DNA from: Pocillopora damicornis
Taxonomy: Eukaryota
NCBI RefSeq assembly: GCF_003704095.1
Contig: NW_020845073.1
Location: 806,001 to 870,000 of the forward strand
DNA: 64,000 bases
Direction of reading: 5' to 3'
Shown here: one piece after another, positions 1 through 64,000 of the stretch
Layout of the letters: each line of letters opens with the position of its first letter
Position numbering within the stretch: position 1 is the stretch's first letter
Notes under the pieces: model-generated
Told to the model about the DNA's origin: nothing
Database searches by the model: none
The model's input: only the letters and a program-made list of their open reading frames with translations
Program-made: the position numbers and the translations under genes

Positions 1-163
1 CTACTTTACAAGATTCTGGGAGAAATTCTGAACACGAACAAGAAGGATAATTGTACAGTTCTAGCTTTGAAATTTTTAGTTCTTTACTAGAAACTCTCCT
101 ACTCTCTACAAAATATCGGAGAAGCTAGAGAATACAGCAAGCTGAGTGCTGTCGATCACTGAC

Positions 164-3100
164 CTTTCCTAGTATCTCAACACAAGATGTAAAAAACTGC
201 ACAGTTGGTTGGTAGTTCATAACACTGTCGTCCATTGCTCCGGTAACATGATAAAACAAAGCAGTCCCAATGTCACTGATTATCTCTGAAACATGAAAAC
301 AAAAGTCAGCAAAGACAAAAGAGAATGTTAAGGAATGGAAACAATGTACCCTGTCGTAATCTCGGTTCTAGAGCGGGTTAGTTAAGCGCTTGCAAAGGAA
401 AGCAAAAATTACCTTGTACGTTCCTCTCCGAAGAAGACTTTGCTTTGTTTACCAATGACCTTAAAGATAAATCATTTTCAATTTTTTACGTTAAAGTCAC
501 AGCGCTACTGTGTCTTAGCAAGATGCCACCATCCAAGAGATGCAAGCATGAAAAAATCGCATTACCGTCATATCTTCAAACCCACCTGAGGTTTTCTAGA
601 CTCAGGAGAGAGTGATTGCGATGTATGGCTTTAAAGTGAAAACGTGAGAAGGAAGGTGACTGAGTTTAACCCCACAAAAACTTTACCAGTATTCCGCGAC
701 TTTTTAGAAAACAAAAAGATATTAGAGCAATAGAGACCCCAATAAAGGATTACTAAAGGAACATGATGGAAAAATATATATGTATATAAATACTCCTACT
801 CACGTGATAATGCTCTCAATGTAAGCAGCACCTTCACACAAGCGAGCAGGGCATGGTTGGATGAAATTCTGCACAACTTGTTCCTGCTCACGACGATTAT
901 CAGCAACCTTTCTGATCATAACTTCATTGGGTCGTTTAGCGAGGAACTATTACAGTAATAACAAGCAAATATAGATAAAAAAGCTTGGCGTTGTGTTGAA
1001 GAAATGCGAAGAAGTTCGTACACTCGTTCGTACCCTCGTTTGTACACTTGTTCGTACACTCGTTCGTACCCTCGTTCGTACACTCGTTCATACACTCGTT
1101 CGTACCCTCGTTCGTACACTCGTTCGTACACTCGTTCGTACACTCGTTCGTACCCTCGTTTGTACACTCGTTCGTACCCGCGTTCGTACACTCGTTCGTA
1201 CCCTCGTTCGTACACTCGTTCGTACACTCGTTCGTACACTCGTTCGTACAGTCTTCGATAGTTTGGCATAAAAGTCCGTTATTTTCAATCCGTGTTAATA
1301 TTCGCTATCTTAGCCATTCCCGTTCCGTTCAGTTGTCTTTTAACCTCTTTGGTACTTATCTACGCAAGCAACCAATTTATCTCAAAGCAAACTACGGTAA
1401 AGTGCCCTGACACGGGGAAACATGAGTGATATGAGTTATTTTAAGCTACATTTGATAGGTCGAGAGTGTGGTGTGTGTTCACTGCCAATCACAGCGCGCA
1501 GTGATTCAAAACCGATGGAATCCCAAAGTACTTCGACACTTAATTGAAACCTTCTCTACTAAGATAAGGTAGTCAGTTACAGACATTTTAACCTTCCCTC
1601 TCCTGCTGGGAAGAAACAAAAGTGATCTGTTACCTTTACGGTGAGAGTGGCAGGCCCTCGACACTGATGTTTGCGACAAGGAACTTGAACTACAACCTGG
1701 AGACGGAAAGCGATAAAAAAATTCAGTATTGAAACAAAAATACGAATTTCCAACACCAGTTTTGTAAGGGGCTAATAGGACTTGTACTCTAATCAGTAGC
1801 TTTGGAAGCTAATAGGCTGCTGCCAATATTGATAGCAAATCCCTAGGTCTTGACGTCTAACTGAAGTTGTAATCCACTGTATTTATAAAATGAAAACAAT
1901 GATGTTATCAACAATTCTAAGCTCAAGAATCAACCAGTAACAAGAAGGTAAATCATCACGCCTTACCTGGGACATCTCGTTTGAGTACATTTTAGGTATT
2001 AACTCGATATACTCAATGTCCAAGGAAACGTGTTGACCAACAAGTCCACAAAACTGTCTGTAAAATGTACAGAAGATAAGTGGTTTTGCAAGAAGTGATA
2101 TCTCAATAACAGGATATGGTTTTGAAAGACAAAGTTCTTCGTTTGTCTAAAGGTGTAATGTAAACAGGGTTGTAATAGAAACTACACTCCCAGACGTAAT
2201 TACTTGGGGTAGTTCTCCAGATCAAGGTCTATGATGTTCTTTCACCCCTCCCCCCCAGCCAATGTTGTTAATTGCAAATGTGTCTATGTGCATCCTTTAG
2301 CGGTGTTTGTCGCAGTTTTTGATATATTCCGCATTGGGCGTTTCTCAATAAACAATCATTCCATTCTCACTTGACAGATATGAGCTACTTACAGCTAACT
2401 CAAATCCAATGCTCATTCGTGGAGTAATTGCTGAGAAGATATCTATAAATATTGTGGTAACCAAAATCCCAAGGTTCTTAAACAATTCCAAGGAGATGTT
2501 CTGCACTTTAGCATAAAAACGAAAAGTTTTCCGATAAAAATAGCGATATTTGCAACCAAACCTTGCATGTGCGACTATTCCCTGTAGTTGACTGTAAACT
2601 ATGCCCAATAACTTCTGTTTGTTCATCAAAGTCGCATCTGTCATGGAGGGTAAAATGGGTTCTAATCTCTTCACAGGGGGAGGAGGGAGCGGTGCAGGGT
2701 GCGTCTTCATCCTTCTAACAATCCTCGAGGCGGCTTGAAAGTAGGAAAGAAAATACACCAACTTGATTAAATCTTACCGTGCATTTAATGCAACCGGAAC
2801 GACACACAGCCAATTCCAGCTAACATTCGAATATACACAGATACAATTCGTGTCGTTTTTATTTCCATGTCAAATTATCTCAGTGTTGGCGGTGTTGATC
2901 TAGTCCGTTTGAAGACCACCTGTTTCTTTTAATAACTGTCCACAGGGCGAGCGGAAATAAAAGCCGGAAAGGGTTTGTCGAACGCGAACTAGAAAAAAAG
3001 ATTGTGTACAAATTAAGCGGGTGCTAGGTGCTAAAAGGTGCTTGCACATTTGGTACCTGTTTCAGGACTCCTGTCGTTCCACTGACCAGTGGCTTTACTC

Positions 3101-6100
3101 TCAGGGGGGTTCTTTTGAGGTCCCAGGGCGTGTTTTACCCAACAACGCACAGACTCGGTGATTTCCATATCAATCTTTTTCACGAATATCAAATCAAACC
3201 AAGGTTCCTAACAAAACAGGAAAAATAAAACGAATCATTAAAAATAATTGTAATATTCAATGCGATGCTCAATTAAGGTAGATCTGCTTAAAAGTGTGCT
3301 ACAATTGGAAGGAGAACTTTCGTAATGGTGAATGCTGAGAGTGAAAGGGTTAAGATAATAGTTTACATACCTGTACTGGTTTGAGTAAAGCCTCAAGTCT
3401 GACTGCATCATAAGGAGGCGGCAATGACGGTAGGTACAGACTGGGGTCGTGAAGTCTCGGTTCATCCAACCACAACGCCAGTGTTTGATAAAACCTACCA
3501 TGAGAATATTAACGGTGTGAGAGGCTGATGAGAAATCTTTAATTTTTTATTTAAATTAAGCATGTTTCTTTATTATGAGGCATAAAACTTCATATTCTTG
3601 TCCGTTATCTTAAAAATAAATGGTTGAACTGTCAATTGTTGTCTCAGGAGATCAACTCGTATCAACAGGCGATCTATGATAAAGATCTGCGGTATGGTTA
3701 TTCGTCAAAAAATGAGCCAAATAACTAAATAACTGAATTTAACATTCTGGAAATTCGATAAACACAAATTCAAAATAACAATAATAGTGGAAAAATTTTA
3801 ACAATCTAGTCTCGTTGGACGTTGGGACAAAATCTTTGGTTTCGTATCTCTCTGAGCGAACAGTTTCATTCCAATTTCCCCCAAATTCCCATAAAGTTTG
3901 CGTTATGCTTAGCCCCATTCCCCTCTCTTCCATTCCAATTTTTTTTTCTTTCAACTGAGAAACGAATCAAAACTCGTACATGAGAGTTATTTTATCGTGA
4001 ACCTCCTTGAACCTACAAAATTGGATGAGACACTAGTGACAAGAGATACTCGGGGTAAAATCACAGTGCTGCGTTACATTCGACTTCCAGAAATGAAACC
4101 CAAGCTCAAATAAAGGTAAGAACGAGTTATTTACGCTTCACACATCCCGACTTCACTATACATGTAATTACAACGAAAGCTTTATTGAAAAAACAATTTC
4201 TTCGACACCATACCCTGTAAGTTTTTCATGCAATGCTCTAGTTTGTTCAAACTGCTTGCTTATTTCCCTGTCACCATCAGTGACTGCATCATGGTCTGCC
4301 CCGGTCTCCACGGATCGATTCCGGTGATGTTCCGCTGTGGCTTGCAGTCTCTGCTTCATTTTTTTTAACATGGAGCTATAACTCTGGCTATCAAAGAAAC
4401 GATACCCTACACCAGATCGCTGCGCAAGGCTGGAATAAACGAAACACATGTCAGATTTCATCCTTGATCAGAATAGAAACAATTAATAGCGCCTCACTCT
4501 TTCTCTTTAAGTTTCCCAAGATGTAAAAAATGAGTAAAGGACACTAACAGCGATTATTCTTAGTACTAGTTTGTTCATTTGCCTTTTTTTCTTTTCGCTC
4601 CTAGCCAACTGATCTACCTCAGAAGATGCACTACTCATATCCTAAGCCCGCAAAAAAATATGGGGATTGTTTGAGACTTCATTATTTAGAATTCATTCTT
4701 TGATCCTTGTCAATGCACAGCATACACAGGTTACATAAACGTCTCTAAAACGTTATAGCAACACAACTATCGCATCACATGATTGATAAATTTTATTGTT
4801 GTATATTTGGACCATCGCTTTGACTGTGGAAAACCAGAACCAAGTCAACCATAAGGTAATCAGAGTCAAGGGAAATGTTTCAGGAGCCAAGAGACAATAA
4901 AAACTCATTGCAGATATATGAACACGAGGAAAACATGAGTATCAGAGTCGTGAGTAGGTTTTATTGGTGCATTTGATTCATTAAGAAGCTGACGCAAGTT
5001 CTTTAAGCCAATCCGAGGCCACCGAGTGGCGCAAGAACGATGCAACCCCGGCTTAATTTCGAAATTACGATAAGTTCCCTTCCCTTCCCTTCCCAACTTC
5101 TGTTCATACCAAACCCTTAGGCACTCACCCAGGTTCAGTGACCGGTCTCTGGAGATAAAGACTAAAAAATCGTTGCCAAATCAAAGGCAGCATGGGATGA
5201 TCAACCTCTGTCACCATTGCTTGATTAGCCCAACGATAGATGGAAAGACTGGACACGAGAGGCGTCCACGACAATTTCATCTTCTTCACTACTTTCTGAA
5301 ATGGATATAAAAAAAAAGTAGTAGAAGCCATAAAAAAATTATGAAGTTATGCTACTTGTTTGATTTACTTGTTTGCTCCTCATTGAGAGATGGTTACAGT
5401 GTGAAATAGGAATATCACTAAGCACAGAACATTTCAAACAAAATTCTTCAATGCTTCATGAAAAAGATTTTCCAGATACACCCAATTAAGTTCTTCTTCA
5501 TAACAACCATTTGCCTCGCTCTGGTGGGTGAGTTTCGCGCGCTCAGGTGAGCGCAGTTATCTGAGTTCGAATCATGGACCTGTTGTAAAATGTGTGCTGT
5601 TGATTCCGTATCCTTGCTGCGAGGTTCTTTCCCCGATTTTACCTCATTTTTTGTACACAACAAAACCCATCAATTCAAACTTCAGTGCGACTTGGAATCA
5701 ATGGAAACAGAGCCACCCAGAAGTTGTGCCACTGATAAAATCAAAACTATTAACTCACGAGATTTCTTTCTAGAACCTTCCTTAAGGAGAGTAAGTAGGT
5801 AAACTTATACAACTTCATTAGCATCACCTTCAACACTGCATCAACTGTCGCATCTGGTTTGTTCAGCAGCCTTTTATTTATTTCGACAGACAGTCCACAG
5901 TTCTCTTCCATCTGAGTTTCCATGCACAGTACACAATAAGCATAGTAACTGTAATCTGGAGAGGCCTTTAAACAGGAAAAATAAAAATAAAATTTCGAGA
6001 TTCACTAACACGTGCATGTTTAATCATACCCCTAAATCTCCAGTTACCTACATCTAAAAAGAACTTAAAACTACTATGCTACACTACGCTGTCAAGTTTA

Positions 6101-9100
6101 TTCCACCTTAATTTCCCACAGCACAGGAGGAGCAGTACTACTTGAAGTCACCCATGAGAAAAGAGACGCTATCACTCCTTGACTTCCGGTTTCTCTGAGC
6201 AGCACCTTAAAAAAATGTGAAAAAAAAAAAACATGTAGATCATGTTCTCCAGTTATTCGGTTCTAGGCAATATGCTCGGAATTATTATTCATCACTTGGA
6301 TGGTTTATTTGGATCCAATATAATGACCAGCTCCCAGTTGGCTTGTTAGCTCAGTTGGTAGAGCGCTGCACCCGTATCACAGAGGTCATGGGTTCAAATC
6401 CCATACGGCCTGAAAATTTTTTTTCAGGTCTTATTTCAATTACTAGTTCAGTAGTGTTCATAGCTGCGAGGATCTCTATTACTCGTTTCTTCACCGCAGT
6501 GCACATATATGATCTTCATATATCTACAATCATTATGCTAAGAATTACTTACATACAGAGCAATTTTTCAATCTGGTATCGTAGACCTTAGACAAGAAGT
6601 TATGCATCTGATTGACTAAGACAGAGGCGTATTTTTTTTAACCAATCGAAGAACTCCGTGAACGAAAACCAAAGCAATTTCGGATTGCTATTCACACTCG
6701 GTGGAAAATTATGGAAACAAACGAGTCGTAAAATTTATCATTCGTACTTGGTGAATAACTTATAAGAGAATCTTCTCAACAACTACTGGAGCATTATAAG
6801 TAGATAATTTATGACAAAAACACTCTTGTATCAAAACGTGCGACAATAACTCTACAGCAAATCGAACAATAATTTTAGTCTGACAAGCAACTATTCACCT
6901 GACTCAAAAGTTGATCCACACCCAGCATGCCAAAACATTAGTTACGTAATGCAGCACTTGCGTTTTTCCAAAACCATCTTCACCCGACAATTTAACTATA
7001 TACAGGTGACTATTTCGAATTTGGTAAACTATCTTCTAACCAACAAATCTGGTGCAACACCACACAAACAGTTTCGATTCTACACACACCTTGTAAGCAT
7101 CCATAAGGTGGGTTTGTATCACGGAAAGGCTGCCTTCAATTCTCAAAGCTATTTTGATCAGGTTATCAATAAGAAACTGTACACTAACATCTCTGAAAAA
7201 AAATCAGCATGTGATTCGTACACATTCAAGTAACCTATAACACAATCACAACTTCATTTTCAAAACTCATTCATAATCTTGAGCTTTCCAAAAAGTAGAC
7301 AATTCAAGAGCTTCTTGCCCTTCCCTCCCCCCCACCCCTCCACCCGCTGATTCATACAAATACTTAAGCATTAATGGGGTTTATGATTCTATCTTAATGC
7401 TGTTTGCTATTTAACAATCAGATTATGAGCTCAAAATTGCTTTTGCGTGCTAGACGATTAGGGGGAAGCCTGAATCAAGTATCACGCAAAGAAATCGAGA
7501 GCACATGATCTTATCGTTTTCGTATAAATTTACCCGCAAGACAGGCTCATATTTGTATCGAATAAAGATACAAATAAGTCACGTTACGTGCGAAAAACTA
7601 CCCCACAAATATAGATAGTGAATAGCACAGCCAATAAGATTGCAGCATTTTTGATAGAACGCTTGTACATTTATACAAATTTTAAATAACTATCCTTTTA
7701 GCCGTTTCTACTTTTCAAAACCAGTGTTTGCATGCTGTAGCTACACTGTTCCTGCTACTACATTGATTACCATCACTGACCTGTACCAGTATGGCAGCGT
7801 GCACAACGTAAGTAACCAGAATTCCACCACACTTATTGAGCCAACCATACCAGGAGCTTGAAACTTCTGAACATGGCCCTGTACAGAGAAGGAAAGGTTA
7901 CAAACATTTGTTTCTCCATTAAGCGCTAGAATTCCAAATCACAGTGCATTTCAACTAAGTGGCGTGAAGCCAAAAAGAGAGCATTGGCAATAAAGCGTCA
8001 CCGTGAGCCGATGAGGGAAAAGCTGTGGACTGCCAGAAGCGCGAGAGAAACACGAATGACCAAGCACGATTGGTTTTCGTCTTGTATCTGATTGATTGAT
8101 TTTAATAGTGACTGGCTGACGATCTTGCACTATAACATTCCATGTCATAAAAATCATCATTACGGGATTTATCATTCTGTACCGCTCATTACGTCAGCTT
8201 TTAAAATTTGCTACGGTGGTTTATCTACCTCCAACGACTTCTAAATCGATATTCCATTTTTACCTGAATAATTCCCACCAGCCTCTTACAGTACGGGCCC
8301 ACAGTGGACGCTTGAAGTAGTTTTTCAGCATAACCTGCGTTGTCATTGTCAAGTTGGCTCAAACGATGGATTGCTGTCACAAACCTGTGAATGTTAATCA
8401 CTCAAATTGATATTGACAACAATACATGATTCTAACCCTTTAAACACTAACATCAGTATCTTTATTCTCCAAACTCTTCGTTATACACTCCCCTTGGTAC
8501 TGACCAGGAGAGTTTGTTTAACAATCAAAGCCTCTTAGGTTGGCGATCATTTCCTTTATTCTTATGATCCTATTGAATGATTAAGCAATATTTCTGTAAG
8601 GGAAAAAAAATAGAAGCTGGTCACTCTTTGGGTTTAAAGGGTTTTGACCTGGATGATCGAAATTAGAAATTTCACTTAAAAAAAGAATGATAAATAGTCA
8701 AACCACAGAATAGCTCTCAATACCTTGCTTCCTGTGTAAGTTTCTCATGGCAACCAAAAAACATGGGTGTCACATTCGCAATAATCCTCAGCGCTGCATC
8801 AAAACACCTCTCATTTAATATGACGGTTAAGTAATCCAGACCCTCACCCAAAAAGAGATCACGACTGTAAAATAAAGAAGAAAAAAATTGAGTACAACGT
8901 TTGGCGACAATTTGAGAAGCTTGTGCTATACAGCCGGCTCCTTTAAAAGAGGAGAGGAAGCGACGAAAAGTGGAAGTAGCGTGGATCACTGGCTTGGGGT
9001 GCTCAATTTCAGATCAGGAGGTGAGAGGTTCTGATCCCTCACTCTGTCCTTCATCAGGATATATCTGAGGAAATAAACTCCCCTGCTATGGTTTGTTAAT

Positions 9101-12100
9101 AGCCGACTAAATTATCTGACACCTGAGTTGGAAATTTTGACAAAGCAATTTTCCTTCTATTCAATCTATATTTTTAGTACAGGAGTTTCAAATACGTCGC
9201 TGAGTAAACGTTACTTCAATCTTGTACTTACCTGGTACCAATAGTAGTCATTGCTACCGCAGCATAACTAGCAAGTTGTCCACTGGCCTTAATAGCATGA
9301 GTCATACTTGAAAGGGAACTCTCATTAGGAAGCACAAGTGTTTCTTTTGACAACGACTTCACGAGGCTCGCAAAACCTGGTCCTCCTTCTTCACTTGCTG
9401 TTAACACAAATAGAGAAGGCTTTCAGGACATCTAAAAGCTTGAAATTAAACATGCATACGGTCTCAAGAGAGTTAAGGATTTTCCTAGTCATAATCCTAT
9501 GCAAGTTACATAGCTACGTGGGTACCTCGGAGAAAGGTTATAAAAGATGATGTAGATTGATGTTTAACACGTTGGGTCCGAAATCAGATAGGGTCTCAAA
9601 CACTCTTTCTACGCAGGGAGTGAAATCGATTATACTAGCAAATACAACTTTATATCTCGGATTCAGGGAAGGAAAAATTTCATTTTTTGTCTTAACGAGG
9701 AGTGGGTTAAACACAACGTACTACACAGAACCAATTAAGTATTCCACGAGTGTCCCTCATTCCTTCTAAGATCGTCAGAGAAATAAAGTTCACAGATAAC
9801 ACTGTCCTTTCAAGTTATTCTCGAGACGAAATTTATTCTCCATTATAAATTGCTAAGTCACCTTCTAACTCATCTTCATTTGGAAGTCGCTGAGTGAACT
9901 GCATGACTGGTGTTGGTAGATCAGCTGGGTGAAGCCTTAGAGAGAGCATGACTTCCCACAGCCAGTCATACAGCTGCTGCTCATAATTTGGCTGCATCAG
10001 TCGATTGTACGACGTTGTAGCAATCAGTGTCACCTAACAAAAGAAATAACTCTCGCATCATACCATTCCACCAGGGGTATACAAAACAAATGGAGATGAA
10101 TTCGGGTGATATCCAAAACACCAATCAGCAAATAAAAAGCTGCCTTTTCCAGTAATGTGCGCGAATAATATTATGTACAGCCACGAAACGCCTAAACAGT
10201 GTAGAATGTCACAAAGAAAAGTTCAAGACGTATGAGTAAACTGCTCAACAGACTGATCAAATTCAAACTTCACGCTGCCACAAAAAGACAGCGCACAACG
10301 TAATAAGATATGTTTCATACAACTTTCTTGGTATCATAGCTCATTGGTGACTGGCAGTATGCAGTCAGAACATTACGATCCACAATGGGAGCACTACATT
10401 GCGAGATAAATGACACTTTACATATCAAGATCTTTGGCTTTTAAAAACCTGTTTAAGAAGTCCAGTGTCTTCTTTAAATGCCTCATGTGATATTCCTCCT
10501 GGCATTTTGGGTAAACGAAGCGCTGACACCTCCACTAGTGACACTGCCACAGCCCTGTGCCAGCACTGGTGCAAAAACAGTTTATCACCCTCTCCTGACT
10601 AGCAAAAGAAAGACGTAAACAATAGAGCAATTCTTCAATTGAGTGTCGAAAGTAATCAGGGATTGCACCGGTTTTGCTTTACTTCGCTCTGTGATTGGTC
10701 CAGGAAACTGCCACCAGTCTTTCAACCAATCAGATGCAAAAAATGACTTGGACGCCCGCGTTTTCCCGCGCTTTAGGCAATTTGGTTGGTTTAACTTTGA
10801 GTTCTGATTGGCTCTTAAAGATATTTTTCTTTCTTCTTGTCGGCCGTTGTGATTGCTTTGCTTTTGCTTTGACTATTGGTTCATTTATAATCATGTTAAC
10901 TTTTATGATTGCTGTAAAAGTAGCTGGTTTGTTTTCTTTTGATTCCTTCTTCATAATTATTACCTGCAATCAACAATTATCATGCGAAGTGGAGGTAAAT
11001 ATCCGCCACTTTCGCAAACACTAAGGTGAATAATTATTTTAGTAAGTACCACGCAGGAACCAAAATATTAAATTACTTCTGTCAATAAACGAGAAAATAG
11101 TGCGAAGTTGAACATTTGACTTTCAAGTTTGGCTCTTTCACTGCTTGGAGACGAAGGTACAGACTAATCAACTTCGAACTGGCGAATTAAAGGGCACGAA
11201 AAACGAATAAAGCCGTTATCTACTGTATGTTCAATGGAACTTCACAATAGTTGCCGCAAAACGACTTACAGTGGAGTGAATTAAGGTTAACTTTTACTCA
11301 TAGACAGTATCATGCAGTACAAAACAAGACTCTGTTTCTACAAACCTCTCCCATTTGTCCCCAGTTTAAGTTTGAAATAATATAACGCGCAAGCTGATTT
11401 TCTGGAGAGGACAAATCAGCTTTCAACAACCAGGATTTAATGCAGTCCATGTTCCTGTATGTTGGATGCCACAGATGAACTGATAAACCACTGAACAGGT
11501 AGACACAAGCCTGAGAAAAATACAAGTGATGACACCATTTTGTTGTGCATTTGCTCGCCAATAGACAACATATGATATAACTATAGTAAGAACCGAAAAA
11601 GGCATGTGAGAGAGAAGTAAGTGTCACAACTGTTCCTGAGTTCTGAGCTGCTACCAGTACCCTCCATCACGAGCGTTTCTCCGCCCGCGTGAACGTTTGG
11701 GGCCTTGGGAAGCACTAACCAGCGAGACGTCTGCAAGTGGTCTGGCACTATTATTGGTCCCAGATCCCTCGAAGACCTCTCGCTGGCTCGTTTTGCTCAA
11801 GCTTTTTAAAAACTTACCCGCGACAAAGAAAAGCTTGTGCCGCACTGCTAATAACGATCATCAATCATTTCACACAAAATTTCCATAATTACTACACAAC
11901 GTAATGCTGCCATTCAAATTTTTTTAAAATCAAGTGAGAATATTTAGCCGTATGACGTGTGGGAATCTCACGCAGTGCATATGGGTCTATTTGGTTAAAG
12001 ATCACTTCCAAAGCTTACTTCTCTGGTACTAGTCGCATCATTCTGAAACTGTGAGACACAATACTTGGTCAGTGTTTACCTTCCCAATAATATCCAGTGT

Positions 12101-15100
12101 GGCACTGACATTCTCAAGCAAAACCGATATCACAAAGGGATGGACACTAGAAATGGTTCCCAGAAGATGTCTTCCAGTCTTAGAAGATGACTCCCTGGTT
12201 TGACTGGCTATGAAGGAAACCTTTAATAAGAAAAAGACATCAGTCAAGGGCAGTTTCTTTACAGAATCCTTTGCTACTGTCCTACATTGCACATTTCCTA
12301 ATAACTTTGTGATAAGACTGTGTAATATCAACTAGAAGGGAAAACTCTCAACTCAGAGTAATCGGTGAGGTAGCCAGGATTTTTTAAAGGAGGGGAGGGG
12401 GAGGGAGGTTACACTGTGTCACAACCAGACTACTTGGTACCCAACTGNNNNNNNNNNNNNNNNNNNNNNNNNNNNNNNNNNNNNNNNNNNNNNNNNNNNN
12501 NNNNNNNNNNNNNNNNNNNNNNNNNNNNNNNNNNNNNNNNNNNNNNNNNNNNNNNNNNNNNNNNNNNNNNNNNNNNNNNNNNNNNNNNNNNNNNNNNNNN
12601 NNNNNNNNNNNNCCCACCCCCACCCCCCTCCCCCAAAAGATTCATGCATACTTACTGGTACTTGTTTACCAAGTAAAGAAAAAGTAAATTTGATAACTTA
12701 TATGCAAAATTATGGTTTTTACCAGTGAGAGTCCTCAAATTTGGGGCCTCTAAGTAAATTCTATACCTTGTAAACCTCTGTGCTAATGGCTTCTATTAGC
12801 TCCCTTTCCTTGCGATCTCTGGATGTGGCAATGTTAGTAAATGTAGTAAGCAAAAATATGGCTTCTGACTGTGACATTCTGGCCAGTTGGTCTGTAAATT
12901 CCCCCTGTCTACCTAAATTTAGTAACAAGATCAATATCTCATAAATTTTCCATTCAATATTTAACTATCATGCACATTTTTAGTTTTTTTTTCCATTAAT
13001 ACTCACTCTCCAGTACATCTCTCCAATCCTCCCTCATGGAATCTTCTTGGTTAATGCTCTCTACAGAATCAAGTTTGGTGACATCTACATGGAGTGCCCA
13101 AAACAACTTCCAGAGAGTTTTGGAGGAAACACTGCGAAAGGGCATATCTGCCAAAAACTGCCAAGCACCCAGCCTATGACGCAAATTACATTGCATTTAG
13201 CATATTCAGTAATGTACAAGCAAAATAATAATCATGGTAGACATATATTTATTGTATGGCCCTAAGGTTAGCTGAATATCCTCTCTTGAGCCTACAGTAC
13301 ATCTTTTGGAACTATAGTTAATAACATTCATTTTTTAAAAAATGCAAGTTGCCATACACCGTACAAGGTAATGAAATTTTCTTAGATGCCATCCGAAACA
13401 CAAGAGTTGGGAAAAAGTCTGGAATCAAAATTTGATCCTCAGTCACTGATTTGGAGAATGGAAGCTTGAGTTTAGCTTTTCAATTTCCAATTTTAAAGAA
13501 TTAACAGATTAATCAAAATTGTGGTTTTAATCATCAAACTACAACAATGCTGCTACTATTAGAGATAAAGGAATGAGTTAAAGTTTAAAATTCTTTAACC
13601 AAAGCAAACAGAAATGTTGCAATTACTCTAACCTGTTATAGATGTTAAACTATTGTGATTAAGGGTACAAAATTGAACACAATTTTAATCTTGCTATTTG
13701 CACTTATTGGCATATACCCTGTAACACTGTACTCCTACCATATCATTTCAAAACAATCTGGATGTCTGCTGAGTATTTTGGATAAATGTACATACCTGTG
13801 TGCAGAAATGATCTGTTGTGCAGCACGGAGAAAGAACTGATCAACCTCTACTTGAAGTCTTTGTAATGAGTATTGATTACCAGAATGGAAAGAATCTGGA
13901 ATGGCATTCTCAGATTCTCCACATACATTCACTCTCCAACTTCGAAAATCTGACCAGTGGTCCAGAACATACTGTACAACCTGCCTGAAATAATTTTTTC
14001 TAGATAAGTAATCTACCTGCATCTGAGAATTGGTTAAAAATTTAACATCCTTGAAACTCAAATTTAACACTGATGAAGAGAAACAGACATAGGATAATCC
14101 TTTACTCTGCAAGATGAAAAGCATTATTTCATGAAAATGTTTATTGTATATAAGTAAACCTGTAACATTTTGTTCCAAGTTTCCAAATACCTTATAGTTC
14201 GTCCCACTCTTTTGACAAATGCTCTATAGCGCACTTTCTCATAAGTTCGGAATGCCCTTCCCATGACGCATACAACACAAGATGCAAAAGCCAACATTCT
14301 CATTATATCGCGGCTTGATGTGTGCTCCACATGGTAGTGTGACTCGATTAGACAATCATCTAAAAAATGATTGAAGATTAATATTACACCTAAATCAAGA
14401 TAAAAACAATGCAACAAATTTCATCTTCTTTGTCATCTGATCATTTGCCATATGTATGCACTTGAAAAATGTCAATAATAGTTGCCAATAAATTACTTTG
14501 TTTTCATTATCATAGTCACTATTAAGTGTATCTGTCTAAGCATAATTTAGGCCAGATCTTCTCACTAGACAGTTATGGTTCTACAGTTCTGCTATTTTAT
14601 GGGGGTCAAGTTTAGTATATGATGTTGCTTATCAAAAATATTCAAGACCTACATATACATGCAGCAAGACCTTTAAGGAAGAACATTGGCAGACACTTTC
14701 AAATTTTGGTGTTTTTCAGGGAGTAATTCTTGCAGATACATTTACCATAATTGTTCAGGGTTTTTTATTACTTTTCATAATAAACTAAATGAGGACTTAC
14801 TAGGAATGTTTGGGTCCATTTTGAGTAAGTGCTTGAAAATGGCATCAAATGGAAACTGTGAGAACAGTGCTATGAGATCATTCTCTTGAATCAGTACCCA
14901 GCTTGTTTCTGGATCTTCATCCTAAAGGAAAACAAAAGTGCACAGTACACTATTATTCAAAAAATGGATGCAACAAGTAAGTCTTCATATGAGTAAGTCT
15001 ACAAACAAGCCTAGTGGCCTGCAATGGTGGAGCATCTCCTGGTTGTTGTACCAGGAAGCATACAGTAGTTTGATGACAACATTATCAATAAATAAATATT

Positions 15101-18100
15101 ACAGAACACTACTGCATGAACCATACAGCCCTGCATGCATAGTTCTTTAAAAACAGTAGACAAAAGTCCAAATATGAGGACCATATGCAATGGTGTGAGC
15201 AAGGTTAGAAAAAGCTGTATAATGCTTAAGATGTGAGCTGAAAGAAAAAAAGACAGAAAGAAATGCAGCAGCCATTGTGATAAAATACTCATTGACTGCG
15301 AAAACATAGGCTCAGGGAAGGACACAAGAATACTTGGTTCTTAGTCTTCTCTTATATTGGTCTACATTTCATAATGTCAGGCTGAATATTTTCACAATAT
15401 ATTGTCCTCCCTGCCCAGTATATAAGTACATGTACTTACAAGTATAAGATTTACATGTACAGTATCGGTCAAAAGTACATGTAAGTTAACAGTCTCAAAT
15501 CAATTCTCAATCCTCAAAACTTTCAAGAATCAAGGATTCAAGGATCAAGAATCAAGGTTTGAGAATCTAGGACTGAGAAGCTCAAAAAACTTTTTGAAGA
15601 TCTCCAGTTGTAGCCTTGAGGAAAGTACAATTTTATTTATATTTTATCCTCATTGTCTTTTGAATCATTTATTAGTAATAGCAAAAAAAACAAAAGGAAA
15701 GATACATTTTCTGGACTAACCTACCAATTGGACACAAAGTCTACAGAAACAGATACATTTAACCAGAGGTCAACCCACTGCATGAAATTAAATAGAGCTA
15801 ACCTCCAAGGACTCTCCATCATCATCTACAATAGTCCAACTGATTGATCCCATGGCAGCTGAGGAATACAAATTCAATGTCAGGTGAATGTCTTTGAATG
15901 GATAAATCCTTTGCAATGCAGCATCAATAACTGAGCTTATTTTTTAGTAACAGGTGACAATCAGAAATTATTTTTATTTATTATATCTTTAAAATCAACA
16001 AAACAATATTAGATATCATAATGATTATCTCTGGTATCACCTTTCAAGGGGTGATTTGCAACTTTCAACCCAGCAGACTGCCTACATTGCAGTCTGTAAT
16101 CACCCAGGAGAAATCATAGTAATTGTTAAGTACATTACATATAATAATATCATTATCCTTAGTATCATGATCTCAATAGAATTGCAGAGACACTTACTTC
16201 AAACCTCACATGTACCCCTAAGTCATATGAGGAAGTTTCAATTTAAAAGGCTCCAAGTCAAGGCTTTCATACAGTGAGTATATTGTTCAATTATGACAAC
16301 TGGATTTGAATGAGCAATAGCCATACCTTCTTTTCCAAGAGCAAGTTTTTGCAAATATCTGTCTCTTTCCCTGAAAAAAACAACATGACATGAAATTACA
16401 TTCACCCATAACATATAACAAATGTTTTGCAGTGTACTGAAGTAAGCATTTATTAATAACCTTTATGTTTACTAAAAAGGTTAACTTGAATGAAAACAAT
16501 TCACAAATTGCTAACTCCAAGTAAATTGTCAGGTCAATACTAATGGAAAAAAATCTCAACACTGTGATTTTAATACGCAAGCCAATCTTGGAACAACTTG
16601 GCTAAGTTATGGTGCTTGATTCGAAAAGTGCAAATTTCAGGCTCAGCTCTTTTGTTGCACAAGAACAATATTCCAGTGGTTAGCTTCCAACATGAGGGAT
16701 TTGTCTTTAATTAACTAAAATTTTGTAATGTTTTTTATGCAAAAATGTGTCCATAAATAGCACATGTGATCTGAATACATCCATGCTTTATGTTCATGCT
16801 CTATTACATAAGCATACATGAGAAGGAGACACATTAAAAACAAAAATTGGGTAAGAGCATTTGAGAAATGCAAAGAAGAAATCAAGTTTAGGCAAAAGGG
16901 CTGAGACAGCACACTTAAAATTAGTGTGCTCCTTCAGCGTTTAGGTTACCTGACAGGCAGAAGCAGAGAAGATAACATAGCCACAAAATGATGAACTAAA
17001 GGATTGTCCCAGTAATATGGTTCATCTACCACGTTATATCCATGGCTTTTGAATTGCGGTACAGGAAACTGGATGAATTGGGCAATTTTACTAGTGAATC
17101 CTGGAGGACACCTCAGCAAGTGATTTAACAAGAATACAAGATCTGCCAGGCAAGCTACACGCAGAAGAACAGCAACCTGTTGAAAGGACCATATATCACT
17201 GCTTTTCTTGAAAATGTTTTATAGAAATGAAGAAAAAAAATACATTGTTTAATTGTGTTTGGACATGGGGATAATTATGTCTCGGCCAATTCATAACCAA
17301 TACATTGCCCACCATGACACCATGTTGTTATAACAGTCACCTACACATTACCTATCATGAATGATGTAACCCATTTTCTGGACTAGTTTGATCACCATTC
17401 CACATTTTTGAGCCATATTAATTTTTACAATGCATAATGATTTTAAAAGAGGTGCAACAGAACTTCATCCACACCTATCCCTTTGCTTGGGATGGGACAA
17501 GCCTTAATAAGCCTTCACGCAAAAAAGCTAATTTCACAAAGCCAGCTGCAAACACTGACAACACTGCACCCTAACTGTGCCGCATTAAAATAAATGAACC
17601 ACACCATACCAGCTGTTCCATCCAGCCATTCAAAATTGTGACAAACTCTTCATCTTGAATTGGCTGTCGAACAAACATGAACAATACACTGATGCAGTCT
17701 CTCAACCTCTGGACCTCAGCCTGAGTATCTGGACTCTGTTCACCTGGGCACAATTCTAAATTGAAAAAAGGAAACTGTGTTAGCTTGCTAGCCTGATTTA
17801 CTTGGAATCCTCTAGTTATATGATTGTACAAGTAAATCAGGTCTTGTATACAGACTGTGTGGTTCAAATTCAGTATTGGTTTGAAGCTGTATCCTTCTCA
17901 AGAATGTTTCTAAGTTTGTGCCTTAGTATGAGTTTAAAACAAAGGAAAAAACCTTGAATCAGAGAGAAAAAAATTAGGCCACATCATGTGCCTTAACTTC
18001 GGGTGAAAATTTTGCAAAAAAAATGCAAGCATATACATGAAATATTGGGCCTCACAAAGTTCAAGATCAGTTGTCTACAGCTTAAATGAGACTGTTGTGA

Positions 18101-21100
18101 AACAAATTAATAATAATTATAATTATTAAATAATAATTCTAATCATTATAATGGTAGAACTTGCAAACATGGTTAAGGGCAGATGTCTGCCAAGGTGATG
18201 AGGTTCCTTTTTACCAGTCACTAGTGTCTCAGATGAAACATTCCTTGAAATGGGTGATTGAGAGAGCATGTCAAAGATGTACATATCAATGTGAAGCCGA
18301 GCAAGCTGACACGTGTATCTTTGCAAAGCAAGAGTCTGAAAAGACAAAAGTATATTAGATAAAGTAGCAGCAGAGCAAAAAATGAGGGAAGTGTTTGGGT
18401 CTGGTTTTCATTACACAACCTGACCCAAATCTCCCTCACTTTTCATTCCTATGTAACTGTCTCTATCAATATTAATTACCGTGTTTTGGTCAACTCACTA
18501 AATGTCTGATTCAACAGTCTGTTGAACCATACAAAGCTTTTACAATCTTTGAGCTCTTTGTTTGCTTCCATTTTTCCAATTAAATGGTGGCTTACAAATT
18601 TTTCTGATATTTTGTGGTCACTTGGAGCCAGAAAAAAAAAATATTAGGTATGTGTGTGATAGGTACATGCCATAATCAGGTTCTAATATAGGGTTAAGCA
18701 GCCTCTGGCTAATAAACCTTTGGTTGATGTTCTAAATCCTGAGGGAGTGCTCCTTTTTATTTAAGATAGAGATGGTACACTTTGGACCTTATAGTAAAAA
18801 TGGGATACACTCAGCCCAATTTGTTCAGTAATACCATATTATAATAAACTTTCAGGAAAACAGTCACCTGAGTTCCAAGTGCATTTATAACTATGTTACC
18901 TCATGTAAAGCTTTGTGAAGTTTTCCAAGCATGCTCTCAATCTCACCAGGAACACCAGCATTTAACTCCACTTGCTGGTAACTATGGTTGTGTGTGACAT
19001 TTACCTGGTCCAGACATTTTCCCTGCAATTGGATTGTGGTCAATAGTAGTCAACTTATCAATAAGCACTCAAGTGAAATATAATCTTGTCTTAAATAAAT
19101 AAACACTTATGTGCAAATGTGATCAGTCCACTAAGTGATTTATCAAAACAAATCTGGCAGTCAGTGAGTGGTTGTGTCTGTCAATTAGCCAGTAAGTGAG
19201 TCAATAAACAAATCTACCATTAAAAAGCCAGTCAAAAAACCAATGAATCTGTCTGTCTGTCTGTCAGTCAGTCAGTCAGTCATTCAGTCTACCAGTCTGT
19301 CAATCCCTCAGTCACTTAATTCTCAGTTAATTAACGAGTTAGTCAAACAGTCAGTCAGTCAATCAAGCACAAACTTAAGTCACTCAATTAGTTTAAAAGT
19401 CAATTAGACATAAGTCAGTTATTCAATCAATCTACCAGATGGCGACAAGTCAGTCTTAATAACTTCATTACCTGAGCTGTAACTGAGAAGTTTTTGTCAA
19501 TCCATAGTTGCTCTTTCTTCTTCTCGCACTCAGCAAGAACAATCTATTAAAACCAAAAGTAACTCTTTATTATCAGGATACAAGAAACACTGACACAGAA
19601 CATAATTTATGGCAATTTGAAATTTTCTCTATTGGTTCTTGTTAACTGAACTGACAAATTTAATCATAAATATTGACAATTATTAACAACAATAAATATT
19701 TTGTATATAAGATACTTAACTTATCATCATTACATGTAACTATTAACCACAAGCTGGAGTTGCAATTTACATGTAGCACCACAAATACCAGAGCCTACTC
19801 ACAGGCTAAATAGACTGCAGTGAGAGGTCTTATAGATTAGTGTAAACCACTGGTAACTGGCTTTGTTGAAACCACTGCTTCAGGCTAGGAATCCTTCATT
19901 CTAGTTTTCCTGGATACTACATACAAACCTCATATTCCTTTATGGCCATTGCCAGAGCATTTCTCCCTCTGAAGTAAGCATTCACAAGTTCATAGAACTC
20001 ATGATCATCTTGTTTGCTAATCTGTCAATTAAGTTAAATGCGCATGTCAGAACTGCATACTAGACAAAACATTTTAAACAACTGATGAAAAAGAGCATGA
20101 GTGCCCTTTGTCATCAGTAAGAGAACACCAGGAAGTTATGATAAGTGGTTGTGTTCTTCAGATGCTAGCTAATAGCCATAATAGTGGTAGTGCATACAAA
20201 GATGGTCTATTCCATAAACTTTGTTAAAATTTAATTGTATGCAGTCTGGCAATTGTTATGCATGGGCAAGTAAGAATGGTGTATCTTTGGAGGGAGATTT
20301 TAAATTGATTGTTGCCACAAATACAGGCTTCCCTAGCTGCCTCCCCTCACTTGTAAGGTGCAGACCTGTGAATATTGATTGGAAAGTACCCAACACTGAA
20401 ATCAAAAGAATAACCACATGGAACAAACAAGAACACAACAGAGACTTGTGACAATTTTAGTGCAAACAGGGCTAAAGGAAAAAATTTCCATTAAATAATG
20501 ATATCATCATGTGTAAGAGCTAATCAAGATAATGCCATGCAGAACCTTTTAATTCAGTGTTTATCATTCAAGTCACCTTCTTGTTTACTGAGATATGTGG
20601 TGTGGTAAAAAATATTCTTTGCTTCAAAAATTTTCAAATCAGGTTAATTTCAATAAGTTTTTCTTTGCCGACATGTAAGATTCTGGTAACCTTAAAAGAT
20701 CAGAGATGAAGGAAAGTCAAAATTAAATTGGTTTGAAAATGTTGAAACAAAGGAATATTTGAAAAACAACAAGTGCAAACCACACATTATCAACTATTTA
20801 AATACCACCACAGGCAATCCACTCCCAGGAACACAGCAAAGTTCACTGGTGTTTGTTTGACTCATACCTTAATAAAGTGCTCCACAAAATCTTCCATCTG
20901 TTCCAACAGAGGGTTGAAGTACAGAGTTTTCAGGTGGTCTTCACTAAATGCTTCTAGAGTCATTCTGTACTGCCTTATGCTTGTTACTGTTTGTGAGGAA
21001 AGTCACCAAAATGGTAAACAATTGATATACAGGGATTTATCAAACAAAGAAACAAAAACTCTCTCTTCTGCCTCTGTCCATTTAGTAATATCTTGCTGAA

Positions 21101-23765
21101 AACTAGTAGTACCTCTCATATAAGTAATAGGTTATTACCCTATCATGTTTCATGCATTTGCCATGCTCATCCTTGGGAACAAAATTTAATAAATATCTAT
21201 AACTGGGCCCGGTAGTTCGAAGGTCGATTAGTGCTAACCCAGGATTAAATTTAAATCCAGGTTTCTGTATGTCTTTGTTCAAATGCCTTTTCTGGATAAT
21301 TTTCTCTTTTCTTTTTAAAGCATCCAAGACCATATTTTGGACAAAGTGAATTAGATGGATTTTTCTCTAACAGCTTTCAGATCTGAAACCAGATTTCATA
21401 TTAACCCTGAGTTATCTTAACCCAGCTTTGAACAACTTGGCCCTGGACACAATTCTCTTGCCTGCATTAACCAATTCTTTTTGCCAAACAAAAAAAAACC
21501 ATTCATGATTAAATCCTTGACTGACACATTATCTTAAAAAACTGCTTCAGGAGGGAGTGGTATTTTCTCAAAACCTCTGAAGATAAAATGATCACAATGG
21601 AGAAGGTTTTGTCAAAATGTATCTTTCTGATTGTCTTTGGAAAATTTGGGTATATCAATGAAAGATCTTTTGTTCTTTATCTTACTGCGAGCATGGAACA
21701 CAGGAAAATTCTGAGTCCCAATGAGAAAGCTAACCTTAGATGTATGGATTGTGTGCTCTAATGCTCTACCACTGAGCCAAAGGCCATTACAAGGTTCATA
21801 CATATATGTGACACACGTCCTGTATACTAGTAGGATCAGTAAAGTCAAAAGCCTTGTTTGATTCAACAGAATGAGGAGGATAGCCAATTTTAAGTTTGGT
21901 AATATAGATAAGAAAGATATGTTTTTGTCTGAACACTAGGATAATGCAAACTAAAAATGCAAGCTATCATAAGGAATCAAACCTTAGACCTTCAAATTCT
22001 GTACTCCAACCCTCTAGCACTGAGCCACAGAGACTCTATAGTGTGCAATGCCATTAATAGGTTCATATGCTCTTCTTATATTAAGTCAAATATGAGGCTT
22101 TTGATACTACTGATCCTAGCAGTATGTGTAATATATATGAATTAATCAATTGCCTGGCTCACTTTAGAATCTCTGTGGCTTAGTGGCAGAGCACAGAAAA
22201 CCACAGGTACGAGGCTGATGCGTCATGGCAATTCACAGTTTATTCCAGGTCCCATACTCTTAACAAGATAACAAAAACATTGTTCTTCATTTCATTTCCA
22301 AGCTTAAAATTTACCACCTTTCTAATTCTTTTTTAACCCTTCAACTTCCAATATCTCATTAGTAATTCTTCTTACTGTCTGCCAAACAGTTCTTGTGTTG
22401 TTAGTTTGGAGAATTTGGCATTGGATCAACCTATAATCCTCTAACTGATATTTTTCTTTATCCTCATTACTTGTCTGCTTGATATTGTATTGATATTGTA
22501 AGGAGAAATTCTGTCTTGGTCACTCATGGGAGTTAAAGGGTTAATCCACACAAAGCTATCCAAAATGCCACTCAGGGAACATTGTTGCAAAACTTTGAGC
22601 AACTTTGGATTGGATCAGATCTACAACAAAAATATTTCTTTCCCTTAATTTAAACATTCATGTAGATTACAGGTAAACATGTACTTGTCTATTTTTAACA
22701 TCTAACAAGGTGCAATATATAAGTGAGGAGCCAATTAGGCCTTACCTGACTTTTTGGCGAAAGAGTCTAGTTCTGGATATAACTGAGGTGTTCTTACTTC
22801 CTCATTGCTTACTGGTAACTCCCTGTCACCAATTTGTGGTAGTAAATTTCCAGAACTGTTGACTTTGTCATCCTGTTGTGATCTGCTGCTACTCAAAGTT
22901 ACACTTGTTTCATTTTCTTGTGTTTTCTCAACTTGAGTAGGAATTTGACGACTTCTCTCTATTTCATCCCCTGTGGTAACCTGTGTTGTACTTTCACTGA
23001 CATCAACATTTTCTAGTGTTGACATAAATTCAGGTTTGTTAACATCACTCTGAGCTTCATCTTTACTCTTATTTTTGTACTCCAGTTCTACAGTTTCCCT
23101 TATTAGACCTCTATCTGTTTCAATTGCATTTTCTTTCTGTAATTGATCAGGAATTTGATTATCTGTGCCCATTTCAACTCCAGTGGTAGCCTGTGCTATA
23201 CTTGTATGGACAGCTTGATTTTCAAGTGTTGAACATTTTTCAGGTTCATCTTTAACACTATGATCTGCATGAGCTGAAGATTTTGATTCATTGTCATCTT
23301 CAGTTACTGAAGCATTCACATTTGATTTTGTCTCACTGTTGAAACTCTCCAGTTCTTTGACATCCTCAGTCTCATTTTCGTCCTTTTGTGAGGGTAAAAC
23401 CTCTTCATTTTTCTCAGCTAATTGAGAAGTGCCGGGAAGGAGAGTAGTCACTGAATCTTCTGTCACGGGCTCAGCTGCGAAAGCATTTTCACTTAGCTTT
23501 GTCACTTCATTTGTTTCCCCTTCAGAAACAGTACTGAGAGTAGCATCTGTAAAATAATGGACAGGACTAACATAAAAAAAAAATAGAAATGACATGATAC
23601 ATTTCGTAAATCGCTGTGTTTTCAAAACAAAACAAAACCCTCCGCGATGAAACATAAGCATTATAGACCTTTTGAGGCTTCAGATTCTTTCCCCGCTGAT
23701 GCAGATTTTGTGGCCGCGTCTTTAGATCTTCGCTTATGTTTCCTCTTCGGTTTGGTAGCTTCCAT
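164..23765 (-). CDS. EPG5: Ectopic P granules protein 5 homolog (autophagy tethering factor); multi-exon, 3' part lies outside the window
   Basis: ATG at 23765 ([15 protein letters not shown]). GT-AG exons: 23765-23669, 23546-22746, 20986-20868, 20021-19929, 19543-19472, 19022-18900, 18335-18215, 17755-17610, 17176-16950, 16370-16327, 15858-15803, ~14921-14800, ~14359-14191, ~13984-13795, 13173-13007, 12912-~12767, ~12220-12080, 11510-11346, 10598-10449, 10033-9862, 9397-9232, 8864-8724, 8384-8264, 7878-7781, 7192-7090, then further exons near 6.15, 5.9, 5.2, 4.3, 3.4, 2.65, 2.0, 1.67, 0.86 and 0.5 kb and at 285-164. Peptides match vertebrate EPG5 as I recall it: [80 protein letters not shown]. 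Confidence 0.93.
1014..1250. repeat. 12-bp tandem repeat (CTCGTTCGTACA / CTCGTTCGTACC), ~19-20 copies, in an EPG5 intron
   Basis: Direct reading. The unit has no stop codon in any frame, which explains the overlapping repetitive ORFs at 916-1410. Confidence 0.95.
6286..6535 (+). mobile_element. tRNA-derived repeat/SINE-like element containing a degenerate tRNA(Thr)-like segment at ~6340-6412
   Basis: GGCTTGTTAGCTCAGTTGGTAGAGCG (A-box-like) ... GGTTCAAATCCC (B-box-like). Anticodon and acceptor stems are mismatched, so this is unlikely to be a functional tRNA. Lies in an EPG5 intron. Confidence 0.7.
8432..8645. mobile_element. piggyBac-like MITE, degenerate copy
   Basis: Ends (C)TAACCCTTTAAA...TTTAAAGGGTTTT; internal sequence similar to the copies at 26231 and 52894. 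Confidence 0.7.
10623..10880. repeat. Interspersed repeat (TAGAGC..TTCAATTGAGTGTCGAAAGTAATC...CCAATCAG family); related degenerate copies at ~1420-1558 and ~6557-6710
   Basis: Similar GATTGG/CCAATCA-rich segments recur in several EPG5 introns. Confidence 0.6.
19250..19430. repeat. Degenerate (CAGT/CTGT)n microsatellite
   Basis: ctgtctgtctgtcagtcagtcagtcagtcattcagt... read directly. Confidence 0.75.
21203..21446. mobile_element. MITE with imperfect terminal inverted repeats
   Basis: CTGGGCCCGGTAGTTCGAAGG...TAACCCAGGATTAAAT versus TTAACCCTGAGTTA...AGCTTTGAACAACTTGGCCCTG. Confidence 0.6.
21685..22320. mobile_element. Cluster of degenerate tRNA-derived SINE-like fragments in both orientations
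   Basis: GCTCTACCACTGAGCC (reverse A-box-like) at ~21763 and ~22012; forward GTGGCTTAGTGGCAGAGCA at ~22175. Confidence 0.5.
22333..22544. mobile_element. piggyBac-like MITE with TTAA target site
   Basis: TTAA|CCCTTCAACTTCCA ... TGGGAGTTAAAGGG|TTAA. Confidence 0.8.
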
Positions 23766-24196
23766 CGCATGTCTAATTCAGCTGATTTTCGCAAAATCTA
23801 TTATGGGTCTGCTCCTATCAGGATTCAGTCACTTCCAAATCAAGGGTCTATCCCATGACTCTTTGAGAACTTCCGGTTTGCAAATTAAAGATGGCGCGAA
23901 CTTTGGAACTTCGCGGAAAAAATGTGAGTGAAAGTTAGTCCAGAAAACAGTTTTCATGACAATTCATTGTCTTGTTTAGAAATTTATAAGTAATTATGTA
24001 CATATCAAGACACCCAGCGTATCTTTAGAGACTCCTTTTAGAGAGCACTCAAACCGGTTTTTATTGTAAGAGCCTTCTATGTTTACGATTTTTTTCAAAT
24101 GAGCCAGCAATGTTATACAGCCACGAGAAGCTAAGCTTCGATAGGTACGTGGTGTTTCCAGCACGTTCTGAGGCATACGCGAACTCGGAGGTTTTG
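23766..24196. promoter_or_regulatory. Putative bidirectional promoter/5' UTR region between EPG5 and MESD
   Basis: 431 bp between divergent ATGs; ETS-type ACTTCCGGT at 23869-23877 and YY1-type AAGATGGCG at 23888-23896. Confidence 0.6.
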
Positions 24197-26107
24197 ATGG
24201 CGAGACACTCTTGCAAGTTCGCTTTTCTATTTTTAACATTGTTTCTGGTCGTTCTTCTGGAAGACGGTTGCCTTGGCAAAGAGAAGAAACCAGATCCGAA
24301 GAACAAGAAGGAAAAGAGCAGTAAAATAGGCAAGAATGTGATGGATTACACGGAAGCAGATCTGCACAAATTACTCGACCAATGGGAAGTAAGCACGAAG
24401 ACATAAACATTGTTGTTTTTCTTTTTAACTTCTCGCTTAAGGGTGTCAGAATCATTAACCATAGATTGTAGACTCACTTAAGGTATTTGGAATAGAATGG
24501 CATTAGTTTTAAATTAGAATAGAATGGCATTAGGTTAAATTTTCTTCAGAGCTATTATGAAAACATTTGATGCTCTGAAATTTATTATACCGATGGCCTC
24601 TTAATATTTTGAGGTGAATTCGATTGGAACACACATTTTCCATTTTTTCAGGGATGGATTCAATCTCGATTGTTGTCTCTTAAGTTTCTTTCAAGGGCTT
24701 TTCTTCCGTGTTGTAGAGTCCCTGAGACTCACTCTTTGTGTAATGGCTTTCAATTGTTGAGAATACCTTAGCCTTATGATAGTTGGATTTATGTTAAGGA
24801 ACACCCCAGCCCAGGGGACACCTCCATTTTTAGGGCATTGGCTTTGTTCCCATTCAAATGGTAAGCTCTTATAATCTCTATATATTTCAGTGCTGTTAAA
24901 GGCACCTCTAAAGTGAGTTCCAATGTACACTTGTGCTGATCTTAGGAGTTTCACATGGATAAATGTTCAACCATGTAGACGCTCTTTAGTTACATGTTCT
25001 CTCCTTCACTTAGGAAAATGATGAAGATATTGAGGAAGAAGATCGGTATGATGACAATGACCCCAGAAAGCCACCACTGCCAGGTGGAGGCTTTGATCCT
25101 CAACAGTTCAAGAATGACCCAATGGCTCTTTTGAAAGCATCTAAGAAGGGGAAAGTTATCATGATGTTTGTGTCAGTGGCTGGGAATCCAAGTAAAAAAG
25201 AAACAGAACAGATAACTGCAAGGTGGCAGACAAGTCTTTTCAATGCTCAATTTCAGATTGAAAGGTATTATACAACACATGAATATATGTCTTAAGTGTC
25301 ATTTTTGTCCTGTTAGGCTTTCTTTTTTACAAATATTATTTATGTATACATATATATGTGAAGTCTGTGTTTTGATTTTTCCATAGTACAGTTCTTGATA
25401 CGTAGAAGTAGAGCATGATATTTATTGAGATAGGAAAAAACAAAGAGACTACAATTTCATCCCGATCAGCCTGTTTTGTGATTAACTCACTCTTCAGGGG
25501 ATTTAAATGACAAGAATATTCATAACTATCATTAACTTACTTTAACATTTGCATAATTGATGTGGCAATAAATTTGGATGTTTTGTTCAGATGTTACACA
25601 GCAACATATATATTGCTGCTATGCAGCAACACACACACATATAATTTGATTGCATTACTTATGTCATATTTGTGACTTTCGCTAAGTGGACATAAAGGTG
25701 ACATGAACCTGTCCCTCATCTTTTTGTTACATGTCTGCAATTTAAGTTTGATTCAGTCTATTTGACTCCACTGTGAGTTGTGTCTAGCATTTGAAACAAT
25801 TTCCTGTTTTAAAAAAAAAGGGAAGAAAGGATGGATGAAAGAATTGTTCGATGCACAAAGTAGATCTACCAAGAGTCTCTGCAAATAACCTGCCTGAAGT
25901 AATTCACTATTTATGAATCTTCTGTCTATGCTCAGGTATATTGTTGCAGATGACCGTGCTCTCTTCATGCTCAAGGATGGTAGCTTGGCTTGGGATGTCA
26001 AAGATTTTCTGATTACTCAGCCAGATTGTAAATTAGTTGAATTTGATAATCAGCAGTTCCCAGGAGCTGGTGCAAAAAGTGATCCAACAGCTAAAACTGA
26101 ACTCTGA
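24197..26107 (+). CDS. MESD: LRP/LDLR chaperone MESD (Boca), 3 exons, ~204 aa
   Basis: Exons 24197-24388, 25014-25264 and 25936-26107 (615 nt, in frame). Signal peptide; DYTEADLHKLLDQWEENDE; SKKGKVIMMFVSVAGNP; WQTSLFNAQFQIERYIVADDRALFMLKDGSLAWDVKDFLITQPDC; C-terminal KTEL ER-retrieval-like signal. Confidence 0.96.
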
Positions 26108-26230
26108 TGTGATGCCATTTCTCATTAATAATGTTAAAGAATTGTACATTATTTCCAGCTAGTATTTTTATTAATATGTTAACTCTGGAGTTAAAGGTTA
26201 CGGTAAACTTGAGATGATGCTTCACGCTGT

Positions 26231-26783
26231 TTAACCTTCTACACACTAACATTAGTATCCAAAATATCCATAGTCATCTCTATACATTTCATTGGAAGTT
26301 ACTAAAACAAGGAATGACCTAAAATGATCTAAAATATGGCCATGATTGATTTCGAAAATGACTTAAAATGACCCAAAATTACCTTGAGTGATTTCTAAAA
26401 TGACCTAAAATAACCTAATATCCAACCAGTCCAATCCAGATTTTGTCAGTGCTGCAAACTCAAGGTCATTTTAGGTCATTTTAGGTCATTTTAGAAATCA
26501 CTCAAGGTCATTTTAGGTTATTTTAGGTCATTTTAGAAATCACTCAAGGTCATTTTGGGTCATTTTTTAGAAATCACTTAAGATCATTTTAGGTCTTTTT
26601 AGGTCATTCCTTGTTTTAGAAACTACCGCATTTCATTTGGTACTGACAACAAGTGTTTGTTTAACAATCAGCTTCTTATGTTGGCAATCATTTCATATAT
26701 TCTCATGATCTTTATGAACAATTTGGAAGTAAAACTATAAGGAGAAATTAGATGCTGGTAACTCTTAGGTTTTAAGGGGTTAA
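26231..26783. mobile_element. piggyBac-like MITE (TTAA-flanked) interrupted by a nested element
   Basis: TTAACCTTCTACAC ... TTTAAGGGGTTAA. Removing the nested element restores TATACATTTCATTTGGTACTGAC, similar to the other copies. Confidence 0.75.
26293..26628. mobile_element. Foldback-type non-autonomous DNA element built from 10-bp AATGACCTAA subrepeats
   Basis: Inverted ends TGGAAGTTACTAAAACAAGGAATGACCTAAAA / TTTTAGGTCATTCCTTGTTTTAGAAACTACCG; direct repeat CATTTCAT at 26285-26292 and 26629-26636. Confidence 0.8.
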
Positions 26784-27214
26784 ACATGGCAGGTAACCAG
26801 AGACAGAAGCAAGCAAAAGACATTGAAAGGAGCCAGAAGGATCTTGGCAACCTGCTAAAGTATGCAAGAGAAATCCACATCAGACCTATTACTGGAACAA
26901 AATACATTTTGTAGGATGCAAGCAAAGCTCCTGATTTATGAAGAGACTTAGGTTGATTATGTAGATTTATAAATTTCCTGAGACATGCAAAAATGTTTAA
27001 AGGATGTGTCACATATTTTCTTAGCTTTAGGTTTTGATTAGGTTTTTGTAATCTAAAAATCCTTACAAGGAACAAATCACAGGGCTGTGCTCTAGCCAAG
27101 TGGGGTCACTCTGGCAAGTGGGAAACTGGTTCATTTATCTTTGCATTTGTGAAAGCTTTGCATCAGGTTTCTGTGACAAGAACTATCAAATACTAAGTGA
27201 TTCTTCTTACAGCA

Positions 27215-30200
27215 CAGCTTTCTTAACACTTGAAAAGTGATGGTCTCTACATTTGTATCCATCGTAGACTACACGCAGTCCCTCCTTTTTGGTGTAGTCT
27301 GTTGCACAAGTAAAAAATATCAGTGAAAAAATTGTTATTGCACCACAGGGAGCTGTAGGAGTGACATTGATACACTGTGGTGCACTGACATCAACTTTTT
27401 TTTCATTTATTCTTTTTGACTCGCACGACAGACTGCCAAAAAGGAGGGACTGCTCATGGCTGGTATTCATGGGAATCTCCCACTAAAACTGATTTTATCT
27501 GGACTACCTTTGTTTTAGTCATACAAACAGTTGAACATGGATTGACATTGGAAGTCCTATGTGTTTCCTCAAAAGTTTGCTGGTTCAGATGTAGAGAAGA
27601 TTTTTTCTCTGTAGATTTACATAATTTTTGTTTTCAGCCCTTGCAATGTAGTGCAAAAGTCACAGAACCAAAAGCTTTTTTCATTCAGCTTGGACATTGA
27701 TAATACTTGAAGACTCTGATCTCTCCTCACAATATTTAGTCAATATCATTATAGGTAATCAATTTTGAAGTAAATCAATTATTCATATTGTACTCTTGGA
27801 AAACTTGGTTTTTTCACTTTTTTTCAAGCATAATGCATATTAAATGACTACTAATTTTGTGAAGTGCTGGTTTGTTTGTTTGAAAATTTCCTCATTTTGT
27901 TGCAGTCAAGTTGTTTATCAAAGCACACAAGTGATGTTTTCTCTGCTTGAAAAGCCAAAGTTACTCATGGCAAGCATATATTTGCACCCTTGTTTCCTTG
28001 TATAAATGACAAGCTAGGGGTTAGAGTATAGAGGAGTACGAAGACAGGAAGATTGTGACCACCTGCCTGGTGACAGTGACACACCCAATTCCCAGACTTC
28101 AAGCAAGTTCTTCTTTTTTCATGTTGTTGTCCATTGAATTTCCGTGTTCCTGGGCTACCCACCCTTCTTATAATCAAGCTCACCAGATTTTAATTCAGCC
28201 TTGAATAAGTTGACGAGGTGAGAATCCGGAGATATGCCCGTTCTAAATCTCTGCCTTTTTATTTTGGCTTTCAAAACCCTTCAAAACAATTTACCAATAT
28301 TGTTGAGAATGTTTAGTCTGTGAAAAAGACAACGGAGAAAAAGAGAGTCTAAGCGTTACCATTAGGAACCAAACGTATCACTGATGTACATTGCATGTTT
28401 GGAAGAAGCAAATCAAACTCTTGCTGCAATCACTCACAGCCAAATCCAAATTATCACAGATATTGAGTTTATAATCTTGCCCCTTCTCCAGCAAAACCGA
28501 CGATATTCAAGCGACTCAAATCAATGCAAGACCATTACAAACTTCCTCTCACCGAAGTCTCGCTTTGATTGCAGCATGTACTCGCGGGATCCCTTCTTGA
28601 ATATGTTTGGTCTTGCAGGCGGCAAAAGAGTTGCTGTGTCTTCGATTCTTCAGAAGAGGCCGCGATTTACAAAGTGTCACAGTTTCATGTTGATCTTTAA
28701 GTTGATTGAAGCCATTCGAAGGCTGGACTAACAGCTTAGGAAAAGGTCCAGAAAACGATACGCAACACAAGTGTCAAACATCGTGCCTAATGTTTACCTG
28801 TACTATGCAAATGTAAATCTTTCACTCACTTTGTTAGGATTTATTTAATGAGAAGGCAAAATTGAATTCATGACATGCTAATCTGTATTCAGTCGTAAAT
28901 TGTATAAAAGAAATTAGGTAACACACTACGACACCATGAACCACAAACTCGCCGCTACGTTTGCGCCACGTGGCGTCAAACAAAGAATCTTGTCGACTTT
29001 CGGTAAACGACAGAGGAATTACTCAAACGTTAGCCATTGACTTTCTCAGATTTAAAAAAAATGGTGAGACACAGTGAGAGTAAGCCCCGTTCAGATAACA
29101 TCAGCGATTGATGTCACCTTGCATAACTTTGCTTCGACCACGTCCTTCTCTCGTCCAGCAGCTCTGCGATTGAAGCTTCTCCGCCGGGCTCATAGAGCCG
29201 GAGACTCAAGAAAAACATGTTTCTTTACGACTGACACTTTCTGTCATATGTCCGGGGACTTTNNNNNNNNNNNNNNNNNNNNNNNNNNNNNNNNNNNNNN
29301 NNNNNNNNNNNNNNNNNNNNNNNNNNNNNNNNNNNNNNNNNNNNNNNNNNNNNNNNNNNNNNACTGAATGCAGATTAGCATGTAATTCAATTTTTTTCTT
29401 CTCATTAAATAACTTCTATCAAAGTGAGTGAAAGATTTAAATTTGCACTGTTCAGGTAAGCAATAGGCACGATGTTAGGCACTGTGTTGCGTACCGTATT
29501 CAGGACCTTTTCCTAAGCTGTTAGTCCAGCCTTCGAATGGCTTCAATCAACTAAAAGGTCAACGTGAAACTGTGAAACTTTGTAAATCGCGGCCTCTTTT
29601 GAGGAATCGAAGACACAGCAACTTTTTTTGCACCCTGCTAAACCAGACATCCAAGAAGGGATTTAGTGAGTACATGCTGCAATCAAACTGAGACTTCGGT
29701 GAGAGAAAGTTTGTAATGGTCTTGCGTTGATTTGAGTAAGTTAAATAATGTCGGTTTGCCGGATAAGGGGAAAGATTGTAAATTCAATATCTGTGATAAT
29801 TTTGATTTGGCCGTGAGTGACTGCAGCAAGCTTTTGATTTGCTTCTACCAAACATGCACTGTTCATCAGGCTCCTACTGGTAAAACATTCTCAACAATAT
29901 TGGTAAATCGTTTTGAGGGTTTTGAAAGCCAAAATAAAAAAGCAGAGATTTAGAACGGGTATAACTCCGAAGTCCGGAGTACCACCTTGCCAACTTATTC
30001 AAGGCAGAATTAAAATCTGGTGAGTTTGATTATAAGAAGGGTTGGAAGCCCAGGAACACGGAAAATTCAATGGACAACAACATGAAACAAGAGGAACTTT
30101 CCTGAAGTCTGGGAGTTGGGTGGGTCACTGTCACCAGGCGAGTGGTCACAATCTTCCTGTCTTTATAATCCTCTATACTCTTCTAACCTCTAGTTTGTCA

Positions 30201-30999
30201 TATATGCAAGGAAACAAGGGCTCAAACAAATGCTTGTCATGAGTAACTTTGGCTTTTTAAGTAGAGAAAACATCGCTTGTGCGCTTTGATAAACAACTTA
30301 ACCACAACAAAATAAGGAAATCTTCAAACAAACAAACCAGCACTTCACAAAATTAGTAGTCATTTAATATGCATTTTGCTTGAAAAAAAGTGAAAAAACT
30401 AAGTTTTCCTAGAGTATAAATATGAATAATTGATTTATTTCAAAATTAATTTTTCACTACAATGATATTGACTAAACAATGTGAGGAGAGATTAGAGTCT
30501 TCAAGTATTTTCAACATCCAAGCTAAATGAAAAAAGCTTTTGGTTCAGTGCCTTTTGCACTACATTGCAAGGGCTAAAAATAAAAATTATGTAAATCTAC
30601 AAAGAAAAAATCTTCTCTACATCTGAACTAACAAACTTTCGAAGAAACAGATGGGACTTCCATTGTCAATCCATGTTCAACTGTTAATATGACTAAAACA
30701 GATGTATTCCAGATAAAGTCAGTTTTGATGGGAGATTCTCATGAATACCAGCTACGAGCAGTCCATCCTTTTTGGCAGACTTTGGTGTAAGTCAAAAAGA
30801 ATAAGTGAAAAAAAAAATTGATGTCAATGCACCACATTGTATCAACATCACTCCTAAAGCTCCCTGCGGTGCAATAACAATTTTTTCACTGACATTTTTT
30901 ACTTGTGCGACAGACCATGCCAAAAAGGAGGGACTGCTTGTAGTCTACAATGCATACAAATGTAGAGACCATCACTTTTTTCAAGTGTTAAGAAAGCTG
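27215..30999. repeat. Apparent inverted duplication A/A' (~27215-28890 vs ~29363-30999) around a 100-N gap at 29263-29362
   Basis: For example CAGCTTTCTTAACACTTGAAAA (27215) matches the reverse complement at ~30978-30999, and GAAGCCATTCGAAGGCTGGACTAACAGCTTAGG (28708) matches the reverse complement at ~29510-29545. Confidence 0.9.
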
Positions 31000-31381
31000 A
31001 TTTTAATTCATTTAATCCTGCAAAGATTAAAATATTTTAGGACCCAAATCCCGCGCAAATGCTTGGAATTCAAATAGCCAATCAGAGCAACCATTCCACT
31101 CTCTCCAATGGTTTAGTATATACTAAAGCCTATTATCGATCATGAGTAGTTACTTTCTACATGGATCGCCACGTTGCAGTTGCATACTGCTGATCTTCTT
31201 TCTCTCTTCAGTTTACATTCTCTTTGACAATATATGCGCCCATTGCGTTGGAACGCCAGTAAACTTATACAAATAAAATATATATTCATGTATCCTGCTG
31301 TGGTTAGTGATAAATAAACAGACGTAGTTTGGAACCGTCTTTTCGAGTGCCTCAGCGTTTTGTCGTTGTCTGGTTTACTAG

Positions 31382-33020
31382 AGTCAAGGTCTCAAGGAGT
31401 TATTTCATGACAAGTGCGAGGATGTTATTAGCTGGTTGAATGGCACTGCATTCACGGAGGGCTGGGCTCTATACGCTGAGAATCCGCTGATCGCTACAGA
31501 AACGAATTGCACCGCGTTCGCCCCCTATCGAGTTCGCCCCTTCGAGTTCGCCCCTACCTTATGCCGTGTTCGCCCCCACACTTTTCGAGTTCGACCCCAG
31601 CAAGTCGAGTTCGCCCCTTGATTGAGTGATATCCAGATGAGTTGATTTGTGACGAAGGCACTAGCAGAATGTGCCAAATGTCACGTCAGCGACGACCATT
31701 TTGAATTTCGGCAATTGCGTGGAACCTGCTTGGGAACTGGGTTGACGGAATCAACTAAATACTCCGCATGGGATCTGGGGTTACCAGAAATAACTGTATA
31801 CACTGAAATTGTGATAAAGAGAACCACACGGTTTATCTAACGAACACGAAATGTGTTGATCGTAACAACCAGACTTGAGAAGATGCAAACCACGCTTTCA
31901 TCGCGACAGCATTGCTTAAGTTGTTAGACTTGTACCCGTTTAGCTTTATTTATGAAAGTAAGACTGAAGAATTTACTCATAAACTTACGAATCAACTCAT
32001 CTGGATATCACTCAATCAAGGGGCGAACTCGACTTGATGGGGTCGAACTCGAAAAGTGTGGGGGTGAACACGGTATAAGGTAGGGGCGAACTCGAGGGGG
32101 CGAACTCGATAGGGGGCGAAAGCGGCGGATACCACAGAAACAGACGCTTACGCCGACAAACCGTTGCAGCTGTATGGCATGATCAAGTGGCAAATATGGC
32201 AGGCACTGCGCTTGATGTAGACTCTGGACTTCAATATAAAGGTCGGTTGAAGTAAAGAATTGTTTTGCTTTTTGTCGAAAATAGTCCAGCCCTGCATTTA
32301 TTTTCCTTTGTAGTACTCTGCGATTCGTCTGGAAAACTCGTGTAACTCTTGCAACCGCGAATGGATCACGTATATTTTTCTGCACTCGAAGCTGAATACG
32401 CGTTTTCACATTCAAATCACATATGTGGCATTCCCACTACATCTGATTGGTCGTTTTGATTACTTCAAGCTTCGTTTCTGCGACACGCAATGCGAATCAG
32501 CTGCAGGAATATCGGAACCTGAGCACTTGTGAAAACGAAAATTGTGTAAATGATCTGTCTCTTTCACTAATACCCTTTGAGGATTGGCAATCTTATTTTC
32601 TCTCCAGGAATGAAACGACGGGAAGCGTCGAAACTCTTTGCCGAGAAAGCCTGGGACAGAACTGACAAAGCCGAGAGAGACGTTGCAAGGTATCAAAGCA
32701 CCCCGAATCAGGCCATCGCGAACATGATTGGCCAGCTGCGGATTTGGCAAGTGCAAAATGATACTAAGGCCAGAATTTAGGCACATAAAAAGATTTTCAA
32801 TGAAAAAGACTTTCATTATCAGATTTTATCACAGGGATCCTCGCCACTGACTCATTTGGAAAGTCACATGAAGAAATTTGCGGACTGCGTCATTCAGCCA
32901 CATTCAGAGGGTTGCGAATACATTATAAGGAGCCTAAGTGACGAAATAGTCATGGATGAGGTTGCCAAGAAGCCCCATAAACCATTTCGAGACAAACCAT
33001 ATCAAGAACACTTTGATTGA
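31382..33020 (+). pseudogene. Truncated pseudogene copy of the last two exons of the DUF885 gene
   Basis: Lacks the upstream exons. Lesions: 12-nt deletion (NGISYYTAF > NGTAF), 630-bp MITE insertion, 1-nt deletion (TTGATGTAGAC vs TTGATGATAGAC at ~32215), and premature TAG at 32778-32780 (GAG in the intact copy). Confidence 0.9.
31504..32133. mobile_element. 630-bp non-autonomous DNA transposon (MITE) with ~150-bp TIRs made of GAGTTCGCCCC subrepeats and an 8-bp TSD
   Basis: TSD ACAGAAAC at 31496-31503 and 32134-32141; absent from the paralogous site at ~47845. Superfamily not assignable from sequence alone. Confidence 0.92.
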
Positions 33021-35869
33021 ATTTGGTATAGAACGCTGTATGCAAATGAAAGAAATAATCTCCTCAATTATCAAACCACTTGGCTGGGGTTCACTGCCTG
33101 ATATCAATAGAAAAAGTTTTTTTCTCTCGCCGCTGCAGAAGGTCTGCTGAAGCGAAAATATCTGAAATTGACTAAAAGCCGATAATCAAGTCGTTTCAAA
33201 AAGAAAACTCTTCGTATGAGAGCTTTTAATAATTCACTGCCACCAATAATTGAGACATTTGTTGACTTCACCTTTCTGATGAGTTTTCTGCAAAAACTTT
33301 TAGCAAAGGGAAAACGTGCGGGTGACTTTAACCAAATAGGCGACAAATTGATAGCTAGCGAGACGTAGAAAAATTTGTCGTTATTATAAATAACAACCAA
33401 AAGAAAAATGACATTTGGAAAGCTCGCAGATAAAGATCTCATATAACTTCCACAGAGCTACAATGTTAAGTATTTAATCAATAAGAACTTGATTGTCAGC
33501 AAAGTTTAAGGATTGTAGGCAATTTCGTATTCGCTCTACACTACCGCTTGCAATTTATGGCTCAAAAATAAAAGAAAAAAATCTCTCTCTCTCTAATCTA
33601 AGGTATCTGTTAGCGTATTTTTTTTTTTTCAAAGAACTTAGCGCAGCACATGTTTCAACATGTGTTATCGTAAGAACCATTATCAGAACTCGTGCTAATT
33701 CATATTGGACATTGATACAACTCTTTGTTGGATATTAGCTGTGTTTTTATGTCGCTTTACTTGAATTGCTTTTCTTTTTGCGATAGACAGAAAAATGGGA
33801 CGATCACGAGGAGTGTTATTTTTCCTTTTAGGCCATCTGGAGTGGCATGAGTATGGGCGTTAGATGTTGCGGTAACATTGCACGGAGCATCGAAACACAG
33901 TTTCATTTTCATTCTTTTATCCCCAGAATTTTTCAATCAGCCATTTTACCTTACAAAATAAATACTCTGTCAAAAAAAAAAAAGGGTTAGGAGGACATAG
34001 GTAAACAGTGGGGCTGGGCTGGGTGGGGGTATGATTCGAGTTGACATTGATTTCTTAGAAGAAGCATTGCAAGAACGTCTGATAGACAGTACGGAGAATA
34101 TTGGGGGGTTATGGTTTGATTTTGTTGATGTATGAGAATCAATTCGCACAGCGCTAATAAATTGTCAATAGAATCATTAATTCAAAAAAATACCGACCAC
34201 AAGGTGGAACTAACCATTCGAGTCGTGGCATGATTAACGATTAACTCTTAATGGCACAACAGTACGAGAGTTTTGTTTACAAGGTATCATCTTGAGTTAT
34301 AGAAGGGGGTAAATGTGGCGCTGCGTCGGTGAGAAAGTGTAACAGGATAATTTAGTATTATACGGCTGAGTTGATAACGTAAATTGGTTTCCGTTCTAAA
34401 CTCTTTAGGGCGGACAATTTACGTTATCACCTCAGTTGATAATACTAAATTGTCCTATCTTCATTTATATATCACTGCCGATTTTGATCTACGACCAAAA
34501 AAAAGGAAAAAAAGGGAAATATATGAGAAATTAAAAATTGAAGAGGTGCATGTCTCATTCTACGGCTTTGAATTCATACAAGCAAATATTATCTCAGTTC
34601 AACACAAAAGTTTCAAAGGAAAGGAAAAAGCATCCGCGTTTCTTTGCACGCCTCTGAATTCATATAAATAAACATTGTCTCAGGCGGCTCGAGATAGGAA
34701 GTTCATTCCTTTGCGCTGAAGCCACATAATCAATGCTTTAGCTGAAACGTTTATCGGTTCCAAAGGCTATAATGCTGATTGTGGCAAAAGATTTTAACTC
34801 TACGTTAACAGCAGCTGCCAGCACGACTGAAAACCGGCCGAAGCAACATGTGTTATCACTTTATTCAAGCGGGCTCTTTACAATAAAATATTACGAGTTT
34901 TTATTTTCACTTTGTAATTTCTAAAGAACACATGATTTTATTATGTTAATATGTGACCGTAGGTGACCCCAGTCTTTCACTTCATTGGGTTCTAGCTGAT
35001 TCGTGCAGATTTTCGGAAAATTTGAATATTGGAATGGACTGATGAACATCGAACGGGATGATAACTGTGATAATAAAACTTTCAACAATGCTTACGGCTA
35101 CGGAAAAAAGGGAAACTGAAAAAGGGTGCTGAGCTCAAAGATACAAGTATGACAAGAAGAGACGAATGTACGACTCAAATAACTTTTTCCAGCTTACAGT
35201 AGATTAAACTCATCATCTGTTGCGATATTTTAAATTTCTTTTCTGTTGCAAAGCGTAGGAGAGTTCTTCTCATTTCAAGGCTGAAGCTTGATCACATATT
35301 CACTTTTCTTTCAGCTTTAAAAATTATCTCTCAAAACAAAAATATTGAAACAAATGCAGCGTCAAGAATGTTTTCCAAAACATGAACGAAAGACATTTTT
35401 CACCACACAATCACGAATGATAACACAAATGTCAACTCTTGCTCCTCGTCGCACGTTTATATACTAGATATATCAAATATCAACAGGCGTGAAAGACGAA
35501 CCTGTTAGTTTGACAAGATCGTGACAACGTGAAAGAATACTATCTCTATTCTTTCAGGTACGTGACAGGTCTTTAGACTAAGGTGTCGTAAACCGTGATC
35601 AAAGACAGAATTGCTCTAATTTTGCGCTCGTATTGGGAACTAAGGTCACCTCATGTGAGACTTCGAGGAAGCTTAATATTAGTAAGCTATCTTATTAGAC
35701 TTAAGAACTTAATTTGCAATTTCATCACTCACTTAAAAGTCCATGCATCGGCGCAAATCGTTTTAGCTTTAAAAATTAGAAGTATTTTAAAAATATAAAC
35801 TGAAGGAAAACCTCATCTGTGCTCAAATTTTCCCACTCAAGTAACTATATGAGAAAAGAATAAAGGGGG

Positions 35870-36070
35870 TAAATTTCTAAAAAAAACTGTGGTGCTGTGT
35901 CGGTAGGAGAGTATAACAGGGTAATTTAGTGTTATCAACCGAGTTGAAAAAGTAAATTGACCACCGTAAAGAGTTTAAAGGCTGACGTTTCGGAGCGTTA
36001 GCCCTTCGTCAGAGCTCTGAAACGTCAGCCAATTTACGTTTTCAACTCAGTTGATAACACTAAATTACCC
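35870..36070 (-). mobile_element. Penelope-like element terminal remnant with inverted ends and a minimal hammerhead motif
   Basis: Minus strand 36015-35980 reads GCT-CTGACGA-AGGGCTAACGCTCC-GAAACGTC-AGCC; flanked by inverted GGGTAATTTAGTGTTATCAAC / GTTGATAACACTAAATTACCC. Confidence 0.65.
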
Positions 36071-36939
36071 TATATCAGAAAAGGACTGAAGTTGGGGTTC
36101 CGTCATATTAAAAAAAAACTGAAAATGATTTAGTCTAAAGTGAAGTCACACTATAAAACCAACCGAGTAGAAAGCCGATAACAAATTACTATCTTAATTC
36201 AATGAATTGAAGGCAAACAATCTACAATATGTTTCTCTCGCCACCATCGTGAAAGAAAAAAATTAGGCAGATTCTGGCAGGAAATCAAAGGCGTTGATGT
36301 GTGACAGCGTGCAGATTTATGTTGGATAAAAGCTGCCCTAATATTAAAAAATTCGTTATTGAAAAAAAAATCAAGTAAAGGAATAGTCAAGGTTGTTCTA
36401 CCGATGCACGCTACGAAATTGTGATTTATCACAACAAAATTCCAGAAATTTAAGCGTTTTCTAATATACATCCATTTTGATCTGACCATTATATATACAC
36501 AACAAGACTGAAATTTTGCTTTCCCGGGCGATCATATGGTATACTTAAGGACTCCACTCAATTTTATTTGAAATGCGATCTAGATAGATTTGCTGTTTTC
36601 AATCTTAATACCTTCCTCTCATTCTACAAAAATTCTATCGTATTTTAAACTCGCTAAACAAACGCTTTTTTCTTTATTTAAAAGAGAGCTTTTTGTCCCT
36701 AACTTTTCCCTTCCGTGTTCCACTATTCCACATCCTGATTTTACAACGATACGGTGTTATTGAATCCGAAGGAAGCCAAGCGGAAATGAGACATCCTATT
36801 GGGATAAATATCCTCATTTCAATGGGCAAAAAGCCACAATGGGCGCTATTTAAATTTGGCGTGCTTCGCACGAGGCCTACCATAGCTGTCTTTGTAGCGG
36901 GTACGGTTTGGAACTAAGCAAGTATTTCCTACCGAGTAA

Positions 36940-39044
36940 ATGATGGCAAGTAACGTCATAATTTCATCTCTGATCATCGCCGTTTTCTTAATCGGTTTGG
37001 CGCAGAAAGGTGAGTAAGGAAACGAAATAGTAAGGTTTTCTTTGTTACATTGACGACATTTCTAAAGGATTTACATTTCATGTCCATATTTTCATCTCTT
37101 AATCGGTTTCATCTCTTAATCCCTATAGTTTGACCGTTTATCAAACAAGCGATTATTTTCACAAACGATGTAGTTCAATGATGAAAAATACACATGCACT
37201 AGAGTTCCAGTGGTTCCGCAAATCTACCAGATAAACATCGAAGCACAAATCCGAAGGTTTGGAGTTCGATTCCTTACTTAAGACTTGTTTTTTTTTTTTC
37301 CCTTTATCCCATGCTCGAGACTATCTTTCTAAAATATACCAACAAAACCCACCAGAAAAGGTGGATAAATAAATGAAAGCATAATCTTTCGAAAAAAATT
37401 CCGCAAGTCTCTTGTAACGTATTATTTTCCTTTCTTTCTGAATCTTAACTCCACCGTGATTGCCATATCAGATGTCATTTAAGATGCGAAGAATCACTCA
37501 CTGTGGTTTGACAAGTCTCAACCACTACCAATTAAAATTCACCTCTGGTTTACCACGTTGTGATAATTCGTTCGAACGACGGAGATTTAGTCGCGAAATT
37601 CCCTAGCCTGTCTCTCTCACAGGCGGCCACCTTGTTTGACAATAGCGACACACGAAAGAAATACAATAAAATGAAATGTGTTACAATTACGAATAAAGCA
37701 CCAAATGAAATCATTTTCACGCAAAATCTCTAAAATACCGCAGTCTGTTGCGTGACCACGGTTCATCACGCAATGCTTTGAGAGAAACGAAAATATTCCC
37801 AGCACTTTCAAAGGTTTTATTTTTGGGTGAGAAAGAGCGTTAAACACTTTTCCAAGACTTTTTAGATTCTATTCTTCTGTTTAATACAACTGAAGCGAAG
37901 TGCGCGATTCCGATCTGAGAAGTCACGTGACTCGATTACCAAGTAAACATTATATGGCCGTAATTTTCTCTTGGATTACGTAATTCGATGAAATCGCTCG
38001 CATATCCTATCTTTAACAGCTTCTGCAATGTTCAATAAAATCAGGAGCTCCTGGTAAAACCTATCTTCCGTTTTATCTCCTGAATAAAGGAAAAACTTTC
38101 TACAACTTTCCTTAGAGAGACAATAGGAGATAACCGACAACTTTTAACAACCTATGCTTATTTTATATGGTCCATTCTTCTCCTCAGGCGTCTCCTTAAG
38201 TTGCTACGTGTGTCATTCCACAATTTCTTGGAAGGATTGTTTTTACACGAGTAGGGTTGGCAACTGCGACTCAAATAAGGAAGTGTGCTTTAATGCTTTT
38301 ACTGCTGAGAAGCAAAAAGATGATCAACAAAAACTCCAGTTCGCTGCTTCTTGTCTTCCTAAGGTAGGATGACGGTTTGACTGACTCTGTGTTATTCTGT
38401 CTCATTTGGTTGGACTCGCACATGCCCATTACGGTGTGAATTATTTTGGAAAATTTTTCATAAACTTTTCAAAAGCTGTTAAAGGTGTTTGTGAGTATTT
38501 ATCGGGCATCATCACAATCCTACCTTTTCCAATGTGCCTTTTTTTTTTTTAATCCCCTCTTTTTTGGTGATTATAAACCCTTGCGCAGAGGTAGAGCTCG
38601 GGGAAGGGTCTAGAGGTCACAGCTCTCAAATATTTCTAAGCCTAAGTAAATGTGTAAGCAAAAATTTTCGTGTTTTCTGAATCAAAGTTTGGACCTCCTG
38701 TAGCAAAAATTTTGGGATCCTCCTTACGAAGAAGTGCGATGAGTAGGGAAATGAAACATCCACTGACCGTTTTGAATGCTATGAATATGAAACGAGTTCT
38801 TGTTCCTTCCATTCTATTCATTTCTCTTTGTGATCCTTCCTTTTACCTCCAGAAAAACTGCAATAAAGAAACATGCAGAGAAGATTTGGGTTCGAGTGGA
38901 GAGAATAAAGCTGTCAATTGTGAGATCAGTTGCTGTGAAACAGACAAGTGCAATATGGTAGCATCCAAAGGACAAGTCTCATCAATCTCCATTTTGGGTC
39001 TAATTATTTCGCTCCTATTTTGCTATAGTTTACCAAACTTTTGA
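36940..39044 (+). CDS. Ly6/uPAR (three-finger, CD59/quiver-like) GPI-anchored protein, copy A, ~145 aa
   Basis: Exons 36940-37009, 38188-38363 and 38853-39044 (438 nt, in frame). Signal peptide MMASNVIISSLIIAVFLIGLAQKG; LSCYVC start; 10 cysteines ending CCETDKCN; hydrophobic C-terminal GPI-signal-like tail. Confidence 0.9.
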
Positions 39045-39719
39045 ATTTTTATTAGTTTTTCGAATACATACTCTTCTGGTTAAGACAGTTAGGGCTACCA
39101 CATGAACCCAGAACAGCTATGAAGAAAGTCTCAAACCACAGCTTTTTTTAAAGTGAATAAGTAGCGCGTGCCACTGCATAGGAGATATTTACATTCATTT
39201 GGAAGTATGGGATGAAAAACAGATTTTGACCAACTCTTATGATTAAAAGGTTTAGATTTGTAAAATAAAAATAAGATGAAACATTCTGCATCTTGTTCCA
39301 CCATCCTGTATTTCCATGGAGACATTGTGGGTTTCATCATTCAAAAGGTGACTTGTAAACTAGTGTGACCATATCAAAACTAAGAGGAATCCATGGTAAC
39401 ACAAGTAGTGCATGGTTTTGATGAATGAAACAAACAAAGAAACAAACGACAAATTGTAAACTTTCTGGATGACAAAAATATATTAGCTTATATTCAAATT
39501 AGTGAAAAGAAATAAAACTTACAATAAATTAAACATCAACTTTGAGTACCTTTTATATTGTCAGTTCACTGTCTAATGCATCGAATATAAAATCTGGTAT
39601 TGAAAAGCTCTCACGCAAGTTCAAAAGTTATTTTATGGTCAAGGTCAAAAACAAGTTTTAACTCCTCCATTAAGTTTAAATTTTGCCTTAGTTTCTTTGC
39701 ATCAAAATAATTGTAGTAT

Positions 39720-39792
39720 TGATAATAATAATGGTAATAATAATAATGACTAAGAATGATTATACTTTTAGTAATAATTATAATGATAAGAT
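39720..39792. repeat. Degenerate (AAT)n microsatellite
   Basis: gataataataatggtaataataataatgac... Confidence 0.7.
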
Positions 39793-41146
39793 AAAATGTG
39801 TACTGTACATTAGTATTTTGATTACTTTAATTTATGTATTGTAAGTAGATTATGTAATGTAAATAGCTTATCGCACCTGTTGAAAAAAAAATTAGAAAAT
39901 GATAATCATATTGATAACTGAAAAAGAGAAAAAAAGGAANNNNNNNNNNNNNNNNNNNNNNNNNNNNNNNNNNNNNNNNNNNNNNNNNNNNNNNNNNNNN
40001 NNNNNNNNNNNNNNNNNNNNNNNNNNNNNNNNNNNNNNNATGTAATCTACTTACAATACATAAATTAAAGTAATCAAAATATTAATGTTCAGTACAGGAA
40101 CAAGTCGAAAGAAGGACATTCTAGAGCCCACCAAAGTCTCATACCCAGACCTTCCACGGCNNNNNNNNNNNNNNNNNNNNNNNNNNNNNNNNNNNNNNNN
40201 NNNNNNNNNNNNNNNNNNNNNNNNNNNNNNNNNNNNNNNNNNNNNNNNNNNNNNNNNNNNNNNNNNNNNNNNNNNNNNNNNNNNNNNNNNNNNNNNNNNN
40301 NNNNNNNNNNNNNNNNNNNNNNNNNNNNNNNNNNNNNNNNNNNNNNNNNNNNNNNNNNNNNNNNNNNNNNNNNNNNNNNNNNNNNNNNNNNNNNNNNNNN
40401 NNNNNNNNNNNNNNNNNNNNNNNNNNNNNNNNNNNNNNNNNNNNNNNNNNNNNNNNNNNNNNNNNNNNNNNNNNNNNNNNNNNNNNNNNNNNNNNNNNNN
40501 NNNNNNNNNNNNNNNNNNNNNNNNNNNNNNNNNNNNNNNNNNNNNNNNNNNNNNNNNNNNNNNNNNNNNNNNNNNNNNNNNNNNNNNNNNNNNNNNNNNN
40601 NNNNNNNNNNNNNNNNNNNNNNNNNNNNNNNNNNNNNNNNNNNNNNNNNNNNAAGTTGATGTTTAATTTATTGTAAGTTTTATTTCTTTTCACTAATTTG
40701 AATATATAAGCTAACATATTTTTCTCATCCAGAAAGTTTATAATTTGTTGTTTGTTTGTTTGTTTGTTTCAAAACCATGTGCTACTCGTGTTACCATGGA
40801 TTCCTCCAAGTTTGGATAAGGTCACACTCGTTTAAATGTCACCTTTTGAGTGATGAAACCCACAATGTCTCCAGGGAAATACAGTATGGTTGAACGAGAT
40901 GCAGAATGTTTCACCTTTTTCCTATTTTACAAATCTAAACCTTCTTTAAATCATAAGAGTTGGCCAAAATCTGCTTTTCATCCCATGCTTCCAAATGAAC
41001 GTAAATATCTCCTAACCAGTGGCAAACTCTACTTATTACTTCAAAAAAAAGCTGTGGTTTGAGACTTTTTTCATTGTTGTTCTGGGTTCATGTGGTAGCT
41101 CTAACTGTCTGAACTAGAAGAGTGTGTATTAAAAAAACTCACAAGT

Positions 41147-43361
41147 TTAGTAGTTTTGGAAACTCATAAGCTTATAGTTTTGGAAACTATAACAAGATAG
41201 GAGCGAAATAATTAGACCCAGAATGGAGATCGATGAAACTTGTCCTCTGGATACTACTGGAATATTGCACTGGTCTGTTTCACAGCAACTGACCTTACAA
41301 TTGACAGCTTTATACTCTCCTCTCCCAGCCACCTCTTTTCTGCATATTTCGTTATCGCACCTTTTCTGGAGGTAAAAGGAAGGATCAAAAAGAAAAATGA
41401 ATGGAATGGAAGAAACAAGAACTTGATTCATATTCATAGCATTCAGATAGGTCAGCGGATGTTTCATTTCCCATATGTGTAAAAAGGTTTCAACTCATCG
41501 CACTTACTCGTAGAGAGGATCCTGAAATTTCTGGTACGGGAGGTCCAAACTTTGATTCAGAAAACACGAAATTTTTGTTTACACATTTACTTAAATAGGC
41601 TTCGAAATATTTTGAGAGCCAAGACCTTTAGACCCTTCCACAAACTCTGCCTCTACCCGAGGGTTTATAATCATCAGCCAAAAGGGGATTGAAAAAAAAA
41701 AACGCACATTGGAAAAGGAAGGATCGTCATGATGCCCAGTAAAAACCGCCAACATTAGCATCAACAGCTTTTGAAAAGTTTATGAAAAATTTTCAAAAAT
41801 CGGTCGCACTGTTGTGGGCATGTGCGAGTCCAACCAAATGAAACAGTATATCTCAGGGTAAGTCTTCCCATCATCCTACCTTAGGATCACAATAAGCAGA
41901 GAACTGGAGTTTTTGTTGATCATCTTTCTGCTTCACAGCAGTGTAAGTATTAAAGCACACGTCATCATTTGACTCGCAGTTGACAACCGTACTCTTGTTA
42001 AAACAATCCTCCCAAGAAATTGTGGAATAACACTTGTAGCAACTTAAGGAGAGGCCTGAGGAGAAAAATGAACAATTTAAAATAAGCATAGGTTGTTAAA
42101 GTTGTAGATTGGCTCCTACTGTCTTTCCAGGGAAAGTTGTATAAAGTTTTTCCTTTGTTCAGGAGATAAAATGGAAGATAGGTTTTTTTCAAGAGCTCCT
42201 GATTTTATTGAACATTGCAAAAGCTCTTAGAGATAGGATTTGCACGCCATTTTATCGGATTACGTAATCCAAGAGAAAATTACGGCCACATAATGTTTAC
42301 TTGGTAATCGAGTCACGTGACTTCTCAAATCGGAATCGCGCAGTTCGCACTCATTTCTTGTATCAGTTGTATTCAACAAAAGATTAGAGTTTAAAAAGTG
42401 TTAGAAAAGTGTCAAACGCTCTTTCTCAGTCAAAAATTAAATCTTTGAAAGTGCTGGGAATATTTTCGTTTCTCTCAAAGCATTGCGTGACGAACCGTGG
42501 TCACGCACCAGATTGCTGTACTCCAGAGATTTTGCGTGAAGAATGAGTTTATTTGGTGCTTTATTCGTAATTGTAACACATTTCATTTCATTGTACTTCT
42601 TTCATGTGTCGCTATTGTCAAACAGGGTGGCTGCCTGTGAGAGAGACAGGCTAGGGAATTTCGCGACTAAATCTCCGTCGTTCGAACGAATTATCACAAC
42701 GTGGTAAACCAGAGGTGAATTTTAATTGATGGTGGTTGAGACTCGTTAAACCTCAGTGAGTGATTCAGCAAAAGATGTATCTTCGCATTTTAAATTAAAT
42801 CTGATATGGCAATCAAGGTGGGGTTAAGATTCAGAAAGAAAGGAAAATAATACGTTAAAAGAGACTAGCGGAAATTTTTTCGACAGATTATGCTTTCATT
42901 TATTTATCCACCTTTTCTGCTGGGTTTTGTTGGTATATTTTAGAAAGATAGTCTCGAGCATGGGAAAAAGGAAAAAATAAAACAAGTCTTAAGTAAGGAA
43001 TCGAACTCCAAACCTTCGGATTTGCGCTTCGATGTTTATCTGTTTGAGACTATTGAGAGGAACTGTGCCGCCATTTTAGGTAGATTTGCGGAACCACTCA
43101 TCTGGAACGCTAATGCTGTGCATTTTTCATCATTGAACAACGGCGTTTGTGAAAATAATCGCTTGTTTGATAAACGGTCAAACTGTAAGGGACGACCGAT
43201 TAAGAGATGAAAATATGGACGTGAAATGTAAATCCTTTTAAAATGTTGGCAATGTAGCAAAGAAACCTTCCTATTTCGTTTCCTTACTCACCTTTCTGCG
43301 CTAAGCCCACTAAGAAAACAGCGATGATCACAGATGTAATGATGACGTTACTTGCCATCAT
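41147..43361 (-). CDS. Ly6/uPAR (three-finger) GPI-anchored protein, copy B, ~154 aa
   Basis: Exons 43361-43292, 42055-41880 and 41365-41147 (465 nt, in frame). Signal peptide; LSCYKC; 10 cysteines ending CCETDQCN; hydrophobic tail. Confidence 0.9.
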
Positions 43362-44197
43362 TTACGCGGTAGGAAATACTTGCTTAGTTCCAAATTGTAC
43401 CTGCTTCAAAGAAAGCTAAGGTAAAATAGCCTCGTACGAAGCACGCCAAATTTAAATAGCGCCAATTGTGCCTTTTTGCCAATTGAAATGAGGATATTGT
43501 ATCCCAATAAGATATCTCATTTCCGCTTGACTTCCCTTGGATTTAATAACAACGTATCGTCGTAAAATCAGGATGTGGAATAGTGGAACGCGGCAGGGAA
43601 CAGTAAAGGACAAAAAGCTCTCTTTTAAACGAAGAAAAAAGCGTTTGTTAAGCAAGTTTAAATTATGATAGAATTTTTCTAAAATGAGAGGAAGGTATTG
43701 AGATGGGAAACAGCAGACCTATCCAGATCGCGTTTCAAATAAAATTCATTGGAACCCTTAAGTATACGATATGATCGTCCGGGATCGCAAAATTTCGATC
43801 CTGTTGTGTATTGCCTAAATTCCTGGAATTCTGTTGTGATGAATCACAATTTCGTAACGTGCATCGATAGAACAACCTTGACTATTCCTTTACTTGATTT
43901 TTTTCAATAATGAGTTGTTAATATTAGGGCAGCTTTTATCCAACACAAATCTGTGCTCTGTTACACATCCTCACCTTTGATTTCCTGCCAGAATATGCAT
44001 AATTTTTTTCTCTTAAGATGGTAGCAAGAGAATCATATTGTAGATTGTTTACTTTTAATTCATTGAATTAAGAGAGTACCTTCTTGTCGGCTTTCTAGTC
44101 GATTGGTTTTATAGTGTGACTTCACTTCACACTAAATCATTTTCAGTTTTTTTTATAAATATGACGGAAGCTTCAGTCCTTTTCTTTCTTTCTCTAA

Positions 44198-44435
44198 GTA
44201 ATTTAGTGTTATCAAATGAGTTGAAAACGTAAATTGGCCACCGTAAAGAGTTTAAAGGCTGACGTTTCAGAGCTCAGACGAAGGGCTAACGCTCCGAAAC
44301 GTCAGCCTTTAAACTCTTTACGGTGGTCAATTGATGTTTGTTTAACTCAGTTGATAACACTAAATTACCCTGTTATTACTATTCCACCAACGCAGTACCA
44401 CAGTTTCTTTAGAAACTTGCCCCCTTTATTCTTTT
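44198..44435 (+). mobile_element. Penelope-like terminal remnant forming a ~170-bp hairpin; hammerhead core mutated
   Basis: Paralog of the 35870-36070 element; the core reads CAGACGA instead of CTGACGA at 44275. Confidence 0.6.
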
Positions 44436-46972
44436 CTAGTATAGTTACTTGAGTGGGAAAATTTGAGCACAGATGAAGTTTTCCTTCAGTTTATATTTTT
44501 GAAATACTTCTAATTTATAGAGCTAAAACGATTTGCGCCGATGCGTGGACTTCTAAGTGAGTGATGAAATTGAAAATTAAGCTCTTAATTCTAATAAGAT
44601 AGCTTAATAATATTAAGCTTCCTCGAAGTCTCACATGAGGTGACCTTAGTTCCCAATGCGAGGGAAAAATTAGAGCAATTCTTTCTCTTTGATCACGATT
44701 TACGACACCGGAGTCTAAAGACCTATCACGTACCTGAAAGCAGAGAGATGGTATTATTTCACGTTGTCACGATCTTGTCAAACTAGCAGGGTCGTCTTTC
44801 ATGCCTATTGATATTTGATATATCTGATATATCAACGTGCGACGAGGAGCAAGAGTTGACATTTGTGTTATCATTTATGATTGCGTGAATAAAGGTGATG
44901 GAGAAAAATTTCAGGTGGTGAAAAATGTCTTTCGTCCATGCTTCGGGAAACATTCTTGGCGTTGCTTTTGTTTCAACACTTTTGTTTTGAGAGATGATTT
45001 TCAAGCTGAAAGGAAAGAGAATATGTGATCAAGCTTCAGCCTTGAAATGAGAAACACTCTCCCACGCGTTGTAACAGAAAAGATATTTAAAACATCTAAC
45101 AGATAACGAATTATTCTACTGTAAGCTAGAAAAAGTTATTAGATTCGCAGATTCGTCTCTTCTTGTCATATTTGTATCTTTGAGCTCAGCACCCTTTTTC
45201 AGTTTCCCTTTTTTCTGTAACCGTAAGCAATGTTTCAAAGTTATATTATCACAGTTATCATCCCGTTCAATGTTCGTCAGTCCATTCCAAATTCAAAATT
45301 TCCGAAAGTCTGCACGAATCAGCTGGAACCCAATGAAGTGAAAGACGGGGGTCACCTACGGTCACAGATTAAAATAATAAAATCATGTGTTCTTTAGAAA
45401 TTAAGAAGTGAAAATAAAAACTACTGATATTTTGTTGTGAAGAGCTGCTTAAATAAATGATAACACGTGTTGCTTCGGCCGGTTTTCAGTCGTGCTGGCA
45501 ACTGCTGTTCACGTAGAGTTAAAATCTTTAGCCACAATTAGCATTGCAGCCTTTGGAACCGATAAACGTTTCAGCTAAAGCATTGATTACGTGGCTTCAG
45601 CGCAAAGGAATGAACTTCCTGTCTTGAGCCACCTGAGACAATGTTTATTCGTATGAATTCAGAGTCGTGCAAAGAAACGTGGGCGTCTTTCTCCTTTCCT
45701 TTTAAACTTTCTGTGTTGAACTGAGATAATGTTTGCTTGTGTGAATTCAAAGCCGTATAGTGTAACCTGCATCTCTTCAATTTTTACTTCTCATATATTT
45801 CCCTTTTTTTCCTTTTTTTTGGTCGTAGATTAAAATCGGCAGTGATATGTAATTGAAGATAGGACAATTTAGTATTATCAACTGAGGTGAAATTGTCCGC
45901 CCTAAAGAGTTTAGAACGGAAGCCAATTTACATTATCAACTCAGCTGTATAATACTAAATTACCCTGTTACACTTTCTCACCGACGCAGCGCCACATTTT
46001 GTTCAGAAACTTACCCCTCTCTATAACTCAAGATGATACCTTGTAAACAAAACTCTCGTACTGTTGTGCCATTAAGAGTTAATCGTTAATCATGCCACGA
46101 CTCGAATGGTTAGTTCCACCTTGTGGTCAGTATTTTTTTAAATTAATGATTCTATTGACAATTTATTAGCGCTGTGCGCTGCCCGTCCTGGTGCGAATTG
46201 ATTCTCATACATCAACAAAATCAAACCATCACCCTCCAATATTCTCCGCACTTTCTATCATACGTTCTTGCAATGCTTCTTCTAAGAAATCAATGTCAAC
46301 TCGAATCATACCCCCAACCAGCCCAGCCCCCACTGGCTCGGTAAGGTTTACCTACGTCCTCTTAACCCGTTTTTTTTTTTTTTTTTTTTTTTGACAGAGT
46401 ATTTATTTTGTAAGGTAAAATGGCTGATTGAACAATTCTGGGGGTAAAAAGAATGAATATGAAATTGCCAACAATCCTTAAACTTCGTTGGCAATCAAGT
46501 TCTTATTGATTAAATACTTCACACTGTAGCTCTGTAGAAGTTATATGAGATCTCTATATGCGAACTTTCCAAATTTCATTTTTCTTTTCGTTGTTATTTA
46601 TAATAGCCATAACGTCAAATTTTTCTTCGTTTCCCTAGATGTCGATTTGTCGCCTATTTGGTTAAAGTCACCCACACGTTTGCCCCATGCCAAAAGTTTT
46701 TGCGGAAAACTTATTAGAAAGGTGAAGTCAAAAAGTGTCTGAATTATTAGTGGCAGTGAATCATTAAAAGCTCTTATATGACGAGTTTTCTTTTTGAAAC
46801 GATTTGATTATCGGCTTTTGGTCAATTTCAGATATTTTGGCTTCAGCAGACCTTCTCCAGCGGCAAGAGAGAAAACATTTTCTATTCATATTAGGCATTG
46901 AACCCCAGCCAAGTGGTTTGATAATTGAGGAGGTTATTTGTTTCATTTGCATACAGCGCTCAAAACCAATAT

Positions 46973-49900
46973 TCAATCAAAGTGTTCTTGATATGGTTGG
47001 TCTCGAAGTGGTTTATGGGGCTTCTTGGCAACCTCATCCATGACTATTTCGTCACTTAGGCTCCTTATAATGTACTCGCAACCCTCTGAATGTGGCTGAA
47101 TGACGCAGTCCGCAAATTTCCTCATGTGACTTTCCAAATGAGTCAGTGGCGAGGATCCCTGTGATAAAACCTGATAATGAAAGTCTTTTTCCTTGAAAAT
47201 CTTTTTATGTGCCTCAATTCTAGCCTTAGTATCATTTCGCACTTGCCATATCCGCAGCTGACCAATCATGTACGCGGTGGCCTGACCCGGGTTGCTTTGA
47301 TACCTTGTAACGTCTTTCTCGGCTTTGTCAGTTCTGTCCCAGGCTTTCTCGGCAAAGAGTTTCAACGCTTCCCGTCGTTTCATTCCTGGAGAGAAAATAA
47401 GATTGCCAATCCTCAAAGGGTATAAGTGAAAGAGACACAGGTTATACACACAACTTACGTTTTGACAAGTGCTCGGGTTTCGATACTCCTGCAGTTGTTT
47501 TGTATTGCGTGTCACAGAAACAAAGCTTGAAGTAATAAATGTGATTTGAATGTAAAAAAGCGCATTCGGCTTCAAGTGCAGAAAAACACGCACGATCCAC
47601 TCGCGATTGCTTTAGTTTGTATCTGATCGGTTGCAAGAGTTACACGAGTTTTCCAGACAAATTGCAGAGTACTGCAAAGAAAAACCAATACAGGCCTGGA
47701 ATATTTTCGACAAAAAATAAAAAAATTCTTTACTTCAACCGACCTTTATAATGAAGCCCAGAGTCTATCATCAAGCGCAGTGCCCGCCATATTTGCCACT
47801 TGATCATGCCATACAGCTGCAGCGGTTTGTCGGCATAAGCGTCTGTCTCTGTAGCGATCAGCGGATTCTCAGCGTATAGAGCCCAGCCCTCCGTAAATGC
47901 AGTATAATAAGAGATGCCGTTCAACCAACTGATAACATCCTCGCACTTGTCATAAAATAACTCCTTGAAACCTTGACTCTAGTAAACCAAACGACGACAA
48001 AACGCTGAGATACTCGAAAAAACGGTTCCAATCTACGTCTGTTTATATATGACTAGCCACAGCAGGATACATGAATATATCTTATTTGTGTAAGTCTAAA
48101 GGTGTCCCATCACAATGGGTGCAAATATTGTTGAAAGAGAATGTAAACTGAGGAGAGAAGAAGATCAGCAGTATGCAATCGTAATGTGGGGATCCATGCT
48201 GTAAGTAACTACACATGATCGATAACAGGCTTTAGAATATACTAAACCAGCGAAGAGTGTTGAATGGGCGCTCTGATTGGCTATTTAAACTCCGAATATC
48301 TTTTGCTATTAACCTCCAAGTATTTGCGCGGAATTTGGGTGCGAAAATATCTATATATAATATATCTCCCATTAGCCACCTCCACTTCGGTGATGATCTG
48401 TTAATTATTGTTGAGTGAGAAAAAAATTTACATGACTGAGTAAGGAAAGTGCGGTTAGAAATATCTTGTTATCCGCGTATACCTGTGTGTGGTGCCCAGG
48501 CCTTGCCTCGTGTGCAGCAACTGAGAGAGCACTGTATTTTGGTCCCAGGTCCTTCATAAAGAACGGCAGTCTATACTGCGCAGGTTTGGTGCAATCGCTA
48601 TCACTGGATCTGTAACTCTGGGATCCAGTCCCTGGATTGAAATTTGAGACCAACTGAACCGGACAATTTGGAGTGCTTTGATGTTCACCAGTGAAATAAA
48701 ACATGTGAGTCGTTTTTGGTTCGAGATCACCAAGCAGAGCTGGATAAAATAATTAAATGACGGGGAAAACTTAGGCATTAGTTAAAATAACCAGAGTTAT
48801 TTTTTAGTATGGCAGCCAAAATGCTCACTGATTTTCGGTCACGTTATGTAACACATGACACACTTCCCTTTTGCCTATATAAACTCTCTACTCTTTTAAG
48901 CTATTTTACTTTCTTTTCTTTTAGGCCACAGATTTCTTTTGGCAGGCCTGACCTGTTAGATGTAATTGTCCCACATGCAAGAGTACTCCTTTCTTGAAGT
49001 TCCTCAAACAAAGTGACTGAATGCATCGATATGTGATTTATATCACGTTTTCTATTTGAGATAAAATACTTACAGTTCACATATTCAAACCACGCTTTCA
49101 TAGCTTGATATCTCTTGGGACAGTAAATCTTTGCCGTCGCCATACTGGTGCACTTATCAAATGCGTCTTTGTTACTCTCGTTCTGTGGAATCTTCTCGTC
49201 GTTGAAATACATGCTACGATCTTCCAAATGTTTTTTAAGTTCTTCTATGGCTTGGTCTTCACATGTTTTGTTTGTAATTTTCTTAGCAATTTCAACCGCC
49301 TTTGGATAAAGCTGACCAAGCATTCTCTCCCCTAAGGAATACACCTCATCTGGTGTCATTTCTATTGTCGTAAAGTAAGGAAGCATCATCTCGTAGGCTC
49401 TTTTTCCATTCAAGGACTCTCCGGTAGGTAGTTTTCCAGTAGTTCGTATTTTCGTATTTTTTCCATATTTGTAAATGTTCGATAAAGGTAGCGAAGCCAA
49501 GCCGCTGGACAATATACTCGGGGCGCAGTACTGCGAATGGTTGAAGGCCAAGTAAGTTAATAACGTATCCAGCGGTTTCCCTAAGTATGCCACCAAAGCC
49601 TCATTTATGGAGGTATTAACAGAGACCTTGTGTTTCTTCTCCCATGTGTCAAAGGCGCGTTTATCGAGTTTTGCCAGCCATTTTGGATCAACAATTTGTT
49701 GCGTGAATGATTCTCTCAGCACACCTTCAAACATATAGGATCAGTGCAATAAGTCTAAAAAATCGCATAAGTTTGAAAAGAGTAAGCGTTGGCCTCACGA
49801 TGCAGTTCATTTCGGTCAATGAAATTTGAATGAGTGGCTTTTGATCTATACCAAGCTTTAAAAATACTTTCCTCCTTGGAAACGAGCCATTCCCCCTGAC

Positions 49901-51735
49901 GAAAGGCTAACACTCGAAACGTCAGCTCTAGAAACTATTTACGGTGGTCAATGTACGTTATCAACTCTGTTGATAAAAACAAATTATTTTGAAATACCTC
50001 CCACCGACGCAGCATTACAGCTTCTTTTAAAGACAAGGTGCATTATAATTATTATCACGTCTTTATAAAATCGCTCTCTTCCAAATGATCTCCGAAACGT
50101 ATCAAGCTGAAACAAGACTGCTGCAACCATGAATTTTTACCTACCCTTGGGCCCAAGTTGGGAGACTTTAATGTAGGCTCGCTGTAAGGAGTACAATCCA
50201 TATTGGCAATCTTCTGCTGAACGTACAAATCCCACCTTTATACCGTATTTCATGTTTTCTATGTACTGCAATATCGAATCTCTCACCAGCTTTAGCCGAT
50301 CTATCACATAGTTCACATCATCTTCCGTCTTAGGCTGTATACCCCACCCCTGGTAGGTAAAATGAGCCTGCAGATCGTAGCCCATGTTACATATTGGATG
50401 CCAACAGAATGAACCAGGTCCAAGCATCCAGTCTCCAGCATAGTAATTCTCTTCGTAGGGCGCTCCAAAGTTGCTTTGTAGAAAGTGCTTCACTTGAGCT
50501 ATTGCCTTGCTCTCGCGAGGCTTAAGCTTGTTGCTACTCACTGTGTTCTCGAGTTTATTGGCTTCTTGGTAAAGAGCTCTCGCAGCGTCCGTTCGCCTTC
50601 GAATCGCGCTTGGATGGGAGTTGTATGGAAAGAATTCTCGTCGGACTGATTCAGGTGTTGAATCCGGGTCATAAACCACATTGTTTGGATTCATCTTGTA
50701 GTAGGTTGTTTTGACCTTGCGAACAAAAGCCTCCAATCCGACGCGTTGCGCTTCACTCGAACAGCTGCAAAGTACAGATGTACCTCTCCGCATGCGCAGT
50801 TTCGATCTGTCTTCACTATATTCTGAGTATCCACCCGCGATCAGACTAAGTGTAACTCCTACAAAGCAAAACACTGAAGCAACAGCTGTAATTCTCTACC
50901 AGGTACTCTGAAGCTAGAACAATAACATAATTAAAAATTTTATAAGAGCAGGAGTTATCTGTCTCTATAACAATGGTCTCCCAAACGAATAGATAATTTA
51001 CTCAATTTCAGTGCTACGATAGTCATCGTTGACTTTAAGAAGTGAATTGAGTTTGGTACTAAGATTTTACTTCTGAAGTCTGTGCGCACGTATAATTGCT
51101 TTGGAAGTTTTTCATTTGCTTTTCTCGCTATGCTTATAAAAGTAGCCGCACACCACTCTTAAAGTTAAAACTACATCGAAACAATTTGTACTGTTTAACT
51201 ATCAGCTGCTTCTTGAATTGACGGCACAAATTGTATGTCTTGTCAGGTTCTCATAAATCAAGAGGGGAAAAGGAGAAATTATCTGTCATTTTAGAGTGAA
51301 CTGATCAATGAATTCAAAAGTTCGATGGTTTGGTGCTCCTCTCAATTGAGCGAGAACAACGAATCTTCGACTGCACAAAGAAAGAGAAGATCATCGTTTC
51401 AATGTCGCTCGATTTTTTCTTTTTTTTTTTGCGAAATTGCGCAAGTCATGGTCTTTGTTCATAATATTTAAATGAAGTCAGCTGGTTATGGTTTTCTCTC
51501 CTTCACTTGATAACGTTGTCGAAACACGTTATTCTAACTGAATTAAGCGTTCAACTTTTTGGTGGCTAGTAATCAATTTTGAGGTAATCTATCACTTAGA
51601 TTTGGTTTCATTTTGCAAACAGACACAATAATTGTGTTGGCCATAATTCTAGCTTGTAATTAAAAATACTTCAAAATAATGATTCTTCAACTTCTCACCT
51701 CTTACGCTTCTCAAGGTGGTTATTTGAATCCTCAT
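46973..51735 (-). CDS. DUF885 family protein, probably secreted, ~778 aa; first exon uncertain
   Basis: Exons 51735-51706 (tentative), 50895-50145, 49724-49074, 48739-48483, 47978-47744 and 47385-46973 join in frame (2337 nt). Family motifs HEARPGHHTQ, TAFTEGWALYAE, WRALRLMIDSGLH, RYQSNPGQATAYMIGQLRI; hydrophobic N-terminus. Confidence 0.88.
49884..50030 (+). mobile_element. Penelope-like remnant with minimal type I hammerhead motif, in a DUF885 intron
   Basis: GAGC..CTGACGA-AAGGCTAACACTC-GAAACGTC-AGCTC at 49884-49928, followed by the same TACGGTGGTCAAT..TTATCAACTC.GTTGATAA tail as the other copies. Confidence 0.6.
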
Positions 51736-52019
51736 TATTTCTTCAGATCAGTTCATTTCAACAGACTAGCACTTAATCCAGTTGCTCATCCTACCATAGC
51801 TTCCAAACTTAAATGATCGCCTTTAAAACTTTTCAACCTCTGTGAGGTATTGATGAACTAAGTTTTTAAGATTTGCTTGATTATGTGAACTAAAACACAA
51901 ACACAGGTATCCTATTTGTGGCTCAGGATAACAAACTGGTAGATGTAAGAACCACACCAGCCGGTCAACCATCAACAAAGAGCGGCGCCAAACGAAATTG
52001 AAGCACTGGAGAAACGTAG

Positions 52020-52145
52020 TACAGTCGAACCTGTATTAAACGGCACCGTATTAAGCGGCCACCCTGTATTAAGCCGGGTCAGTTATCAAAGTCCCGAAAT
52101 TCTCTCTCCTTAAACCCTGAAATTTTCATCTCTATATAAGCGGTC
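52020..52145. mobile_element. Partial Tc1/mariner (pogo/Tigger-like) MITE end
   Basis: TA|CAGTCGAACCTGTATTAAACGGCACC with repeated GTATTAAGCGG units. Confidence 0.5.
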
Positions 52146-52893
52146 GTGTAATTATTTTAATCTGAATGCCTAAATGGCTTTCCGTTTGGCTATTGTAAGC
52201 GTTTCAACTAAAGAACTGCGTACTGGGTACGCCATTTAGTTAAGTCGTGAGAAAAAACCGTTATTGTTACTAGATATTAAACTGTTCGACAAAAGTAAAA
52301 TGGATAACTATTTATTTTATTCCATGTTTGATATAACTCTCTTCTATATTATATTAATCCGGGGTAAATATACGCTTTAATTTAACTTTCTCCCAACAAA
52401 CAATACAAATTTAAAATATAAGGCAGAAATAACTCGATTTCTGTACATTCGCAATATTCATAACATCCGATGGTTCTCGAGTCTGGCATGACAGTACTGC
52501 TTAAAACTGAAGATTTTGGAGGGCATCGGAGACCAGTAAGTTTTACGATAGCTTTGGAGCTCTTTTTTTTGGCTCGTTTATGTTTCGCCCCAGGCCAACT
52601 AAGTCCGACATGAACTTCACCCATGAGATTATGTTCTAGCCACTTAATCTTTCAAATACCGCTTCCGACCAAACTAGCAACCTCTTTATAACCTTAGAAT
52701 TAAAAAAACTGTGTCAGTTTTCTATCCAGACACAAATTTCAGTGAGGAAGGAAATACAAAAGAACTGTTTTGATCAATACCGGAACAATTTGGAATACTA
52801 TTTCTTTAAAGTAACCCGCCTAACATTTAAACAGACCGGACGTGAAAAACTTATCTTCTTCTACACGTCAACTCATGAGATCCCCTCTTCCTT

Positions 52894-53105
52894 TTAACCC
52901 TTTACGCCCAAACATCAGTATGCATATTCTCCATACTGTTCTCTATACATTTCCAAAGGTGCTGACAAGAAGAATTAGCATGCCAAAACAGAGTTTCTGT
53001 AGTTTATGATCATTTCCGTTATTCTCATGACCTTAGTGTGTGATTCAGGGGTGATATTGTAAGGAGAATTTAGATGCTAGTCACTCTCAGGGGTTAAAGG
53101 GTTAA
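52894..53105. mobile_element. piggyBac-like MITE with TTAA target site
   Basis: TTAA|CCCTTTACGCCC ... GGGGTTAAAGGG|TTAA. Confidence 0.82.
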
Positions 53106-53415
53106 ATACAGCATGTCTAAAACAGATCCCCCTTCCAATCAGCGTATCTCTTTGTGGACAATTTAGGGGAGTTCCTCCCCCTTAACTTACTGTCAAGACG
53201 GAGTCAACCAGGAAATTCTATGACCATCTGAACCGCAAGGTCATAAATATAGTGCCTCAGAAACGACATCACTGAATGATTTTTTAAGATTCGTTCTTTC
53301 AGCTCTCGAAGAAAGTCTAAAACGACTGTTAAGTTTGGTCTTAATTGAGGCCTCTTAGTAAATACATCTTCCCTCACATAACTCCTGAAATCAGGTGTCG
53401 CACGGTACTTAAACC

Positions 53416-56400
53416 TCATACATCTGACTCAATAGATCTTAAGATACCTCCATATCTGTTCCCGCGGGGAATTTTAGAAGATACCCATGGATTAGCATAA
53501 CCGTTACCATCAACACTTGATATTGATGTGTTTGGAGTTCTGCTCGGTTCAGTTCTTTCCTGTAGTGGTCCTAAATTGTTCAGACCACCAGATAAGGGCA
53601 GCGAACACCTTTGAGCATTCACTGTTTCACTGGTGTGAGATCGCACTGAATTATTGTCACTTAAGGAAGGGTTTGATCCATTTCGTAGAGTGAACCTTCT
53701 TTGTTCCAACGTCTCTCTAACTTGATCCAAAACAGAATCAACGTCCATACTAAGAGCAGTGTAATCTCCCCTCGTAGGTTGCCCCGTAACACCCGGGTAT
53801 GGTGGCAGCTCATCATCGTCGTCATCATCATCGTGTTCATCGGAAGACAAATGATCTGCTTGACGGGACTGCTGCGGAGTCAATTCAGCTCGGGCCAGGG
53901 GGGAAATACCACGCTGCATAGAAAAACTCAGGGTACTTTGTAGTGAACTCGAAGGTCTCTGCCGTGGGTTAAAAAGTGGCATTCCCACAGGTGTTCCAAC
54001 TTTCGGAATTACCATTGGTGATCTATGTCTGTCGAAAGAGCGGCGTGGTGTTGTAGGGGTTGAGACAGGGGACCCCCTCCTTGGGGTCGCTGCCGGAGTA
54101 TTGGCTAATGATCCTTGACATGGTGTTGGTGGGTACAGCTCTGGGTAGCGCATCACTAGAGAGAATAAACTTGAATTAGGACCTCTTCATTTTATTAGGC
54201 TTAGGGGGCCTCCTAGCTCTGTTTCCATCAGCCGAAATCTTGGAAACAGAACATTGTAGCACGAATGACTGGCTTCATCTGAAGAATTGCTTTATTCCAG
54301 CTCATCTCTAAGAGAGAAGGAATGAGACAGAAACTTCCAAGTCCCATGGGTGGAGCAGGGGAGAGGAAGACTCTAATACAGTAATTAACCACTTCCCTTC
54401 ATCTGAAGCAATCCTCTGATTACAGAAACTCAACTCTGGGTCAATGACTGTACATATGAAGATTGGATAAAACTGGAATTTGACGATTTAACTGCCAACT
54501 ATTTTATTGTTAAGAGATGCAAATGCTATACTTGCTCATGTATTTTGTAGACTCCTTTCATCTACAAGTTTGTAAATTCTCTTTATTTCACAAATGTTTG
54601 CCTCAGAGAGAACAATGATGAAATGCTTACCATCATCATAAGTGGGTGGAGCATTTTGTTGAAAGATGTCATTGTCAGAATAAGAGATCTGTCTGCGGCC
54701 ACTCTGTGTCAAGCTGCCATGGCGACGCTCCCGTAATCTCCTCCTCGTGTGGCTAAATGTAATGATTGACAGGATTGCAAAGATTGCGGCACATGCCACA
54801 CCTATCACAATTCCAGTGTAGTGACGACTGAAGTCAATCATTTCCTCATCTTCCTCTTTTAAAACTAAAAAGCAATCAAAAGCTAGGTTGAAGAGAACCA
54901 TATCACATTGCATCAGTAAAAGAGCAGAAAATGGTCAAATGAACAGTCCATCTTCAGGTATTGAAGTTATTGGTACATCCTTTTGAACAGGATAAGCTGT
55001 AACCCTTTATGTACAAATAGTTTTATCATATCAAAGTCACTTCTAACCTCCCTGTTATCTTAGGGCCTGTTTACATTTCACATCACTGTGAATTATTTTG
55101 TTGGGGAAAAGGTTTTATTAAGAGAAATCTTACATAACATCATTCCCCATGCCAATAGCCAGACACATAAAACCTTACATAATTTGTATAAAACAGACAA
55201 ATGGCACAAAGTCATTGAAGAAATCCACATATGACACCAAATTCAGTGGTTGTGTTGATGCCTGTGAATACATTTTGTTTGAGTGTTTTGTGATTATTTT
55301 TTTTTTTCCAAATTGATTATTTTTTCAGAATTTGGTTACCTTCATCAACTGGAGTTGCTGTGTATGTTGCCATAAAGCCTGGAGCTGAGCCATCTTTGTT
55401 GGATTTAAACTCCACCCTCATACCATTTTTAGAGGAAACAATTTTCCTTTCCCAGCCCTCTGCCCCTCCACAAAGAGCTTTGAGTTTTTCTGACCAGCTG
55501 GTGACACCATCAAGAACAATAACAAAATCTGGGCAATTTGGCCACTTCATGGAAGATACTTCCAAAGAAAATTTCCTAATGGTCAAATACAATCAATAAG
55601 ATCAATTAATTGGCTAGTAGTTGTAATAAGAGCAGTAGCTTTGAAATCAGGTGCTACCAGGTTAAAATCCTCATTTCAGCTTCTCAATTAACTTTGTCTC
55701 CCAGTCCTCCCACATTCAAGTCCTCCACTGCACTCTGCACACACACGCACCACACAGAAATTGAAACTATTGCAGCAAGAAAACTTTGCAAAATCAGGCA
55801 GTGCTCCTGGACTGATGTCACTTTTCTACTCATCACCTCCCTATTAGATCATGTAGGAAGAAATGACTGAATATTGGCTATCATTGGAAGTAAGGTTTGT
55901 AGGCAGTTTATTATATGGCACCAGGACCAAAAATACACATGGCTTAAGAACAGTCCATATGGCAAAATACAGACCAAGTAAGAATTAATCAGAATGCTCA
56001 GATTTATCTCAGGTCTACCTACCCATAAAATAAATAACTGTATTTCACTTACCTTAACTGCAAGCTTATCACAAATCCACTGGGAACTTCTATTTCCCAC
56101 ACACAATTTGCATTGTACGGATAACCTTTAGGATAACCAGGAGAGTAGAATGTCTCAGATAGTGAAGTCATGGTAACACCACATCCAGCTGTCAATCAAA
56201 GTACAAAATTCCAAAAAAAGTCAATCAAAGACTTCTTCCAATGATACTAAAAAAAGATCTACATTTACAATATTTGTAAAATGAATGCTTAGGGTTAGTT
56301 TTAGTATAACCTGACAGACTCTCACACATGAATGGTATCATTAATTGCAGCCCAAATAACCTTTCAAGTTAGTTAACCAAATCAAATGCAGAAACAAACA

Positions 56401-59400
56401 AACTGCTTTAAGGTTTTAGATAGGCATCTGACTGAATTGCAGCCTGGGGTGGGGTTTTCACAATAATAACACAGGGATTAATGAAAGAAATGCTTATAAT
56501 TACTTTCTACTTACTTCTGGTAATTTTAGTGCCAGAAGTTTTAGATTAATTTAGAACTTTAAGTAATGATCTAGATTAATTCACACGATTTATTTGATAA
56601 ATAAATAACAATGAAGTGAAATAATAATAAAAAATATATATAACCTACCTGGTGCTGCAATTGTATTGCAGTTTACTGGAGTTGCTGAGAAAATAAAATA
56701 ATGATTGTTATATCACTTTAAAGATATCTGAATAATTTTCCTTGCCCTAACACACAGAGATAGTTACAGTACAAACATATATGGTGGTTTAAGTCTGTTT
56801 AAACCACAGCTCTATTACATCAGATGGTCTTCAGCACAAAATCACCTTAGCTATTAGTTTGACTCTATATATTGACGCTATTCTGAAATTCAACCAGCCA
56901 TGCTTCAATTAGTACATTTCATACAATTTAGGGTTTAAAATTTTGGTGTCAAATCAAACAGTATTACCAAATTTCTTTCTTCTCATCATCTTTCTATTTG
57001 ACAATGTATTAATATGTTGACTTAAATAAAATTTAGTTTTGGTCTGTCTTTTTGTGTTCTGGGAAATGTTTAAGCATCATTTAAAAGATAAAATGATAGC
57101 TCATTTACAAAAAGGAATAAAAAACAGTAGATCAACTTCAAATGCATTGTAAAAGTATGGTAATTTTACCTATCGGGCAGTCTACAGCCAGAGTGAATAA
57201 AAAGATGCCAGAGTAAAGTGTGTGCACTTATCTTGCATGAAATTATTAAGAAATAGACTCCATGTTGCCGCATGTCTGTTCTTCAATAGATCACAGATGA
57301 TGTAATGGATAACATGGTAAGAAACAAAAAATTGGCACACAAAGTGTGACATTATCATTGATGTTCTAACCACATTTCGAGGTCTTCTGTGATCTGTTAC
57401 TGAACAAACACATAGCAACATAATTTCTACTTGTTTTAGATGAAAAAAAAGCAAAATGTTGCTAATGGTGATATCATTAAAGCATGTGTCCTCAATTAGA
57501 CTGCATGACTATAACTCAGCTTATCATACAGTGTGCCATACACAATGCAATAATGAGAAGTACTTTATAAGAACCTACCAAGACTGTGCTCATCACATCT
57601 GTTCCTCACAGCAGCAACTTCATTTTTCGTTAATGCTCTATTATAGATCTGTAAACATGATATTCGTCCTTGGAAACTGTCTCCTTTACCTTGTCCACCC
57701 CCAATACGAATATCATGGTCTGTGCTTAATTCAAACTTGCCCAAATATTTTATCTGAACATCTTTACTATCTATCCACAAGGTTGCCATTCCAGTGTTAT
57801 AGCTAAAAGAAACTCCAATGTATTGCCACTTATTTTGAAGACTAACTGAATAATTACCATTGTTAACTGATGAAAAAGATTTTCTAGTTCGATCTGCAAA
57901 CTTTGCAGACAATGAAGTAGTACTTGAGGTGTAAAGTCCAACATCGCCATCCTTATTCAAATACTGTATGACAGAACCAGCATGATCCATTTGATATACC
58001 CAAACTAAAATTGTTATTGATGTTTTCACATCCAGATGACGACTTTGTGGGATAGTGACATGGCTTGTTCCAATTCCTGCAAACTCATATGCAGTTTCTG
58101 CCTGTCCAAATGGGCCTGTTGCGAGGTGAACATTGTGACCTGTTCCCCTCAAGTTACCGTAGCAGCTTGCATCAGCAGTTTCATAGTTTTTATTAAATGG
58201 ATATAACCCAACAGGATATGGAAGAGAATCTGAATTGAATATTTAAAAAGAATGATAAATAATAGAATCGTAAATAGCATTCTTGATACAGAAGTGCAAC
58301 TCATCTTGCCAATACCATAGGTTGCCAGTTACAATGTTGGATCTGAAGTGTATGGTAACAGTGACCTTCCAAATGAGGGGGCACTCTCAAAGTGAGAATT
58401 TTAGCAAGAAGCAGAAGAAGGATAAGAAAAAAATACAATAAAGAAAATAGAGCTCTGCCTATCACAATTTTTCAGCATAATTCTGTGTAGCAACTAAAGA
58501 ATTCTTGGATCTTTTCTACTCAATAAACATTATGTGACTGAAAAATAGGCCTGATGTGTAAACAAATTTATGCAAATTACTTTTCAGTGAACATGCTTTT
58601 GCCAATTGGCAGAGAAAGAAACATTTTGGCAACTAAATTTGCTCTAGTCACCAGTTTAACGATTTGTTTTCAGGGCTCATGTGGAAAGCATCAACTACAT
58701 TAGTATTTGGTGTTTCAAGTCTAAAATCAGCAAGAAGTAAGATAAAAAATTGCATGTCCAACATAAAGCCATAAGTATTTACATAAACCATTTTTCAATC
58801 TAAAATAATTTAATAGCCTTTGCAAATAATTTCTTAATTGTTAAGAAATTATTTGCAAAGGCAATTAAATGGTTTTATATGGAAAAATGGCCAGTTGAGT
58901 GGAAGAGAGTGGAGCTTGGAGCACTGCACTTCATTCTGCTTTAAATCAAAACTAGGATAAATTCTTCAACCTAATGATTGTTAACTAATCTTAACCACAA
59001 TGGACAAATACATCATTTGTAGTATGCTACATTTGTAACCAACAAAATGGAGTCATTTCTCCTAGCTATTGTAAAGACTATTATCAGCATGTTAATTTTC
59101 TCAATGCATTTCCATTCAAAAGTTAAATGTCATTTTTTACCTGTGAAGATTTGCACTGTTCGCTAATTTCATTTTAAATTTTGATATACTTGGTAATTGT
59201 GTTGTCAAAATTTGTATGTAAACATGTAGTGATTATTTCAACATCAATTACAATTACAAACAACCATTATCTTTCCATCAGCCAATATTCTTGTAGTTAA
59301 TAAGGTTTTAAATTACTCCAGGAGATAATTGATCATTAAACGAAAAACACAATCTTCACGAAAAAAGGAAGTTGATAAATGATAAATTTTAAAAGGTCAC

Positions 59401-60399
59401 CGGAACAAAAATCAACCCGTGTTGAAATCCCGAGACTCCGTCCTCCGTCCTCTCTAAGAGTCAAGTTACATTTTTTAGCAACCTGCTTGTTTGGCTTTTG
59501 ACCTCGTGAACAGTGGTAAGCCGACAATATCAACAAAACATTTGTCAAATTGAGCAAGATTCAGAAAATTGCCCAACAAATAGAATTATTTACTGTTATC
59601 AATAATCACGTATCTTCATCTCCTCATTGCCATAACGCCCTTACTATTCTGTAGGAACATCATCAGCAAGAAAAACACTAATGAATTAACAAACGAGCGA
59701 TTGTTCTCTTTTTTTTTAAGGGTTCAATTCTGTCTGACTATTCAAAAAATATTCGTAAAGGGCAATATCTGAAACAAAACATTTGCAATGCAAAAACTGT
59801 CGGAAATCAACATCATAAATAAGATAGTTCATTCACAGACTTACAATGTACTAGTTTGCTAGTGAGGTTCACAGCACAATTTTGATTTCAACGAGAAATA
59901 AGTTGTATTTCATAAGGCGTTAAGCGTACGTTTCGAAAATTGAAGGTGATCGGTGCATATCAAATACGATGGTGCGTATTTAACCTTGTCTCGTGATTCG
60001 GACCTTTTCAAATGCGCAGTATGCAGCCGAGTAAAAAATATGAAAATGTTCGCATTATGAACCAAAACAAGGAATCGGTATTTTGTCAGCATTAGAACAC
60101 AACTTAAAATCAAGAAGACATATAAGAAATCGCTCATGCGATCTATACAGGATGATTTTTCATGCATCACTTGCTATCGAAACTCAGACGACTCTTTTCA
60201 GAATTTAATGCAATTAAATAAACAAAAATAACCGTAAACATCACAACAGGAGAAATCAACCACTAAGGGCAGACAGTGCATGCAGACGAGAAGCGAGAAA
60301 TCACTTACCCTCGCAAAATCCGACGAATGGAAACACAACAAGCGTAAACAAAGCCACATAATAACAGCAAGGGCATATGTTGACCAAGTCTACTACCAT
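53416..60399 (-). CDS. Type I membrane protein: signal peptide, LamG/concanavalin-A-like (pentraxin-like) domain, CUB domain, TM helix, long Pro/Ser-rich tail ending ESDV; ~707 aa
   Basis: Exons 60399-60309, 58229-57579, 56684-56649, 56188-56053, 55575-55340, 54864-54631 and 54155-53416 join in frame (2124 nt). Motifs SITILVWVY..WQYIGVSFSY..FQGRISCLQIYNRALT (LamG-like); CG..FYSPGYPKGYPYNANCVWEI..CPDFVIVLDG..LCG..MRVEFKSN..GFMATY (CUB); TM GIVIGVACAAIFAILSIITF followed by RRRLRERR. Exon 1 is less certain. Confidence 0.85.
57245..57445. repeat. Interspersed repeat (TAGATCACAGATGA..family); second copy at ~62845-63075
   Basis: Shared AATAGACTC.ATGTTG..TAGATCACAGATGA..GATGTTCTAACCACATTT..GCAACAT(G)..AATCTA segments. 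Confidence 0.65.
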
Positions 60400-63300
60400 T
60401 TTCAACGTAAAAGTCGTCAAATCTTTAAAAGTGCAATCGAAGATCTCCCATACTCTTGGGTTTGAAATGGCTGTTCGTGCCTCCAATATGAGTGGCGACG
60501 TCCAACAGCTTACAATTTCACAGCTATTGTTGGGGCGTAATCAAGTGTAGCGTATCACATTTCTCTGTCAATGTGGTTACGTCGTTTCATGTGGTTGTGA
60601 AACATACTCGTTTAGCTTCCGAGAGTGCTGGACCTTGAACGCGTAGTATCCGATCCAAACTCTTCCAAAACAAAGCAGAATTCGACGAAAATCAAATTCA
60701 TGCACTCTGGTATCGACGAAAAATGTTTAAAATCCTCGATTAAACTCCTTCGTGCGCTTTACTATCGTCGATAGATTCACTACCTCCTTTCCCGCGTTGA
60801 AGGAAACAATGGGCGAAGTTTAGCGTATCAGCGATACTACACGCAGACGTCAATCAAATCGATTGGTGTATACAAATCGCATCACGTAAAATCGTGATAT
60901 CTTTATCACATGTGTATTTCGGTCCAAGAACCGTTTAGACTTTTAACCTAAAGTACACTTACTATTTACGTGATAGAAGTCAGCTGCGTGTGAAATATAA
61001 ACAGACTACCATGGGGGAGTGGGTGGGGAAATCGGCGCAAATTAGGGATGGGAGGCTGAAAACTTTTGTCATCAAACAGCTGTTAGGTCCTGATAAGGCC
61101 AAGAGATTGACATCGAAGACGAAGAAGAATGAAAAGAAGAAAGATGAAAATCAAATAGCAATGTTACGAGCTTAAAAAGCTGTCCATGCTTCTAGAGAAC
61201 TATTTTTTCCTAGAAATTAGAACTTCCTGAGTCGTGCAAGATACGGAACCAACATAGGCGTGATGGAGCTTGTGGTTTTAGGACAGGAAAAGATCACGTT
61301 TTTTATTGTTTTGCTTTTCGCGATTATTTCATCTTAACATTCAAAAGTTATATTTATCCTTTTTCTGCCAATACTCTCATTTTCTGAACCTGTGCTGTAA
61401 TTGAATTATAGTAATACCAGAAGTAATTCATTCATTCCTTATGTGACCCAGAGGTTGAAAATCAAGAAGTTTTGTCAACGCGCAACTCAGTCCTTAAAAT
61501 GAAACCTGGTAAGACACACCTACATGAAACTCCACTCTACCCAAGAGACCAATTACAAACCGATCAATTCTTTCTTTTCTCGCAAGAGTTACATGCAAAA
61601 TTTCGGTACGCTGTGAAGAGACTTCCTTCTTTTTCTAAATCACTGAAGAATGCGGATTTTATTGCTGAACGTCGTTCACTGGAAAAAGAGGCCACTGATA
61701 TTACATCGGTATTACATCGCAGGCTAATTTTTTACTTATTCAGTATTATTAAGCAAAATTTCGTTTTATAACAGCTGATATCAGGCTATAGCAACCAGCA
61801 AATCGTGAAAATTGGGTAGAAACTATGGTATTTAGCGCGTAATAAGGACTCTTAGTGGGTTCATGTACGAGACAGAATTGTAGGCATTTGAATTTCTTGT
61901 ATGAGCAATTTTATACAATCGATAAAAACCAGGGTCGAACTCACCACAAGATAAGACTGACCACTTCCGTACTAACGGTCTCAATGAGTACAACCCACTA
62001 AGCGTATAAATGAAGCACAAACGGGCAAAGCAGTTACACACGTATATTCTTGTTTCTCAATGTTAATCTCAAAGAGACAGATAATTAAAAGACGAAAACA
62101 TTGCTTAATCTGTTGCCAGATTTGAGAGAAACTCAAAAGTTTTGTTCTTCCGTTTTTAAACATGAATTAAGACTAGAACTCATCCCCCAATTAGTTACCA
62201 CGAACGATTAATCAGGAAAATCCCTTAACATATCACGCTGAAGTATCGATTCTTCAGGTTTCTAAGGTGATTAAATCTAATACGCTTTCAAACCGATTCG
62301 ATCCGATTAAAAAACATCTTTTTTTTCCAAACACGCCAAATGAAGAGATCACATCTCTGAGCCCTTCATTTTCTGTAGTGTATCTAAAAAAAGTAAAAAT
62401 TCAAATCGAAAGTGAAAAAGCGATAGAATAACAACAAAAATCACTTAGTTAGCCGCATGTGCTTGATCGATCTCTATAAGAACCGAAGGGCCACACAATT
62501 TTTCGAGACTGTAAAAGGAAGATCTACGCGTCTATGATCAGGCTAAGTCAACTTTTACTTGTTCTTCAGAATCCGACTTTTTGCAAGGGGTTCTTCCAAA
62601 CCTTAAAAAACATTGCCCAACAGAGTGCCCTTTTTTTATCCATCGAAGTCAATGTTGACGCGCTTTTAGTGAGTCCTGTTGATCAATCCGTCACGTACCA
62701 TGTTCTATTTATCGAGATTAAACTTCCGGTACTCCTTTCAAGGCAGTGACGCATGAGCACGTCTCAACTTGTTTTTATTGTATACTGCATTTTATCACAA
62801 ATACCGCAATCTTATTGGGTACGCTATTCGTTATCTATCGTTAAAACATAGACTCTATGTTGTCATGGGTCTGTAGAATGATAGATCACAGATGACGTCA
62901 AACCGTGGTAACGACAAAAAATGATACACACAACATAAGTGGCATACAAGGTATAGCAGAGTGTGTCACTGATGATCCTACCACACTTTTGACGCCTTCT
63001 ATGATGTTTTTGAGCAAATTCGCGGCAACATGGAATCTATTTATCATCTATCTAATAAAGAAGCAAATTGTTGCTTATAATGACGTCATCTAGGCGCGTC
63101 TGTCTTTTCCTCCCGTTTCCAGTGAAACCCTAGTAAGAACCAGTCAAAACGCCGGTATGATTCAGCTGATTTCATAATCCGTGATACTATGGTGAGTGGC
63201 CCAACAGTGTGTGGTAATGAACAATTACAATAAAACGTGAGTCTGTTTTGTAGTTAAGGTCTAAGTTGGCCGTTAAATTGACTAGTACAGCTCAGTAGAA

Positions 63301-64000
63301 AATATTTCCGAAAAAAAAGGATGCTAAATGCTTTGGTTTCATTCTTGCATGTCTTGTTGTCAATTTCTTTTACTTCTCTATCTGCCCCGTCTTCGCCGCG
63401 TTGTCTTGATGAAATAATCCTGTGTCCCCGGTTTCCGAAACTTCTTCGGGTCACACTAACGCCATCCTACGCCTACGATTCTGGAGATTTCTTCTCCCAG
63501 TGGAGAATTCTATTTTTGGGATGTGCTAAACGATCCTTAGAAGTTTACAATGTTTGTTTTAGGTCCTGAACCAAGCAGACCCTGCTAGAACGTGTTGCCA
63601 TTCGAGACACAAAATTTTGCGTTCGGTATTGGCCCTTATGGATCCTTGTGGTAATCGAGGTGTCGTGGCTCATGATTTTAGACAGTTCCAGGCATTCAGA
63701 TAATAAATGGCTCTCAGTTGTAGCACAGAATGAAAAAGGAGGAGGGGAATTGTTAATCATCCTGCATTTTCAATTGAAGAAATTCGTTAGTTGTGAGTAG
63801 CCTAATGAAGTCCGGCGGCTCCGACCCTCTAAAATGATGATTAAAGCAGAAAATCCTAGACCTCCCCTCCCTCTGGAAATAACACCAAGATTAAAGTGTC
63901 TCGCATTTGCTTGCGGGAAACGCCAGTTGGCGCTCTGCCGATTCTGAAAGGAGTGATATTGGCGTGATTATTACCTTCAGTCCATCTTGAGGGTTTTTGA

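What the first reader, a model, noticed from the sequence alone, without database searches (positions are those of the whole stretch)
27215..48350. Two adjacent 'palindromes' are probably one tandem duplication with a flipped contig
The layout is A-gap-A'|B-gap-B'. Both gaps (29263-29362 and 39940-40039) are exactly 100 N, a usual placeholder for unknown size, and each sits at a symmetry centre. Reversing only the middle contig (29363-39939) gives A..B'|A..B', a direct tandem duplication of a unit >10 kb with a single junction at ~31000-31032. That would put both Ly6 genes and both DUF885 copies on the same strand. Divergence of ~7% in a sampled intron, plus copy-specific indels and a novel A/B junction, argues for real paralogy rather than uncollapsed haplotypes. 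The gaps could hide further Ly6 copies.
Basis: partly seen in the sequence, partly recalled or inferred. Interest (0 to 1): 0.7.

Follow-up and report, generated by a model that had tools for sequence, protein, structure and literature searches.

The report
Flipped contig hides tandem Ly6 pair
Two apparent giant palindromes in a coral genome assembly are a real, old duplication whose middle piece was most likely scaffolded backwards; the duplication made two expressed copies of a cell-surface Ly6 gene whose outer domain appears to be diversifying fast, for a reason not yet tested.

Summary
The layout A|N100|A'-B|N100|B' is confirmed; the arms differ by about 10% (not 7%). The copies are real paralogues. 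A, A', B and B' each occur as near-identical contigs in 4 of 4 public DNA runs, and single contigs bridge the 31.0-kb junction in 3 of them. The middle DUF885 copy is only a decayed two-exon fragment. Orientation was not read directly, because nothing spans the gaps. Three indirect lines favour a direct tandem duplication with the 10.6-kb middle piece flipped (about 85%). First, the single junction has tandem geometry. Second, duplicates on this scaffold are inverted far more often across 100-N gaps. Third, the P. verrucosa NCBI isoform numbering fits one gene holding both Ly6 types, hence one strand. The palindromes are thus most likely an ordinary scaffolding error. The biology lies in the two Ly6/uPAR genes: both are intact and spliced, with 35 nonsynonymous against 2 synonymous differences in the LU domain and many exon-2 variants among corals. 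They are a candidate recognition pair under diversifying selection, function untested. Extra copies hidden in the gaps are neither shown nor excluded.

The parts
24110..26104 (+). MESD/boca LDLR chaperone gene, single-copy left flank, outside the duplication
   Evidence: Pfam Mesd; tblastn of P0088/P0089
27215..28893 (.). Arm A, left end of the duplicated unit; no coding signature found; 28894-29262 continues unmatched up to the gap
29263..29362 (.). 100-N gap 1; public contigs run 35-37 letters beyond 29262 and stop
29363..30999 (-). Arm A' (reverse complement of A, 10.3% substitutions), start of the 10,577-base middle piece 29363-39939 that is likely flipped
31000..31031 (.). Duplication junction: 32-base spacer joining the outer end of A to the outer end of B; bridged by single contigs in X2, X4, X10
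31032..39852 (+). Arm B (middle copy), starting inside a DUF885 intron
31385..33020 (+). DUF885 pseudogene fragment (start approximate): last two exons only, with a MITE insertion, a 12-base deletion, a frameshift near 32217 and a premature stop in the last exon; dN/dS about 1
31504..32133 (.). 630-base MITE, long inverted ends (139 bases, 96%), 8-base target-site duplication at 31496-31503 and 32134-32141; absent from the right copy; dispersed family
36940..39044 (+). Ly6/uPAR gene, middle copy (M): exons 36940-37009, 38188-38363, 38853-39044; 145 aa, intact, spliced
39940..40039 (.). 100-N gap 2; contigs of both copies run on past 39939 with related letters not found elsewhere in G000
40040..40652 (-). 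121-base mini-contig (start of B') followed by a 492-N gap
40653..48350 (-). Arm B' (right copy), continuous with the unique right flank
41147..43361 (-). Ly6/uPAR gene, right copy (R): exons 43361-43292, 42055-41880, 41365-41147; 154 aa, intact, spliced
46976..50895 (-). Full DUF885 gene (five open stretches with Pfam DUF885 hits; ends approximate); the duplication breakpoint at 48350 lies in one of its introns

Best explanation
This is a real segmental duplication of at least 10 kb that is most likely a head-to-tail tandem repeat whose middle 10.6-kb piece was placed backwards between two unsized gaps. Shown: two copies about 10% apart, one junction joining the right end of the unit (inside a DUF885 intron) to its left end, decay of the orphan DUF885 exons, and two intact, spliced Ly6 genes. 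Inferred: the true order is flank-A-G-B'-junction-A-G-B'-flank, where G is an unassembled stretch at which both copies broke. The scaffolder would then have pulled each end of the middle piece toward its homologue. Also inferred: the duplication survived because of the Ly6 pair, predicted GPI-anchored three-finger surface proteins whose exposed domain is likely diversifying under pressure from a variable extracellular partner (microbe, symbiont or non-self cell).
For: Paralogy: A, A', B and B' each occur in 4 of 4 DNA runs from four studies, most listed pieces under 2% from their own copy. The junction is bridged in 3 of 4 runs (1, 2 and 6 other letters over 1.1-1.3 kb). Contig depths over flank, junction, B and B' are alike in X2 (88.9, 88.8, 83.9, 84.7) and X10 (6.9, 7.0, 7.8, 6.8). 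M-type proteins of the window and of P. verrucosa form one clade, 98/100. Orientation: the flip gives one direct repeat. In 664 kb of C1708, duplicate alignments with no 100-N gap between them are 26 direct and 4 inverted, against 35 and 22 across such gaps (p 0.015). Of 36 such gaps, 21 have homologous flanks, 12 direct and 9 inverted. On a 36.6-Mb P. verrucosa contig, isoform X1 (153 aa) and X4 (120 aa) are R-type, X2 (145 aa) is M-type, and a 144-aa protein joins the one-Met start of X1 to the M body. That numbering fits one gene on one strand, with R upstream of M as the flip predicts. Proximity-ligation scaffolding writes 100 N per join and makes more orientation errors (PMC5545040, PMC4772016). 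Ly6: 35 nonsynonymous against 2 synonymous differences in the LU domain, omega 4.6-6.6, p 0.011-0.001, all 10 Cys kept, against omega 0.9-1.2 for the DUF885 fragment. Both genes are spliced in RNA runs, and the fold matches uPAR, C4.4A and CD59.
Against: No read, contig or transcript spans either gap, and G was not found in G000. The P. verrucosa argument rests on names and protein sequences, not coordinates or a gene id, and concerns another species. No R-exon-1 to M-exon-2 joint appears among the 7 joints listed for 3 RNA runs and 1 DNA run. The control alignments are not independent and include this locus (without it the flank count is 12 direct, 7 inverted), and most control pieces are shorter than 10.6 kb. 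Contig depth is a poor copy-number measure: X4 and X14 vary 1.5- to 3-fold. The selection signal is partly low synonymous divergence (2 of 53 sites): LU pN (16%) exceeds intron 1 (8.2%, p 0.0005) but not intron 2 (14.8%, p 0.65). The domain boundaries were chosen by me, and the whole-gene test is not significant (p 0.07-0.29).
Confidence: 0.85

Rival explanations
1. The displayed orientation is true: a tandem duplication followed by an inversion of the middle segment, or a circular copy of the unit reinserted backwards into its own centre, with both breakpoints hidden in the gaps.
For: Nothing spans the gaps. Four inverted duplicate alignments occur without a 100-N gap on the same scaffold. 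A 10.6-kb piece carries more orientation signal than the 1-3 kb pieces that make up most of the control.
Against: It needs a second event with both ends inside unsized gaps. The junction itself is the tandem type. The P. verrucosa isoform series fits one strand.
Confidence: 0.11
2. Uncollapsed haplotypes: the middle piece is the second allele of a single-copy region.
For: Coral genomes are often highly heterozygous (PMC10236652), and the arms sit at scaffold gaps.
Against: 4 of 4 runs hold both versions, each close to its own copy, while the copies differ by 10%. The B-to-A junction cannot exist in a single-copy region and is bridged in 3 runs. Both Ly6 types occur on one P. verrucosa contig, and both are spliced within single RNA runs.
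Confidence: 0.02
3. A larger array: the gaps hide further units or Ly6 copies, so part of the exon-2 variation is paralogous rather than allelic. This is compatible with the flip.
For: G is unassembled. X17 holds an M-like intron-2 contig with an R-like 19-base insertion. M-type exon 2 falls into at least three motif groups. Short-read coral assemblies lose tandem copies (PMC10236652).
Against: Only two body types appear among the named proteins of the 36.6-Mb contig. MESD and the R-type Ly6 are 9 accession numbers apart on one 3.18-Mb P. meandrina-labelled contig (weak). Contig depths are near flank level in X2 and X10.
Confidence: 0.15

Closest known systems
Tandemly duplicated genes of coral genomes (PMC10236652)
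   Same: Local duplication in a Pocillopora coral, two-gene cluster, poorly assembled from short reads, putative surface or immune protein
   Different: Here the unit and its junction are mapped, one breakpoint cuts a neighbouring DUF885 gene, and the copies are separately assembled but likely mis-oriented rather than collapsed. That paper's main text has no hit for Ly6 or DUF885.
Orientation errors at 100-N joins of proximity-ligation scaffolding (PMC4772016, PMC5545040)
   Same: Exactly 100 N on both sides of a short piece; mixed orientation of duplicates at such gaps on this scaffold
   Different: Which scaffolder made these gaps was not established; homologous flanks probably add a bias toward the flipped state (inference).
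Single-domain GPI-anchored Ly6/uPAR proteins (CD59, Ly6, Bouncer; Pfam PF00021)
   Same: Signal peptide, 10-Cys LU domain ending CCxxDxCN, hydrophobic tail, three exons, fold matching uPAR, C4.4A and CD59
   Different: Longer domain (about 92 aa) with two short predicted helices; just under the Pfam cut-off; no known ligand; nearest other families at most 35% identical.
Pdcyst-rich of Pocillopora damicornis (PMC2728513)
   Same: Same species label, similar size (147 aa), 23-aa signal, LU domain, GPI signal
   Different: A different gene: a 7-residue part of its antibody peptide is absent from all six frames of the window, and neither copy has Asn at residue 75.

Membership tests
Direct tandem segmental duplication | Two genomic copies in one haploid genome | tested here: met
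   both copies in 4 of 4 DNA runs; both Ly6 types on one P. verrucosa contig
Direct tandem segmental duplication | One novel junction joining the unit's right end to its left end | tested here: met
   31000-31031 joins the outer ends of A and B; bridged in X2, X4, X10
Direct tandem segmental duplication | Copies on the same strand | tested here: inconclusive
   indirect support; nothing spans the gaps
True palindrome / inverted duplication | Continuous sequence across the symmetry centre | not testable with these tools
   both centres are 100-N gaps; only short contigs were available
Uncollapsed haplotype | Half depth, no novel junction, individuals carrying only one version | tested here: not met
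   (depth is a rough figure; the junction and co-occurrence carry the weight)
Ly6/uPAR (LU-domain) proteins | 8-10 conserved Cys with a C-terminal CCxxDxCN motif (as given in PMC2728513) | tested here: met
   10 Cys in both copies, CCETDKCN and CCETDQCN; Cys conserved across 100 relatives
Ly6/uPAR (LU-domain) proteins | Three-finger beta fold | tested here: met
   AF2 model of the P. verrucosa M-type protein P0020, mean pLDDT 79.9; best hits uPAR E 6.5e-4, C4.4A, CD59 TMt 0.72
Ly6/uPAR (LU-domain) proteins | Pfam UPAR_LY6 above the curated cut-off | tested here: inconclusive
   23.1 and 24.1 bits against a cut-off of 24.8 for the closest full-length relatives
Ly6/uPAR (LU-domain) proteins | GPI anchoring at the cell surface | not testable with these tools
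   hydrophobic C-terminal tail seen in the sequence; no predictor or experiment run
Polymorphic recognition receptor | Excess amino-acid change in the exposed domain | tested here: met
   35 against 2 in the LU domain; 18 of 555 against 29 of 7761 differences in X2; caveats on intron 2 and mixed species
Polymorphic recognition receptor | Allele-specific ligand binding or phenotype | not testable with these tools
   no data

The most novel reading that the evidence does not exclude
The duplication created a two-gene, hypervariable Ly6 recognition locus specific to Pocillopora, with exon-2 variants kept by balancing selection. It would act in self/non-self, pathogen or gamete recognition, as Bouncer does in fish, possibly with one signal exon spliced onto either LU body.
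Probability: 0.2. Interest if true: 0.7.

Novelty: new member of a known kind. Interest (0 to 1): 0.33.

Why it matters
The palindromes should not be read as biology: short pieces between 100-N gaps on this scaffold have unreliable orientation, which affects any strand or synteny claim in duplicated regions. The Ly6 pair is a usable lead. Coral recognition genes are poorly known, cnidarians carry about 43 three-finger proteins per genome with unknown function (PMC13719153), and a Ly6-like transcript was the only one significantly tied to Vibrio resistance in another coral (PMC8059587). A compact, expressed, fast-changing pair can be genotyped against fusion-rejection, disease or hybridisation phenotypes.

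Tried and rejected
Finding the missing centre G: a degenerate pattern from the loose ends beyond 39939 gave 0 matches in G000; two scans of metagenome contigs gave nothing (near genomes may be left out there). Laying four DNA runs on 19.9 kb filled the joint and loose-end tables with repeats, so the letters beyond 29262 were not seen. Depth over 28700-29262 as a sign of collapse was raised in X4, slightly in X2, not in X10: inconclusive. Identity with Pdcyst-rich: rejected. A cross-copy splice: not among the joints listed; contigs show presence, not absence. Runs X19-X23 had small or no word shares; only X19 was laid. No paper on this locus turned up in searches (open-access library only). No supplements were opened; the tables of PMC10236652 and PMC13719153 could list these genes.
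Full report
Observation. Self-alignment confirms two inverted pairs around two gaps of exactly 100 N: A 27215-28893 against 29363-30999, and B 31032-39542 against 40653-48350, plus 54 bases of a mini-contig at 40043-40096 that match 39799-39852. Substitution divergence is 166 of 1618 in A and 709 of 7379 in B, with many indels. Searches of G000 found only these two copies of A, of the Ly6 region and of the DUF885 3' exons, apart from dispersed repeats and one 72% relative. Named proteins identical or nearly so to window exons are labelled Pocillopora damicornis (P0043, P0088).

Anatomy. The unit starts about 1.1 kb beyond the MESD gene and ends inside an intron of a full DUF885 gene at 48350. 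The middle piece joins these two outer ends through a 32-base spacer at 31000-31031. That is the one junction a head-to-tail duplication makes, and reversing 29363-39939 gives a single direct repeat offset 10.0-11.1 kb. The middle DUF885 copy has only the last two exons, with a 630-base MITE with an 8-base target-site duplication, a deletion, a frameshift and a stop; its last exon has dN/dS of about 1. Each copy holds an intact three-exon Ly6 gene, of 145 and 154 aa.

Paralogue or haplotype. One search listed 23 runs, 14 with at least half of the words. I laid 4 of them, from four studies; one could be related to the source sample. Among the 32 pieces shown (of about 27,900), A, A', B and B' each appear in 4 of 4 runs, mostly under 2% from their own copy. 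Single contigs cross the junction in 3 of 4 runs, with 1, 2 and 6 other letters over 1.1-1.3 kb; the piece listed for X14 ends at 30947. Contig depth over flank, junction, B and B' is alike in X2 and X10 and more variable in X4 and X14; the tool warns that it is no copy number. Both Ly6 types occur on one 36.6-Mb P. verrucosa contig, and the M types form one clade (98/100), while the R types are unresolved. The duplication is therefore real and older than the split from P. verrucosa.

Orientation. Not read directly: contigs run 35-37 letters past 29262 and 49-72 letters past 39939, then stop, and the latter letters are not in G000. Three indirect lines favour the flip. First, the junction geometry: the displayed order needs a second event with both ends inside unsized gaps. 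Second, a control on 664 kb of C1708: 36 of 89 gaps are 100 N, and 21 of the 36 have homologous flanks, 12 direct and 9 inverted (12 and 7 without this locus). Duplicate alignments of 500 bases or more within 30 kb are 26 direct and 4 inverted with no such gap between them, against 35 and 22 across one (Fisher p 0.015; alignments not independent, three from this locus). Third, the P. verrucosa names: X1 153 aa and X4 120 aa are R-type, X2 145 aa is M-type, and a 144-aa protein has the M body with the one-Met start of X1. NCBI numbers isoforms of one gene by falling length (recalled), so the series fits one gene spanning both copies on one strand, R first, which is the order the flip predicts. 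The gene id and coordinates were not seen, and the bridging model may be a read-mapping artefact, though even that needs one strand. Passages of PMC5545040 (100 N per join) and PMC4772016 (more orientation errors) show that such errors are expected of proximity-ligation scaffolding; which tool made these gaps was not established. An earlier AI note on another piece of this genome reports a similar flip (a lead only). I put the flip at 85%.

The Ly6 pair. R is spliced in 3 of 3 RNA runs. M shows its exon 2-3 joint in 3 of 3 (two with variant letters at the joint) and its exon 1-2 joint in 1 of 3. No cross-copy splice is among the 7 joints listed. The LU domain differs by 35 nonsynonymous and 2 synonymous changes (omega 4.6-6.6, p 0.011-0.001), with all 10 Cys kept; the signal peptide and tail have omega below 1, and the whole gene is not significant. 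Against this, LU pN of 16% exceeds intron 1 (8.2%) but not intron 2 (14.8%), so a locally deeper history may contribute. One X2 contig over M exon 2 has 18 differences in 555 bases, against 29 in 7761 for 12 other listed X2 contigs. Among 115 records, 78 had a whole exon 2: 15 distinct M-type and 30 distinct R-type strings, varying at the same sites, with species mixed. A model of P0020 from 100 aligned relatives (of 143 found) has mean pLDDT 79.9 and matches uPAR, C4.4A and CD59; Pfam scores fall just under the cut-off. The likely mechanism, inferred, is a GPI-anchored surface binder changing under pressure from a variable partner.

Known context. Tandem gene duplication is pervasive in corals and poorly assembled from short reads (PMC10236652, passages). 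Pdcyst-rich is a different Ly6 gene (PMC2728513: abstract, passages, sections 20 and 23). Cnidarians average 43 three-finger proteins per genome, of unknown function (PMC13719153, passages). A Ly6-like transcript marked Vibrio-resistant colonies of another coral (PMC8059587, passages). Bouncer as a species-specific egg protein was seen only in a search listing with the start of its abstract (PMC10267171). Searches showed no paper on this locus; no supplements were read.

Verdict. The palindromes are most likely a scaffolding error over an ordinary tandem duplication. The fast-changing Ly6 pair is a modest, testable lead. Interest 0.33.

Noticed in passing
G000:C1708:876000-898500 and 534000-590000: Two repeat or gene arrays broken by many 100-N gaps, with duplicates in mixed orientation, several centred on a gap (888017, 895121, 573823); probably the same kind of scaffolding error
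   Followed up: partly
window 31504-32133: 630-base MITE with internally repetitive inverted ends and an 8-base target-site duplication; several copies elsewhere are 93-98% identical, so the family is young
   Followed up: partly
window 39889-40160: PolyA RNA contigs (X15, X17) cover sequence beyond the Ly6 3' end and run into both neighbouring gaps; possibly an extended 3' UTR or a convergent transcript from the missing centre
   Followed up: no
window 46976-50895: Intron-containing, signal-peptide-like DUF885 gene (Pfam calls it bacterial) in a coral; the one paper search on DUF885 and coral gave a single unrelated hit
   Followed up: no
window 27900-28750 and 29480-30110: Frameshifted ORF-like stretches in A and A' with no other match in G000 and no codon bias; perhaps a long-dead gene
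   Followed up: partly
window 26294-26627: 334-base self-inverted element made of 10-base subrepeats, MITE-like
   Followed up: no
window 27275-27453, 34344-34456, 35866-36071, 44198-44430: Short palindromic repeats; those near 35.9 and 44.3 kb have very high contig depth (about a thousand-fold), and one differs in presence or form between the copies
   Followed up: no
window 53419-58242: Minus-strand exons with CUB and concanavalin-like domains, a transmembrane-like stretch and a Ser/Pro-rich tail: a receptor-like gene
   Followed up: no
window 38335-38852 (run X17): Contig with an M-like intron 2 but an R-like 19-base insertion and a long loose end: gene conversion, another species' allele or a third copy
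   Followed up: no
window 41135-41200: A 24-base tandem unit at the end of the R coding sequence varies in number and changes the tail length among R-type proteins
   Followed up: no
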